Assembly: GCA_963789945.1 (NCBI GenBank)
Contig: CAWBMN010000018.1
Coordinates: 213,542-277,541, forward strand
DNA: 64,000 bases
From: an uncultured beta proteobacterium
GTDB lineage: Bacteria > Pseudomonadota > Gammaproteobacteria > Burkholderiales > JACQAP01
Direction of reading: 5' to 3'
Every line of letters starts with the position of its first letter. Position 1 is the stretch's first letter. Shown here piece by piece: positions 1 through 64,000 of this stretch. Made by a program: the position numbers and the translations under genes. A model generated the notes under the pieces. The model had not been told where the DNA came from. It made no database searches and saw only the letters and a program-made list of their open reading frames with translations.

Positions 1-934
1 CTCCTTCGGTCCCGCCATCCCGAGAAGTCACGCTGGGCGCAAGGAACAGATGGTGCTGGTAGGCTTCCCTGAGCATGCTTGCATGCGGCTGATAGCCCAA
101 CATTCTCACTTGCCGGGACAATCCATGCTTGTCGACGGCGGCAAGAATCCTTGCCTTCTCGGCGCGGCTTTCATCATTTTCCTGTGCATCGCCGATGATG
201 GTGATATCGAGGTCGGCATGACCTCGTAATTGCCCCAGCGCCTCCAGGGCATAAGGAATGCCCTTCTTCTCCGTGAAAGTTGCCGCAATCAGCACGCGGA
301 GCGGCTCATCGGGGCGCCATTGCCTCGGTCGGAAAGGGAGCCTGTCGAGGCGCACTCCGAGATGATGAACGCGAATCTTGTGCTCCGGGCAGCCGATATC
401 CACGATGCAACGCGCCATGTGGGGCCCTTCGCAGAGGACCAGGTCCACATTCCCGAACAGCTCTTCAAACCGGTCACGCCAGAGCCGTTGCCTCGGAAGA
501 AAGCTCATGTCGTACCCATAGAAAGTCACGACGTGCCACGTATCCGCCGCTGCGGCGGCACTGCTGTCCGCCCAGCCCACATCGCCGAAATGCGAATGAA
601 TCACGCCTGCGCCCACTTGGCGCGCCACTCGAGCCAGGTAACCGAGATGCCGCCGCAGACCAAGCCTCCTCAGACTGCGGTCATACAGGCGTTCCAGAGT
701 CGGTGCCTCGGCGAACCGATGAAGATGTTGTACGGGGAATTGGTCGAGATTGATCACTCTCTCGCATACCACGTGGCTCTCGATTCGGTTCGATGGCGTG
801 CAGTCGACCTGAGTGTGAATCCACGTCTGGGTCTGGCGCAGCCAGACCGGCGTACTGTGGACCACTTTGGTGATTGCAGCCATTGCTTCCCTGTGGTCGG
901 CAGTCACAGGCGAACCGCGTTGCAGGGGCGTCAT
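1..934 (-). CDS. glycosyltransferase, GT4-like (3' end of gene lies beyond window start)
   Basis: Absent from the ORF track because it has no stop in the window. My minus-strand translation from ATG 934-932 gives MTPLQRGSPVTADH...RVLIAATFTEKKGIPYALEALGQLRGH..ITIIGDAQ..RMLGYQPH..LFLAPSVTSRDGGTEG, typical of the C-terminal half of group-1 glycosyltransferases. The ATG overlaps the flippase stop (ATGA). Confidence 0.7.
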   Translation of the reverse strand, partial: MTPLQRGSPVTADHREAMAAITKVVHSTPVWLRQTQTWIHTQVDCTPSNRIESHVVCERVINLDQFPVQHLHRFAEAPTLERLYDRSLRRLGLRRHLGYLARVARQVGAGVIHSHFGDVGWADSSAAAAADTWHVVTFYGYDMSFLPRQRLWRDRFEELFGNVDLVLCEGPHMARCIVDIGCPEHKIRVHHLGVRLDRLPFRPRQWRPDEPLRVLIAATFTEKKGIPYALEALGQLRGHADLDITIIGDAQENDESRAEKARILAAVDKHGLSRQVRMLGYQPHASMLREAYQHHLFLAPSVTSRDGGTEG

Positions 935-2409
935 CGGAAAGCGTTTCTAAGCCGGAGGAAGAACGGGCGCTGCCAGGGAAGGATAATCGCAAGGTAAACG
1001 ACAGCCCCGGCTACGGTCAGCACCACCAGCTCGACAACGCGGTTGTTGAATTCGGGCCCGTAACTCCGGATCAGCAGCAGAGACATGCACATGACCATCG
1101 CCGTTGCGAGCATCGGCCAGAATGCAGACACGTATTCCAACGGACGCATCCCGACAAGCAGCCTGCGGATCCAGAATCCGACAGGGAACATGCCAAAGGC
1201 GGTCGCGAGTACCAGCGCGGCGGCGACACCCTCTACGCCCCAGCGGACTCCCATCCAGATTGCAGCGGCAAACAATACGACGCGCCAGATGTTGAAGTAG
1301 AAGCCTATTTCGACCCTCCCCTTGGCCAGCAGCAGCGAGCCGAGCGGGTTGCCCAGGCTGTAGAACATCGCCAATACCCCGAGAATCTGCACGGTGGTAA
1401 CCGCCGAATTCCAACCCTGACCGAGCACTAGCAGGGTGAGCGGCTCAGCCAGCAGGATCATCCAGACGTATACGGGAAACAGTACCAGCGCGATGACCCG
1501 AATCGCATCGAGGTATCCTGCACGAAGACGTGCATCGTCGGTCTGCACCATTGCGAACAGCGGGAAGGCGACGCGAGTGATGATTGGATTGAACAGCTGC
1601 ATCGGTTTCATCACCAGTTGATAGGCGACGTTGTAGATTCCCAGTCCGTGTACACCGACCAGCGAACCAATCAGGATCTTGTCCAGATTGGCTCCCAGGA
1701 AGTTGATTGTTTTCTCCCCCATCTGAAAGGCACCGAAACGCAAGTAGCCGGCGAGATCGCCTACGCGAAAGCGCAGTTCGGGCCGCCAATCCCGGATGCC
1801 CAGTCTCAAGAGCATCAGCGACCTGGTCGCGGCGTTTGCAAGCTGCCCCCAGACCAGCGAGTAGACGCCCTGGTCATTGAATGCCAGCACCACCGAAGTG
1901 GCAAAGCCCACCGCCGTGGACGACACATCGATCACCGCGAGCGCATCGAAACGCAGTGCCTTCTGTATCAGCATGGAAAACTGTTGGCCCGCAGGCGTGA
2001 TCAGGAACACCGCGGCCGTCAATGCGATCAACCCGGCCAGACGGGGTTCTTCGTAAAGATCTGCCAACAGGGGAGCAACCGCCAGCATTACGACGAATAC
2101 GCCCACTCCGACCAGTGTATTCAGCCAGAACAACGAGGAAAGTTGCTGACCGGTCGCATCCTGCCGGTGGACGATTGCGCTGCTCACTCCCATGTCTGCA
2201 TAGGCTTGAGCAAAGCCGATCACGATCATCGTCAGGGCCATCAGGCCAAAGTCTTCCGGAACCAACAAGCGCGCCAATAGCGCGATCTGTATGAACTGCA
2301 GACTGGCCGTAATCGCCGTTGCCCCGCTTATCCATTTCGCCCCGGAAAGGGCCTGCTTGCGTAGTCCCACTATGGTCAGGCGTTCCGGGGTTCGTGCCCT
2401 AGCCGGCAC
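931..2409 (-). CDS. polysaccharide/O-antigen flippase, MOP (Wzx-type) family
   Basis: 492-aa ORF that is hydrophobic throughout. The N-terminal LRKQALSGAKWISGATAITASLQFIQIALLARLLVPEDFGL is typical of Wzx-like polysaccharide biosynthesis proteins. It sits in a sugar-nucleotide gene cluster. Confidence 0.8.
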   Translation of the reverse strand: MPARARTPERLTIVGLRKQALSGAKWISGATAITASLQFIQIALLARLLVPEDFGLMALTMIVIGFAQAYADMGVSSAIVHRQDATGQQLSSLFWLNTLVGVGVFVVMLAVAPLLADLYEEPRLAGLIALTAAVFLITPAGQQFSMLIQKALRFDALAVIDVSSTAVGFATSVVLAFNDQGVYSLVWGQLANAATRSLMLLRLGIRDWRPELRFRVGDLAGYLRFGAFQMGEKTINFLGANLDKILIGSLVGVHGLGIYNVAYQLVMKPMQLFNPIITRVAFPLFAMVQTDDARLRAGYLDAIRVIALVLFPVYVWMILLAEPLTLLVLGQGWNSAVTTVQILGVLAMFYSLGNPLGSLLLAKGRVEIGFYFNIWRVVLFAAAIWMGVRWGVEGVAAALVLATAFGMFPVGFWIRRLLVGMRPLEYVSAFWPMLATAMVMCMSLLLIRSYGPEFNNRVVELVVLTVAGAVVYLAIILPWQRPFFLRLRNAFR

Positions 2410-2428
2410 CGCACTCGATGAACGTCAA

Positions 2429-3130
2429 TCACACAGGCCTCCTCGAAACCACGAGATACATCCAGGTAAATTTCTCGGTAGCCGGATTGAACCTGCGGTC
2501 GAGTCCGTCCAACCAGGGAAAGACGATATTGTTGACGGCGATCAGCAACTGGACCACGCGCCTGAGCGGAAAGCGGGCAAGCGTGCGAAGGTAATAGCTC
2601 CACTCGCTGCCGAACGTGATCCAGAAGCCCGATGCGGGCTTCATCTCAACCACCTCGTAACCCGCGGACTCGAACAGATACCGCAGTCCGTGCTTGGTGT
2701 AGCGGTAGAAATCGCGCGGCTCTTCGTGCAGGTGCCAGTACAGCGGGACGGTGAAGATCGCCAGCCCACCGCGCTTGAGCACCCGCAGCGACTCGACAAG
2801 CGCCGCTTTGGGTTCCTCAAGGTGCTCGAGGACTGCGGTGCAAACGATGCCGTCGAACGACTCGTCTGACTCCGGAATTCGATACGCAGTGCCTATCAGA
2901 TCTGCATGCGATTTGTCGTGCAGGGTGTCCTCGTGATCAAGTCCGACGTACTCGGTAACTTGCTCGTTCACCAGCAGGCGCTTTGCCTTTTCACCGCAAC
3001 CGATGTCAAGAACGCGTCCATGGAGGTAGCTGTCCATCGCCCGAACCAGAAGAGCCGCGCCTCGTCTGACCACCATCCGCGCAGGATTGGTGATTCCATA
3101 GGGCCTGAGATAGGCCTGAAGGTCGCGCAC
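2429..3130 (-). CDS. class I SAM-dependent methyltransferase
   Basis: VLDIGCGEKA (motif I), followed by FDGIVCTAVLEHLEEP and LKRGGLAIFTVP. The ORF-track version (to 3364) overlaps the upstream gene. I place the start at GTG 3130 just after the upstream stop; ATG 3076 is the alternative. Confidence 0.7.
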   Translation of the reverse strand: MRDLQAYLRPYGITNPARMVVRRGAALLVRAMDSYLHGRVLDIGCGEKAKRLLVNEQVTEYVGLDHEDTLHDKSHADLIGTAYRIPESDESFDGIVCTAVLEHLEEPKAALVESLRVLKRGGLAIFTVPLYWHLHEEPRDFYRYTKHGLRYLFESAGYEVVEMKPASGFWITFGSEWSYYLRTLARFPLRRVVQLLIAVNNIVFPWLDGLDRRFNPATEKFTWMYLVVSRRPV

Positions 3131-3132
3131 GG

Positions 3133-3849
3133 TCAGGATTTTCTGTCCGGTCGTGCCGTCGCCACCGACGAATAGCGCCGCCGGAACACGGTCGCGGCCG
3201 GGTCGCCCTTTACGATCACGTCGTCGTCGATGAATCCGCCCAAGCGAACTACGCTGTTCGGAGCCACCCATGCGTCCCTGCCTATCGTCGCCCCGGGCAG
3301 CACCAGCACGTTCGACGCCACTCCTGATCCGTCCTTCATCTCGACGTACCCCCGCAGCACACACTGCTCTTCAGGGGCGGCGCCTTGCGAGTACTTGTAG
3401 ATCCGGCCGGGGACCTTGCCCTGATGATGGAAGCTCTCCGACAGCAGGACAGAGTACGGCCCGATACCGCATTTCTCGCCAATCGTGACACCACCGTAAC
3501 CGAGGATGACAGCACCGAAAGCGATCCGCGCCCGGTCGCGGATCAGCACCACACCCCGCTGCCTGCCTGCGTAACTACCGAGTTCCAGGACCTCTCGTTT
3601 CTCTTCCGACGGAACGCCCGCGCGCAACACGACGTTCTCGCGAATCATTACGTCATCGCCAATCTCTATGAACTTCTCGCCGTCCAGATGTACGCCCGGC
3701 ATGACGGTGAGGTTCCTGCCGCAACGACGCAGCCGACGCCCGTAGTACCAGCGACGCAAAAGTATGCCCGCCTCGCCCGGAAGATAAATCACCGCGCCCA
3801 GCAACAGGCTGCGAGGCAAAACCCGCAGGAAGCGCAGTAGATTCCGCAT
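3133..3849 (-). CDS. hexapeptide-repeat (LbH) acyl/acetyltransferase
   Basis: 238-aa ORF with left-handed beta-helix type repeats (IGDDVMIRENVVL, IAFGAVILGYGGVTIGEKCGIGPYSVLL, VLVLPGATIGRDAWVAPNSVV). Confidence 0.75.
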   Translation of the reverse strand: MRNLLRFLRVLPRSLLLGAVIYLPGEAGILLRRWYYGRRLRRCGRNLTVMPGVHLDGEKFIEIGDDVMIRENVVLRAGVPSEEKREVLELGSYAGRQRGVVLIRDRARIAFGAVILGYGGVTIGEKCGIGPYSVLLSESFHHQGKVPGRIYKYSQGAAPEEQCVLRGYVEMKDGSGVASNVLVLPGATIGRDAWVAPNSVVRLGGFIDDDVIVKGDPAATVFRRRYSSVATARPDRKS

Positions 3850-3858
3850 CGTCGCCGG

Positions 3859-4092
3859 CTAACGCTTTCCGTCCATGTAGGCGGCGATGAGACGCACGGT
3901 ATTGAGCTGGTCGATCTCGTTGTCCGGCACCCTCACCCCGAGTTTTTCGTAGATGGCAAGGAAAATTCCCGCCACATCCAGCGAGTCCACGCCGAGGTCC
4001 TTGAGCGGCGTGTCATAGTCACCTTCGCCGACTTTAACGTTGCTGCTCACGTCGGCTACCATCGCCGCGATCCGGTTCTCGGTATCACTCAA
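3859..4092 (-). CDS. acyl carrier protein
   Basis: LGVDSLDVAGIFLAIYEKLG contains the DSL phosphopantetheine-attachment motif. I chose the TTG start at 4092, which lies 7 nt after GGAGGAGG. The track ORF (to 4152) is probably too long. Confidence 0.75.
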   Translation of the reverse strand: MSDTENRIAAMVADVSSNVKVGEGDYDTPLKDLGVDSLDVAGIFLAIYEKLGVRVPDNEIDQLNTVRLIAAYMDGKR

Positions 4093-4127
4093 TTCACGAC
4101 CTCCTCCAATTGTTTGCGCGGGCAACT

Positions 4128-5066
4128 CTAACGGCGTCGCTCGACCAGGCAACTTGCCCAGGACAGCCCGACACCAAACCCGGACATTAGCACCCGGTTG
4201 ATCGCCGGGTTGTCGAGAAAACCCTCGAAAAGCAGCGGAATCGAAGACGACACCGTGTTGCCCTGCTTGGCGAGATTGCCCGGCACCTTATGCGCAGGCA
4301 AATCCAGGCGCTTGGCAAGAGTGTCCACGATGTAACGGCTGCCTTGGTGAAACAGGAAAAGGTCCACGGCGTCCGCACCGATACCGGATGCCGCAAGAAG
4401 TTCCGTGATCTGCTTGGGAACGACGGTCGCTGAAAAATTGAAGACCGCCCGTCCGTTCATCGCCAGGCGCCCGGAATCGTTGTTGAGCGCCTTGCCTTCC
4501 TGGCCGCGGGTCGAGAACAGAAATCGCGTCGGAATCCAGAAAGAACCGTCACCATCCGCGGACTCGAGCAGCGTCACGGTCGCCGCATCGCCAAACAGCA
4601 GAATCGTGTTCTTGTCCGAGGGATCGAGAATTTTCGAGTAAGGATCAGCAGTGAACAACAGACCGCGCCGCAACCCGTTCGCCTCCATGAAGCTCTTGAT
4701 AATGGAAAGCGCATAGACGTAACCGGAGCATCCCAGCGAGACATCGAAGGCGGCGCAGCGATCGGAAGCGCCGATGGCGCCATGAACTACCGCGGAGGTG
4801 TGGGGAATACCATGACCATCGGGGTTCTGCGTACATACGATCAAGCAGTCTATGCCCGCCGGCTCGACCGCGGCCTTACTCTGCAACGCCTCGAATGCCC
4901 TGACACACAAGGTGGACGTTTCCTCGTCCGCCGCTTTCCTCGACACTTGCTCGACGCCGAGTTTGCCGACGATGAAATCGTCGGTCAGCTCGAAATCTGC
5001 GCGCCGGTCGTAATTCGACAGCACTCCAGCCGGTACGTGACTTGCGACGGAACGGATCCCGATCAT
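4128..5066 (-). CDS. 3-oxoacyl-ACP synthase III-like (FabH family)
   Basis: MIGIRSVASHVP..., AFDVSLGCSGYVYAL (active-site Cys), FLFHQGSRYI, QGNTVSSSIPL and SGFGVGLSWAS. The ATG at 5066 overlaps the upstream stop (ATGA). The long N-terminal extension in the track is a high-GC artefact. Confidence 0.85.
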   Translation of the reverse strand: MIGIRSVASHVPAGVLSNYDRRADFELTDDFIVGKLGVEQVSRKAADEETSTLCVRAFEALQSKAAVEPAGIDCLIVCTQNPDGHGIPHTSAVVHGAIGASDRCAAFDVSLGCSGYVYALSIIKSFMEANGLRRGLLFTADPYSKILDPSDKNTILLFGDAATVTLLESADGDGSFWIPTRFLFSTRGQEGKALNNDSGRLAMNGRAVFNFSATVVPKQITELLAASGIGADAVDLFLFHQGSRYIVDTLAKRLDLPAHKVPGNLAKQGNTVSSSIPLLFEGFLDNPAINRVLMSGFGVGLSWASCLVERRR

Positions 5067-5677
5067 CGTCGCACCAGCGAAAAATAGATGAAGCCCAGAG
5101 ACCTGCCATGCACATTGACCTCCGACTTGGTCAATCGGCCGTGGAGGTTCTGCTTGAGAGTGATCGTCAGTGCCGAGGCATCCCCGGCAACCAGGCATCG
5201 GGACAGGTCGAGCTTGGTGAAAATCCAGCGGGCGGACGAGGCGGGCAGCAATCTGTTGTGCAATAGTTTGGTCATCGACACCACGACCTCGATCGGAAGA
5301 TAGCCCGAATCCGCCAGGATCGAGACCGACTCGCCGCCAAAGCTGCAGTGCCGGGCAATCCGCTCTTCGTCGAAGGGGATGCGGCAATCCACCTCCCGAT
5401 CGGTTTCGATCAGCCAGCCGCTTGCCTTGCCCAGAGAGCCACTGACTGAGAACTCGGCCGCGACGTTCTCCGGCCTGGACGATGGCTTATCACCTTCCAG
5501 CCAGACCATGTCAGGCTGCTTTGCGATGAAGCGATGAAAAGCCAGCTGGAAACGGACCGCCTCGCCGACAGAGGATCCACCTACCGCCTCCATGACGGCA
5601 TTACACAGATCGCCGCCCTGGAGATAGTTTCGCTCGCCTTTGAAACACAGCTTCAGCGGCGTGATCTTTGGGATCAT
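5063..5677 (-). CDS. hypothetical protein (204 aa), co-operonic with KAS-III/ACP
   Basis: Clean ORF whose stop overlaps the fabH-like start. I recognise no motif. Confidence 0.5.
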   Translation of the reverse strand: MIPKITPLKLCFKGERNYLQGGDLCNAVMEAVGGSSVGEAVRFQLAFHRFIAKQPDMVWLEGDKPSSRPENVAAEFSVSGSLGKASGWLIETDREVDCRIPFDEERIARHCSFGGESVSILADSGYLPIEVVVSMTKLLHNRLLPASSARWIFTKLDLSRCLVAGDASALTITLKQNLHGRLTKSEVNVHGRSLGFIYFSLVRR

Positions 5678-5708
5678 GCTCGTACTCTGTTGTTGTCCAG
5701 GCCGGAAA

Positions 5709-6863
5709 TCATGCGCCGCGAACGATCGACCTCACGGCGGCGATTACATCCTCAACGTCCGAGTTGCTCAGCCTGGCAGACAACGGGATGCTGACGGTCT
5801 GTCTGCCGATGCGCATCGCATTCGGGAAATTCTCGGGCCGCCAGCCGAAAGCCTCCTGATAGTAGGGATGTTCGGGAATGCTCAGGTAGTGCACACCGAC
5901 CCCGATATTCCGCCTGGTCATGCCGTCGAGAAAATGATCGCGGCTGGTGCGGGCCGTGCGCTCGTCGATCAGGAGGGTATAGAGATGATAAGCGTGCCGG
6001 GTATCGGGTTCGGGTGCGGCCGGCCGCGTGATCGGCAGACCGGCGAACGCCTGATCGTAGCGCTGCCAGATCTCCTGTCGGCGCTGCCAGTTGGCCTCGA
6101 CACGTTCGAGCTGATGGATGCCGATGGCCGCCTGGATATCCATCATGTTGTACTTGAAACCCGCGTCCACGACCTGATAGTGCTTGTAACCTTCGTCGCT
6201 GAAGCGTTTCCACGCATCCTTGCTCATCCCGTGCAACGCCAGAACCTTGATGCGCGCCAGGTCCTCTTCGCGCCTGGTGAGCACCATTCCGCCCTCGCCG
6301 GTGACAACGTTCTTGGTTACGTAGAAGCTGAAGCACCCGAAGTCGCCGAAGGTACCCGCCTTGCGACCGCGATACACGGTCTCGATAGCGTGCGCGCAGT
6401 CTTCGATCATTTTCATGCCATGCCGCTGGGCGAGCCCGCACAAGGAATTCATGTCGCAGGGCCTGCCGGCGAAGTGCACCGGGACCAGCGCTTTGGTACG
6501 GCCGGTGAGCTTCCTCGTCACGTCTGCCGGGTCGATGTTCATGGTGACCGGGTCCACGTCGGCGAGAACCGGTGTGGCACCCGCGTGGATGATGGCGTTG
6601 ACGGTGGCGCAGAAAGTCAGCGCGGTGGTAATGACTTCGTCTCCGGGCTTCACACCCGAGGCAAGAAGCGCCAGATGCAATGCGGCGGTACAGGAGTTGA
6701 CCGCCGCGGCATGCTCCGCGCCCTTGTAGGCGGCGAACTCGCGCTCGAACCGCGCCACCCGGGGGCCGGTGCCGAGCCAGCCGGATCGCATGGTAGCCAC
6801 GACTTCCTGGATCTCGGCGTCTTCGATGGCTGGCGCGCCGAAAACCAGAAATTGTTCACGCAT
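5709..6863 (-). CDS. DegT/DnrJ/EryC1/StrS-family sugar aminotransferase
   Basis: 384 aa with AVNSCTAALHLAL, the PLP-lysine region SFYVTKNVVTGEGG, and HLYTLLID. Confidence 0.9.
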   Translation of the reverse strand: MREQFLVFGAPAIEDAEIQEVVATMRSGWLGTGPRVARFEREFAAYKGAEHAAAVNSCTAALHLALLASGVKPGDEVITTALTFCATVNAIIHAGATPVLADVDPVTMNIDPADVTRKLTGRTKALVPVHFAGRPCDMNSLCGLAQRHGMKMIEDCAHAIETVYRGRKAGTFGDFGCFSFYVTKNVVTGEGGMVLTRREEDLARIKVLALHGMSKDAWKRFSDEGYKHYQVVDAGFKYNMMDIQAAIGIHQLERVEANWQRRQEIWQRYDQAFAGLPITRPAAPEPDTRHAYHLYTLLIDERTARTSRDHFLDGMTRRNIGVGVHYLSIPEHPYYQEAFGWRPENFPNAMRIGRQTVSIPLSARLSNSDVEDVIAAVRSIVRGA

Positions 6864-7055
6864 TCTCGCCGGATACCAGGCTGCCTAAGTGCGACAAAAG
6901 TCGCCGTTTTGTGAGATTGTTTCTGCCCGGGTTTAGCGCGTGGTGCTTCTGCTTCGGTGCGGCAAAGTCGCGCCGCATTTGGCCTCCACGCCGCGGACGT
7001 GATCCGCCGCGCGCCGGGCACGAACAGAGCAGGCAGAAATCGTGCCCAGAATGCC

Positions 7056-8087
7056 CTAGGCTCGAGAATACGCCTTGTTCCGCGTGGATTCCCATCGGAA
7101 TGCTGTTTCGCAGATCACGTCCAGGTCGTCATGCTTCGGCTTCCAGCCCAGCACATTCCTGATTCTCGACGATTCGGCCACCAATTCGGGCGGATCGCCG
7201 GCACGGCGCGGTCCATCCTCGATCGGAAGCTTGGCCCCGGCCGCCTTCTGCACAGCCTGCAATACCTGGCGCACGCTGAAGCCTCGACCATATCCACAGT
7301 TGAACGTGTCCGATGTCCCGCCCGTGCCCAGGTAAGCAAGCGCGTCGAGATGCGCGCGCGCCAGATCTTCCACATGGATGTAGTCGCGTATGCAGGTCCC
7401 ATCCGGCGTCGGATAGTCGGTGCCGAACACGGTGACCTTGTCGCGCACCCCGCAAGCCGCTTCGCAGGCCACTTTGATCAGGTGTGTCGCGGCGGGCGTG
7501 GCCTGTCCAAGAGTGCCGTCGAGGCTGGCGCCCGCCACATTGAAGTAGCGCAAGGCGGCATAACGAAAACCCGCATCCTTCACGGCGTCCCGCTGCTCAA
7601 GGCTCGCAACCACGTCCCGGAGCACCCATTCTGTTATGAGCTTGGTGGTGCCGTACGGATTGATCGGCCGCAGCGGCGCCGACTCGGGAACCGGTTGCCG
7701 GTCGGGAATTCCGTAAACCGCAGCGGAAGAGGAAAAGACGAATCTCTCCACCCCTTTTTCGACGCAAACCTCGATCAGGTTTCGCGAAGCGCCGGCATTG
7801 TTCCGATAATACTTGAGAGGGTCGCGCACCGACTCGGGAACGACGATGCTGCCGGCAAAGTGAACCACGGCGCCAACCGCATGCTGCTCGATCAGCACGC
7901 CGACCAGCGCCTGGTCACCGGCGTCACCGGCCACCACAACCGCTTGCGGTGCTATGGCCCAACGATGGCCGGTGGAAAAATCGTCAAGCACAACGACCCT
8001 GTGGCCAGCGGCAATCAGCCGCCGGACGGTGTGGGAGCCGATGTAGCCGGCCCCCCCGGTCACCAGCACTGCGTCAGCCACGGTCAC
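7056..8087 (-). CDS. galE: UDP-glucose 4-epimerase
   Basis: [15 protein letters not shown] Rossmann motif, [15 protein letters not shown], and RYFNVAG. I propose GTG 8087 as the start, overlapping the fcl stop (GTGA). Confidence 0.85.
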
Positions 8088-9061
8088 GCTGTCGCCACCG
8101 CATACCGGCTCTTGAGAAAGTCGGCATAGACGAGCTTCAGGCCGTCTTCGAAGCGCGTCTTGTATCGCCAACCCAGGCCCGCCAGCCGCGAAACGTCCAG
8201 CAACTTGCGCGGCGTACCATCGGGTTTGGAAGCGTCGAACACCAGCCTGCCTTCGAAACCGACGACCCTGGCAATGATCTGTGCAAGTTCACGGATGCTG
8301 AGTTCCTCGCCCGAGCCGATGTTGACAAGCGGCGGACGGGACCTGCTTTCGCACAGGTGCCGATACCCTTCCTCCGCCATGTCGAGGAGATACAAACAGG
8401 CGTCCGCCGCGTCTTCCGAGTACAGGAACTCGCGCTTCGGCGAACCCGTGCCCCAGACCACGACTTCGCCGGCACCCTTGGTCCGCGCTTCGTGCATCTT
8501 GCGAATCAGCGCGGGGATCACGTGCGAGGCGTTGAGATCGTAGTTGTCTCCCGGCCCGTACAGGTTGGTCGGCATGGCGGCAAGGTAACGGCAGCCGTGC
8601 TGTCGGTTGTAACTCCAGCACATTTCCACGCCGGCGATCTTGGCGATCGCGTACGCGCGATTGGTCGCCTCGAGCGGCCCGGTGAGGAGGTATTCCTCCT
8701 TGATCGGTTGCGGACAATCGCGCGGATAGATGCACGACGAGCCCAGGAACAGCAGGCGCTTGACCCCGGTGCGCCAGGCTTCGTGAATCACGTTGTCCTG
8801 GATCTCGAGATTTTCGCGGATGAAGTCCGCAGGGTACGTTTCATTGGCGACGATGCCGCCGACCCTGGCCGCGGCCAGAACCACGTGATCGGGCCGCTCG
8901 CGCTCGAAAAACCCGCGCACCGCGGCCTGTTCCGTAAGCTCGAGTTCAGCATGGGTGCGGGTGACGAGATTGCGATATCCAGCGGCCTGCAGACGCCGCA
9001 TGATCGCCGAGCCAACCAGGCCCCGATGGCCCGCAATGTAGATCCGGTCGGTCGGCTGCAT
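8084..9061 (-). CDS. fcl: GDP-L-fucose synthase
   Basis: [30 protein letters not shown], and [11 protein letters not shown]. Confidence 0.9.
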
Positions 9062-9065
9062 GGCC

Positions 9066-10151
9066 TTACTCGTGAAAGTCGTACGGACGATGACCGTGGC
9101 GCTTGACCAGCTCGTCGCGTTCCGCCGCCTTCAGGTCCTCGCTTGCCATTTCTTCGACCAGTTTTTCGAAGCTGACTTTGGCGGACCATCCCAGTTTGCT
9201 TTTCGCCTTCGACGGATCGCCCAACAGCGTCTCGACCTCTGCCGGACGGAAGTAGCGCGGATCGACTGCCACGCGCACGCGGCCAGTGTCATCGATGGCT
9301 TTCTCGTCCAGTCCTTTGCCCGACCACTTCAGTTTTATGCCGAGCTTTTGCGCTGCGAGATCCACGAAATCGCGCACGTTGTTCTGGATGCCGGTGGCAA
9401 TCACAAAATCCTCGGGCTGCGGCTGTTGAAGCATCAGCCACTGGGCCTCGACGTAATCCCGGGCGTGGCCCCAGTCGCGCCTGGCGTCGAGATTGCCAAG
9501 GTAGACGCAGTCCTGCAGGCCCAGCTTGATGCGGGCCAGCGCCCGCGTGATCTTGCGGGTGACGAAGGTCTCCCCGCGGACGGGGCTTTCATGATTGAAA
9601 AGTATGCCGTTGCAGGCGAACATTCCATAGGCTTCGCGGTAGTTGACCGTGATCCAGTAAGCGTAGACCTTGGCCACTCCATATGGCGAGCGAGGATAGA
9701 ACGGCGTGGTTTCGTTTTGCGGGGTCTCACGTACCAGGCCATACATTTCCGATGTCGAAGCCTGGTAGAAGCGGCTCTTCCTTTCCAACCCCAGAATGCG
9801 GATCGCTTCCAGCATGCGCAGCGCACCCAGCGCGTCCGAATTTGCGGTGTACTCGGGTTCTTCGAAGGATACCGCGACGTGGCTCTGCGCCGCGAGGTTG
9901 TAGATTTCGTCCGGCTGCACCTGCTGGATGATCCTCACCAGGCTGCTGGAATCGGTCATGTCCCCATAGTGGAGAATGAAATTGCGATTGCTTACGTGCG
10001 GGTCCTGGTAAAGATGATCTATGCGATCGGTATTGAACAGGGAGGTGCGGCGCTTGATGCCGTGCACCTCGTAGCCCTTGGCAAGCAGGAATTCGGCGAG
10101 GTATGCACCATCCTGCCCGGTAATGCCGGTGACAAGCGCGACTTTACTCAT
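9066..10151 (-). CDS. gmd: GDP-mannose 4,6-dehydratase
   Basis: [51 protein letters not shown], and [18 protein letters not shown]. Confidence 0.95.
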
Positions 10152-10339
10152 TCTGCGGTGACGGGCACATCTGTATACTCATGTGGGTAAACGAAACCGG
10201 TTTTCGGCGGCGACCATGATCCGATCGGTGCAAAGCGAAAGATTGAAGCAGAAATGGTCTCGGCAAATGGTGCGATTCTAAGCGATTTGCACCGCGCCGG
10301 AAAGAAAACCCCCGTTGCGACCACCCCTCACAACCTGAC

Positions 10340-11761
10340 ATGAACATGATTTTCCCCGTCGTTCTCTCCGGCGGATCCGGTACGCGCCTGTGGCCGCTTT
10401 CACGAACGCTGCTGCCCAAGCAGTTCCTGCCTCTGGTGACGCGCAAGACGATGTTGCAGGAAACGCTGTTGCGCCTGGGCGGAATGGCCGGACTGCAGGC
10501 GCCACTGGTGGTGTGCAGCAACGACCATCGCTTCCTCGCCGCGGAGCAGTTGCGCGAAATCGGCGTGACCTCGATGGCGCAGATCCTCGAACCCGCAGGC
10601 CGCAATACCGCACCGGCTGTGGCGGTTGCCGCGCTTTGCGTCGCCGATTCGGACCCGCAGGGGATCATGCTGGTGTTGCCGGCCGACCACCTTATCCGCG
10701 ACGTCGCCGGGTTCCATGAGGCCGCCGGCAAAGCGGCGACGCTCGCCGGCGCAGGCCGCCTGGTCACCTTCGGCATCGTCGCGCGCGAACCGGAAACCGG
10801 TTATGGCTACATCGAGCGCGGAGAAGCCGTCCCCGGCACAAAAAACGCCTACCGGGTTGCGCGGTTCGTGGAAAAACCGGATGAAGCGCATGCGCGCGAG
10901 TTCATTGCCTCGGGGCGCTTCTACTGGAACAGCGGCATGTTCGTTTTCGCCGCCTCGCGCTACCTCGAGGAGCTGGGCAAGTATCGCCCTGACATCCTCA
11001 AGGCCGCAAAGGAGGCGTGGAGCAGCAGCACCCGCGATCTCGACTTCGTCCGCCTGGGCGAGACCGCTTTTCTTGCCTCGCCTGCGGAATCGATCGACTA
11101 CGCTGTGATGGAGAACACCCGCGACGCCGCTGTGGTCGAGGCCGACATCGGCTGGAACGACATCGGCTCGTGGACCGCGCTGTGGCAGGCGGGATTGCCG
11201 GACGCGGCGGGCAACGTCACGCTCGGCGATGTACACGCCGACAATGTGCGCAACTGCTATGTCAGGGCGGAAGACCGGCTGGTTGCGGCGGTCGGGGTCG
11301 AGGACCTGATCATCGTCGAAACCGCGGACGCGGTGCTGGTCACCCACAAGGATTGCTCCCAGGACGTGAAGAAAGTCGTCGAATCGCTCAAATCAAAGCA
11401 GCGCGACGAATATCTGGTGCACAAGCGAGTCTACCGGCCGTGGGGCTATTACGAAGGCCTGGATACCGGCGAGCGCTTCCAGGTCAAGCGCATCATGGTC
11501 AAACCCGGATCGAAGCTCTCCCTGCAGATGCATCATCACCGCGCGGAGCACTGGGTGGTGGTATCCGGGACCGCGAGAATCGTGCGCGGTGAACAAACGC
11601 TGCTGCTTTCCGAGAACGAATCAACTTACATCCCGCTCGGCACAAAACACCGGCTGGAAAACGTGGGCAAGGTGCCGCTGCACCTGATCGAAGTGCAGTC
11701 GGGCAGCTACCTCGGGGAAGACGATATCGTGCGCTTCGAGGACGACTACAAACGATCGTGA
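10340..11761 (+). CDS. manC: mannose-1-phosphate guanylyltransferase / mannose-6-phosphate isomerase
   Basis: VVLSGGSGTRLWPLSR at the N-terminus and a C-terminal cupin region (HHHRAEHWVVVSGTA, ENESTYIPLGTKHRLEN). Confidence 0.9.
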   Translation: MNMIFPVVLSGGSGTRLWPLSRTLLPKQFLPLVTRKTMLQETLLRLGGMAGLQAPLVVCSNDHRFLAAEQLREIGVTSMAQILEPAGRNTAPAVAVAALCVADSDPQGIMLVLPADHLIRDVAGFHEAAGKAATLAGAGRLVTFGIVAREPETGYGYIERGEAVPGTKNAYRVARFVEKPDEAHAREFIASGRFYWNSGMFVFAASRYLEELGKYRPDILKAAKEAWSSSTRDLDFVRLGETAFLASPAESIDYAVMENTRDAAVVEADIGWNDIGSWTALWQAGLPDAAGNVTLGDVHADNVRNCYVRAEDRLVAAVGVEDLIIVETADAVLVTHKDCSQDVKKVVESLKSKQRDEYLVHKRVYRPWGYYEGLDTGERFQVKRIMVKPGSKLSLQMHHHRAEHWVVVSGTARIVRGEQTLLLSENESTYIPLGTKHRLENVGKVPLHLIEVQSGSYLGEDDIVRFEDDYKRS

Positions 11762-11793
11762 CGGCATGAACGACCGTTCCAACCCGTGAACCG

Positions 11794-12795
11794 ATGAGCA
11801 GCGGCCAGCGCCCGCGGAGTATCCTGCTGGTCAAGATGTCCTCGCTGGGCGACGTCGTCCACAACCTCCCGGTTGCCACCGACATTCGCCGCCATCTCCC
11901 CGATGCGACTATCGACTGGGTGGTCGAGGAAGCATTCGCCGCGATCCCGCTCCTGCATCCCGGGGTGCGGCGAGTCATCCCGGTGGCGATTCGCCGCTGG
12001 CGCAAGCGCCCTTTCGCTGAGGACACCCGCAGGGCGTTCGGCGATTTCCGGCAGGCGCTGCGCCAGGACCGCTACGATGCCGTCATCGACACTCAGGGGT
12101 TGCTCAAGAGCGCGATCCTGGCCTGCATGGCGCGCGGCCGCCGTCATGGGCTTGACTGGAAAAGTTCGCGCGAGCCCCTACGGCTGTTTTACGACCGCAC
12201 GTACTCGATTCCCTGGTCCCTGCACGCGGTTGACCGCAACCGGCTGCTCGCCGCTCAGGCGCTGGGCTACCCGCGTTCCGAAAGCTTGCAGTACGGGATC
12301 GCCTCGCGGACCGGGGATGTCGCAACGCTATCAGCGCAACTCCCGGCGGGATCCCTGGATCGACCGTTCGCGGTGCTGCTGCATTCCACCAGCGCACAGA
12401 GCAAGGAGTGGCCGGAACAACGCTGGTCGAAGCTTGGCGCGCAGCTTGCGGACAAGGGCATCGCATCGATATTGCCGTTCGGCAGCGAAGCCGAACGCCT
12501 GCGCAGCACCCGACTCGCGGCACACATTCCGGGGGCAGTGGTTCCGCCCAGGCTGGGCCTGGAATCGCTGGCCGCGTTGCTGTCCCGGACGCATGTGGCG
12601 GTCGGTGTCGACACCGGACTCACTCATCTCGCCGTTGCACTGGGCAGGCCGTCGATCGGCCTTTACTGCGCCACTGATCCGGCTGCAACCGGCCTTTACG
12701 GCTCGCCTGTCGCCGTCAGCCTTGGCGGCGTCGGCCATGCACCTTCAGTGGAGGAAGTATTCGCCGAAGTGGAACGCCTGCGGAGCGTTGCTTGA
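11794..12795 (+). CDS. waaC: LPS heptosyltransferase I
   Basis: ILLVKMSSLGDVVHNLPVATDIR and VGVDTGLTHLAVALGRP, typical of the GT9 family. It is adjacent to waaA. Confidence 0.8.
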   Translation: MSSGQRPRSILLVKMSSLGDVVHNLPVATDIRRHLPDATIDWVVEEAFAAIPLLHPGVRRVIPVAIRRWRKRPFAEDTRRAFGDFRQALRQDRYDAVIDTQGLLKSAILACMARGRRHGLDWKSSREPLRLFYDRTYSIPWSLHAVDRNRLLAAQALGYPRSESLQYGIASRTGDVATLSAQLPAGSLDRPFAVLLHSTSAQSKEWPEQRWSKLGAQLADKGIASILPFGSEAERLRSTRLAAHIPGAVVPPRLGLESLAALLSRTHVAVGVDTGLTHLAVALGRPSIGLYCATDPAATGLYGSPVAVSLGGVGHAPSVEEVFAEVERLRSVA

Positions 12796-14039
12796 ACCGG
12801 CTGCTCTATTCCGCAGCGCTCTACCTATTGTTGCCTTGGGCGCTATTGCACTTGTGGCTGCGTTCACGGCGGCAGCCGGCTTATCTGGAACACATTGCCG
12901 AGCGTTTCGGTTTCTCCGATGAACAGCCGGGGAATCCGCTGATCTGGGTACATGCGGTCTCAGTCGGCGAGACTCAGGCCGCTGAACCGCTGGTCAAGGC
13001 GCTGCGTCGGCGCCACCCTGCGCACCGCATCCTGCTTACGCATACGACGCCCACCGGCCGCCAGACCGGCATCGAGTTGTTCGGCGACGGCGTCAGCCGT
13101 TGTTACCTCCCCTACGATTTTCCGTTCGCAGTGAAGCGCTTCCTGCGCCGTTTCCGCCCACAAGTCGGCATCGTGATGGAAACCGAAATCTGGCCGAACC
13201 TGATCGAACACTGCCATCGCCACAATATCCCTGTCTATCTGGTCAACGCCAGGATGTCGGGCAGATCCGCGCGCGGCTACGCACGTTTTCGCGGGCTGGC
13301 CGCAAGTTCGTTGCGCAAGCTCGCCGGGATCGGCGCGCAGACCGAACGCGATGCCACCCGGTTCAGCGAACTCGGTGCCGAAGCGGTCACGGTCACCGGC
13401 AACATCAAGTTCGATCGTACGGCGCCGCCGGAAATGCTGACTCTGGGAACGCAGCTTCGGGAGTTGTTCGGCATCCGCAAAGTGTTTCTCGCTGCCAGCA
13501 CACGCGAAGGTGAAGAGGCGTTGATCCTTGACGCGCTCGCCTCTCTGGAGATGGCCGAACTGCTCGTCGTCTTCGTGCCGCGACATCCGCAGCGCTTCGA
13601 TGAAGTTGGCGCCCTGCTCAGGCAACGCGGCCACGCCTTCGTGCGCCGCAGCGAAGGCCGGCCCGTCGCAACGGATATTCGTTTCGTGCTCGGCGACTCG
13701 ATGGGGGAGATGTTTGCCTATTACAGCGCGAGCGACGTCGCTTTTGTCGGTGGCAGCCTTCTGCCGCTCGGCGGCCAGAACCTGCTCGAGGCCTGCGCGG
13801 TCGGCCGCCCCGTCATCGTCGGACCGCACACGTTCAATTTCGAAGAGGCCACCGAAAACGCGATCGAGGCCGGCGCGGCGCTGCGGGTTGAGGATGCGCG
13901 AGCGTTGGCCGGGGCCGTCGCTTCACTGTTTCGCGACCCCGCACGTCGCGAAGCGATGGCGGAGGCGGGAAGGCGCTTCACTCAAAGGCATCGCGGCGCG
14001 ACTGAACGGACGATGGCGATGTTGAAGTGGAAAGAGTAG
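12792..14039 (+). CDS. waaA: 3-deoxy-D-manno-octulosonic acid (Kdo) transferase
   Basis: WVHAVSVGE, METEIWPNLI, and GGSL.PLGGQNLLEA. The start overlaps the waaC stop. Confidence 0.9.
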   Translation: MNRLLYSAALYLLLPWALLHLWLRSRRQPAYLEHIAERFGFSDEQPGNPLIWVHAVSVGETQAAEPLVKALRRRHPAHRILLTHTTPTGRQTGIELFGDGVSRCYLPYDFPFAVKRFLRRFRPQVGIVMETEIWPNLIEHCHRHNIPVYLVNARMSGRSARGYARFRGLAASSLRKLAGIGAQTERDATRFSELGAEAVTVTGNIKFDRTAPPEMLTLGTQLRELFGIRKVFLAASTREGEEALILDALASLEMAELLVVFVPRHPQRFDEVGALLRQRGHAFVRRSEGRPVATDIRFVLGDSMGEMFAYYSASDVAFVGGSLLPLGGQNLLEACAVGRPVIVGPHTFNFEEATENAIEAGAALRVEDARALAGAVASLFRDPARREAMAEAGRRFTQRHRGATERTMAMLKWKE

Positions 14040-14042
14040 ACG

Positions 14043-14220
14043 GTGCGAGGTGCGAGGTGCGAGGTGCGAGGTGCGAGGTGCGAGGTGCGAGGTGCGAGGT
14101 GCGAGGTGCGAGGTGGCGAGGTGCGAGGTGCGAGGTGCGAGGTGCGAGGTGCGAGGTGCGAGGTGCGAGGTGCGAGGTGCGAGGTGCGAGGTGCGAGGTG
14201 CGAGGTGCGAGGTGCGAGGT
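14043..14220. repeat. tandem heptamer array (GTGCGAG) x25, left arm of cassette A
   Basis: Counted by hand: 10 perfect units (14043-14112), one 8-nt variant GTGGCGAG (14113-20), and 14 perfect units (14121-14218). The array starts 3 nt after the waaA stop. Confidence 0.95.
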
Positions 14221-14250
14221 AAAAGTGTAGTCCACCGGCTATCGGCCGGT

Positions 14251-14408
14251 CGCCTTTCTCTGAACATCGGGCACTGCGCACTCAGCACTGCTTTTTTTGA
14301 GCAGGCGGCGCACCGAGCACTGTGCACCGCCTTTCTCTGAACATCGGGCACTGCGCACTCAGTCTGCTGAGCACCGCGCACCGAGCACGGAGCACCGCCC
14401 TTTCTCCG
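14251..14408. repeat. degenerate right arm of cassette A with internal direct repeats
   Basis: An exact 35-nt direct repeat, cgcctttctctgaacatcgggcactgcgcactcag, occurs at 14251-14285 and 14328-14362, with a partial third copy at about 14396. It is interspersed with GCACYSM/GAGCACC heptamers, which are degenerate reverse complements of GTGCGAG. Confidence 0.8.
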
Positions 14409-14410
14409 CG

Positions 14411-15022
14411 TCAACGCTTTCCTGGCCGGCCATTGGCCGGCTGCACGACCAGGTGAACGCGTTGATCGCTGGGCCCTGTGGGAATTGATTCGACAACCTG
14501 CAGATCGAACGCCGCGGCAATCCGCGGAGTCTTTGCCTTCAGGCCCGCCAGCAAGCGATCGTAGAACCCGCCACCATACCCCAGGCGTTCGCCCGCAGCG
14601 GTGAACGCGACCCCGGGCACCAGCAGGAAATCGACCGCAGAAGGCGGCACGATGGGGCAGCGCTCCGCCGGCTCGCGGATTCCCCAGACGCCGGCGACAA
14701 GGTCACTGTCCAGGTTGCCGACTTCGCGCAATTCGAGCATGCGCGCCGCGCGGTTGATTCGCGGCAGCAACAGCTGCTTGCCGGAAGCCGCGACATCGGA
14801 ACAGAAAGCAGCGCTGTCGAACTCACTGCCGAACGATGCGTAGGCGCAAACCACTCCGGCTGCGAGATACTGCGGCAGCGCGAGCAGTTTGGCAGTGATG
14901 ATGCGCGAATCGCGGTTCCGCGTTTCCGCGTCCAGCGCATCGCGCCGCGCGATCACGCTTGCGCGCAATGCTTTCTTGGCGGACCGCAGCGCTTCTTCAG
15001 ACCCGGAATCGGCGTTGCGCAT
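14411..15022 (-). CDS. 5-formyltetrahydrofolate cyclo-ligase
   Basis: LVPGVAFTAAGERLGYGGGFYDR is the signature C-terminal motif of the MTHFS family. Confidence 0.8.
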   Translation of the reverse strand: MRNADSGSEEALRSAKKALRASVIARRDALDAETRNRDSRIITAKLLALPQYLAAGVVCAYASFGSEFDSAAFCSDVAASGKQLLLPRINRAARMLELREVGNLDSDLVAGVWGIREPAERCPIVPPSAVDFLLVPGVAFTAAGERLGYGGGFYDRLLAGLKAKTPRIAAAFDLQVVESIPTGPSDQRVHLVVQPANGRPGKR

Positions 15023-15037
15023 GCGCCGGCTCGCCGC

Positions 15038-16378
15038 TCACCTGGTATCGTCCTTGAGCAGCGCGTTGATGTCGGCCAAGTCCGCCTCGGCGAGCTTGCC
15101 CACCGCGGCCTTGAGCCGCAACTGGTTCAGGATGGTGTTGTAGAGCGCCTGCGCCAGGTCGCGCCGCGCGATGCTCAGTTGCTGCTCGGCGTTGAGCACG
15201 TCCACGGCGGTGCGCACCCCCACTTCCTGGCCCAGCTTGGTCGATTCCAGTTGCAGCTGGGTGGAGGCCACCGCTTGCTGCAGGGCCTTGACCTGGCCCA
15301 GCCCCGTGGTCACCCCCAGGTAGGCCTGGCGGGTTTGCAGGGCCGCACTTCGGCGGGCGTTTTCCAGGTCCTGGCGGGCGCGCTCCTGGTTCGCCACCGC
15401 TTCCCTGACCCGGGAGCTCACCGCGCCGCCCTCGTAGAGCGGCACATTCAACTGCACCCCGATCACCAGGGCGCGCACGTCGCTCCCAATGCCCTGCGTC
15501 GAGGAGCTGGCGTAGTTCTGGGTGAGCGAGCCCACCGCATCAAGGGTGGGCCGGTGCCCGGCACGGGCCCGCTCGACGTCGCGGGCGGCCAGTTCCAGAC
15601 TTTGCTGGGCCAGCGCGATCTGCAGGCTGGACTGGTAGGCCTGCTCCACCCAGGCGTTCATCTCGGCGGGCTGCGGGGCGTTGAGCGTGACCGGGGTGAT
15701 CAGGCCCGAGATCTCGCCCACGGGCCGGCCCACGATCTGTTCCAGGGCCCGGTTGCTGACTTCCACGTCGTTTTGCGCCCCCAGTTCCTGGGCCACCACC
15801 AAGTCGTAGCGGGCCTGGGCTTCGCGCGAGTCGGTGATGGTGGCCGTGCCCACCACGAAGTTGCGCTTGGCCTGCTCCAGTTGTTCGCCTACCGCGACCT
15901 TCTGCGATGCGATGGTGCGCAGGTTCGCCCGCGCCAGCAGCACGTCGAAGTAGGCCTGCGCCACCCGGGTGATCAGGTCCTGGGCGGCGGCATTGAGCTG
16001 GGTCTGGGCCTGGCGCACCTGGATCTTGGACTGCTCGTAGATCGCCATGTTCTGGCTGCGGTAGATCGGCTGGCTCACGGTCACGCCGTAGTTGTAGTCG
16101 TAGAAGTCGCGCCGTCCCGAAACAAAAGCGCTGTTCTCGAAAGCGGTGTCGACATCGTTGTAGTTGGTCCCGGCGCCAAAGTTGACGTTGGGCAGCAGCA
16201 GTGCCCGGCCCTGGGGTAGCCGCTCCTGGGCGCCAATGTACTGGGCCTTGGCCGAGGCGTAGGCCGCGTCCTGCAGCGTCGCCTCGCGGTACACCGCAAT
16301 CAGGTCGGCGGCGAACGCGCTCTGACCCGCTGCGACAACCAGCAACAGTGTCAACAACGTGCTTGTGGGTTTCTTCAT
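15038..16378 (-). CDS. tolC: outer membrane channel protein TolC
   Basis: Signal peptide followed by DLIAVYREA..QDAAY, and two repeated OEP halves. 446 aa. Confidence 0.9.
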   Translation of the reverse strand: MKKPTSTLLTLLLVVAAGQSAFAADLIAVYREATLQDAAYASAKAQYIGAQERLPQGRALLLPNVNFGAGTNYNDVDTAFENSAFVSGRRDFYDYNYGVTVSQPIYRSQNMAIYEQSKIQVRQAQTQLNAAAQDLITRVAQAYFDVLLARANLRTIASQKVAVGEQLEQAKRNFVVGTATITDSREAQARYDLVVAQELGAQNDVEVSNRALEQIVGRPVGEISGLITPVTLNAPQPAEMNAWVEQAYQSSLQIALAQQSLELAARDVERARAGHRPTLDAVGSLTQNYASSSTQGIGSDVRALVIGVQLNVPLYEGGAVSSRVREAVANQERARQDLENARRSAALQTRQAYLGVTTGLGQVKALQQAVASTQLQLESTKLGQEVGVRTAVDVLNAEQQLSIARRDLAQALYNTILNQLRLKAAVGKLAEADLADINALLKDDTR

Positions 16379-16485
16379 GTTCCGGATTTCCTGTTTTTCT
16401 GGTTTGTCGGTTTCCGCATTGGTGCAGCACCGGTCCAGGGAAGCGCTGACCGGTGGTCCGTGCGTTTTTCGATCGTTGACCGGAT

Positions 16486-20114
<3,629 letters not shown>

Positions 20115-20193
20115 CGGGACATGTTTGTATTCGGAAGAGGGGACCTAACACGCGCCAGGAAAATATCACTGCATCTTTTGCCAGTGACCAAAG

Positions 20194-20370
20194 GATTCGA
20201 CGCAAAGACGCCAAGACGCAAAGAAAAGCAAAAGTGGCATGTGAAACCAGCCGCCCGTTCAACGGGCCGACGGCATGTGGTCCAAGAAATCGAATGGCGA
20301 CCGATTTGACCTTGCGCAATCCCTCACTGCAATCTTGGGTTTCTTTGCGCCTTTGCGTCTTTGCGTCAAG
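20194..20370. repeat. hairpin cassette B (GACGCAAA-type arms)
   Basis: The left arm, gattcgacgcaaagacgccaagacgcaaagaaaagcaaaag (20194-20234), is inverted relative to the right arm, tttctttgcgcctttgcgtctttgcgtcaag (20340-20370). The core is about 105 nt. Confidence 0.85.
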
Positions 20371-20425
20371 GTTTTTCCGTTTCCAGTAACTCTGGCGCGC
20401 AAGTTCGCCGTGCTAACATCCGCGC

Positions 20426-21250
20426 ATGGACGCGCTAACACCGCTGGCCGCGCTCATCCTCGGTATCGTCGAGGGGCTCACTGAATTCCTTCCGATCTCG
20501 AGCACCGGCCATCTGATCCTTGCCGGAGACTTGCTCGGGGTCAATGGTGAAAAGAGCAGGATTTTCCAGATCGTGATCCAGTGCGGCGCCATTTTCGCCG
20601 TGGTCTGGGAATACCGTGTCAAACTCTGGTCGGTCGCCGTGCAGTTGCCTCACGATCGCGGGGCGCAGCGGTTCGCTGCCAACCTGGTGATCGCCTTCAT
20701 CCCGCTTGCCGTGCTCGGATTGCTGTTCGGAAGCGCGATCAAGGCGAGCTTGTTCAAGCCGGTACCGGTCGCCATCGCATTCATCGCCGGCGGCCTGATC
20801 ATCCTCTGGGCCGAACGACGCACACATACCATCAGGATTCACAGCGTCGAGGACATGCGCTGGACCGACGCGCTCAAGGTTGGCGTCGCACAGGCCTTTG
20901 CGCTGATACCGGGGACGTCCCGCGCCGGTTCGACCATCATCGGCGGACTGTTTTTCGGACTGTCACGCAAGGCGGCGACGGAGTTTTCCTTCTTTCTCGC
21001 CATTCCCGTCCTGTTCGCGGCGTCGGCTTACGAACTGGTCAGGAATCGGCAACTCTTCTTCGTAGAGGATCTCGGGATCTTCGGCATTGGCTTGGCGGCC
21101 GCATTCGGTTCGGCATTCCTGTGCGTGCGCTGGCTGTTGCGCTACATCAGCCGCCACGATTTCACGGTGTTCGCCTGGTATCGGATCTGCTTCGGAATAC
21201 TGGTGCTCGTAACCGCGTATACCGGTGCGGTGAACTGGACGGTCAGTTGA
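20426..21250 (+). CDS. uppP: undecaprenyl-diphosphate phosphatase
   Basis: [18 protein letters not shown] and [10 protein letters not shown], the BacA motifs. Confidence 0.9.
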
Positions 21251-21773
21251 AGGGCAAGGATGAAGGATGAGGGATGAAGGATGAAGGGAAAAGCAGGGGC
21301 ACCATGCCGAGGGGTTCCGCCGAACTATTGGTTCGAACAAAGCGATTTGCCCTGAGCGTTATCAATCTTTACTCGGCGTTACCGGGCAACACGGTCTGTC
21401 AGGTGCTTGGCAAGCAGCTGTTGAGGTCCGCTACATCCGTCGGCGCGCATTACCGGGAAGCGCAGCGCGCAAAGTCAAGGCCGGACTTTATAAGCAAGGT
21501 CGAAGGAAGTCTTCAGGAACTTGACGAAACGCTCTATTGGCTGGAACTGCTGGAAGAATCCGAAACGGCCGATCGCGCATCAGTCACCCCGTTGAAGTCT
21601 GAGGCCGGGGAACTACTTGCGATATTCGTAACCATCGCGAAGTCTGCGAAAAGAACGTTTACGAAGGAGAAGTAGAGATGTGCCGGTTCGCCTTTTTCGT
21701 TTCATCCTTCATCCTTCATCCTTCATCCCTTCATCCTTGCCCCTCATCCTTCATGCTTCCGCCTTCATCCTTG
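21251..21773. mobile_element. hairpin cassette C (AAGGATG-type arms) carrying a four-helix-bundle ORF
   Basis: The left arm has aaggatg x4.7 (21256-21288). The right arm has ttcatcc repeats plus ccttcatccttgcccctcatccttcatgcttccgccttcatccttg (21701-21773). It lies between the uppP stop and the rhodanese stop. Confidence 0.85.
21274..21675 (+). CDS. four-helix-bundle protein (23S rRNA intervening-sequence protein / Avd-like family)
   Basis: QLLRSATSVGAHYREAQRAKSRPDFISKVEGSLQELDETLYWLELL matches the family signature I recall. The first codons, MKDEGK, are encoded by the repeat arm. An alternative start is ATG 21304. Confidence 0.85.
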   Translation: MKDEGKSRGTMPRGSAELLVRTKRFALSVINLYSALPGNTVCQVLGKQLLRSATSVGAHYREAQRAKSRPDFISKVEGSLQELDETLYWLELLEESETADRASVTPLKSEAGELLAIFVTIAKSAKRTFTKEK

Positions 21774-21777
21774 TTTC

Positions 21778-22230
21778 TCAGCTTTGCACCCAGGGCAACC
21801 CCGCCACGCGCCAGCCGCCAACGGCGTTGCGGTGCCCGCTTGCGTCCCTGTCGCCCTCGAATCCTTCCAGTACGTTGTAGCTCTGCGAATAACCCGCCAG
21901 GGCAGCGGCGGCGGCGGCGGCGTGCGATCTTGCGCCGCTGCGACACAGGAACATTACAAGCACCTCCTTATCAGTCTGTGCCTGGAGCTCGTTGAAGAAA
22001 TTTGGGTTCGGCCTCGATCCAGGGTAGGTTTGCCACTGGATCTGGACGCTGCCCGGGATCCGGCCGACATAATCCCACTCGGCCTGCGTGCGTACATCCA
22101 CCAGTTTTGCTCCCGGCACTTTCTGCATCAGTTCAAAGGCTTCGTGCGGAAGCAATGCACCACCATAGGGCAGGCCAAGCTTCTTGCCACGTTCAGCAGC
22201 CTTGTTCAGAATTTCTGAAATAGTGTCCAT
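21778..22230 (-). CDS. rhodanese-like sulfurtransferase domain protein
   Basis: LVDVRTQAEWDYVGRIPGS and the active-site loop CRSGARS. Confidence 0.8.
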   Translation of the reverse strand: MDTISEILNKAAERGKKLGLPYGGALLPHEAFELMQKVPGAKLVDVRTQAEWDYVGRIPGSVQIQWQTYPGSRPNPNFFNELQAQTDKEVLVMFLCRSGARSHAAAAAAALAGYSQSYNVLEGFEGDRDASGHRNAVGGWRVAGLPWVQS

Positions 22231-22465
22231 AATTGTTTCTCCAATAACTACTTAACCCTATCCCGCGGCCCTTGCGCAGGCCTTATCCAGAATCTATGCA
22301 CAAGGCTAGCAGAAAGGCTTGAATGCCCAAAAAGCTCTTGCAAAGCGCAGTGTTGTGCACTATTTTCGAGCGCAAATATCTTTCGCGCTCTTCATTGGTG
22401 CGGAAGTCTGCAAGGACATTCGGTTAACAAGTTGTGAATTAAGGATTTTTCGGGAAATTTTTGGT

Positions 22466-22481
22466 CGGCACGGTTCCTGCT
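22466..22481 (+). promoter_or_regulatory. candidate sigma-54 promoter of glnA
   Basis: cGGCACGgttcCTGCT versus the consensus TGGCACG-N4-TTGCW. The GG and GC elements are correctly spaced, about 55 nt upstream of the glnA ATG. Confidence 0.55.
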
Positions 22482-22536
22482 CAACGTGCTACTCGCTCGA
22501 TTTCCCGTGCTCTACATCCAAAACCAGGAGAAGAAA

Positions 22537-23946
22537 ATGGCGGCAGCCGATGTTTTCAAATTGCTCAAAGATAACGATGTGAAGTTCGTTGACCTGCGGT
22601 TTACCGATACCCGCGGCAAGGAACAGCACGTTACCGTCCCTGTCCGCGCTTTTGGCCCGGAGAAGTTCGAGGACGGCCATGCGTTTGACGGCTCCTCGAT
22701 AGCTGGCTGGAAGGGCATCCAGGCCTCCGACATGCTGCTCATGCCGGACCCCGACTCGGCACGGCTCGACCCGTTTTCCGACGAACCCACGCTGAACATT
22801 ACCTGCGACGTTATCGAGCCCGCAGACGGCAAGGGCTACGACCGCGATCCCCGCACCATCGCCAAGCGCGCCGAGGCGTATCTGAAGTCCACCGGAATTG
22901 GCGACACGGCTTATTTCGGTCCCGAACCCGAGTTCTTCATTTTCGACGGCGTGACCTGGAACATCGACATGTCCGGCTGCTTCGTCAAGATCTCGTCCGA
23001 GGAAGCACCCTGGTCCACGGGCAAGGAGTTCGAAGGTGGCAACATGGCTCACCGCCCGCCGGTCAAGGGGGGCTATTTCCCTGTGCCGCCTGTTGACTCG
23101 CTGCAGGATATCCGCAATGCCATGTGTCTGGCGCTGGAACAGCAGGGTGTGGAAGTGGAAGTGCATCACCACGAGGTGGCAGCCGCCGGCCAGAACGAGA
23201 TCGGCACCAAGTTCAACAGCCTGGTGAAGCGCGCGGACTGGATGCAGATCCTGAAATACACGGTCTGGAATGTCGCCCATTCCTACGGCAAGACTGCCAC
23301 TTTCATGCCGAAGCCGATCGTCGGGGACAACGGCTCCGGCATGCACGTGCACCAGTCGGTGTGGAAGGGCGGACAGAACCTGTTTGCAGGCAACGGCTAC
23401 GCCGGCTTGTCCGAACTGGCGCTTTACTACATCGGCGGCATCATCAAGCACGCCAAAGCGCTCAACGCCATCACCAACCCCGGCACCAACTCCTACAAGC
23501 GCCTGGTGCCCGGATTCGAAGCGCCCATCAACCTGGCCTATTCCGCAAAGAATCGCTCGGCGGCCTGCCGCATCCCCCACGTGGCCAGCCCGAAGGCGCG
23601 GCGCGTGGAGGTGCGCTTTCCCGACCCGACCGCGAACGCGTACCTCGCTTTCGCGGCCATGCTGATGGCGGGCCTGGATGGGATCCAGAACAAGATCCAT
23701 CCCGGCGATCCGATCGACAAGAACCTGTACGACCTGCCACCGGAGGAAGTCAAGAAGGTGCCGCATCCGTGCGCGTCGCTCGACGAGGCCCTGGAAAACC
23801 TCGACAAGGACCGGGCGTTTCTTACCAAGGGCGGCGTATTCTCCAACGACATGATCGACGCTTATATCGATCTCAAGATGGAGGAAGTCACGCGCTTCCG
23901 CATGACCACCCATCCGGTCGAATTCGACATGTACTACAGCGCGTAA
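22537..23946 (+). CDS. glnA: glutamine synthetase, type I
   Basis: [31 protein letters not shown], the adenylylation region NLYDLPPEE, and 469 aa. The ATG at 22537 lies downstream of GGAGAAG. Confidence 0.95.
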
Positions 23947-23967
23947 CACCCATTGCCACGGGAAGAA

Positions 23968-23992
23968 GGGCGGGGCCTCCCGCCCTTTTTTG
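23968..23992 (+). terminator. rho-independent terminator after glnA
   Basis: GGGCGGG-gcct-CCCGCCC stem followed by TTTTTTGTTT. Confidence 0.7.
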
Positions 23993-24122
23993 TTTGTGCC
24001 AGATCAACTCTCTGATGAGATTCGCGGATTGATAATCGAAAACGCCTGTCTTAGACTCCGGCGGGAGGCGCATCACGTGACAGGCGCCCCTCATTTCTTC
24101 GGTGATCTCACGGGTGAAATTC

Positions 24123-24602
24123 ATGCGGCTATGTCATTGGGCGCTATTGCTGGCAATCGCGTCGATCGCGGGACCTGCTCGGGCAGAGACCTGCAAGTAT
24201 GTGGACGAGGAGGGTCGCGTGATCTACTCGAACACGCCGAACAATCCTCCCAAGGGCGCAAAATTGGTGAGATGCTTCAGCGACCCCGTCGCCAAGCCGG
24301 CGCCGGCACCGCAGGAATCCAAGCCGCAGGCCGGCGCCCGGGAGGGCTTTCCCAAGGTGGATGGCGAGACGCAGAAGAAGCGCGACGACGAGCGGCGGCG
24401 CATTCTCGAAACGGAACTCGCCAACGAACAACAGCAGCTCGAGGAAGCCAGGCAGAAACTTACCGAACAGGAAGCAGTACGGACAGGCGACGAGCGCAAC
24501 TATCAGCGCTTTCTCGATCGCGTGCAGCCGTTTCGCGACACCGTAGCGAACCACGAACGCAACATCGAAGCCATCAGGCGCGAGATCTCCAACCTGAAAT
24601 AA
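24123..24602 (+). CDS. DUF4124-like secreted protein
   Basis: Signal peptide, then CKYVDEEGRVIYSNTP (the DUF4124 pattern as I recall it), and a coiled-coil C-terminus. Confidence 0.6.
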   Translation: MRLCHWALLLAIASIAGPARAETCKYVDEEGRVIYSNTPNNPPKGAKLVRCFSDPVAKPAPAPQESKPQAGAREGFPKVDGETQKKRDDERRRILETELANEQQQLEEARQKLTEQEAVRTGDERNYQRFLDRVQPFRDTVANHERNIEAIRREISNLK

Positions 24603-24734
24603 GCGGCCGCCGCCGCTGTAGCGTGCCGTCGCGCGGCATCCGCTTTCGCGTATCGCTTTTCGCGACCCGCCTTTCGACGCAATCCCCGTGGCGCGCTTCT
24701 TGCTCGATCGCAGCTGTCCGCGTGTAGCACTGCG

Positions 24735-25778
24735 ATGAAGGAACTGAGCCTTCAAGGAGTCGACGCGCTGGCGACCGCGGTCATCCTGTTGGACGAGGCA
24801 CAGGTCGTACGTTACATCAACCCGGCGGCAGAGAACCTGCTTGCGATCAGCGCCAAGAACATCGTCGGCATGCCGCTCGAGAGGGTGTTCGCCGAACCCG
24901 GCCTTCTGGTTGCCGCGGTGAACTACGCCGCCGAGAACAATTGCAGCCACACGCAGCATGAGTTGCCGCTGTCCACAACCGGCCGTGCCAGGCTCGAAGT
25001 CTCGTGCACCGTGACGCCGGTGGAGATGGCCGGGGTCGAGGGCTTTCTGATCGAGTTGAGCCCGCTGCACCAGCAACTTCGCATCGCGCGCGAGGAGCGC
25101 CTGATGGACCAGAGTACGCAGACCCGCGAGCTTATCCGCAACCTTGCGCACGAGATCAAGAATCCGCTGGGGGCGCTGCGCGGCGCGGCACAGCTCCTCG
25201 ACCGGGAACTGGAACGCCCGGCCCTTCATGAGTACACGCAGGTGATCATGAAGGAGGCGGACCGGCTGCAGTCGCTTATGGACAGGCTGCTTACGCCGCA
25301 CCGGTTGCCCCAGGTCACGCAGTTCAACGTGCACGAGGCGCTGGAGCGCGTGCGCAGTCTGCTTCTCGCGGAGTTTCCGGACGGAATCGAGGTCCGGCGA
25401 GATTACGATGTCAGCCTGCCGCCGTTGACCGCGGATCGCGAGCAGATCATCCAGTCGCTGCTCAACGTGGCGCGCAATGCCGCACAGGCCATTCAGGGCA
25501 AGGGCACGATCATCCTGCGCACGCGCGTGGCACGCCGGGCGACGCTGGCGAAGAAGATGTATCGACTGGCGTTGCTGGTGCAGATCGTCGACGACGGCCC
25601 GGGCGTGCCATTGGAACTGAAGGACAGGATCTTTTTCCCACTGGTAAGCGGGCGTGAGGGCGGCCATGGGGTTGGACTTACGATTGCACAGACCTTCGTG
25701 ACCCAGCACCACGGCACCATCGAACTGGAAAGCGAGCCGGGCAGGACCTGCTTCAGCATCCTGCTTCCGATTGAATAG
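24735..25778 (+). CDS. ntrB: nitrogen regulation sensor histidine kinase NtrB
   Basis: PAS N-terminus, H-box LAHEIKNPLGALRGAAQLL, and the ATPase motifs DDGPGVP and GHGVGL. Confidence 0.9.
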   Translation: MKELSLQGVDALATAVILLDEAQVVRYINPAAENLLAISAKNIVGMPLERVFAEPGLLVAAVNYAAENNCSHTQHELPLSTTGRARLEVSCTVTPVEMAGVEGFLIELSPLHQQLRIAREERLMDQSTQTRELIRNLAHEIKNPLGALRGAAQLLDRELERPALHEYTQVIMKEADRLQSLMDRLLTPHRLPQVTQFNVHEALERVRSLLLAEFPDGIEVRRDYDVSLPPLTADREQIIQSLLNVARNAAQAIQGKGTIILRTRVARRATLAKKMYRLALLVQIVDDGPGVPLELKDRIFFPLVSGREGGHGVGLTIAQTFVTQHHGTIELESEPGRTCFSILLPIE

Positions 25779-26288
25779 GCAAGAGCAAGGATGAAGGCGG
25801 AAGGATGAAGGATGAAGTAAAGCAGAACGTCAAGCGCGATCTGGTTGGACGCACCAGACGATTCGTGCTTGAAGTGATCATGTTTTACTCGACTCTCCCA
25901 AGCACCACGGTGTGCCAGGTGTTGGGGAGGCAGTTGTTGAGATCAGCGACTTCGGTTGGTGCCCAATACCGTGAGGCCCAACGAGCCAAATCCGGCGCCG
26001 ATTTCGTTAACAAGATTGAAGGCGCACTTCAAGAACTCGATGAAACGGGATATTGGCTGGAGTTACTCGAAGAGTCGGGAAATGCGGATGTAATTGCAGT
26101 TAAACGACTGCAGCTAGAGGACCAGGAATTGCTAAGAATCTTTGTCACAATCGCAAAGTCTTCAAAGAAACAATCGAGAAAGAGGTACCACGTGAAATAT
26201 CACAAGCCTTCATCCTTGCCCCTCATCCTTCATCCTTCCGCCTTCATCCTTGCCCTTCATCCTCCATCCTTCCGCCTTCATCCTTGCC
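25779..26288. mobile_element. hairpin cassette D (AAGGATG-type arms) carrying a four-helix-bundle ORF, inserted between ntrB and ntrC
   Basis: The left arm, gcaagagcaaggatgaaggcggaaggatgaaggatgaag (25779-25817), starts at the first nt after the ntrB stop. The right arm (26207-26288) is a duplicated ccttcatccttgcc...ccttccgccttcatccttgcc block ending 1 nt before the ntrC ATG. Confidence 0.85.
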
Positions 26289-26293
26289 TATGA
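25805..26293 (+). CDS. four-helix-bundle protein (23S-IVS/Avd-like) with an arm-encoded C-terminal tail
   Basis: QLLRSATSVGAQYREAQRAKSGADFVNKIEGALQELDETGYWLELL; I judge it roughly 60 percent identical to the 21274 copy by eye. There is no stop at the position homologous to the 21675 stop. It reads through the right arm ([28 protein letters not shown]), and its TGA overlaps the ntrC ATG (ATGA at 26290-26293). Confidence 0.8.
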   Translation: MKDEVKQNVKRDLVGRTRRFVLEVIMFYSTLPSTTVCQVLGRQLLRSATSVGAQYREAQRAKSGADFVNKIEGALQELDETGYWLELLEESGNADVIAVKRLQLEDQELLRIFVTIAKSSKKQSRKRYHVKYHKPSSLPLILHPSAFILALHPPSFRLHPCL

Positions 26294-27690
26294 AACCTGT
26301 CTGGATCATCGACGACGATCGCTCGATTCGCTGGGTGTTCGAGAAGGCGCTCACGCGGGAGAACATTGCTTTCAAGGTCTTCGCGTCCGCGCAGGAGGCA
26401 CTGGAGGCGCTGTCGGCGTCGACGCCGCAGGTGGTGGTGAGCGACATTCGAATGCCGGGCGGTTCCGGCCTCGAATTGCTGCAGAAGCTGAAGGAGAAGT
26501 TGCCCAACCTGCCTGTCATCATCATGACCGCGTACTCGGACCTCGAGAGTGCGGTGGCGGCATTCCAGGGCGGCGCATTCGAATACCTGCCCAAGCCTTT
26601 CGACGTGGACCAGGCCGTGGACTTGATTCGCCGGGCGATGGAAGAAAGCCTGCGTCAGGGCGATGTCGCCGAGGCGGCGGAGGAAGCACCCGAAATCCTT
26701 GGCCAGGCGCAGTCCATGCAGGAGGTGTTCCGTGCGATCGGACGGCTCACGCAATCGCACGCGACCGTTCTGATCAACGGCGAGTCCGGCACCGGCAAGG
26801 AACTGGTGGCGCGCGCGCTGCACCGTCACAGTCCGCGCGGGCCCAAACCGTTCATCGCCATCAATACGGCGGCAATTCCCAAGGATCTGCTCGAGTCGGA
26901 GTTGTTCGGACACGAACGCGGCGCTTTTACCGGCGCGCAGGCGATGCGGCGAGGCCGGTTCGAACAGGCCGAAGGCGGCACGCTGTTTCTGGACGAGATC
27001 GGCGACATGCCGCCCGACCTTCAGACGCGCCTGTTGAGGGTGCTGTCGGACGGCCAGTTCTACCGTGTCGGGGGGCATCAGCCGATCAAGGCCAATGTGC
27101 GCATCATCGCGGCTACGCACCAGGACCTGGAAAGCCGGGTCAAGCAGGGCATGTTCCGGGAGGATCTTTTCCACCGGTTGAATGTGATCCGCTTGCGCCT
27201 TCCGGCACTGCGCGAACGCCGCGAGGACATTCCGCTGCTTGCCAGATACTTTATGCAGAAAAGCGCGCGCGAACTGGGCGTGGAAACGAAGAAGTTGTCC
27301 GACGGAGCGATGAAATACCTCTCTGCGCTGGACTTCCCGGGCAATGTGCGCCAGCTGGAGAACCTTTGTCACTGGCTGACGGTGATGGCGCCGGGAATGA
27401 ACGTTGATGTGAAGGACCTGCCTCCGGAGTTGCGTGAAGAAGCCCATGTCAGCTCGGCGGAGAACTGGGTTACGGCATTGGAGAGGGAGGCGGAATCGCT
27501 GCTGAAACGCGGCGACAGCGCGATCCTGGACGAACTTTCCCGCCAGTTCGAGCGCGCGTTGATAACCAAGGCGCTTGCGCACACCGGCGGCCGCAGGATC
27601 GAAGCCTCGTTGCTGTTGGGCATGGGCCGCAACACGCTGACACGCAAGATCCAGGAACTCGGTCTGGAAAAGGACGATCGGCCGGATTGA
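26290..27690 (+). CDS. ntrC: sigma-54-dependent response regulator NtrC
   Basis: [10 protein letters not shown] receiver domain, the AAA+ motifs GESGTGKE and GAFTGA, and a C-terminal Fis-type HTH. Confidence 0.95.
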
Positions 27691-27716
27691 AGCCGGGAAT
27701 TTCGCTACGAAATGCA

Positions 27717-27973
27717 ACTCCTCACCACGAAGGCACGAAGCTATCGCACACGAAAGTAAAGTCTTACACAAAGCCACGAAGAAGAGCGACAAGAAAGCGA
27801 CTCGTGTAAGAAGCTCACACTTGGCGAATGTCGGCCATCAAAGTCGAACGTGGGCGGATCAAAGGATCACGCAACTCACCAAGCTTCGATCCCCAATTGG
27901 TTTGAGAATTCGTTCTTCTTCGTGTTTCTTCGTGTCCTTCGTGCCTTCGTGGTGAGCCTTTCGTGAGATAGCG
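27717..27973. repeat. hairpin cassette E (CACGAAG-type arms)
   Basis: Left arm ctcaccacgaaggcacgaag (27721-40) plus degenerate units extending to about 27790. Right arm ttcttcttcgtgtttcttcgtgtccttcgtgccttcgtggtgag (27913-56). It lies between the convergent ntrC and xth ends. Confidence 0.85.
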
Positions 27974-27979
27974 TCGTAT

Positions 27980-28748
27980 TCAGGAAGCAATCTCGGCGAC
28001 CACCGGTGCGTGATCGGAGGGCCGTTCCAGCTTGCGCATGTCCACGTGAATGCTGCTCGAACGGCAGCGCGATGCGGGTTCGGCCGACAGAAGAATGTGA
28101 TCGATGCGCAACCCCAGATTGCGCTTGAAGGCATTCATTCGGTAGTCCCACCAGGAGTATGCCTTCTCGGCCTGGTCGAACAACCTGAAGCTGTCCTTCA
28201 GACCGTGCCCGAGCAGTCGCTGAAACGCGGCACGCTCGGGCGCACTGACCAGTACCTGTCCTTCCCAGACTTTCGGATCGTGGACGTCGCGGTCTTCCGG
28301 CGCGATGTTGAAGTCGCCGAGCACCGCCAGCCTGGGATGCCTCTGCAGTTCCGTGTTTAGCCAGCGGTCGAATGCCGCCAGCCAGTCGAGTTTGTAGCGA
28401 TACTTGTCGGATTCCAGGCTCTGGCCGTTGGGCACGTACGCACATACCAGCCGCATTTCTCCCACGGTGGCAGACAGTACTCGCTTCTGCTGGTCTGGAT
28501 AGCCCCGGGATGCCGGCCTCGACCGCCTGCGGGGCATCACGAGTCAGGATCGCCACGCCGTTGTAGGTCTTTTGCCCGGAGAATACGGCGCGGTAGCCGG
28601 CCTGCGCGATTGCGTCCACCGGGAAGTTCGCATCCTCGACCTTGGTTTCCTGCAGACAAACCGCGTCGGGACGCTCGCGCGCGAGCCACTCGAGGAGATG
28701 CGGAAGGCGGACCTTCAGCGAGTTGACATTCCAGGCGGCAAGCTTCAA
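27980..28748 (-). pseudogene. xth: exodeoxyribonuclease III with a broken reading frame
   Basis: The N-terminal 82 aa (MKLAAWNVNSLKVRLPHLLEWL..CLQETKV) are in the frame of ORF 27876..28748. The rest ([26 protein letters not shown]...[11 protein letters not shown]) is in the frame of ORF 27980..28540. The two join at the C4G3 run 28503-28509, and removing 1 nt restores [11 protein letters not shown]. Confidence 0.8.
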
Positions 28749-28754
28749 GCGTCG

Positions 28755-29330
28755 TCAGTTCTGTTCGGGTACAGGTTCGGCTTCGGTGCCTTCGGGCTCG
28801 CTTTCGCTTTCGGGGGCAGCCGCCTCCGGGGCGGTCGGCTCCGGTTTGGCCTGGACCGGCGTGACCGGCACCAACGCGGTCTTGGGATAGCCTGCATTGT
28901 CGAGCGCGGCATTCCACGCCTCTTCCTCGAAACCGCGCAAGACACGGCGCCCCACCTGCAGCACCGGCGCCACTTCATCTCCACCGGTCACTTTCTTCAG
29001 CTCTTCGCGCATCCCCGGCGCCGTCGGATCCTTGGACGTGTGCGGCACGCCACGCTTGACCAGAAGGTCGAGTGCTTTACTGCAACCTTCCCCACAGTCG
29101 TACACAAATAGCGTCACCGGAAAATTTTTCATCGCCTGCTGGAGGACGTAAGGAATCGGGACGTCTCCGGGCTTGTCTCCGAGTCGCTTGACCTCGCTTT
29201 TCGTGACACCCGGCGGCGGCGGATGATCGCTGTAATGGACCCTGCCGTCGGGGTCCACCCATTTGTAAGTGTCGGCGTGCGCCGCTGCCGCGCTCGAAAT
29301 CAGCATGATCAGAAGAATCCAGCGTTTCAT
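28755..29330 (-). CDS. DUF4124 / glutaredoxin-like domain secreted protein
   Basis: Signal peptide, then TYKWVDPDGRVHYSD, and a thioredoxin-fold-like middle region (VTLFVYDCGEGC). The C-terminus is Pro/Glu-rich. Confidence 0.6.
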   Translation of the reverse strand: MKRWILLIMLISSAAAAHADTYKWVDPDGRVHYSDHPPPPGVTKSEVKRLGDKPGDVPIPYVLQQAMKNFPVTLFVYDCGEGCSKALDLLVKRGVPHTSKDPTAPGMREELKKVTGGDEVAPVLQVGRRVLRGFEEEAWNAALDNAGYPKTALVPVTPVQAKPEPTAPEAAAPESESEPEGTEAEPVPEQN

Positions 29331-29358
29331 CGGGGCCTACTCCTTTTCCGTCCCGGCA

Positions 29359-31389
29359 TCATGCCACGGCCATGCCATTGTGCCGCAGCAACGCATCAAT
29401 TTTCGGCTCGCGGCCGCGAAACGCCACGAAGGATTCCAGCGCCGGACGGCTGCCGCCCGCGGCGAGGATTTCCTCGCGGAAGCGCTCGCCGACCACGGGG
29501 TTCAAGACCCCGATTTCCTCGAACAGACTGTAGGCGTCCGCAGAAAGCACCTCCGCCCATTTGTAGCTGTAATAACCGGCCGCATATCCGCCGCCGAAAA
29601 TATGCGAAAAGCCCTGTGGAAAGCGATGGTACGCGGGCGGAATGATGACGGCAACGCGGCTGCGCACCTCATCGAGCAGATCGAGCGGTGTTTTCGGTCC
29701 TGCCGGGTCGAAGTCATGGTGCAGGTGCATGTCGAACAGCGCGAATTCGAGCTGGCGCACGGTCTGCATGCCACTCTGAAAATTCTTCGCCGCCACCATC
29801 TTGTCGAAAAGCGCGCGCGGCAGACTCTTTCCGCTGTCGACGTGCCGGGTCATGTCCCTGAGCACATCCCATTCCCAGCAGAAGTTCTCCATGAACTGGC
29901 TGGGCAGTTCGACGGCGTCCCACTCGACACCGTTGATTCCCGACACGCCGAGCACGTCCACACGAGTCAACAAATGGTGCAGGCCGTGGCCGAATTCGTG
30001 GAACAGCGTGATCACTTCATCGTGGGTGAACAATGCCGGCCGGCCGCCGACCGGCGCGGAGAAATTGCAGTTCAGATAGGCTACCGGGGTCTGGATGCCG
30101 GTGGCCTTGCGCCGCCGCGTGATCGCATCGTCCATCCACGCTCCGCCGCGCTTGGACGGCCGCGCGTACAGATCGAGATAGAACTGTCCGACCAGCGCGC
30201 CGTCGGCATTGCGAATGGAGAAGAAGCGCACATCCTCATGCCAGCGTGGTGCTTCATCGGCAGCGAAACACAGTCCGTAAAGCGTCTCGACCACACGGAA
30301 CATGCCGGCGAGAACCTGCTGCTCCGGGAAATACTGCTTGACCTCCTGATCCGAGAACGCATAGCGCGCCACCCGCAACTTCTCCGACGCATAAGCCACG
30401 TCCCAGGATTGAAGTTCGGCGAGCTTCAGTTGCCTGGCCGCAAACTCCCTCAGCTCGTCCAGGTCGCGCTCGGCGTAGGGTTTGGCGCGCACGGCCAGTT
30501 CCTCGAGAAATCCGAGCACCTGCTCCGGCGTATCGGCCATTTTCGGCTCCAGCGACAGTTCGGCAAAAGTCTTGAAGCCGAGCAATTGCGCCTGCTCGCG
30601 CCGCAACTTCAGAATCTCGGTGATGAGCGCGGTGTTGTCCCAGGCCGGATTGCCGAATTCGGAGGCGCGGGTGACGTAGGCGTGATGCAGCCGTTGGCGC
30701 AATTCGCGGTTGTCCGCATACTGCATGACCGGGAGGTAAGAGGGCATCTGCAGCGTGAATTTCCAGCCTGCCTTGCCGCTCTCCGCGGCGGCCTTGTGTG
30801 CCGCTTCCAGCACATCCTCGGGGATGCCGGACAGCTGCGCGCGGTCCTGGATGATCAGCTCAAAGGCATTGGTGGCATCGAGCAGGTTGTCGTTGAATGT
30901 GGATGACAACTGGGCGAGCCGCTCGCTCAATTGCCTGAATCGCGCCTTGTGCCCGGCGGAAAGTTCCGCGCCGCCCAGGCGAAAATCGCGCAGCTCATTG
31001 TCGATGACTTTCCTCTGCGCCTGCGTGAACGCGGAGAAGCGGCCCGATGCCCGCAATGCCTTGTACTTCCGGAATAGCGCCTCGTTCTGCGACAAATCGG
31101 TGAAGTACTGGCTGATACGTCCCAGGTTGGCATTGTAGGTCTCGCGCAATGCCGGGCTGTTCATCACCGCGTTCATGTGAGCAACCTGCCCCCAGGCACG
31201 CCGCAGGCGTTCGTTGGCGTCGTCCAGAGGGGCGACGAAATTCTCCCAGGACGGTTCCAGGCCATCGGTCTCCTGCCGGGCGATCAGCTCACGGTTCTCC
31301 GCCAGCAATTGGTCCAGCGCGGGGGTGACTTGGTCCGGCTTGAACTCGGCAAAACGCGGCAGACCGGAAAAATCGAGCAGAGGATTCAT
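29359..31389 (-). CDS. prlC: oligopeptidase A (M3 family)
   Basis: 676 aa with the zinc motif LFHEFGHGLHHLL. Confidence 0.9.
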   Translation of the reverse strand: MNPLLDFSGLPRFAEFKPDQVTPALDQLLAENRELIARQETDGLEPSWENFVAPLDDANERLRRAWGQVAHMNAVMNSPALRETYNANLGRISQYFTDLSQNEALFRKYKALRASGRFSAFTQAQRKVIDNELRDFRLGGAELSAGHKARFRQLSERLAQLSSTFNDNLLDATNAFELIIQDRAQLSGIPEDVLEAAHKAAAESGKAGWKFTLQMPSYLPVMQYADNRELRQRLHHAYVTRASEFGNPAWDNTALITEILKLRREQAQLLGFKTFAELSLEPKMADTPEQVLGFLEELAVRAKPYAERDLDELREFAARQLKLAELQSWDVAYASEKLRVARYAFSDQEVKQYFPEQQVLAGMFRVVETLYGLCFAADEAPRWHEDVRFFSIRNADGALVGQFYLDLYARPSKRGGAWMDDAITRRRKATGIQTPVAYLNCNFSAPVGGRPALFTHDEVITLFHEFGHGLHHLLTRVDVLGVSGINGVEWDAVELPSQFMENFCWEWDVLRDMTRHVDSGKSLPRALFDKMVAAKNFQSGMQTVRQLEFALFDMHLHHDFDPAGPKTPLDLLDEVRSRVAVIIPPAYHRFPQGFSHIFGGGYAAGYYSYKWAEVLSADAYSLFEEIGVLNPVVGERFREEILAAGGSRPALESFVAFRGREPKIDALLRHNGMAVA

Positions 31390-31473
31390 GAGAGCGGCGA
31401 CTCGTGACTGGAAACTGGTGAACGGCGGACTCGTGCCGATTATTCTGTTAGCTGGCGATGCGATGCCCCGATT

Positions 31474-32748
31474 TCAAGCTTCGAAGACGATATGGCCGCT
31501 GACCAGCGTATAGCGCACCCGGCCCTTGACTTCATGGCCGGCAAACGGCGTGTTCTTGCCCTGACTCCTGAGCCTGGCCGGCTCGACCTTCCAGCGCAAT
31601 TGCGGGTCGAAGACGCACAGGTCGGCGTTGGCCCCGGCCACGATCGCCACGGGGCCGATGCCGAGGATTCGCGCCGGCTCGGTGGTCACCTTCGCCATCG
31701 CCTTGGGAAGCGCAATGCGCGACTCCTCCGACCATTTCAGGGTCAGCGCCAGCAGCAGTTCCAGTCCTGTGGCCCCGGCCTCGGATTCGCCGAAGGGCAA
31801 TTGCTTGGCGTCTTCATCCACCGGGGTGTGGTCGGAACAGATTGCATCGATGGTGCCGTCCTCCACCCCGCGGCGCAAGGCATCGCGGTCGCGCAAACTT
31901 CGCAGCGGCGGCACCAGATGGTAATTGGAATCGAAGTAACCGATATCCATCTCGCTGAGGTGCACGTGATTCGCCGATACGTCGCAAGTCACGTTCATGC
32001 TTAGCGCCTTGGCCTGCCGCATCATTTCCACGCCCTGCGCACTCGACAGCCGGCACAGATGCACCCGTGCTCCGGTTTCTCGGGCAAGCAGCAGCATGGT
32101 GGAAAGCGCCACGGTTTCCGCCGCAACCGGGATCGGCGCCAGCCCAAGGCGCGTTGCAACTTGTCCGTCATGGGCGACGCCGCCGCGCGCAAGGCTGCCG
32201 TCGCTCGGACGCAACCACACCGGGTAGCCAAAGGTGGTCGCATACTGCATCGCCCGCAGCATGACCAGGTTGTCGTCAAGCGGCACCTCGGCCTGGGAAA
32301 AAGCCACACATCCGGCGTCGACCAGTTCGGCCATTTCGGTAATGCGCTCACCCTTCAGCCCCAGGGTCAGCGCGCCCAGCGGATAGACGTGCGCCTGGTT
32401 GAGGCTGCGCGCCCGATGTTTGAGCATCTCCACCAGACCCGGCTCGTCCAGGGGCGGGTCGGTATCCGGCGGACACGCCAGAGAAGTCACGCCGCCCGCG
32501 ACAGCGGCCGCCATCTCGCTTTCCAGCGTGGCCTTATGCTCGAAGCCCGGCTCGCGCAGCCGCGCAGATAAATCGACCAATCCCGGACACACTACCAGTC
32601 CCTCAGCGTCGATCACCCGGTTGGCGTGAAAACCGTCGGGAGCCGCACCGACAGCCGCAATTTTTCCGGCGGCCAGATAGAGATCCTGAACCTTCTCGGT
32701 CCCGCTCTGCGGATCGACCACGCGGCCGTTCTTGATGTGTATTCTCAT
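31474..32748 (-). CDS. dihydroorotase-like protein, probably the non-catalytic PyrC' type
   Basis: Amidohydrolase fold. The usual DxHVHLR metal site reads VDLSARLRE (no His-x-His), as I recall for ATCase-associated PyrC'. It lies directly downstream of pyrB. Confidence 0.8.
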   Translation of the reverse strand: MRIHIKNGRVVDPQSGTEKVQDLYLAAGKIAAVGAAPDGFHANRVIDAEGLVVCPGLVDLSARLREPGFEHKATLESEMAAAVAGGVTSLACPPDTDPPLDEPGLVEMLKHRARSLNQAHVYPLGALTLGLKGERITEMAELVDAGCVAFSQAEVPLDDNLVMLRAMQYATTFGYPVWLRPSDGSLARGGVAHDGQVATRLGLAPIPVAAETVALSTMLLLARETGARVHLCRLSSAQGVEMMRQAKALSMNVTCDVSANHVHLSEMDIGYFDSNYHLVPPLRSLRDRDALRRGVEDGTIDAICSDHTPVDEDAKQLPFGESEAGATGLELLLALTLKWSEESRIALPKAMAKVTTEPARILGIGPVAIVAGANADLCVFDPQLRWKVEPARLRSQGKNTPFAGHEVKGRVRYTLVSGHIVFEA

Positions 32749-32774
32749 TTAACAAATGAAATCAAGACCGAAAA

Positions 32775-32973
32775 TCTCACCACGAAGACACGAAGGCACG
32801 AAGAAAAACATTCAAAGTGAATGACTGAACATCGATTCTCGCCAGCACACACTGTCCAAATATATCGGCCGCTTGAGATCAACATCTCCGCATTTGAAGT
32901 TCACTGCACGCCAAAAAGTCAGGTTGGCTAATTTTTTTCGCTCTTCTTCGTGCCTTCGTGTCTTCGTGGTAAG
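32775..32973. repeat. hairpin cassette F (CACGAAG-type arms)
   Basis: Left arm tctcaccacgaagacacgaaggcacgaagaaaaa (32775-32808). Right arm ttcttcgtgccttcgtgtcttcgtggtaag (32944-32973). It sits in the pyrB / pyrC' junction. Confidence 0.9.
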
Positions 32974-33010
32974 CATTCTTGGTTTAAGAACCATTCTGCG
33001 ATAAGCGCTA

Positions 33011-33967
33011 TTAGCCATTGCCGGCCAGGATCGACATCACCGCCATGCGCACGGCGATGCCGAAGGTCACCTGCGGCAGGATCACCGACTGGTTGCCATC
33101 GGCTACACTGGAATCGATTTCGACGCCGCGGTTCATTGGGCCGGGATGCATCACGATTGCGTCCGGCTTTGCGCCGGCGAGTTTCTCCGGGGTGAGACCG
33201 TAGTACTTGAAAAATTCCTGGGCCGACGGCAGTAATGCCCCGTTCATGCGCTCGTTCTGAAGCCGCAGCATGATCACGACGTCCACGTCCTTCAATCCCC
33301 TGGCCATGTCGTGAAAGACGTGCACGCCAAGATCCGAAACATGGGTTGGAAGCAGAGTACGCGGGCCGATCACACGTACCTCAGGCACTCCCAAACTAGT
33401 GAGCGCGTGGATCTGCGAGCGTGCCACGCGCGAGTGCAGAACGTCACCGACGATCGCGACCCGCAGATTGGTGAAATCCCGCTTGTAGTGGCGGATTGTG
33501 AACATGTCGAGCAAACCCTGCGTGGGGTGCGCATGGCGGCCGTCTCCGGCGTTGATCACGTGAATATAGGGTGCGACATGGCGGGCAATCAGGTGCGCGG
33601 CACCGCTTTCGGCATGGCGGACGATGAACATGTCCGCGTGCATGGCCGAGAGGTTGGCGACGGTATCGAGCAGGGTCTCGCCCTTGGATTGTGAAGAGGT
33701 GCCGACGTTGAGATTGATGACGTCGGCGGAAAGCCGTTTCGCCGCGATCTCGAAGGTCGTGCGCGTGCGCGTCGAGGGTTCGAAGAACAGGTTGAATACC
33801 GCCTTGCCGCGCAACAGCGGCACTTTCTTGATCTCGCGCTCGGTCACCGAAAGGAAGGAGTGCGCGGTATCGAGGATGCGCACGATGATGTCGCGCGGAA
33901 GACCCTCGATAGTGAGCAGGTGGTGCAACTCTCCGTTGACGTTGAGTTGCGGGTTATAGGCCATCAC
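33011..33967 (-). CDS. pyrB: aspartate carbamoyltransferase catalytic subunit
   Basis: [17 protein letters not shown], and [12 protein letters not shown]. Confidence 0.95.
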
Positions 33968-34476
33968 TTCCGATCCTGGGCAGGCATGGGAGTCAAGAGC
34001 AGGCTCAATCGGCCATCTTCGCTTTTCTGCAGCTCGATCTGCTCGTTCTCCCCGACCTTGACTTGGGCGCCGAGGAACTGGGGAGCGATCGGCAGTTCGC
34101 GGCCGCCGCGGTCAACCAACGCGGCCAGTCGAATGCGCTGCGGCCGCCCGTAGTCGAACAGTTCGTTGATCGCGGCGCGTATGGTACGGCCGGTGAAAAG
34201 GACGTCGTCGACCAGGATCACGTCGGCATCGGCGACCTCAAAGGGTATGGCGGAAGGCTTTACCCGTGCGTGCAGCCCGCGGCTTTCGTAATCGTCGCGG
34301 TAGAAGGACACGTCGATGGTTCCGAGCGGCTGCTTCAGCCCCAGTTCGCGGTGCAGACGCTCGGCCAGCCACACGCCCCCGGTGTGGATTCCGATCAACG
34401 CGGTGTCCGCGCTGACTTGCGGGCGCATTTGCTCGGCAAGCTGGCTGAGCAGCGCTTCGGCGTCAGGCATTTTCAT
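33964..34476 (-). CDS. pyrR: bifunctional pyrimidine regulatory protein / uracil phosphoribosyltransferase PyrR
   Basis: The PRPP-binding loop [17 protein letters not shown]. The start is taken at ATG 34476 (MKMPDAE...), which overlaps the ruvX end slightly. Confidence 0.85.
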
Positions 34477-34942
34477 TGAAAAAAGCTTCCAGGATGAGTT
34501 TGGCGGCGAGCGGGTCAACATGGCGTTTGCTGTCGCGGGCGCTCATCCCGCTCGCGCGTGCATCGCGCTGCGCCTCCACTGAGGTCAGGCGCTCGTCCAC
34601 CAGACGGGTTTCGATGTCGAAGCGACCTTGCAGCCGCTGCGCAAACTTGCGCGCCAGCCCGGTCACCCGATGCTCGCCTCCGTCCAGCGTCAGCGGCAAT
34701 CCCACCACCAACAGCACCGGCCGCCAGTCCTGCAGAAGCGCGGCAATGCGGGCAAAGCGCGCATCGTTGGCCGCGGCATCGATGGTCTCGAGCGGGTGAG
34801 CGATGCCAAGCTCCAGTTCCCCGACAGCCACACCGATGCGACGTTCGCCAAAGTCGAAGGCAAGTACGGTACCGAAACGAGGGTGTTCAGTGCTGTGTGC
34901 TGCGTACGCAAAAGCCGGCCGCCTGCTCTCCATCGGCCTCAC
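34463..34942 (-). CDS. ruvX: Holliday junction resolvase-like RuvX (YqgF)
   Basis: VLAFDFGERRIGVAVGE and DERLTSVEA. Confidence 0.85.
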   Translation of the reverse strand: MRPMESRRPAFAYAAHSTEHPRFGTVLAFDFGERRIGVAVGELELGIAHPLETIDAAANDARFARIAALLQDWRPVLLVVGLPLTLDGGEHRVTGLARKFAQRLQGRFDIETRLVDERLTSVEAQRDARASGMSARDSKRHVDPLAAKLILEAFFNENA

Positions 34943-34966
34943 TCGGGTGCGCCCGCAAAGTTCATG

Positions 34967-35533
34967 TCACGCATGCCCGGCATCCTCCGAAAGGCTGGCA
35001 GGATCTATCCCCAGCAGTTCCATCGCCGCAGTCAGCCGTTCCGCAGGCGGCCGGTCGAACATGACCGCCGCCTCGGCGCGCACGGTCAGCCAGGCGTTTT
35101 GCCCCAGTTCATGCTCCAGTTGCCCGGGCGCCCATCCGGCATAACCGAGGGACACCAGGATATTGTCCGGGCCGGGCCCATCGCCATGGCTAAGAGCCTG
35201 CAGGATATCCTTGGAGGTGGTCAGCCCGACCTCTCCGTTCACCGACAGCGTGGACTGCCATCCTCCCACCGGCCGATGCAGGACGAATCCGCGATCCACC
35301 TGTACCGGGCCGCCGAAGTACACAGGCAGGCCCCCGAGCGTGCGGTTCTCCAGCGGTATCTCGATCTGTTCGAACAGGGAACCGAGTGTCATGTCGGTGG
35401 GGCGATTGACCACCACCCCCAGGGCGCCCTGATCGTTGTGTTCGCAGATATAGGTCAGCGATCGGGCAAAGTGGGGATCGGCCATGTTGGGCATGGCGAT
35501 CAGGAAGTGATTGGTGAGATTTACGCTTTGCAT
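34967..35533 (-). CDS. yqgE: YqgE/AlgH family protein
   Basis: [31 protein letters not shown]. Confidence 0.85.
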
Positions 35534-35716
35534 GGATTCGCCACCGCCATTTTACCCGTGCTGGCACGGCCGCCACAAACCCGGCTGCGTGGCCCGGTAT
35601 AATCGGATCCGACAGGCGGCCGGCAGAACCAGCGAAATTGGTCGGCTGCGCTGCTTGCCCGCAACGGCCGGCTGCGCATCGGCCGGCGATTCTCCACAAA
35701 GGCCCGAGGGACATTT

Positions 35717-36283
35717 CTGGCTACCCAACAAGAACTGGCCACCTTCCTCGCGGAGGTCGAGCGGCGGGCGTTCAAGCAAGCCGTGTTTGCGGTGCGCGAC
35801 CAGCATGTCGCGCTGGATATCGTCCAGGACGCCATGCTGAAGTTGACCGACAAATACGCGGGAAGACCGGCTGCCGAGCTGCCCCTGCTGTTCCAGCGCA
35901 TCCTGCAAAACACCATCCGCGACTTCTACCGGCGCCAGAAGGTGCGGTCGCTGTGGACCACGCTGTTCTCGTCGTTTCATCCCAGGGACGCTGCCGAGGA
36001 CTACGACCCGCTTGAGACCATGGTGACCGAGGGCCCCGGAGGCCGAGGCGACAGCCCGGCCGACCGCATGGAGCGCACGCAAATCGGCGATCTGATCGGA
36101 CAAGCCCTGGAAAAGTTGCCCCCCCGTCAACGACAGGCTTTTCTATTGCGTTACTGGGAAGAGCTGGACGTAGCGGAAACCGCGGCGGCGATGGGATGCT
36201 CCGAAGGCAGCGTAAAGACGCACTGCTCACGTGCCACCCACGCCCTCGCCGTTTTTCTCAAACAGAAGGGAATCGAACCATGA
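35717..36283 (+). CDS. ECF-type RNA polymerase sigma factor
   Basis: Region 2 (ALDIVQDAMLKL, RILQNTIRDFYRR) and region 4 (LPPRQRQAFLLRYWEELDVAETAAAMGCSEGSVKTHCSRA). The conserved N-terminal helix, ATQQELATFLAEVERRAFKQAV, lies upstream of the track GTG start. The only in-frame start-like codon there is CTG 35717, 6 nt after GAGGG. Confidence 0.7.
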   Translation: MATQQELATFLAEVERRAFKQAVFAVRDQHVALDIVQDAMLKLTDKYAGRPAAELPLLFQRILQNTIRDFYRRQKVRSLWTTLFSSFHPRDAAEDYDPLETMVTEGPGGRGDSPADRMERTQIGDLIGQALEKLPPRQRQAFLLRYWEELDVAETAAAMGCSEGSVKTHCSRATHALAVFLKQKGIEP

Positions 36284-36669
36284 CCGAGAACGATCTTGCC
36301 AGGCGGATCGTTGCTCAACTCGACCGCAGCCTGACCGAGTTGCCGACCACCACTGTGCGAAAGCTGGAAACTGCCCGGGCAACCGCCCTGGCGCGGTATC
36401 GCGCCGGCGGCGCTTCGACCGACCAACTTTGGTTGGGGAGACTGCTCGGCAGCCGGGGTCTGCGGAAAGGACTTGCCATGCGCCTGGTGTTGCCGGTGGC
36501 AATTGTCATTGCCAGCCTGACCGGGATCATTTACTGGCAATCCGCGAGCCACTATGAGGAAGAACTGGATACCGGCCTGCTGGCCGGCGAACTGCCGTTG
36601 CACGCCTATATCGATCCCGGTTTTGACACGTGGCTAACGCATACGTCGCACACACCGCCGCAGCAATAG
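36280..36669 (+). CDS. DUF3619-like membrane protein (putative anti-sigma partner)
   Basis: The ATG overlaps the sigma stop (ATGA). It has one TM helix. By recollection, the position after this ECF sigma is typical. Confidence 0.6.
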   Translation: MTENDLARRIVAQLDRSLTELPTTTVRKLETARATALARYRAGGASTDQLWLGRLLGSRGLRKGLAMRLVLPVAIVIASLTGIIYWQSASHYEEELDTGLLAGELPLHAYIDPGFDTWLTHTSHTPPQQ

Positions 36670-37118
36670 CGCTGATTTCGCTCCTCATCGGGGATCCTGT
36701 GCATGTCGGGGAAGCTCATGCACAGGCCGGCACACAGTCGTGGGCACAGCTTTCGCCCGAGCAACAGAAAATCCTGGCGCCGTTGGAGCAGGAGTGGGAC
36801 CGCCTCGAACCAGACAGGCGCAAGCGCTGGCTCGACCTGGCAGCCCGCTATCCGAATCTGCCGGCGGAGCGCCAGATGCGCATACAACAGCGTATGCACG
36901 AGTGGGCATCGCTGACTCCGGAGCAGCGCGTACAAGCCCGAGAACGCTACAAGCAGCTCAGGAAGCTTCCTCCGGAAAAACGCCACCAACTGCATCAACG
37001 CTGGCAGGAGTACCAGCGTTTGCCCGAGGAAAAGCGCCAAAGCCTGAGGGAGCAGCGCGTACCGGGACCGGCGGACCCCAATCCCCGAAAGCCGGGCGAC
37101 CAGCCTTCGCCGCGTTGA
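36630..37118 (+). CDS. DUF3106-like secreted protein
   Basis: Signal peptide plus repeated W..L.PE.Q/R motifs (WAQLSPEQQ, WASLTPEQR, LPPEKRHQLHQRWQ). Confidence 0.65.
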   Translation: MANAYVAHTAAAIALISLLIGDPVHVGEAHAQAGTQSWAQLSPEQQKILAPLEQEWDRLEPDRRKRWLDLAARYPNLPAERQMRIQQRMHEWASLTPEQRVQARERYKQLRKLPPEKRHQLHQRWQEYQRLPEEKRQSLREQRVPGPADPNPRKPGDQPSPR

Positions 37119-37600
37119 TTTCCGTGCTCCGCGAAATTCCGACGGGTCCGGAGAGCCGGTTGCGGTTGGCGCCTTTGGGAATGCGGTTGTTGAGCCTCGC
37201 GTACGAGGGCGTGCTGCTGTTCGGCATCCTGTTTGTTGCGTCCTACCTGTTCGTCGGCCTTGCACGCGATGCACAGACCGGCATGCCACGTCTGGTGTTC
37301 CAGGTCTACGTGCTCGCGGTGTGCGGCGCCTACTTCGTGTTCTGCTGGGTGCGCAGCGGACAGACCCTGCCGATGAAGACCTGGCGCATTCGACTGGTTA
37401 CGCAGCAGGGCAAGCCGCTGGCGGTCGGCCGGGCCTTCCAGCGTTATCTGCTGGCCGTGCCAAGCGTACTTTCGGGGATCGGCGTGCTCTGGGCCCTGGT
37501 GGATCGCGACCGCCTATTCCTGCACGACCGGCTGGCAAAGACGCGCATCGTGCGCGTTGACGAACCAAGGGCCGAGGGACGAGGGGCGAGGGACGAGTAA
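37115..37600 (+). CDS. RDD family membrane protein
   Basis: LSLAYEGVLLFGILF, GQTLPMKTWRIRLV, and LHDRLAKTRIV. The proposed TTG start at 37115 overlaps the upstream stop (TTGA). The last codons, PRAEGRGARDE, are encoded by cassette P's arm. Confidence 0.7.
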   Translation: MISVLREIPTGPESRLRLAPLGMRLLSLAYEGVLLFGILFVASYLFVGLARDAQTGMPRLVFQVYVLAVCGAYFVFCWVRSGQTLPMKTWRIRLVTQQGKPLAVGRAFQRYLLAVPSVLSGIGVLWALVDRDRLFLHDRLAKTRIVRVDEPRAEGRGARDE

Positions 37601-37659
37601 AAAGCAAGCACGGTTCCGTTTTGGACTTGACTCGAACCTCGTACCTCGGTCCTCGGACC
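37569..37659. repeat. mini hairpin cassette P (GGNNCGA-type arms)
   Basis: Left arm gggccgagggacgaggggcgagggacgag (37569-97), a 33-nt centre, and right arm ctcgaacctcgtacctcggtcctcggacc (37631-59). The CGAG and GG blocks pair, and the middle nt of each unit mismatches. Confidence 0.7.
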
Positions 37660-38735
37660 TATCTCTTCTCCACCTTCCACATCATCACCATCGCAGCAAC
37701 CAGAAACAACAGGGTGGGAAAGATCGCGCTGAAAAGCGGTGGCCATGCATTGAGCAGGCCGAGGTGGCCAAACAGCCGGTTGGCCAGATGGAAGCCCAGA
37801 CCCAGCATGATGCCGGTGAAGATCTTGCCGCTCACCCCGCCCTCGCGCACCTGGAAGTAGGCGAACGGCAGCGCCAGCACCATCATGACCAGGACCGCGA
37901 ACGGGTAGATGATCTTCGACCAAAGCACGATCTCATAGCGCGAGGTTTCCTGCCGGTTCTCGCTCAGGTGTTCAATGTAGGAATACAGGTCCCAGAGCGA
38001 CATCTGTTCCGGCACAACCATCAGCACATTCAGGATCGGAGGACTCAACACCGAACGCCAGTAGGCTTCGGGAATGCGGCTCACCGTTGTCCGGTTCTCC
38101 TCGAAACGGGTTTGCACGACATCCTTGAGCCGCCACAGATTCTCGCGCTGATACTCGCCGGATTTAGCGAGGCTGATCGCGCGCAGCCGGTAGTCGGAAT
38201 CGAACTCGTAGATCTTGACCTCGTGGATCACGGTTTCCGGCATGACGCGTGCGACGTTGATGAAGTTGGTATCGTCCTTCACCCACAGCCCGGACCGGAA
38301 CGCCTGTGCGATCACGCTGCTGCCGGTTGCCTTGAGCCGCAGCTTCTGCGCCGCCTGCTCGCTGGCGGGTGCCACGAACTCGCCGATCAGGAAGGTCATA
38401 AGCGACAGCACCAGGCCGATCTGGACCAGCGTCAGCGCCATGCTCTTTATCGATACGCCCGACACGCGCATCACCGTGTACTCGGAGTGCGCGACCATTT
38501 GCGCAAGCGCGAACAGCGTGCCGATGAGCGCGGCTACCGGCAGAATTTCGTATGCCCGTCCCGGCAGGCTCAACACCACATAGATGGCCGCAAGAGACAG
38601 GCGATATCCGCCCCTCCCGAGATCCCCCAGTTCCTGGATGAAATCGAAAAACCCGAACAGCAACAGCAACGCGCCGAATACCAGCGCGGTGCTCCAGAAA
38701 ATCTGCACGGCGACGTAACGGCGGATGGTTTTCAC
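37659..38735 (-). CDS. lptG: LPS export ABC transporter permease LptG
   Basis: 358 aa with the YjgP/YjgQ family pattern (MKTIRRYVA..IF..T....). Confidence 0.9.
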   Translation of the reverse strand: MKTIRRYVAVQIFWSTALVFGALLLLFGFFDFIQELGDLGRGGYRLSLAAIYVVLSLPGRAYEILPVAALIGTLFALAQMVAHSEYTVMRVSGVSIKSMALTLVQIGLVLSLMTFLIGEFVAPASEQAAQKLRLKATGSSVIAQAFRSGLWVKDDTNFINVARVMPETVIHEVKIYEFDSDYRLRAISLAKSGEYQRENLWRLKDVVQTRFEENRTTVSRIPEAYWRSVLSPPILNVLMVVPEQMSLWDLYSYIEHLSENRQETSRYEIVLWSKIIYPFAVLVMMVLALPFAYFQVREGGVSGKIFTGIMLGLGFHLANRLFGHLGLLNAWPPLFSAIFPTLLFLVAAMVMMWKVEKR

Positions 38736-39821
38736 CGGCGAGGCCTGCGCAATCTTCGCAGCGGCGATACCGAAAGCCGCATGTAGAAAAGGGCAACGGC
38801 CAGCGCCAGCATCACCACATGCACCCCGCTCATCCCGAGCAGCGGGCCGACCCTCTCCTGCGCCACCCAGGCCTGGGTGATCGACAGCATGTTGCTGTAG
38901 AGCATGTACAACATCCCCGCCACCATCAGATTGAGCGAGCGCCCGGCACGCGGATTGACGAAGCTCATCGGAATCGCCAGGAGTGACAGCACCAGCGCGC
39001 TGAGCGGCAACCCCATGCGCCAGGTCAGTTCGGCGAGCGCTTCGGCGGAATTGTCCCCGAACAGCTTGGCAGTCGACCGCGACTTGATCGAGGGCTGATA
39101 GTCCTTGGCTTCATTGGCCTCGATGCGCAGCCCGTACTTCTCGAATTCAATGATCCTGTACTCGGCCGAACCCGGCGGGCCGATGTAACGCCGGCCCTTG
39201 AGAAGCACCAGGAAACGATCCCCGTTGGGCGCGGTCTCCTGGTAACCCTGATTGGCGACCGTGGTGCCGATCTCGCCGTCTTCATCCGAGTGCACGAAGA
39301 TATTGGCCACCGTACTCAGGTTTGCAGCCAGTTTCTCGACGAAGAACACGCGCTCGGTCATTGCGCGATTCCTTGAAAACACCCGGCGATATCGCAGCCA
39401 CATCATCCTGGCTCTCGAGCTGTTGACGGTATTCATCGGTCTTTGCCATCGCCCAGGGCGACAACAGCATGCTCAAGACCCCGATCACGAATACGAGCGG
39501 CACCGCGTAGATCAATACAGGACGTATCCAGGCATTCAATCCCTGACCGGACGTGAACCACACTACCATTTCCGAATCGCGGAAACTGCGCGTCAACGTC
39601 AACAACACAGAAATGTACAAGGTCAGCGACAGCAGAATCGGCACATAGCGCAGGCTGGCAAAACCGAGGAACGTCAGGACCGCATCGGAGGAAATGTTGC
39701 CGCGAGCCGCGTAGCCCAGGAAACGGATGAGCTGCGTAGTGATGGTGATCGCCAGCAACACAATGAAAGTGGCGATGCCGGTGGCGGCAAACTCCCGCAG
39801 AAGGGAGCGTTGAAAAATCAT
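38732..39821 (-). pseudogene. lptF: LPS export permease LptF with a broken reading frame
   Basis: The N-terminal 150 aa (MIFQRSLLREFA...ISPGVFKESRN) are in ORF 39282..39821. The remainder (TERVFFVEKL...) is in ORF 38732..39436. The frames switch at about 39359-39365. Confidence 0.8.
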
Positions 39822-39900
39822 CTGCTACTTTGACTTTTCGGCGAGGTGAAAGAGATAATGCTAAGTTATTGAATGAAAAACGGCATTGGAGGAGTTCGCA

Positions 39901-41391
39901 GTGGAATTTAGCATAAAAGCCGCACCCCCGGAGAAGTTGAAGAGCGACTGCGTCGCGGTGCCGGTTTTTGCATCCGGCAAACTTTCTCCGGCGGCGCACG
40001 AACTGGATCGTGCGGCAAAGGGTCAGCTGTCGCGGATTCTCAAGCAAGGCGACTTCGATCCCAAGCCGGGTTCGACCCTGATGCTCTACGGCGTGACGGG
40101 GGTTTCGGCTGTCCGCGTATTGCTGGTCGGCTTCGGCAAGCAGCAGGAAGTCGGTGCAAAAGAGTATCGGGACGGCGTGCGCGGCGCAGTGCGCGCACTC
40201 GCCGATGCCGGCGTGGAAGAGGCCGCCCTGTACGCGATAGATGTCAGTGTCACGCAACGCGACGCGGTGTGGGCGACGATGCATGCGGCAACCGTCGCAC
40301 TGGAAACCACTTACCGCTTCGACCGCCTGAAAAGCAAGTCCAAAGACGACAAGAAAGGCCTGCAGCGCCTGGTTCTCGGCATCAGCGGGAAGCAGGCAAG
40401 GGGACTTGACGCGGCGCTCGTACGCGGCATCGCCATCGGCGAGGGCGTAAACTTCGCCCGCGATCTGGGCAACCTGCCGCCGAACATCTGCACGCCGGCC
40501 TATCTCGCCGAGCAGGCACGCGCCCTCGGCAGGAGCCACAAGCTCAAGGTCTCGGTGCTGGAGCGCAAAGACATGAAGAAACTCGGCATGGGTTCGCTGC
40601 TGTCGGTATCGGACGGCAGCCGCCAACCGCCGAAGCTGATCACGCTCGAGCACCGCGGCGGGCCGAAGCAGCAAAAGCCGGTGGTACTGGTCGGCAAGGG
40701 CATTACGTTTGACACCGGCGGCATTTCGCTCAAACCTTCAGCCGAAATGGACGAGATGAAATACGACATGTCCGGCGCCGGCAGCGTGCTGGGTACCATG
40801 AGGGCCGTAGCCGCGATGAAACTGCCGCTCAACGTGGTCGGCGTGATCCCCACGACGGAGAACATGCCCGGCGGCAACGCGACCCGTCCGGGCGATATCG
40901 TCAGCAGCATGTCCGGCCAGACCATCGAGATACTGAACACGGATGCCGAAGGCCGGCTGATTCTGTGCGATGCGCTCACCTACTCGGAGCGCTTCCAACC
41001 GGCAGCGGTGATCGACATCGCCACGCTTACCGGCGCCTGCGTGATCGCGCTCGGCCACGTCACTTCGGGGTTGTTCGCCAATGACGACAAGCTTGCGCAC
41101 GAAGTGCTCGCGGCCGGGCAGACCTCCTGGGATCGTGCCTGGCATATGCCCGCGTGGGAGGATTATCAGGAGCAGTTACGCAGCAACTTCGCCGACATGG
41201 CGAACATCGGCGGACGCCCCGCGGGAAGCATTACCGCTGCCTGCTTCCTCGCCCGATTTGCCAAGAACTTCAAGTGGGCGCACCTGGACATCGCCGGCAC
41301 TGCGTGGAAATCGGGTCGCGAGAAGGGCTCGACCGGCCGGCCGGTGCCGTTGTTGACGCAATTCCTCATGACCCGCGCGGGGATTAAGTAA
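39901..41391 (+). CDS. pepA: leucyl aminopeptidase
   Basis: VGKGITFDTGGISLKP and NTDAEGRLILCDAL. I chose the GTG at 39901, 7 nt after GGAGGAG. Confidence 0.9.
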   Translation: MEFSIKAAPPEKLKSDCVAVPVFASGKLSPAAHELDRAAKGQLSRILKQGDFDPKPGSTLMLYGVTGVSAVRVLLVGFGKQQEVGAKEYRDGVRGAVRALADAGVEEAALYAIDVSVTQRDAVWATMHAATVALETTYRFDRLKSKSKDDKKGLQRLVLGISGKQARGLDAALVRGIAIGEGVNFARDLGNLPPNICTPAYLAEQARALGRSHKLKVSVLERKDMKKLGMGSLLSVSDGSRQPPKLITLEHRGGPKQQKPVVLVGKGITFDTGGISLKPSAEMDEMKYDMSGAGSVLGTMRAVAAMKLPLNVVGVIPTTENMPGGNATRPGDIVSSMSGQTIEILNTDAEGRLILCDALTYSERFQPAAVIDIATLTGACVIALGHVTSGLFANDDKLAHEVLAAGQTSWDRAWHMPAWEDYQEQLRSNFADMANIGGRPAGSITAACFLARFAKNFKWAHLDIAGTAWKSGREKGSTGRPVPLLTQFLMTRAGIK

Positions 41392-41401
41392 GAGTCAAAT
41401 G

Positions 41402-41652
41402 CTTACCACGAAGACACGAAGGACACGAAGAAGCACGAAGAAGGGCGAAATGTAAATGACTCGTCAAATGCACAATTGTCGACCTTTGGTTGTTTCGGGT
41501 GTGACGACGACAAACCCAAATATTGGAGGCATGCGATAATCCGGGGTTGGCTGAGAGTACGCTTGCTCATCGTTGACCATCAAATATTCTCTTCGCTTTT
41601 CTTCGTGTCCTTCGTGTCTTCGTGGTGAGCATTCTGGTTTTTTCGTGGTGAG
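41402..41652. repeat. hairpin cassette G (CACGAAG-type arms)
   Basis: Left arm cttaccacgaagacacgaaggacacgaagaagcacgaagaagg (41402-44). Right arm ttctcttcgcttttcttcgtgtccttcgtgtcttcgtggtgag (41587-41629), plus a second terminus ttttttcgtggtgag (41638-52). It sits in the pepA / holC junction. Confidence 0.9.
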
Positions 41653-41670
41653 ATTTTGATTTCTACGGCA

Positions 41671-42102
41671 ATGATGACTGAGGTCCTGTTTTATACGCAC
41701 GTAGACGACAAGCTGCAGACCGCCTGCGCGCTCACTTCCAAGGCGCTCGCGCGCGGAATGCGGGTGATGCTGTTGACACGGGACACCGGCATGACCGACA
41801 GACTCTCGAGAATGCTGTGGAGCACGCCCTCCATCGGTTTCGTGCCGCATTGCCGCTGCGATCACCGGCTTGCACCGCTCACCCCGGTGATCGTCGATCA
41901 CCGGGGTGAACCGCTGATCCACGATCAGGTGCTCGTGAACTTGTGTGATGACACGCCGCCGTTCTTCAGCCGGTTCCAGCGCCTGGCCGAGATCGTCAGC
42001 ACCGAGGACCAGGATCGCGAGGCCGCGCGCAGCCGCTTTCGCTTCTATCGCGATCGGGGTTACGAAATTGTCACCCACCAACTGGGCGGCACCCAGTCCT
42101 GA
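41671..42102 (+). CDS. holC: DNA polymerase III subunit chi
   Basis: MMTEVLFYTHVDDKLQTACAL..KA...G.RV... Confidence 0.85.
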   Translation: MMTEVLFYTHVDDKLQTACALTSKALARGMRVMLLTRDTGMTDRLSRMLWSTPSIGFVPHCRCDHRLAPLTPVIVDHRGEPLIHDQVLVNLCDDTPPFFSRFQRLAEIVSTEDQDREAARSRFRFYRDRGYEIVTHQLGGTQS

Positions 42103-42557
42103 TGACGGAAGACCCCGGGAACTTCCTGCCCCCTGGCGCCGAAGACGAGGACGACGTTTTCGGCAAACTTGACCAGCTTCTGAACAAGCACCGTCCGGGG
42201 ACAGCCGAGCCCGGTGCATTGCCGGTGCCCGAGCTCACCGATTCTCTGCACCGCACCGACGCGCCGGTTCCCGGAAACATTCCCACCCTGGTAGACAAGG
42301 TGAGCGGTCCGGCGCGCGAGCCGTCCCTGCCGCAGCGCACCGGCACAATGCAATCCGAAAACTCCAAGGCAGTACTCGAAGCCGGGATCAATTTGCGCCT
42401 AGCGGTAAGACTCGAGACGGAGCGTGCACGGCTGCTCGAACAGATCGGAAACGACCCGGAGCGCGCGCAGGCATTCGACCAACTGATCACGGCGCTGAAG
42501 CGCTCGCTTCCCGAAATTGTTCGATCCGTTCTCTCCGACGAACCGTCTCGGGACTAG
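42102..42557 (+). CDS. hypothetical protein
   Basis: 151-aa ORF whose ATG overlaps the holC stop. The composition is acidic and low-complexity, and I recognise no motif. Confidence 0.5.
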   Translation: MTEDPGNFLPPGAEDEDDVFGKLDQLLNKHRPGTAEPGALPVPELTDSLHRTDAPVPGNIPTLVDKVSGPAREPSLPQRTGTMQSENSKAVLEAGINLRLAVRLETERARLLEQIGNDPERAQAFDQLITALKRSLPEIVRSVLSDEPSRD

Positions 42558-42566
42558 GGAAGCTCA

Positions 42567-43166
42567 CTACAAGGTCTGCGCCCCTTCGTACACAAAGGCG
42601 TTGAAATTGATGTTTATCCTTGGTGCGTTGTCTTTTGGGGTGTTGCCGGCATGCAAAAGCCCCCCGTCAAACACCACCAACCGTCCTTTTTTTGGCGTCA
42701 CTCGTGTCTTGACCGTCAGCGGAGCGCTTTGCCCAAACCTTTGGTCAAATATCAGGGTATCCCCTGTACTGTCATTGACGTAGTAAATAGCCGAGATCAG
42801 GGGTTCCTTGATCTCCGTAAAGTCCACATGCGGCATTCCATGAGCGTTCGGATTGTCAGTCTGGGCATAGACGCACAGATTCATCTTTATCCGGATCATC
42901 TGTTTGATCGTGTACGGGATGGCTGTCATTACCGGCAGGATAACCCCGAACAACTTCGACACCGGCTGGTTATCTTCCCAGATCGTATGCGTAAATTGCT
43001 GCACATCCAGCGAATCGGGGGTAACCGGGAAAATCTGCCGAGTACCTTCAGCATAAGTTGCCCGTTTTTGTCGAAACCAATTGAACTTGTCGCCAAGTGC
43101 AATGCCCTCCAGCATGTCTTGAATGCTTGTTGGCACAGCCTGATCAATGACTATTACATCTTTCAT
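42567..43166 (-). CDS. 2OG-Fe(II) oxygenase-like protein
   Basis: HGMPHVDF (HxD), a distal LLHAG His, and RININF Arg fit the 2-His-1-carboxylate plus 2OG-binding pattern. The gene is visibly AT-richer than its flanks. Confidence 0.6.
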   Translation of the reverse strand: MKDVIVIDQAVPTSIQDMLEGIALGDKFNWFRQKRATYAEGTRQIFPVTPDSLDVQQFTHTIWEDNQPVSKLFGVILPVMTAIPYTIKQMIRIKMNLCVYAQTDNPNAHGMPHVDFTEIKEPLISAIYYVNDSTGDTLIFDQRFGQSAPLTVKTRVTPKKGRLVVFDGGLLHAGNTPKDNAPRININFNAFVYEGAQTL

Positions 43167-43361
43167 CAGTAGTGTGCCCTTGCCTCTGGCTCAAACGGTG
43201 TATGGCGGATAGGAATTCTGACCATATCACGTGTCTCGGGGGGGCTCAAGGCGAGGCATGAAGTTGGGCTTTGGTGGCGAAGGTGAAGGCGCCTGGTGAT
43301 TTTCCGACAGTCTGAGCTGCTTGCCGCCTGCGCGTGGGCAGGCGAGCAGCCGCTCGGGGTT

Positions 43362-43930
43362 CTAGGGAAGCTCTGATCAAGTTCCGCGACGCGCGTTGCG
43401 CCAGGTGCGGATGACTGCTAGGGACGCCGGAGCGTGGAAGAGGGGCCCCTGGGGATCTGACCGCGTAGGCGTCCCGACGAGTGCACATGATCGGCGTGCG
43501 ATGCGAGCGACTCCGGGTCGCATCCCCGGGCCAAGGCCAGCGGAACCTGCTCCGCCTACGCGCTCGCGCTCCGCAGATGCGGCTGAAGCCCCAGCAAGGA
43601 GCGTAACAACGCAGGCGCCGCACCTGGCGCAACCCAATGACATTTCGACTCTTTAGAGGGACCGGGCGATTCGGGCCGCGTGCCGCAGCGCAGAACAGGG
43701 GCCCCTCCGGGATGTGACCGCGGAGGCACGCACAAGCACGCGCACATTCGGCACGATGCATCACGCTCTGGGTCGCATCCAAGCACACGACGCTTGGAAC
43801 CTGCTCCGCCCTGAGCGGGCGCTCTGCGTCGGCTCCTCCTTATGTAGGCCGGCTACACGGCGTCCTAGCAGTCATCCGCGACCTGGTCGCCTCGATCGCG
43901 CGTCGCGGAACTTGATCAGAGCTTCCCTAG
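43362..43930. mobile_element. non-autonomous element (MITE) with IS5-family-like termini
   Basis: Terminal inverted repeats of about 67-72 nt: 43362-43428 (ctagGGAAGCTCTGATCAAGTTCCGCGACGCGCG...GGATGACTGCTAGG) versus 43859-43930. CTAG is present at both outer ends. No transposase ORF lies inside. There is an internal imperfect direct repeat of about 155 nt. Confidence 0.5.
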
Positions 43931-43996
43931 GTACGTTGCGATATTGCCAGTGGCCGCTACGCTATAATTCGCCGCTCCCGCAATTGCGCTCAGCAA

Positions 43997-46820
43997 ATGG
44001 AACTCGCCAAGAGCTTCGAACCCAGGGACATTGAAGTCCGCTGGTATCCGGTCTGGGAATCACGCGGTTACTTCTCGACCCGCCCGGACCACGATCGCCC
44101 CACCTACTGCATTCAACTGCCGCCGCCGAACGTCACCGGCACGCTGCACATGGGACACGCGTTCCAGCAGACGCTGATGGACGCACTGATCCGCTACCAC
44201 CGCATGCGCGGTCTTAACACCAATTGGGTGGTCGGGACCGATCACGCTGGCATTGCCACCCAGATCGTGGTCGAGCGCCAGTTGGAGTTGGAGGGCAAGA
44301 CCCGCCACGATCTGGGCCGGGAAGAGTTCATGGAACGTGTTTGGGAGTGGAAGAGCCAGTCCGGCGCAACCATCATCCGGCAGATGCGCCGGCTCGGCGC
44401 CTCCGCGAACTGGGACTACGCCGACACGGAAGGCCAGCGCGCCGGCTACTTCACCATGGACGCGAAAATGTCGCACGCGGTGATCGAGGTTTTTGTGCGC
44501 CTGCACGAGCAGGGCTTGATCTATCGGGGAAAGCGGCTGGTGAACTGGGACCCGGTTCTGGGAACGGCGGTCTCCGACCTGGAAGTGGACAGCGAAGAGG
44601 AAGACGGCCGGATCTGGGAGATCCGCTATCCGCTGGCTGATGGATCAGGCAGCCTGGTGGTCGCCACCACCCGTCCGGAAACGATGCTCGGCGACGTGGC
44701 CGTGGCGGTGCACCCGGATGACGAGCGGTACAAGAAACTGGTTGGCAAACAACTGCGGCTGCCGCTCACCGACAGAACCATACCGGTTATCGCGGACGGG
44801 TACGTGGACCCCGAGTTCGGCACAGGCTGCGTCAAGATCACGCCCGCCCATGATTTCAACGACTATGCGATGGGACAGCGACATGGTTTGTCGCCGATTG
44901 GCGTGATGACGCTGGACGCGAGAATGAACGACAACGCTCCGGCACCCTACCGCGGGCTCGACCGCTTCGAAGCGCGCAAGCGCGTGATCGTGGACCTGAA
45001 CAAGCAGGAACTGCTGGTCTCGGAGAAGCCGCACAAACTCAAGGTGCCGCGATCGGGACGCACCAGCGCGATCGTCGAACCGATGCTGACCGACCAGTGG
45101 TTCGTGAAAATGGAAGGGCTGGCCCGGCACGGCCTGGACGCGGTCGCCGAGGGCAGCATCAAGTTTTTTCCTGACCACTGGACCACGACTTATAACCACT
45201 GGCTGGAGAATATCCAGGATTGGTGCATTTCACGCCAGCTCTGGTGGGGCCACCAGATCCCGGCCTGGTACGACGATGCCGGCAACGTATATGTAGGCCG
45301 GAGCGAGGCAGAGATTCGGGAGAAGTACGCCTCTCTCCTCTCTCCTCACTCCTCACTGCGTCGCGACAGCGACGTCCTCGACACCTGGTTCTCCTCGGCG
45401 TTGGTGCCGTTCACGTCGCTCGGCTGGCCGGAGAAAACCAAGGACCTGGACGTCTTTCTTCCCTCCTCGGTGCTGGTCACCGGGTTCGACATCATTTTTT
45501 TCTGGGTCGCGCGCATGGTCATGATGACCCTGCACTTCACCGGCAAAGTGCCGTTTCGACACGTCTATATCAACGCACTCGTGCGCGATGCCGACGGCCA
45601 GAAAATGTCGAAGTCGAAGGGAAACACGCTCGACCCGCTCGACCTGATCGACGGCATCTCGATCGAAGACTTGGTGGCCAAATCGACAGTGGGATTGCTG
45701 CGTGCCGAGCACAGGCAGAAGATCGAAAAGTACGTGCGCAGAAACTATCCGAACGGCATTCCGGCATTCGGCGCCGACGCACTCCGCTTCACCTTTACCT
45801 CGCTCGCCACATTCGCGCGAACGCTCAATTTCGATCTGAGCCGCTGCGAGGGCTACCGCAACTTCTGCAACAAACTGTGGAACGCCAGCCGTTTCGTGCT
45901 GATGAATTGCGAGGGCAAGGACTGCGGGCTCGATGAGCATGCCCCGGAGGATTGCGGCCCCGGGAGTTACCTCGACTTTTCCCAGGCCGACCGCTGGATC
46001 GTCAGCCAGTTGCAGCGCACCGAGGCAGAAGTCGGTAAAGGCTTTGCCGACTACCGCTTCGACAATGTCGCCAGCGCCATCTACAGGTTCGTCTGGGACG
46101 AGTACTGCGACTGGTACCTCGAGATCGCGAAAGTGCAGTTGCTGAATCGGCGCCGAGGCGCAGCAGCGCGCCACGCGGCGCACGCTGCTGCGGGTGCTGG
46201 AAGCCACGTTGCGGCTCGCACACCCGGTCATCCCGTTCATCACCGAGGAACTTTGGCAGAATGTTGCGCCGCTGGCCGGCCGCCATCCGGGCGGCGAGGC
46301 CTCGATCATGGTTCAATCCTATCCGGTATCGCAGCCCGAGCGTATCGACACAAAGGCGGAAGCCTGGGTCGCCCAGCTCAAATCATTGGTCGAGGCCTGC
46401 CGCGCGTTGCGCGGCGAAATGTCGCTTTCCCCGGCGCAGCGGGTGCCGTTGGTCGCCGCCGGGAACGCGGCCATGTTGCGCGAGTTCGCCCCCTGCCTGA
46501 AGGTGCTGGCGAAGCTTTCTGACGTCGAAGTCGTCGACGCGCTGGCACCGACAACGAATGCCGGCGCCGCGCCGGTGCGGATCGTCGGCGACTTTCGTCT
46601 GATGCTGAAGATCGAGGTAGACGTCGCTGCCGAGCGAGAGCGCCTACACAAAGAGATTGCGCGGCTCGAAAGCGAAATCGCCAAAGCTAGCAGCAAGCTC
46701 GCCAACGCCGGTTTCGTGGAGCGCGCACCGGCAAACGTCGTCGCCCAGGAAAAAGAGCGGTTGTCCGGCTTCACCGGCACGCTGGAGAAAATCAGGGCGC
46801 AACTCGCCACGCTTACCTGA
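43997..46820 (+). pseudogene. valS: valine--tRNA ligase with a broken reading frame near the C-terminal domain
   Basis: The HIGH (TGTLHMGHA) and KMSKS motifs are present. After ...[11 protein letters not shown] the track ORF turns into Arg/Ala nonsense. The true continuation, [36 protein letters not shown]...coiled coil, is in ORF 46194..46820. The frames switch at about 46148. Confidence 0.85.
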
Positions 46821-46838
46821 GCCACTCCAAAAACAACA

Positions 46839-47378
46839 CTCACCACGAAGGCACGAAGAACACGAAGAAACACGAAGAAGAACAGGAATCCTTAAATTAG
46901 AGGCCAACCGTTGAACGTGTCTTCACCGCTGTCGAGGGAAATCGAGGAATTGTCTCGAAATCTGGTCGATTCTGCGTTTAAAGTCCACCAGACTCTTGGC
47001 CCAGGCTTGCTTGAATCGGTCTACGAAGCCTGCCTGTGTGTAGAACTTAAGAAACGAGGCATCAGATACAAGTCTCAGGCACCGATACCTCTCGTCTATG
47101 AAGGTGTCTCTATCGAAGCAGGATTGCGTCTCGATCTGCTTGTCGAGGGCAGCATTGTTCTCGAAATCAAATCAGTCGAGAGGCTGTTGCCGGTTCATCA
47201 AAGTCAGTTGTTGACGTACTTGAAACTTGCCGATTTGCACTTGGGCTTGCTCATCAATTTCAATGTTGCCATGTTCAAGCAAGGCGTGCGACGGATCATT
47301 CGCTGAGCAATGCCATCGCTCTTCGTTCTCTTTGCTTTTCTTCGTGTTTCTTCGTGTTCTTCGTGCCTTCGTGGTGAG
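46839..47378. mobile_element. hairpin cassette H (CACGAAG-type arms) carrying an intact GxxExxY ORF
   Basis: The left arm 46839-46880 and right arm 47337-47378 are complementary at 41 of 42 positions by hand count. It lies between the valS stop and the MFS start. Confidence 0.9.
46911..47306 (+). CDS. GxxExxY protein (PD-(D/E)XK nuclease-like)
   Basis: FKVHQTLGPGLLESVYEACL contains GxxExxY. RLDLLVEGSIVLEIKSV fits D...ExK. QLLTYLKLADLHLGLLINF is the family C-terminus. The gene is AT-richer than its surroundings. Confidence 0.85.
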   Translation: MNVSSPLSREIEELSRNLVDSAFKVHQTLGPGLLESVYEACLCVELKKRGIRYKSQAPIPLVYEGVSIEAGLRLDLLVEGSIVLEIKSVERLLPVHQSQLLTYLKLADLHLGLLINFNVAMFKQGVRRIIR

Positions 47379-47395
47379 AATTTTGGTTTTCGCGC

Positions 47396-48640
47396 ATGAA
47401 CCATGCTTTAAGGGCGTTCAGGCACCGGAACTTCCGCCTGTTTTATGTCGGCCAGGCAATTTCGCTGATCGGCACCTGGATCCATCAGATTGCACTCGCC
47501 TGGCTGGTGTACCGCACCACCGGCTCCGGCTTCCTGCTGGGGCTGGTCACTTTCTGCAACCAGGTTCCGCTGCTTGTCGTCATGCCGTTTGCGGGCCTGC
47601 TCAGCGACCGCTACGACCGGCGCAGGATTCTTATCATCGCGCATGCGCTGGCGGCGCTGCAGGCGCTGGCGCTGGGCATCCTCACGCTGTCGGGCGCAAT
47701 CCAGACGTGGCAGATTCTGCTGCTCGGACTCCTGTACGGCGTCATCATGGCTTTCGAAACACCGGCCCGGCAGTCGCTCATCAGCCAGATGGTTGCATCC
47801 AGGGAGGATCTGCCCAATGCCATCGCGCTGAACTCATTCCTGATGAACAGCGGCAGACTGGTCGGCCCGTCGATCGCGGGTCTGCTGCTGGTGTTCGTGA
47901 GCGAAGGCTGGTGCTTTCTCGTCAACGCGGTGAGCTTCTTCGCGGTAATCGTAGCGGCAGTCATGATGAAGCTGGAGCCGAGAAAAGTGGCAACCAGAAC
48001 CGTATCGCTGCTTGCGGGGCTGAGCGAGGCGGCGGGCTATGCGTGGAACGCGCGCCCCATCAGGGTGTTCCTGTTGCTGGTGGCATGGCTGAGCCTGACG
48101 GCGACACCGTATCCGGTGCTGATGCCGATTTTCGCGAAGGACGTGTTCCACGGCGGCGCGCATACCCTGGGTTTTCTGGTCGGCTGCGCAGGTCTCGGTG
48201 CCGTGATCGGCACCGGGTTCCTTGCCACGCGGCCGAACGTGCTGGGATTGAGCAAATTGATCGCGGCGACCTCGGCGACGGCCGGCATAGCGCTGTTCCT
48301 GGTCGGGGTATCGAAGATCTACTGGCTGTCGCTGTTGCTGATGGCCTGCCTGGGATTCGGCATCATCGTCACCGCCGCTTCGGTGAACATGATGCTGCAG
48401 ACCATGGTGGAGGAGGACAAGCGCGGACGGGTCGTCAGTTTCTACGCGATGGCCTTCCTGGGCGTGGCGCCGTTCGGTGGATTGATGGCCGGCGCGCTGG
48501 CCAGCCACATCGGCGCACCGGCGACCGCGATGATCAGCGGCGGTTGCTGCCTGCTGGGCGCGTTACTGCTTTCCCGCCACCTGCCCGCCATTCGCACCGA
48601 CCTGCATCGCGCTCTGATCCGATTGCCAGATGAAACTTGA
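47396..48640 (+). CDS. MFS transporter
   Basis: 414 aa, about 12 hydrophobic segments, and an N-terminal FRHRNFRLFYVGQAISLIGTW motif typical of MFS_3-type exporters. Confidence 0.85.
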   Translation: MNHALRAFRHRNFRLFYVGQAISLIGTWIHQIALAWLVYRTTGSGFLLGLVTFCNQVPLLVVMPFAGLLSDRYDRRRILIIAHALAALQALALGILTLSGAIQTWQILLLGLLYGVIMAFETPARQSLISQMVASREDLPNAIALNSFLMNSGRLVGPSIAGLLLVFVSEGWCFLVNAVSFFAVIVAAVMMKLEPRKVATRTVSLLAGLSEAAGYAWNARPIRVFLLLVAWLSLTATPYPVLMPIFAKDVFHGGAHTLGFLVGCAGLGAVIGTGFLATRPNVLGLSKLIAATSATAGIALFLVGVSKIYWLSLLLMACLGFGIIVTAASVNMMLQTMVEEDKRGRVVSFYAMAFLGVAPFGGLMAGALASHIGAPATAMISGGCCLLGALLLSRHLPAIRTDLHRALIRLPDET

Positions 48641-48651
48641 AAAACGCAAAT

Positions 48652-48856
48652 TTCACCACGAAGGCACGAAGACACGAAGAAAATTCGGAAGAATGATTTC
48701 TGCAGCGGGCCGATGTCGAAATCAGCCGGATAACGGACCTTATCCAACCCCTTCAGATTGTGCCCTTTGCCGCCTTGTCTTTCTTCGTGTCTTCGTGTCT
48801 TCGTGGTGAGACTTTGACTTTTCGTCTTGCGGATGGCTTCGTGCCTTCGTGGTGCG
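48652..48856. repeat. hairpin cassette I (CACGAAG-type arms) with an extra outer terminus
   Basis: Left arm 48652-48683 and right arm 48778-48810. A 46-nt extension (48811-48856) ends in a second cttcgtggtgcg terminus. Confidence 0.85.
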
Positions 48857-48871
48857 CACTTGTTCTTCTGC

Positions 48872-48900
48872 AAAAAAACGGGCGCCCGAAGGCGCCCGTC
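48872..48900 (-). terminator. rho-independent terminator after the porin gene
   Basis: The minus strand reads GACGGGCGCC-ttcg-GGCGCCCGTTTTTTTG. Confidence 0.75.
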
Positions 48901-48938
48901 ATTGCGATTGCTCGATCAGCCTTGCGGCCGCGCGAGAA

Positions 48939-50072
48939 TTAGAACGTGTGCTTCATGCCGACCGTGACGGCCATGTGGTCGGAGCCGTTGAAGCCGGTCG
49001 AGCCGGTGCCTGCGCCGATACCGTAGGCGGCGTTGTCATCGTTGCTGATCTGCGTGCCGACCACGTACAACTGCGATTGCTTGGACAGGTTGTGGAAGTA
49101 GCCCAACCCGATCATCATCGCTTCGGAATTGGGGAGATCCCCGCCCGGGGTCCCAAGCTTACCGGCCATGCCGACTTCGGCACCGAAATAGCCGCCCGGC
49201 AGGGTCCACTTCACGCCGGCCCACATGTGGTCACGCTCGAATTTGCCGGCTCCTGAAGAGAGATCCCACTCGAGCTGCTCCATGCGAGCGGTAATCAGGA
49301 AGGAGCCAAGCGTGATACCGCCACCAAGTGACATCCCAGTCGCATCGTGCTGGCCAAATTGGATGCTTGCCGCGTCCTCGTGAGTCTCATAACCGACGTT
49401 GACGAAGAATATCCCGCCCTCGGGCTTGAACTGCACGCCCGCCGAGGTAACTACCGGGTTCGTCGCTCCGTTGTCAAATGCGCTCAGGGTACGGTCGACC
49501 TCGAAAGTGAAGCCGCCGAAGTTCGGGCTGTTGTACCAGATGGTGTGGCTGGTACGGCGCCAGAAGCTGGCGTTGTCGGAAGCTTGGCCGTTACCGACGT
49601 CGAACCATCCACCGCCATGAACGCCGGTCTGGCCGAGCATCTGGATGTTGCCGCCAATGCCCATTGCGCCGTCGAGCGGATCGGACTCGTAAGCCCAGCG
49701 CTCGTACACGTTTTCGTTGGTGCCCATCTTGAACGAACCCCAGCCGCCTTCGATGCCGAGATAGCTGTTGCGGTTGCTTAACCCGCCGGCACCTGTGTTC
49801 ATGGAACCCACGTCAATCTGAATGTTCAGGATGACCTTGTTGCCGTTGCCGATATCATCGACCGACGATATGTTCACGTTCGAATAGTTGGTCGCCAGGC
49901 TCTGACGGCCGACCCCGGTTACCACAACTGGGAATGTTGCGGTAGGCACCGAGTCATCCGAATCGATATGAGCGATGCCGATATTGACGGCGCCGCTGAT
50001 CGTCACATCGGCCATCGCGGCCGGTGCGACGAACAAGCCCGCCACCGCTGCTGCAATAAGACTCTTCTTCAT
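48939..50072 (-). CDS. outer membrane porin
   Basis: MKKSLIAAAVAGLFVAPAAMA signal peptide, alternating beta-strand pattern, and a C-terminal ...VGMKHTF. The ATG at 50072 lies after AAGGAGA. Confidence 0.85.
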   Translation of the reverse strand: MKKSLIAAAVAGLFVAPAAMADVTISGAVNIGIAHIDSDDSVPTATFPVVVTGVGRQSLATNYSNVNISSVDDIGNGNKVILNIQIDVGSMNTGAGGLSNRNSYLGIEGGWGSFKMGTNENVYERWAYESDPLDGAMGIGGNIQMLGQTGVHGGGWFDVGNGQASDNASFWRRTSHTIWYNSPNFGGFTFEVDRTLSAFDNGATNPVVTSAGVQFKPEGGIFFVNVGYETHEDAASIQFGQHDATGMSLGGGITLGSFLITARMEQLEWDLSSGAGKFERDHMWAGVKWTLPGGYFGAEVGMAGKLGTPGGDLPNSEAMMIGLGYFHNLSKQSQLYVVGTQISNDDNAAYGIGAGTGSTGFNGSDHMAVTVGMKHTF

Positions 50073-50410
50073 GCGATCTCCTTTTCTGATTTGCTTTGAG
50101 CCGGTGAGGCGCGTTAACTCGCCTCCCTGACGGAAGCGCGACTGCGCCCCGCACGATTTAACCTCTCCCGGGAAAGAAGAAGTTGTAGCGATTTTGCCAA
50201 AGTGCAACAGTCTAGAGCAAGCCTTTTCTCTATAAACGACGCGGGTTTCGAGCGTCGTTGTTGCGTGTTTGCAACACCGCAGTGCACAAAAATGGCCTTT
50301 TTGCTCGAAAACGCCTTTTTTAGACAGAACAGGGCGTTATTGAAGATAGCTAATCTATTTTCTGGTGGATGGTTTGAAGGCTGGAATTCCCTCAATCCAT
50401 GAACCGAATT

Positions 50411-50688
50411 TCTCACCACGACGCTACAAAGCCATACGCAAAACGAAAAATCAAAGTCTCACCACGAAGACACGAAGAACACGAAGAAAACCTCAACAAA
50501 AATCCTGAAATTGGGCTTGCGGTGCGGAACACACTATCCACAAGTGTCCAGCAACTGAGAGACCTCGATTGGTGAGCGCTGCGCAATCGGGTTCGCGAGG
50601 GCAGGTAACTCTGTGCATTCCCGCGTTCAATCGATATCGTCTGGCCTTCCTTCGTGTTTCTTCGTGTTCTTCGTGTCTTCGTGGTGAG
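50411..50688. repeat. hairpin cassette J (CACGAAG-type arms) with an extra outer terminus
   Basis: An outer terminus plus 46-nt extension at 50411-50456 is the inverted homologue of 48811-48856. The inner left arm is 50457-50491 and the right arm is 50646-50688. Confidence 0.85.
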
Positions 50689-51503
50689 CTTTATGGTATC
50701 CCCCGTCAGGGTCTTGGCCGAAAAGTTCTGCCAGTGCCACGCCCGGATCGGGCGCGCGCATGAAAGCTTCGCCGACGAGGAACGCATTTACCCCCGCCTC
50801 GCGCATGCGCTTCACATCAGCCGGCGTCACGATCCCGCTTTCGGTAATCACCAGCCGGTCGGAGGGAATGCGCTCGAGCAGCGACAGCGTGGTATCCAAC
50901 CGTGTCTCGAAAGTGCGCAGATTGCGGTTGTTGATGCCGAGCAACGGGGTCTCGAGACGCAACGCGCGATCCAGTTCCGCTGTGTCGTGGACCTCGATCA
51001 GCGTTGACATGCCGAACTCCAATGCCGACTGTTCCAGATCCCTCAGGGTCGCATCGTCGAGAGCGGCCACAATGAGCAGGATGCAGTCGGCGCCCATAGC
51101 CCGCGCTTCGCATACCTGATACGGCTCGACCAGAAAGTCCTTGCGCAGGACCGGCAGACCGCTGGCAGCGCGCGCCTGCACCAGATACTCGGGACTGCCC
51201 ATGAAGAACTGAATGTCGGTGAGCACCGAGAGGCAGGCCGCCCCGTGCTGCGCATACGATCTTCGCAATTGCCACAGGATCGAAGTCGGGCCGCAGCACC
51301 CCCTTGCTCGGGCTGGCCTTCTTGACTTCGGCGATTACGGCCGGAAGTCCGGCAATGATCTTCGTTCGCAGCGCCCCGGTAAAGTCTCGCGTCTTCCCGG
51401 CGCGCTCCGCTTCGGCACGCACCATCGCAAGCGGCCTGCTGCGCTTTGCAGCGGCAACCTCCTCGCGTTTCACCGCAAGAATTTTTTCCAGGATGTCAGA
51501 CAT
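50627..51503 (-). pseudogene. trpC: indole-3-glycerol phosphate synthase with a broken reading frame and an arm-encoded tail
   Basis: The N-terminus ([16 protein letters not shown]...[13 protein letters not shown]) is in ORF 50817..51503. The rest ([15 protein letters not shown]...[10 protein letters not shown]...) is in ORF 50627..51268. The switch is at about 51259-51263. The C-terminus reads into cassette J (..[13 protein letters not shown]..). Confidence 0.85.
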
Positions 51504-51525
51504 TGAGCGGTTACAGAATCACAAA

Positions 51526-51716
51526 TCTCACCACGAAGGCACGAAGACACGAAGAAAAGCGGCAAATGACATTTGTTCAAGGCCTTTGCCCACATGAAAC
51601 TTGAACGTGTCGAAAACAACGAGATGTCCGGAAATATCGATTGTTGTTTGGGTACCGCGAAGTCCATTCTTTCTTCACGTCGAAAGCCTTCTCGTCTTCG
51701 TGTCTTCGTGGTTAAC
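51526..51716. repeat. hairpin cassette K (CACGAAG-type arms)
   Basis: Left arm tctcaccacgaaggcacgaagacacgaagaaaa (51526-58). The right arm, 51667-51716, is partly degenerate and ends in cttcgtggttaac. It sits in the trpD / trpC junction. Confidence 0.85.
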
Positions 51717-51732
51717 GTCATGTTTGCAGATA

Positions 51733-52759
51733 TCACGCCTTCAGTTTCTGGGTGAAGGCGATGAACTGGTCGAGCTTGGCTTTCGCGGCGCCGCTGGAAA
51801 TGACTTCAAGCGCCTTCTGCACGCCGGCTTCGTGGCTGTCCGCAATACCGGCTGCATAGATTGCCGCGCCGGCATTGAGCGCCACGATGTCGCGCGCCGG
51901 GCCGGGCTTGTTCGATAGCGCTGCAACGAGCATGTCCCTGGACTCAGCGCCGTCTTTGACCTGAATCCCGGAAAGATCGCTGGTTTGCATACCGAACTGT
52001 CTTGGGTGAATCGTGTACTCGCGCACTTCATCGTTCTTGAGTTCGCCGACCAGCGTTTCGCCGGCCACCGAGATCTCGTCCAGCCCCTCCGTGCCGTAAA
52101 CCACCAGGACATGGCGGCTGCCCAGCCGCTGCAATACCCGCGCCTGGATACCAACGAGGTCGGGGTGGAACACGCCCATGAGCTGGTTCCGGGCTCCGGC
52201 CGGATTGGTGAGGGGCCCGAGGATGTTGAACAGGGTGCGCACGCCCAACTCGCGCCGAACCGGTGCCGCATGCTTCATCGCGCTGTGATGGTTGGGAGCG
52301 AACATGAATCCCACGCCGATCTGGTCGATGCATTGCGCCACCTGCGCTGGAGTCAGGGCAAGGTTCACGCCCAGCGCCTCGAGCACGTCGGCGCTGCCCG
52401 ATTTGCTGGAAACCGAGCGGCCACCGTGCTTTGCGACCTTTGCGCCGGCCGCTGCCGCGACGAACGCAGCTGCAGTGGAAATATTGAAGGTGTGCGCGCT
52501 GTCGCCACCGGTGCCGCAGGTATCCAGAAGGTGGGCATGGTCGGCCACCTGCACCTTGGTCGAGAACTCGCGCATGACCTGCGCGCGCTGCGGCGATCTC
52601 GCCGATGGTCTCCTTTTTCACCCGCAAACCGATGATGATCGCGGAGATAAGCGTCGGCGACATCTCGCCGTTCATGATCTGGCGCATCAGCGCCAGCATC
52701 TCGTCGTGGAATATCTCGCGATGCTCGATAACCCTTACCAATGCTTCCTGCGGCGTCAT
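51733..52759 (-). pseudogene. trpD: anthranilate phosphoribosyltransferase with a broken reading frame
   Basis: The N-terminal 59 aa ([13 protein letters not shown]...[10 protein letters not shown]) are in ORF 52028..52759. The rest ([18 protein letters not shown]..) is in ORF 51733..52575. The switch lies in the (GC)4 run at 52581-52588. Confidence 0.85.
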
Positions 52760-52827
52760 ACGGTCTCCTGAACACTGTGGCAGATCGCAAAGCGGGGAAA
52801 CTTCATCACAGGACCAAAAGGATATGC

Positions 52828-53041
52828 CTTACCACGAAGGCACGAAGACACGAAGAAGGCGAGTGATCGTATATTCTCGACCCGATACCGCCGTGGCGCT
52901 GATGGGACGTTCGACCCATTTGCGGTCAACTTGGAACGGACCACTCCGAGATCGAAGGTCCCGCGATGCAGACACTGAAATGAGGCATAGCAGTTTAACG
53001 TGCTCATGCATTTCTTCGTGTCTTCGTGCCTTCGTGGTGAG
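52828..53041. repeat. hairpin cassette L (CACGAAG-type arms)
   Basis: The left arm 52828-52858 and right arm 53011-53041 are complementary at 29 of 31 positions by hand count. It sits in the trpG / trpD junction. Confidence 0.9.
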
Positions 53042-53062
53042 ATATCTGATTTTGACCAGCCA

Positions 53063-53629
53063 TTAGCCGCTTCTTAAAAAGTTGGCGAGGAGCTCGTGGC
53101 CCTTTTCGGTCAAAATGGATTCGGGATGGAACTGCACCCCCTCCACCGGCAGGTCCCGGTGCCGGACACCCATGATCTCGCCATCATCGGTCCATGCGGT
53201 CAATTCGAGACAGGCGGGCAGGCTTTTCTTTTCGATGACCAGCGAATGATAGCGCGTGGCAGTCAGCGGGTTGGGCAGTCCGTGGAAAACCCCGGCATCC
53301 TTGTGGCGGATTTCGGAAGTTTTGCCGTGCATCAGTTGTCCCGCATGAACAATCCTTCCGCCAAAAGCCTGCCCGATGCTCTGGTGGCCCAGGCAGACGC
53401 CCAGGATAGGGATCTTGCCCGCAAATCGCTGGATCAGGGCTACAGAGATACCGGCTTCGCTTGGTGTACAAGGCCCGGGAGAAATGACAATACGGTCGGC
53501 ACCGAGCCGGTCCACTTCTTCTAGCGAGATCTCGTCGTTCCGGAACACCTGCACTTCCTGACCCAGCTCTCCGAAATACTGAACGAGGTTGTAAGTAAAA
53601 GAATCGTAGTTATCGATCATCAGGAGCAT
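53063..53629 (-). CDS. trpG: anthranilate synthase component II (glutamine amidotransferase)
   Basis: [18 protein letters not shown] and GVCLGHQ (catalytic Cys). 188 aa. Confidence 0.9.
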
Positions 53630-53823
53630 GAGGTTCTAACCTTCTGAAGGCAGCACCATCGGATGGTAGTCGGTGCGCCGCCGATACGCGGCGGATGAAA
53701 CAGGATCAGGCGGCAGGCTTACGCCAGCGCCAATGCAGAATGGCAAGAACCGGATGCGGAGTGTTCACGGCGCGTGATTATAGGCGCAGAAAGCTGTTTT
53801 CAGGCAACGCCGGAATCCGTCGA

Positions 53824-54414
53824 TCACTTCGCCGCATAGGCTTGTCCATCAGCGGGAAGACGCCGCCGCCATGCAGCCGTCTCGATGATCAGGGGCTCGC
53901 GGCCATAATCATAAGGCCAGCGATCCACCACGATGGCTGTCTGGCTGCGCAGATCAAGGATCTGGGCAGACCAGTGTTGGGCAAAGACAATCAGAAAAGA
54001 GCGATATGCCTGGGGCATTGGTCGGTGAAACTGCAGGAATCCGCGGGCGCCGAGAGCCTGAAGAAAGGAACTGACCGATGTGGCGTGATCGATACAGTCC
54101 ATCTTCCCGGGGCCGTCCGGATCGTGCGGGAAATTTCTCCCACGATCGTTCTCAACAGGCGCCACGTCCGCGGCATACTCGAAAAACTTCTGAACCGCTT
54201 TCCCGATCTTCCGGCGTTCCTCCTCGGGAGTACGTGCATCGACCAGGATGGTTTGAACTTCGGTGAGTTGGTCTTGTGTCAGCCGAAACTGCACCCTGTA
54301 CTTGCAGCCGTAACCGTGGCAAATCGTCAATAGATCCGCATCCGACGCAAAGCCACGGGACATTGCGAGCGATAGGGCTGCGAACCAAAGAACCCGGAAC
54401 ATCGCCACGGACAT
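53824..54414 (-). CDS. hypothetical exported protein
   Basis: 196-aa ORF with a signal-like N-terminus (MFRVLWFAALSLAMSRGFA), located between trpE and trpG. The Cys107/His147/Asp164 spacing resembles a papain/transglutaminase-like triad; this is inference only. Confidence 0.5.
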   Translation of the reverse strand: MSVAMFRVLWFAALSLAMSRGFASDADLLTICHGYGCKYRVQFRLTQDQLTEVQTILVDARTPEEERRKIGKAVQKFFEYAADVAPVENDRGRNFPHDPDGPGKMDCIDHATSVSSFLQALGARGFLQFHRPMPQAYRSFLIVFAQHWSAQILDLRSQTAIVVDRWPYDYGREPLIIETAAWRRRLPADGQAYAAK

Positions 54415-54441
54415 TACAGTTCCTGCCTTCCCCCGACTAAA

Positions 54442-54834
54442 CTCTCACCGCCTTATTCAAGCGCGCTTGCATTCAGGCCCCTTCGCTCCAGGGTCGTTAC
54501 CCGCTTCATCGCTACTACGGGCCTGTCCGACTCCCGGACCGAGTCCACCGGCGGTTTTTTCTTCCCGGGGCTTCACCGGGCGGATCGCTCCACCGCAGTG
54601 TCCGAGTCGCTACCTGCTGAACGGGAAATTCGCAGTGTAAACTCCTTTCAGTTCACAAGATCAGCCAGGCTTGGCCTGGCGCACCTGAGGGCGCGGAGGA
54701 AAGCCAAAAGCAGAGAATTCGAGAGGCCAACCAGGTCGCGCTGCTTCGCTCTGCACCAGGTTTGTTTTCTTGTTCCCTTGGCTCTTGCTATTCTTGCGGT
54801 TCCCCCGCGTCCCCTGCGTCCTCCGCGGTGAGAG
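54442..54834. repeat. degenerate cassette Q (one clear ACGCRGGG-type arm)
   Basis: The right end, ttcttgcggttcccccgcgtcccctgcgtcctccgcggtgagag (54791-54834), has the tandem-unit plus GGTGAG terminus architecture. At the left end only ctctcaccgcc (54442-52) is recognisable. Confidence 0.35.
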
Positions 54835-54839
54835 CTTCC

Positions 54840-56315
54840 TCAATCCAGACGCGCGTTCAAGCCGGCCTGCGCCATTTCGGCTGCACGCAATAACGCCCGC
54901 GCCTTGTTCTGGGTCTCGATCCATTCGTTCTTGGGCACCGAGTCGGCGACGATCCCCGCTCCGGCCTGCACATACAGCGTGCCATCCTTCACCACCGCGG
55001 TGCGGATCGCGATTGCAAGGTCCATGTCGCCGTTGAAGCCGAGGTAACCCACGGCACCGGCATAGATTCCGCGCTTGGACGGCTCCAGTTCGTCGATGAT
55101 CTCCATTGCCCGCACTTTCGGGGCCCCGCTCACGGTACCGGCTGGGAAGGTTGCCTTCAGCACCGCCATCGCATCCAGGCCGGGCTTGAGCCTGCCGTCG
55201 ACGTTGGAGACGATGTGCATCACGTGCGAATAGCGCTCGATGGTCATGTTCTCGGTCACGCGCACGCTGCCGACCTGCGCCACCCGGCCGACGTCGTTGC
55301 GGCCCAGGTCCATCAGCATCACGTGCTCGGCGCGCTCCTTGGGGTCGGCGAGCAGTTCGCTCTCAAGCGCGGCATCCTGCTCCCGGCTGGCGCCGCGCGG
55401 GCGGGTACCGGCAATCGGACGCACCGTGACCATGCCGCTTTCCAGCCGCACCAGGATCTCGGGCGAGGCGCCCACGACGTGAAATCCACCCATGTCGAAA
55501 TAGAACATGTAGGGCGAGGGGTTCAGCGCACGCAAGGCGCGGTACAGCGACAAGGGCGACGCGTGGTAAGGCAGGCTCATGCGCTGCGACAGCACCACCT
55601 GCATGATGTCGCCGTCGAAAATATAGCGCTTGGCGCGCTCCACCGCTTCGATGAAAGCGTCTTCGCTGAACTCCGACTGAGGTGGTGACGGCGCCGCGGG
55701 CGCTTCCGGCGGCACCACCACCGGCTGGCGCAGCATCCACAGCAGTTCCTGCAGGCGCTGCTGGGCACGGGCATAGGCACCGGCCTCGCGTGGATCGGCA
55801 TAAACCACCAGAAACAGCTTGCCGGAAAGATTGTCCAGCACCACCAGCTGTTCGGAGAGCAGCAGCAGGATGTCCGGGGTATGGAGCGTATCGGCCTTTT
55901 GCGTGGCGGCAAGCTTCTTTTCCACGTAGCGCACCGTGTCGTAGCCAAAACAGCCGACCAGCCCGCCGAGAAAGCGCGGCAACTCCGGGCGCGAGGCCGC
56001 CCTGATGCGCGCATGGCAGGCCGATACGAAATCGAGCGGGTTGTCGTTCTGGGCCTGGCTCACCAGCGTGCCGCGCCGGTACTCGGCACAGGTGTGGCCG
56101 CGCACCTCGAAGCGGGTCTCCGCGGGCAAGCCGATGAAGGAGTAGCGGCCGAATCGCTCTCCGCCCTGCACCGATTCCAGCAAGTAAGAATAGGGCTTGT
56201 TGGCGAGCTTGAGATAAACCGACAGCGGGGTGTCGAGGTCGGCGAAGGTTTCGAGCACAACCGGGATGCGGTTGAAACCCTGCGCGGCAAGCTGCTTGAA
56301 TTCCTGCTCAGTCAT
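54840..56315 (-). CDS. trpE: anthranilate synthase component I
   Basis: 491 aa with [30 protein letters not shown], and [10 protein letters not shown]. Confidence 0.95.
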
Positions 56316-56449
56316 GACGAACTCCTGAAACTGCGAAAACGATGAAACGGAAACCGGCGACGCTCAGATGCAGCGCCAGAACGCAGACGGGCGCCACCAG
56401 CGCCAGCCGGCCCCGATTTCCAGCCTCAGGTTTTCGAGTTTCAAAAAGT

Positions 56450-57139
56450 TCATGACCGCGGAATTTCGATCAGTTTCATGGAGTCCAGAAGCGCCGGTAC
56501 TATAGCATCGCAGTCCAGTTCGTGCACCCCGAGCGTGCCCCGGTAGCCGTAAGGCACACAGAATACCGGGCAGCCGGCCGCCCGTGCCGCGCGGGTGTCG
56601 TTGGGAGAATCGCCGATCATCAGCAGGCGCGGCGCGGGCACGCCAAAGACCTGCGCGCAATGTAGCAACGGCAAGGGATCAGGCTTCTTGCGCGGCAGGC
56701 TGTCCCCGCTCAACACCAGATCCAGATACGGCGCGAGCCCGATGTCACGCAGCAGCAGTTCGGTGAAACCCGCCGGCTTGTTGGTAATGCAGGCGAGTCT
56801 GAGCCCGCGGCGGCGCATTTCCTGCAGCCCTTCCACCACGCCGGGGAAGGGCCTTGAGGCGCGCGTCAGCACACTTGCGTAATGACTGCGGAACGCATTT
56901 CCAGCCCGACCAAACAGTGCAGCATCCGGCTCGCCGTCCGGATCGCCGCTTAGCAGGCGTTTGACCAGGCGATCCACCCCGTCCCCCACATACGCCCGCA
57001 CCGCAGATTCGGCTACAACAGGGCGCCCGAGGTCTCCGAGCATCCGGTTGGCGGCTTCATGCAGGTCCGGGAGCGTATCGACCAGCGTGCCGTCCAGGTC
57101 GAATGCCACCGCCGCCACCGGGATCGGGAATTTGGGCAT
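56450..57139 (-). CDS. gph: phosphoglycolate phosphatase
   Basis: The HAD motifs AFDLDGTLVDT, ITNKP, and IGDSPNDTRAARAAG. I chose ATG 57139; the track uses TTG 57154. Confidence 0.85.
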   Translation of the reverse strand: MPKFPIPVAAVAFDLDGTLVDTLPDLHEAANRMLGDLGRPVVAESAVRAYVGDGVDRLVKRLLSGDPDGEPDAALFGRAGNAFRSHYASVLTRASRPFPGVVEGLQEMRRRGLRLACITNKPAGFTELLLRDIGLAPYLDLVLSGDSLPRKKPDPLPLLHCAQVFGVPAPRLLMIGDSPNDTRAARAAGCPVFCVPYGYRGTLGVHELDCDAIVPALLDSMKLIEIPRS

Positions 57140-57172
57140 CAGATATGGCGGCAAATACAGAAAGCCGGAATG

Positions 57173-57336
57173 CTCACCACGAAGACACGAAGAAGACCGG
57201 ATGCTTCAGCAGAGACCAATCGTCAGAGTACGTCGTAGCTGAAACCGGGGTTTCATTGAAAGCTTACCTGCAGGGAATTTCCATGGCCAAAGCGGCTACT
57301 TCGCAGTTCTTCGTGTCTTCGTGCCTTCGTGGTGAG
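57173..57336. repeat. hairpin cassette M (CACGAAG-type arms)
   Basis: The left arm (57173-57196) has 2 units and the right arm (57307-57336) has 3 units. The core is homologous to that of cassette N. Confidence 0.85.
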
Positions 57337-57347
57337 ACGTACAGTTC

Positions 57348-58007
57348 TCAGACTTTCTCAAGCTCGGCGCGCATTGCGGCGATGGTGGCCTTGTAGTCCC
57401 TGGTGCCGAAGATCGCCGAGCCGGCGACGAAAGTGTCCGCTCCGGCGCGGGCAATCTCGGCAATGTTGTCCACCTTAATCCCGCCGTCCACTTCGAGCCA
57501 GACGTCGCGCCCTGTTTTCTCAATGCGTTCGCGAACGGCGCGCAGCTTGGCGAGCGCCGCGGGAATGAATTTCTGCCCGCCGAATCCGGGATTGACCGAC
57601 ATGATCAGCACCAGATCCAGCTCGTCCAGTGTGAAATCGAGCCACGACAACGGCGTCGCCAGATTGAGTACCAGCCCGGGCTTGCAGCCGCATTCCCTGA
57701 TCAGTCCGATGGTGCGGTCGACGTGCTCGGAGGCTTCCGGATGAAAGCTGATGATGTTGGCGCCCGCCTTGGCAAAATCGGGAACGATGCGGTCCACCGG
57801 CCTGACCATCAGGTGCACGTCGATGATCGCCTTGGTGAGCGGCCGGATCGCTTCGCAAACCAGGGGGCCGACGGTCAGGTTGGGCACGTAATGGTTGTCC
57901 ATCACATCGAAGTGCACGATGTCGGCGCCGGCGGTGATCACGGACTGGACTTCTTCGCCGAGTCTGGCGAAGTTGGCGGACAGAATGCTTGGGGCGATTC
58001 GATACAT
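57348..58007 (-). CDS. rpe: ribulose-phosphate 3-epimerase
   Basis: [30 protein letters not shown], and [13 protein letters not shown]. Confidence 0.95.
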
Positions 58008-58134
58008 GGGCGATTCGATCGGCGGCAGTGTCCACGGGCGAAGGAACGCGGCATTGTAGCAAACAGGGCCCGGCCATCTGCCGTTGGAAGACGTGACGTG
58101 GCCGACCTTGCCGCGTTTTCGAGTTTAATGTCCA

Positions 58135-58527
58135 ATGCCGGGCATGGCCGAGCACAAAAAATACGAAATCACCGTCACAGCGCGGACTTCCTATGTCCCC
58201 GACCAGTCCGATGAAGCCGGCGGCCGCTATGTCTTTGCCTACACCATCACCATCGCGAACACCGGCACCGTCGCCGCCCAGCTCGTCAGCCGTCACTGGA
58301 TCATCACCGACGCCGGTGGCAAGGTGCAGGAAGTGCGTGGCCTCGGCGTGGTCGGACAGCAGCCGCTGTTGCGGCCGCAGGAGAAGCACGAGTACACCAG
58401 CGGCACCGCGATCGCCACGCCGGTAGGGACCATGCGCGGCAGTTACCAGATGGTCGCGGAGGACGGCGTCGCTTTCGAAGCACCGATCCCGGAATTTACT
58501 CTAAGCGTGCCCCGCGTTCTGCATTAG
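58135..58527 (+). CDS. apaG: ApaG protein
   Basis: YVFAYTITI.N.G...QL.SRHW.ITD..G....V.G.GVVG.QP.L.P. Confidence 0.9.
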   Translation: MPGMAEHKKYEITVTARTSYVPDQSDEAGGRYVFAYTITIANTGTVAAQLVSRHWIITDAGGKVQEVRGLGVVGQQPLLRPQEKHEYTSGTAIATPVGTMRGSYQMVAEDGVAFEAPIPEFTLSVPRVLH

Positions 58528-58546
58528 TCCTTCAAGAAACCACCAG

Positions 58547-58690
58547 TCTCACCACGAAGGCACGAAGAGACGAAGGAAACCGAATGCCTAAGTGGAGACC
58601 AACCGTCAAACTGCGTCGTAGCTGAAACCGGGGTTTCATTGAATGCTTACCTGCACGGAATTTCCATAGCCAAAGCGGCTACTTCGCGAG
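58547..58690. repeat. hairpin cassette N (CACGAAG-type), right arm missing
   Basis: Left arm tctcaccacgaaggcacgaagagacgaaggaa (58547-78). The core (58579-58690) aligns with the core of M with about 13 mismatches in about 110 nt by hand alignment. No cttcgtg arm follows. Confidence 0.8.
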
Positions 58691-58701
58691 AAGCGCGTGG
58701 A

Positions 58702-58803
58702 CTAGTTTTTCTTGTCGCGGTCGCGCTTGCGCGGCAGCGTCCACCAGACAATGAACACGAACAGCCCCAGCGCCAGAACCCCTTCGAGAATCAGCCAGGA
58801 CAT
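58702..58803 (-). CDS. possible 33-aa membrane peptide
   Basis: My translation is MSWLILEGVLALGLFVFIVWWTLPRKRDRDKKN: one hydrophobic helix followed by a basic tail. It is too short for the ORF track. Confidence 0.3.
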   Translation of the reverse strand: MSWLILEGVLALGLFVFIVWWTLPRKRDRDKKN

Positions 58804-58880
58804 AAGCAGTAATGGCGCAGGGCGCGCGGCGTTGCTTTGTTATACTCGCAACCGAAACAGTACATGCAGAAGATCACCCA

Positions 58881-60116
58881 ATGCAGAGAAGACTATGGCA
58901 GGCACTCACCCTGTGTTTCCTGCTTGCCAGCGGTTGTGCGAGTCTAACCAGGACCATACCGCCAGCGCCACCGGCTCCGTTTGAACCGCTTCCCGAAACG
59001 CCGACGCCCGTCGTCTCCGCGCCTGAATCTGCACCGGCCCCCGCCCCCCAAGCGCCATCTAGTCCACAGGTCTTCCAGATGGCCGATTGGAGCGCGTTGC
59101 CCGAGTGGGGCAGCGACAAACTTGTCGAGGCATTGCCGGCGCTGGTGCTTTCCTGCGGCAGCCTGAAATCCCAGCCCGAATGGCAGTCGGCTTGTGCCGC
59201 GGCGGCGCAAATACCTGGCGAAGATCCGGCGGCTGTGCGGCAGTTCTTCGAGTCCAGCTTCGTTCCCCATGCCGTCCACAATGCCGATGGAAGCTCGGAG
59301 GGCCTGGTCACCGGATACTATGAGCCGCTGCTGCGCGGCAGCCGCACGCCGACCAGGCTGTATCGCTTTCCGGTGTATGGCGTTCCGAACGATCTGCTGG
59401 TCGTGGACCTCACGGAAACCCAACCGAATCTCAAAGGCCTGCGGCTGCGCGGCCGGCTGCATGGAAACAAGGTGGTGCCCTATTACACGCGCGCGGAAAT
59501 CGAGCGCGGCGAAGCCGCGGTGCGTGGCCGCGAGATTCTCTGGGTGGACGACGCGGTTGAGCTTTTCTTCCTGCAAATCCAGGGGTCGGGCCGGGTAAAG
59601 TTGGCTAACGGAGAAATCGTGCGCATCGGCTTCGCCGAGCACAACGGGCACCCCTACAGGTCCATCGGGCGTGTACTGGTCGAACGGGGGGAATTGCCGC
59701 AGGACAAGGCGTCAATGCAGGGAATCAAGCAATGGGGAAAGCAGAACCCGGACTTGCTGCCGCTGCTGCTGCAGCAAAATCCCGCGTTCGTGTTTTTCCG
59801 CGAGATGCCCTCTTCGTCGCCCGGGCCGGTGGGCGCGCTGGGCGTCGCCCTCACCCCCGGCCGCAGCATCGCGGTCGATGCTTCTGTCGTGCCGCTGGGT
59901 GCCCCGGTTTTTCTTTCCAGTACCTGGCCGCTTTCAGCCCGGCCGCTGAACCGCCTGGTACTTGCACAGGACACCGGCAGCGCGATAAAGGGCGCGGTGC
60001 GGGCAGATTTTTTCTGGGGTTTCGGCGACGAGGCCGGGCAGATCGCCGGACGCATGCGGCAAAGCGGCCGGATGTGGGTGCTCTATCCACGCGGCTTCGA
60101 GCCTCGCCTGCCCTAG
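58881..60116 (+). CDS. mltA: membrane-bound lytic murein transglycosylase A
   Basis: Lipobox LLASGC after MQRRLWQALTLCF, then the MltA/3D-domain motifs (VTGYYEP, FFLQIQGSGR, AQDTGSAIKG). Confidence 0.85.
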   Translation: MQRRLWQALTLCFLLASGCASLTRTIPPAPPAPFEPLPETPTPVVSAPESAPAPAPQAPSSPQVFQMADWSALPEWGSDKLVEALPALVLSCGSLKSQPEWQSACAAAAQIPGEDPAAVRQFFESSFVPHAVHNADGSSEGLVTGYYEPLLRGSRTPTRLYRFPVYGVPNDLLVVDLTETQPNLKGLRLRGRLHGNKVVPYYTRAEIERGEAAVRGREILWVDDAVELFFLQIQGSGRVKLANGEIVRIGFAEHNGHPYRSIGRVLVERGELPQDKASMQGIKQWGKQNPDLLPLLLQQNPAFVFFREMPSSSPGPVGALGVALTPGRSIAVDASVVPLGAPVFLSSTWPLSARPLNRLVLAQDTGSAIKGAVRADFFWGFGDEAGQIAGRMRQSGRMWVLYPRGFEPRLP

Positions 60117-60141
60117 CCGGCAACGGGAATAAAGCCAAACT

Positions 60142-60299
60142 TCTCACCACGAAGGCACGAAGACACGAAGAAAACCCCGGAACCAATCAGTAGAGAAAAT
60201 GGGGCCGGCGGAACTAAGGGGACACTACCTGCGAGCGTTGATTGCTTTGGTAGAACTTCGACTCTGCATTTCTTCGTGTCTTCGTGACTTCGTGGTGAG
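60142..60299. repeat. hairpin cassette O (CACGAAG-type arms)
   Basis: The left arm 60142-60174 and right arm 60269-60299 are complementary at 30 of 31 positions by hand count. It lies between the convergent mltA and tonB-like ends. Confidence 0.9.
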
Positions 60300-60335
60300 A
60301 TTTGCGAGTCGTATTCATGGGTGATCGTCCCTATA

Positions 60336-61043
60336 TCACTCCTCAACCGCGCTTGCGGCCGGGTCGTAGTCGAACTTCACGACGATACGGCTGCGCACCG
60401 CGCGGCCGTCCTTTTGCGCCGGAGAGTATGCGCCCGCCGCGACTGCCCGCCGCGCCGATTCTTCGAATACGTCCTGGGGAGACGCATCCACCACCGATAC
60501 ATCGGTGACCCGTCCGGATTCGTCGATCAATATCAGCAGCGTCACCGAGCCGCCGATTTCGCCGGCGAGCGCCGCTTGCGGATAGACGGGTTCGATGCGG
60601 ATCAGTGGTTGCGGATAGACGTCGAGTTCCCTTGCGGCGTAATGAACAGGATCGGGAAGACTTGCGATTGCAGCTTCCGGCTCCGGGGCGAGATCCGCGG
60701 CCGAAAAAGCTTGCACGGCCGGTGCCAGCGTTTCGACCGGTTCCGGCAATGGGGGAACATGCGCCTGCCCGGGAGGGACGCGCTTGAATTGCGGTATCGC
60801 CGGCGCTGCCGATGTTGGCCGTTTCATTGCGGCGGGTTCGAACAACAGCCGGGCGTTGATGATGCTCAGCTGATCCACAGGGCTGCGGGTCGATTGCAGC
60901 GCCAGCCCGTAAATAAGGTACAGGTGCAGTGTCGCTGACAACAACACCGCAACAGACAGGCGCGCGAACGCCGCCTGGGACACGTCTGGGGGAACCTGCC
61001 TGATCCTGCGCATCGCCCGATCCCACTTTGGAAACGCCGACAC
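60336..61043 (-). CDS. TonB-family protein (C-terminal domain)
   Basis: N-terminal TM helix, a Pro-rich linker, and a C-terminal YPQAALAGEIGGSVTLLILIDESGRVTDVSV motif. Confidence 0.7.
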   Translation of the reverse strand: MSAFPKWDRAMRRIRQVPPDVSQAAFARLSVAVLLSATLHLYLIYGLALQSTRSPVDQLSIINARLLFEPAAMKRPTSAAPAIPQFKRVPPGQAHVPPLPEPVETLAPAVQAFSAADLAPEPEAAIASLPDPVHYAARELDVYPQPLIRIEPVYPQAALAGEIGGSVTLLILIDESGRVTDVSVVDASPQDVFEESARRAVAAGAYSPAQKDGRAVRSRIVVKFDYDPAASAVEE

Positions 61044-61081
61044 TCCGATTCTAGAGCGTCAGCGGCAGCGCCGGGCAGATC

Positions 61082-61822
61082 TTACTTGTTCTGCGCCTTG
61101 GCCAGGATATCCTCGATCTGATCGGCTGGAATCGCCCCGGGAACGCGCTTGCCGTCCGCGAAGAATATCGTGGGCGTACCGGTGATCTGTTTGGCCCTGC
61201 CGAATTCCACGAGCTTGTCAACGGGGTTGTTGCAGGTGCCGGCCGCCTTGGGCGCCACGCCCTTGAGCATGTACTCGTCCCAGGCCTTGACGCGATCGCC
61301 GGAACACCAGATGGCACGAGACACCGCCGGCGCCTTCGGGTGCAATTGCTCGATCGGGTAGAGGAACACATAGATCGTGACGTCGGTCACCTTTTCCAGG
61401 TCGCGCTCGAGCCGCTTGCAGAACGGACAATCCGGATCGGAGAACACCGCAAATTTGCGGCTGCCGTCGCCCTTGACCTTCTTGATCGCCAAATCGAGGG
61501 GAAGCTGCTCAAAAGGAAAGGCAAGCTTCTTGAGCTTTAACTCGTCCAGATCCCTCTGCCGCGCCGCCGTCACATTGGTCATGCTATTGGTATCGATGAT
61601 GCTGCCATCGATCAGGTATTTGAAGTCCTCATCGGTGTAGAACATCTGGCCGTCGACAACGACTTCAAATAATCCGAGATGGGGTGTTTTGGTTACGCTG
61701 TCGACGTTGGCCTTGGGAAACTTCTTGGCGATCTCAGAGCGAATGGAGGCCTCATCCGCGCAGGCGACGCCCGAAAGAAGCAGGACAAGAGTTGAAAAAA
61801 CGGTCAGCGCACGAATGGTCAT
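61082..61822 (-). CDS. dsbC: thiol:disulfide interchange protein DsbC
   Basis: Signal peptide (MTIRALTVFSTLVLLLSGVACA) and the thioredoxin motif DPDCPFCK. I chose the ATG at 61822. Confidence 0.85.
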   Translation of the reverse strand: MTIRALTVFSTLVLLLSGVACADEASIRSEIAKKFPKANVDSVTKTPHLGLFEVVVDGQMFYTDEDFKYLIDGSIIDTNSMTNVTAARQRDLDELKLKKLAFPFEQLPLDLAIKKVKGDGSRKFAVFSDPDCPFCKRLERDLEKVTDVTIYVFLYPIEQLHPKAPAVSRAIWCSGDRVKAWDEYMLKGVAPKAAGTCNNPVDKLVEFGRAKQITGTPTIFFADGKRVPGAIPADQIEDILAKAQNK

Positions 61823-61869
61823 AAGGGGGTCGGCTTGGGGGAAGTCGGGATTATTCGTTTGGCACGTAC

Positions 61870-63042
61870 TTAGACCGCTTTCCCGAGGGCTCGTTTCACC
61901 AAGAGTTGCTTGAGCGGCAGGAATTGATTGGTCAGATTCAGCCCCGCGTTGCGAAGCCACGAAACGCCCGGCAGGGAACTGCCGAACAGCTTGTGCAGCC
62001 CATCGGTGACGCACTCCATCGCCAGGATGTCTTCCTTGCGGCTGCGTTCATAACGCCGCAACAGCATCGTTGCCCCGCAGTCGTCCTCCAGCCCGCGGCC
62101 GCCGATAACCTCGGCAAGAGATTCCACATCGGCGATTCCGAGGTTCAACCCCTGCCCGGCAAGCGGGTGCACAGTGTGTGCGGCGTCCCCCAGCAGGGCA
62201 AGGCGCGGTGCGATCAGACGCGTGGCACGCAGGCGCCGCAATGCAAATGCGGCGGCGGCCCCCGTATTTCGCATCGCGCCAAGCCTGTGCGATGCCGCAT
62301 CCCCGACCGCGTGCGCAAGTTCCTCGCCGTTCATTGCCAGAAGTTCCTGCGCATGCGCATCCGCGGTGGACCACACCATGGACACCTGGCTCCGAGGCAG
62401 GGGCAGCAGCGCGAGCACGCCATCTTTGCGGAACCACTGGTACGCCGCGTTGCGATGCGGCTTCTCGACATGGAAGTTGGCGACCACGCCCCTCTGGCCG
62501 TATTCGTGAACCTTGACCTCGATACCTGCCTGCGACCGCGTTCCCGACTCGGCACCGTCGGCCGCGATCACCAGCCGCGCTTGCAGCTCCGCGCCATTTG
62601 AGAGCTCCAGTACGGCTGCCGACTCCGTCCAGTGCGCGCGCAGGCATTCGACGCCGCTCAACAGCGCGAGATCTGCCTGCCCCTCGAGTGATGCGGCCAG
62701 CGCATGCCGTAGATTGGACTCTTCCACAATTGCCGCAAGCTCGAAGACGCCGCTGCGGTAGGCACTGAACTCGAGCTTCGAACTGCCGTCATCGCCGACT
62801 ACCAGCATCTCCTGCACCGGCGCAACGCGCTCCGGCGCGAGCTTCGGCCATATGCCCCAGTCCTCAAGACAGCGCACGCTGCGTGGATTGAGCGCATAGA
62901 CGCGCAAGTCGAATCCCGCAAGAGGCAATGGGCGCGCCGATCTGGGCTCGACCAGTGCGAGGCTCAACCCGCTGCGGCAAAGCGCACGTGCGATGCAGCC
63001 CCCAACCAATCCTCCGCCTACAATGGCGATGTCCACCTTCAT
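61870..63042 (-). CDS. UbiH/UbiF/VisC/COQ6-family FAD-dependent hydroxylase
   Basis: VDIAIVGGGLVGG, LLGDAAHTVHPLAGQG. Confidence 0.85.
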   Translation of the reverse strand: MKVDIAIVGGGLVGGCIARALCRSGLSLALVEPRSARPLPLAGFDLRVYALNPRSVRCLEDWGIWPKLAPERVAPVQEMLVVGDDGSSKLEFSAYRSGVFELAAIVEESNLRHALAASLEGQADLALLSGVECLRAHWTESAAVLELSNGAELQARLVIAADGAESGTRSQAGIEVKVHEYGQRGVVANFHVEKPHRNAAYQWFRKDGVLALLPLPRSQVSMVWSTADAHAQELLAMNGEELAHAVGDAASHRLGAMRNTGAAAAFALRRLRATRLIAPRLALLGDAAHTVHPLAGQGLNLGIADVESLAEVIGGRGLEDDCGATMLLRRYERSRKEDILAMECVTDGLHKLFGSSLPGVSWLRNAGLNLTNQFLPLKQLLVKRALGKAV

Positions 63043-63165
63043 GAGGGCAGTCTACTACGGGGCACGGGGCCACGCGCAGGGGGCGGCTTCCTTGACAATG
63101 CGGGGGGCCGTCAGTAACCTTTCGCTCCCTTTGCGCGGTCACAGCAGATTGAACGAAAGCTTTCC

Positions 63166-63242
63166 GGTGATATAGCTCAGTTGGTTAGAGCACAGCACTC
63201 ATAATGCTGGGGTCGGTGGTTCAAGTCCACCTATCACCACCA
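63166..63242 (+). tRNA. tRNA-Met (CAT), elongator-like
   Basis: The acceptor GGTGATA pairs with TATCACC and is followed by ACCA. The D-arm is AGCTCAGTTGGTTAGAGC, the anticodon loop is CTCATAA, and the T-arm is GGTTCAAGTCC. It closely resembles the E. coli metT sequence as I recall it. A lysidine tRNA-Ile2 cannot be fully excluded. Confidence 0.9.
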
Positions 63243-63520
63243 GGACAATGTGGCACGGGACCGGGGGTTTGCGGCCATGCGAATCCGCAGTCTTGACGCC
63301 AGAACTGTCGTGCGCCAGGGCGCCCCGCCGCTGCGCCGGGCCGGCCCGCTTCCCACAATGTCCCGCAAACACGGTAAACTCTTAACTTCCTGATTTTCTT
63401 ATGGTTGGACGCAACCGAGGTCTGGGGTTCGACATCGGACTGAGTATCGCGATGTCCTCGTCCGGGGTTCATTTTCCGTGACCTGTTGCGTCCGCCGAGC
63501 GACCATTGCCGCGATCAAGA

Positions 63521-63937
63521 ATGCGTAATGTCTGTGCCGCCTGCGCGATTGTCATGCTGTCCCTGATCGCGGCGCCCTCCGCGGCGCTCGATCGTTTGTT
63601 CCCCCCCAACGCCAGTCGGGGTGAACTCAAGGCACACCAGTACCCGCTCTACAAGATCGGCAAGAGAACCTATCGCATGTCGCCAGGCGGTCGGATATTC
63701 AGCCAGCAGAACCTGATCATGATGCCGGCGTCGTTGCAGGGGCAGACCGGGCAGATCATGTATGCGGTCGACATCAACGGCCAGCTGTCGGCGATCTGGA
63801 TACTGACCCCGGAGGAGGCCAAGAAGTACAAGTTGTCTAAGGTGGACGCCGAAGAAAAGAGAAAACTGGAGGAGGAAAAGAAGAAGCGCGAAGAAGAGGA
63901 AAAGAAGAAGAAAGAAGCGGCGGGAAGTAGTAGTTAG
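63521..63937 (+). CDS. hypothetical secreted protein with a Lys/Glu-rich tail
   Basis: Signal-like MRNVCAACAIVMLSLIAAPSAA and a C-terminal EEKRKLEEEKKKREEEEKKKKE. I recognise no family. Confidence 0.45.
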   Translation: MRNVCAACAIVMLSLIAAPSAALDRLFPPNASRGELKAHQYPLYKIGKRTYRMSPGGRIFSQQNLIMMPASLQGQTGQIMYAVDINGQLSAIWILTPEEAKKYKLSKVDAEEKRKLEEEKKKREEEEKKKKEAAGSSS

Positions 63938-63944
63938 ATCGGCA

Positions 63945-64000
63945 ATGAAAAAGCTCTACATCCGAACCTTTGGCTGCCAGATGAACGAGTACGACTCGGA
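63945..64000 (+). CDS. miaB: tRNA-2-methylthio-N6-dimethylallyladenosine synthase, N-terminal fragment (runs off the window)
   Basis: MKKLYIRTFGCQMNEYDS is the canonical MiaB N-terminus. Confidence 0.8.
   Translation, partial: MKKLYIRTFGCQMNEYDS

Follow-up and report, generated by a model that had tools for sequence, protein, structure and literature searches.

Repeat-armed hairpin cassettes at the trp gene junctions of an uncultured betaproteobacterium: probable relatives of the intervening sequences of 23S rRNA

The spacers around trpD and trpC in a 64-kb stretch of DNA from an uncultured betaproteobacterium (here called the window) each hold a cassette whose two ends are inverted copies of a tandem repeat. 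This raises the question of what the cassettes are and whether they serve the trp operon. The initial annotation had proposed, by analogy with the intervening sequences (IVSs) that RNase III removes from 23S rRNA, that the cassettes segment or stabilise the trp mRNA or uncouple expression of its genes. The open reading frame (ORF) list and the sequence confirm the order that it gave, which on the minus strand is trpG, L, trpD, K, trpC, J. We found a fourth trp-operon cassette, N, which is decayed and lies 3' of trpE.

54840..56315, minus strand: trpE (anthranilate synthase component I), with Pfam domains Chorismate_bind and Anth_synt_I_N
54675..54836, minus strand: cassette N, 7 nt past the trpE stop codon, recognised by sequence
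53063..53629, minus strand: trpG (anthranilate synthase component II), 188 aa, intact, from the ORF list
52828..53041, minus strand: cassette L, inverted repeat I3, 43 nt at 86%
51733..52759, minus strand: trpD, as two overlapping ORFs (52028..52759 and 51733..52575)
51527..51715, minus strand: cassette K, recognised by sequence
50627..51503, minus strand: trpC, as ORFs 50817..51503 and 50627..51268
50458..50688, minus strand: cassette J, inverted repeat I7, 32-nt arms, 100% complementary
50412..50457, minus strand: relic of an older right arm outside J, ending in ...TTTGTAGCGTCGTGGTGAG, from sequence comparison

The general design is two inverted arms, each made of two to four tandem CACGAAGR octamers with a CTCAC end. 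The arms of L (53041..53012 and 52857..52828) read CTCAC or CTTAC followed by CACGAAGG, CACGAAGA and CACGAAGA. They enclose a noncoding interior of 154 nt and form a perfect stem core of about 27 to 29 bp, and weaker outer pairing widens the cassette to 52815..53054. The arms of J (CTCACCACGAAGACACGAAGAACACGAAGAAA) enclose 167 nt. In K, the 3' arm is intact (CTTCGTGTCTTCGTGCCTTCGTGGTGAG) and the 5' arm is decayed (TTAACCACGAAGACACGAAGACGAGAAGG), which leaves a perfect run of about 17 bp within a stem of about 29 bp around an interior of about 130 nt. The arms of N are built from a different unit, GACGCRGGG, with CTCACCGCGGAGGACGCAGGGGACGCGGGGG on the left and a degenerate right arm. No ORF is present in the interiors of J, K, and L. 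Folding of the sense-strand RNA gave −116.7 kcal/mol for J (z = −4.75), −110.1 kcal/mol for L (z = −7.95), and −69.6 kcal/mol for K (z = −2.77). The long stems foreseen for the transcript are borne out, with 27 to 45 bp predicted from the arms of the cassettes. As in IVSs, the interior of J, K, and L is variable and is enclosed by terminal inverted repeats that form a stem of at least about 25 bp, and the arms consist of short tandem repeats that differ in number from strain to strain.

The flanking genes are recognisable throughout. The trpG product is a 100% match to P0001, which has GATase and Peptidase_C26 domains. The split of trpD into two ORFs is due to one extra base near 52585; the gene is intact, at 341 aa, in relatives L121 and L126, and it aligns with that of L121 at 98.4% nucleotide identity with a one-base gap. 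One extra base is also found in trpC near 51255, and the stop codon of its relatives is replaced, such that the ORF runs on into the 5' arm of J. In L121, whose trpC is 96.9% identical, a TGA lies immediately 3' of ...LFG. Cassette L was recovered in an independent short-read assembly (L271) over 239 nt at 99.6% identity and is therefore not an assembly artefact.

We compared the trpG-trpD-trpC spacers with those of relatives, as the initial annotation had suggested. Rather than being conserved as trp signals, the cassettes are absent or replaced. In L128, with TrpG 86% identical, the trpG-trpD spacer is 60 nt, the trpD-trpC spacer is 12 nt, and both are cassette-free. A counterpart of L is missing from L121, L122, and L128. 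Four different cassettes occupy the trpG-trpD site in strains whose TrpG proteins are at least 98% identical: one in the window and L271, another in L268 to L270, a third in L272 to L275, and a fourth in L121 and L122. The window and L121 show no homology in the L spacer or the J interior, although their coding sequences are 97 to 98.4% identical. At the J site, L121, L126, and L128 have a different interior that is related among these three. The relic outside J matches the right-arm terminus of the L121 cassette. Elsewhere in the window, cassette E bears an extension at 48811..48856 that also matches this relic. By eye, the region just 3' of J, before the porin gene, appears mosaic.

The remaining two cassettes are shared with relatives but are not constant. 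K is present in L121 to L123 with insertions and deletions in its arms, and its unit number differs among the window, L121, and L122. The decay of its 5' arm is met by no compensating changes in the other arm. N is conserved in L121, and in L129 it is intact and has arms of CGCAGAGGA; in L122 and L124, half of N is deleted, with 82 nt lost between AAGCCTGG direct repeats. Cassettes also recur at other places. The whole of cassette B matches the trpG-trpD cassette of L268 to L270 at 78.8% identity over 203 nt, cassette C (3' of pepA) resembles a cassette at the porin/MFS junction of L121 (80% over 217 nt), and the interior shared by cassettes I and S is found again in another genome (L017). These comparisons indicate that the cassettes are insertions and not conserved trp signals. 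The replacement could in part reflect homologous recombination via the flanking genes, swapping old spacer alleles.

The rest of the window is rich in the same elements. CACGAAG occurs 81 times, compared with 11.1 ± 2.9 in shuffled sequences, none of which reached 81. The eight CACGAAG cassettes reported at 46.8 to 60.3 kb are indeed there: D, E, J, K, L, I, and M are complete, and the eighth, S (58553..), has no clear right arm. Three further CACGAAG cassettes (A, B, and C) lie upstream, which brings the 64 kb to 11 CACGAAG cassettes, besides 4 whose arms are built of other units. Four cassettes outside the trp operon matter for what follows.

46839..47378, plus strand: cassette D, inverted repeat I1, 46-nt CACGAAG arms, 96% complementary
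32776..32973, minus strand: cassette B, at the pyrB-pyrC junction
25781..26287, plus strand: GGATGAAG-armed sister cassette, inverted repeats I6 and I10
21258..21773, plus strand: GGATGAAG-armed sister cassette, inverted repeats I8 and I12

Cassette D encloses an intact GxxExxY/PDDEXK_3 gene (TIGR04256, E = 1e-42; PF13366, E = 2.5e-42) and lies between valS and an MFS gene, both in its own orientation. The cassette at 25781..26287 carries a four-helix-bundle gene of the 23S_rRNA_IVP family (TIGR02436, E = 5e-21) and sits in the same orientation between ntrB-like and ntrC-like genes. The one at 21258..21773, immediately 3' of bacA/uppP, also carries a four-helix-bundle gene (TIGR02436, E = 1.6e-22; PF05635, E = 8.5e-17). 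Apart from I and S, the interiors of the window cassettes are mutually unrelated. A search of the whole window against Rfam at gathering thresholds, and of 50 to 55 kb in E-value mode, returned no family for the cassettes; the matches were limited to tRNA-Met and a weak group II intron match. There is no rRNA among the Rfam matches in the window, and the cassettes sit between protein-coding genes rather than in a 23S helix (9, 25, or 45).

These observations bear on the proposal that the cassettes are mRNA modules selected by the host because they divide or stabilise the trp transcript or let trpG, trpD, and trpC be expressed separately. It would account for stable stems lying exactly at three junctions, for the lack of any cassette in divergent (promoter) spacers, and for the 3' 113 nt of the K spacer being identical in the window and L121, where about 3 differences are expected at the coding-sequence rate. 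It does not fit with two junctions that are empty in L128, with unrelated cassettes at the L site and unrelated J interiors between nearly identical operons, with the uncompensated decay of K and the halving of N, or with the presence of the same cassette types at unrelated junctions (pyrB-pyrC, ntrB-ntrC, and rpe-gph). A device for the trp operon is thus not supported, and we consider host selection for such a role unlikely.

The comparison with IVSs fared better and goes beyond analogy: the sister cassettes in the window carry PF05635, the Pfam family named 23S rRNA-intervening sequence protein, between arms of the same design. The closest known elements are the 23S rRNA IVSs, above all the helix-45 IVS of Coxiella burnetii (PMC4990558) and those of Leptospira. 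In the Coxiella IVS, the 5' region holds AGAAGA followed by two to three tandem GACAGAT units, the terminal stem measures 28 bp, and an ORF encodes S23p (PF05635). The RNase III of both Coxiella and E. coli cuts this IVS in vitro, with the 5' cut where the first repeat begins (PMC4990558). The cassettes resemble IVSs in the stem of about 28 bp that terminal inverted repeats form around an interior of 100 to 450 nt; in the tandem-repeat 5' region, where the two or three Coxiella heptamers vary in number between strains; in the cargo of the two sister cassettes, which is of the four-helix-bundle S23p/PF05635 family that IVSs carry optionally and frequently in decay; and in a sporadic distribution that appears to reflect horizontal spread. 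IVSs are transcribed within the host RNA and excised by RNase III, as we infer for the trp cassettes. The trp cassettes differ from IVSs in lying in the mRNA spacers of ordinary operons and not in rRNA helices, and they differ from the Coxiella IVS in having octamers (CACGAAGR) instead of heptamers and in that J, K, and L have no ORF.

The Coxiella IVS, which is cut by RNase III, resembles the cassettes in its repeats and stem and the sister cassettes in its cargo. It is therefore plausible, and a reasonable expectation, that the trp transcript is cleaved at L and J. K, with its imperfect arms, may be a poor substrate. We asked whether the arms bear marks of selection at the RNA level. Mismatches between arms, read on the sense strand of the cargo gene, comprised 98 G:U and 87 A:C (p = 0.46), with no excess of G:U, and an earlier, smaller test based on flanking-gene orientation was equally flat. 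Therefore, the complementarity looks like that of a DNA palindrome and not like an RNA structure tuned by selection.

We then looked at how widely the design occurs. Among 120 genome loci with ACCACGAAGRCACGAAG, a third unit adjoins the match in 82 and an inverted partner is present in 43. The hosts include Acidobacteriota, Planctomycetota, Chloroflexota, Omnitrophota, Gemmatimonadota, and a Heliobacteriaceae genome (Bacillota), as well as the cultured isolates Methylobacter tundripaludum and Thiohalophilus thiocyanatoxydans. An arm consists of two to five tandem units of 7 to 9 nt each, which are mostly CACGAAGR in this genome, follow CRCNNAG in soil bacteria, and are other heptamers in cyanobacteria. 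Full-size cassettes carry one small gene, either GxxExxY/PDDEXK_3 (in D, L058, L126, L127, and L129) or four-helix-bundle 23S_rRNA_IVP (PF05635), as in two cassettes of the window. When we started from the genes instead, 89% of 74 metagenomic GxxExxY loci had flanking inverted arms above the 95th percentile of controls; a period of 8 to 9 nt was found in 45 of 59 arms, and C[AG]CNNA[AGT] occurred at least twice in 51 of 59. Clear two-sided inverted tandem heptamers or octamers flank five of seven plasmid four-helix-bundle genes, with weaker ones at the other two. On viral contigs, only two loci with four-helix-bundle relatives were found, and these have no clear arms. A PDB sequence search gave no match for GxxExxY and one uncharacterised structure (2rld) for the four-helix-bundle protein.

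The cargo gene is co-oriented with its upstream neighbour at 50 of 62 loci, and of the cargo genes that lie between two co-directional genes, 26 share their direction and 7 run against it; the neighbour orientations come from a crude ORF heuristic that makes visible errors in this GC-rich window. In the plasmid cases, agreement was 7 of 7. We also searched the interiors of J, K, and L in six frames with the GxxExxY and four-helix-bundle profiles. The best hmmsearch E value was 0.36, against 4e-57 for the positive control, in a search that short remnants could escape. This does not support the idea that the interiors are decayed cargo genes and, since no cargo remnant is seen in them, descent from gene-bearing cassettes is unproven.

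Two published sets of repeats are built along similar lines. In Geobacter metallireducens, paired tandem-octanucleotide sites were proposed to be binding sites for a global regulator (Aklujkar et al. 2009, PMC2700814). Like the cassettes, these sites have three to five tandem units of 7 to 9 nt with degenerate outer units, and they occur as intergenic pairs on opposite strands at a variable distance. They are present in tens of copies, including at amino-acid operons (adjoining trpB2; proB-proA). Their units differ (GTTGCTYN, TCTCCGTS, and MTYCTGA), and they were read as sites for IHF/HU or a regulator and were not linked to cargo, hairpins, or IVSs. The second set comprises the cyanobacterial STRR/heptamer arrays and the TAACTGA repeats of Beggiatoaceae (PMC4679880), heptamers that stand in tandem between genes and are scattered patchily over the phyla. 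Earlier descriptions treat them as direct repeats and suggest a role in translation. We found that inverted pairs of heptamer arrays flank four-helix-bundle genes on plasmids of Nostoc, Planktothrix, and Gloeocapsa, an inverted pairing of STRR around cargo genes that is not described in the searchable literature.

By the Geobacter precedent, the arms could be arrays of sites bound by IHF, HU, or another nucleoid or global-regulator protein. In favour are the identical architecture, the CRCNNAG pattern common to several phyla, and the iteration of short units, which is usual where proteins bind in arrays. However, the two arms copy each other's order and spacing of individual units, which is not required of a binding array, and dozens of unrelated unit sequences are in use, even inside one genome. 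Nor would binding explain the cargo genes and the orientation bias, and the Coxiella member works as RNA. We regard this reading as quite unlikely.

Small mobile repeats offer other comparisons. The CREE/NEMIS of Neisseria (PMC2649163) are, like the cassettes, small and bounded by inverted repeats. They are co-transcribed with their neighbours, have a hairpin that binds RNase III and is cleaved or protected, and change the expression of adjacent genes (PMC2649163). Unlike the cassettes, they have a fixed 26-bp inverted repeat with a conserved core, are confined to Neisseria, and have neither cargo genes nor arms of tandem units. REP/BIME/REPIN elements, which go with RAYT transposases, are like the cassettes high-copy extragenic palindromes 3' of genes within operons; they make no target duplication and have a known effect on mRNA stability. 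A REP unit is an imperfect palindrome of 20 to 40 nt with a GTAG head, unlike the units of the cassettes, whose arms are almost all purine plus C and are unable to self-pair and whose interiors are long and variable. Tandem octamers of A, G, and C only, lacking self-complementarity, do not make the cassettes REPs or REPINs, and no RAYT was identified among the genes adjoining them.

It is also very unlikely, in our judgment, that the cassettes are ordinary MITEs, derived by deletion from a DDE transposon, moved in trans by its transposase, and at most incidental in their effect on RNA. Their terminal inverted repeats with a conserved end (YTMAC), their density in the window, and the recurrence of interior families at different loci are what MITEs would show. 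However, 55 complete cassettes, compared with shuffled partners, had no target-site duplication at offsets of 0 to 6 nt from the arms, a test that places the ends at the arms although the true ends may be farther out. Copies with the same arms mostly have unrelated interiors, with several small interior families in place of one shared internal sequence, and one and the same interior is found between arms of different families (A and the L129 cassette). The carried genes are not transposases. Arm family barely tracks the phylogeny of the cargo (55.5% versus 53.5% protein identity), a negligible degree of co-evolution. With neither a target-site duplication nor a transposase found, the argument for mobility is one from distribution.

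That the repeats build intrinsic, possibly bidirectional, terminators or attenuators is highly improbable. One flank is often rich in A and the opposite one in T (AAAAT|CTCAC...GTGAG|ATTTT), and J lies at the operon end, followed by ACUUUGAUUUUUCGUUUU. However, K and L are inside an essential operon with no U-tract directly 3' of the stem, the U-rich stretch 3' of J starts only after GGUGAGAC, stems of 27 to 45 bp with loops of 100 to 450 nt are unlike known terminators and their short GC-rich stem with a direct U-tract, many cassettes lie between co-transcribed genes (ntrB-ntrC and pyrB-pyrC), and scans of 49.8 to 55 kb for terminators (2 sites in 5.2 kb, with 5.6 expected by chance) and promoters were both at or below chance.

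The architecture, the predicted stems, the presence, absence, and replacement at orthologous sites, the recurrence of cassettes, the link to cargo genes, and the orientation bias point instead to a widespread class of selfish hairpin elements, of the same kind as the 23S IVSs, to which J, K, L, and N would belong as cassettes without cargo, and we think this is probably what they are. Such cassettes would insert at gene junctions, 0 to 27 nt from the upstream stop codon, and would be transcribed along with the operon. In the RNA, the arms would zip into a rod of 27 to 45 bp with the insert looped out. The upstream stop codon would be left at the base of the rod, and the next start codon would lie near the rod base for K and about 50 nt beyond it for L. 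RNase III would most likely cut L and J, because the rRNA-borne member is cut within its repeat-built stem; the decayed K would be cut less surely. Such cuts would sever the trpGDC transcript at each junction. The severing would be a consequence of an element that renders its own insertion harmless and not regulation that evolved for trp; that is, RNase III cleavage looks like the by-product of a selfish element.

In our searches of the literature (CACGAAG, GxxExxY, PDDEXK_3, S23p, STRR, and IVS-like), this class of cassette is not described outside rRNA. Housekeeping operons of the window are dense with the architecture of IVSs, down to the repeat arms, the cargo family, and an ORF that may be lost, and near-identical strains clearly differ by gain, loss, and replacement of cassettes. 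It is probable that such cassettes cause polycistronic mRNAs to be cut at many junctions. They probably also create spurious ORFs, such as the arm-encoded TrpC tail seen here, and break short-read assemblies, which matters for annotation and operon prediction in environmental genomes.

A broader reading is possible, and we put it forward tentatively: the 23S IVSs may be the rRNA-resident minority of a pan-bacterial family with tandem-repeat arms that lives mainly at the gene junctions of operons and carries GxxExxY (PD-(D/E)XK) or four-helix-bundle cargo. The arms would serve as handles for excision by RNase III that make insertion nearly harmless, and the inverted cyanobacterial STRR and the Geobacter sites would be arms of the same family. 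We found no earlier connection in the searchable literature among 23S IVSs, the GxxExxY and four-helix-bundle families, the cyanobacterial heptamers, and the Geobacter octamers. Cultured carriers make RNase III dependence and mobility testable. The function and origin of IVSs are still unclear more than 25 years after their discovery (PMC4990558). If the broader reading is true, it gives a concrete, testable source for their unexplained origin and points to a cargo protein, from gene families that are very abundant yet uncharacterised, as a factor in mobility or maintenance.

In the initial annotation, the minus strand was read in the order trpG, cassette L, trpD, cassette K, trpC, cassette J, and the coordinates bear this out:

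53629..53063, minus strand, trpG
53041..52828, minus strand, cassette L, between trpG and trpD
52759..51733, minus strand, trpD
51715..51527, minus strand, cassette K, between trpD and trpC
51503.., minus strand, trpC
50688..50458, minus strand, cassette J, with a relic outer arm extending to 50412

A fourth trp cassette, N, lies after the trpE stop, and its arm unit, GACGCRGGG, is unlike CACGAAG. A stem of about 30 to 45 bp had been predicted for each cassette. The arms of J pair over 32 nt with 100% complementarity; those of L are 86% complementary over 43 nt and include a perfect core of about 27 to 29 bp. The arm pairing of K is degraded, with a perfect run of about 17 bp. The predicted sense-strand RNA folds reach −110.1 kcal/mol for L (z = −7.95), −69.6 kcal/mol for K (z = −2.77), and −116.7 kcal/mol for J (z = −4.75). 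Outward of the arms there is weaker A/T-rich pairing (AAAAT-CTCAC...GTGAG-ATTTT), so that almost the entire K spacer and most of the L spacer form one predicted rod. In the predicted folds of K and L, the base of this rod holds the upstream stop codon; the next start codon is near the base for K and about 50 nt beyond it for L. On the sense strand, G:U pairs were not in excess over A:C pairs among the arm mismatches (98 versus 87, p = 0.46), and the complementarity looks like that of a DNA palindrome, recently copied or homogenised, not a selection-refined RNA helix.

To compare the trpG-trpD-trpC spacers, as had been suggested, we reached related soil-bacterial trp loci through TrpG homologues. 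In locus L128, whose TrpG is 86% identical, the trpG-trpD and trpD-trpC spacers are 60 and 12 nt long and both are cassette-free. Thus, K and L are insertions. At the trpD-trpC junction of three other relatives (L126, L127, and L129), we found an intact, co-oriented GxxExxY (PDDEXK_3) gene within GACGCAGAG arms. Between the window and the close relative L121, identity is 97 to 98.4% in coding sequences and 97.4% in the K spacer, which has indels in the K 5′ arm, where bases were lost without compensating changes. However, there was no homology between these two loci across the whole L spacer or the J interior; at the L spacer, homology breaks at the last two to three trpG codons and at the trpD start codon. 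Four distinct cassettes occupy the trpG-trpD site in strains whose TrpG is at least 98% identical: window L, which L271, assembled independently from short reads, carries at 99.6% identity; a CACGAAG cassette matching the window's pyrB-pyrC cassette B over its full length (78.8% over 203 nt); one with CACCAAGG arms, the same in L126 and L127; and one with CGCCAAGGA arms in L121 and L122.

Related sequences also appear at other sites. Cassette C, after pepA, resembles a cassette at the porin/MFS junction of L121 (80% over 217 nt), the interior of A matches the trpG-trpD interior of L129 although the arms differ, and the interior of I and S was found again in a separate genome (L017). A noncoding interior module of about 110 nt is present in five cassettes from three genomes at 80 to 97% identity (window 57195-57306 and 58575-58690; L121 943-1051 and 2324-2434; L017 464-576). 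It includes a small hairpin, TGAAACCGGGGTTTCA, has no conserved ORF across the five, and might represent a small RNA or serve as a binding site. Decay was seen as well: in two relatives (L122 and L124), 82 nt of N have been deleted between direct repeats of AAGCCTGG, and J adjoins what remains of an older right arm, which L121 retains intact. Taken together, the comparison of loci indicates that strain divergence is time enough for cassettes to be gained, to move, to be replaced, and to erode. Some of this replacement may reflect recombination through flanking genes that swaps old spacer alleles; just downstream of J, before the porin gene, the window is by eye nearer to L126 than to L121. It had been proposed that the cassettes segment or stabilise the trp mRNA or uncouple its genes. 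The comparison of loci speaks against the cassettes having evolved as a regulatory device for trp, and a host-selected processing module explains fewer of our observations.

Several features of these loci were noted alongside. In relatives, trpC ends with TGA after ...LFG; the window has CAA, so that the ORF continues through the 5′ arm of J and gains about 31 residues (50627-50720). If the sequence is correct, the J arm would be translated as a TrpC tail. Because of single-base insertions or deletions, trpD (at 52575-52590), trpC (at 51250-51260), and valS (at 46194-46522) each appear as two overlapping ORFs, and all are intact in L121 and L126. These frame breaks are probably long-read assembly errors, not pseudogenes; L128, a "contig_" type assembly, has gene breakage of the same sort. 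Between trpE and trpG, a 196-amino-acid ORF (53824-54414, minus strand) with a signal-peptide-like N terminus has no Pfam match; it is kept in L121 to L125 and L268 to L276 and missing from L126 and L129. A weak Rfam match to group II intron domains D1 to D4 (54492-54654; 21 bits, E = 0.12, well under the gathering score) lies in the 240 nt upstream of this ORF (54420-54660). In L129, a second element type with end sequence GGATTCTTTTCTATACCCCCTTGAGGGGTGCGC lies within the arms of two trp-region cassettes (5275-5310 and 7880-8170), which suggests that cassette arms themselves serve as insertion targets.

Across the window, CACGAAG occurs 81 times, versus 11.1 ± 2.9 in shuffles, and the copies group into 11 arm sets. 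The eight CACGAAG cassettes previously counted between 46.8 and 60.3 kb are indeed present, one of them (S) without a clear right arm. Two further cassettes use GGATGAAG and one uses GACGCAAAG. Arms start with CTCAC (variants TTAAC and TTCAC), followed by two to four units of CACGAAG plus one to three variable bases. Units lengthen inward from 8 to 9 to 10 nt in several copies, and the individual unit order of one arm is mirrored in the other arm of the same cassette. Interiors of 95 to 450 nt are mutually unrelated except in I and S, and those of J, K, and L hold no detectable cargo-gene remnants. Cassettes start 0 to 27 nt past the upstream stop codon, and all 15 lie in codirectional or convergent spacers (among them pyrB-pyrC, ntrB-ntrC, rpe-gph, apaG-mltA, and those after valS, pepA, and bacA), with none in a divergent spacer. 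Terminators explain fewer of the observations; terminator-like sites were at or under chance level. No Rfam family matches the cassettes. We found no target-site duplication at offsets of 0 to 6 nt, and classical MITEs also account for fewer observations. A perfect 34-nt inverted repeat, CTAGGGAAGCTCTGATCAAGTTCCGCGACGCGCG, surrounds 501 nt (43362-43395 and 43897-43930) and lacks tandem units; thus, it is an element of a different, MITE-like kind. About 25 tandem GGTGCGA heptamers, one irregular, directly follow an ORF ending at 14039 (14042-14220), and no inverted partner was found for them. Cassettes E and J have in common an outer extension of 46 nt (48811-48856 and 50412-50457, respectively), made of ACTTTGAYTTTTCGTYTTGCGKATGG and then a partial arm; it looks as if a nested or sequential insertion had left an earlier arm beyond the present one.

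An exact scan for ACCACGAAGRCACGAAG, with one genome per species, returned at least 120 loci. By our own arithmetic, about 140 matches are expected by chance in 596 Gb. However, a third unit adjoins the match in 82 of the 120 loci listed and an inverted partner lies within 1.5 kb in 43, both beyond the reach of chance. Hosts among those listed include Acidobacteriota, Planctomycetota, Chloroflexota, Omnitrophota, Gemmatimonadota, Kiritimatiellae, a Heliobacteriaceae genome (Bacillota), and Alpha-, Beta-, and Gammaproteobacteria, cultured isolates among them. Many copies consist of nothing but a hairpin with a loop of 8 to 45 nt, and long copies enclose a gene: GxxExxY in window cassette D and in L058, L096, and L101, and a weak DUF4926 match in L024. 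The arm 17-mer also occurs in 56 viral or prophage contigs from IMG/VR (L130 to L185), several with inverted partners (L139, L161, and L168), and such carriage is a possible route of cross-phylum spread.

We then sampled 80 metagenomic GxxExxY loci seeded from cassette D, 74 of them with both flanks. In 89% of the 74, flanking inverted repeats exceeded the 95th percentile of position-shifted controls. These were almost all tandem arrays, with units including CGCAAAG, CACGAAG, CACCAAG, CACAGAG, CGCAGAGGA, CACAACG, and CACAGAT; the period was 8 to 9 nt in 45 of 59 arms, and C[AG]CNNA[AGT] matched at least twice in 51 of 59. The gene lay inside the hairpin at 57 loci and between two separate hairpins at 11. 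With a crude ORF caller that makes visible errors in the GC-rich window, the upstream neighbor was co-oriented with the cargo in 50 of 62 cases, and cargo between codirectional genes agreed with them in 26 and opposed them in 7. Arm family barely tracked cargo phylogeny. On cyanobacterial, Chloroflexota, and Bacteroidota plasmids, four-helix-bundle genes lie inside operons and share their orientation in 7 of 7 cases (DISARM/BREX, restriction-modification, cas1, and fabH contexts). Clear inverted tandem heptamers or octamers flank 5 of the 7 on both sides (units AATTCGT ×4, GTCGGAR ×4, AATCCCC/AATCGTA, GGATGAA, and TTTTAGA), and weaker repeats flank the other 2. Four of these plasmid loci (L277 to L280) place the gene and its repeat arms inside defense operons: between DISARM drmD and BREX pglX, between a helicase and an N6-methylase, beside a HEPN gene, and upstream of cas1.

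Both GGATGAAG cassettes carry a gene of PF05635, the "23S rRNA-intervening sequence protein." The Coxiella intervening sequence (IVS) is 428 to 444 nt long and has a terminal stem of 28 bp. It contains an S23p ORF (PF05635 family) that is decaying, and its 5′ region consists of AGAAGA and then two to three tandem GACAGAT heptamers, their number depending on the strain; both Coxiella and E. coli RNase III cleave it in vitro, with the 5′ cut where the first repeat begins (PMC4990558). Its tandem short-unit 5′ region and terminal stem resemble the cassette arms, its ORF is of the family carried by the GGATGAAG cassettes, and CACAGAT arms surround GxxExxY genes at three loci (L227, L241, and L265). 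Thus, a proven RNase III substrate is built like these cassettes. Correia elements are a second precedent, in which RNase III acts on inverted-repeat-bounded hairpins in mRNAs (PMC2649163). By homology with the Coxiella element, RNase III likely cuts L and J, which would physically segment the trpGDC mRNA; cutting of K is less certain.

Palindromic intergenic elements and IVSs are already known, and paired octamer sites are on record for Geobacter (PMC2700814), as are heptamers for the Coxiella IVS (PMC4990558). In the searchable literature, we found no paper connecting these, none locating elements of the IVS type in mRNA operons, and none linking GxxExxY and four-helix-bundle genes with arms of tandem repeats. 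The proposal made for Geobacter, that such arrays bind proteins as DNA (PMC2700814), explains fewer of the observations here. Our best reading, which we consider somewhat probable, is that J, K, L, and N lack cargo, are decayed in part, and belong to a selfish class of IVS-kind cassettes. Such cassettes would insert at gene junctions and ride on host transcription, and their arms would fold them out of the way.
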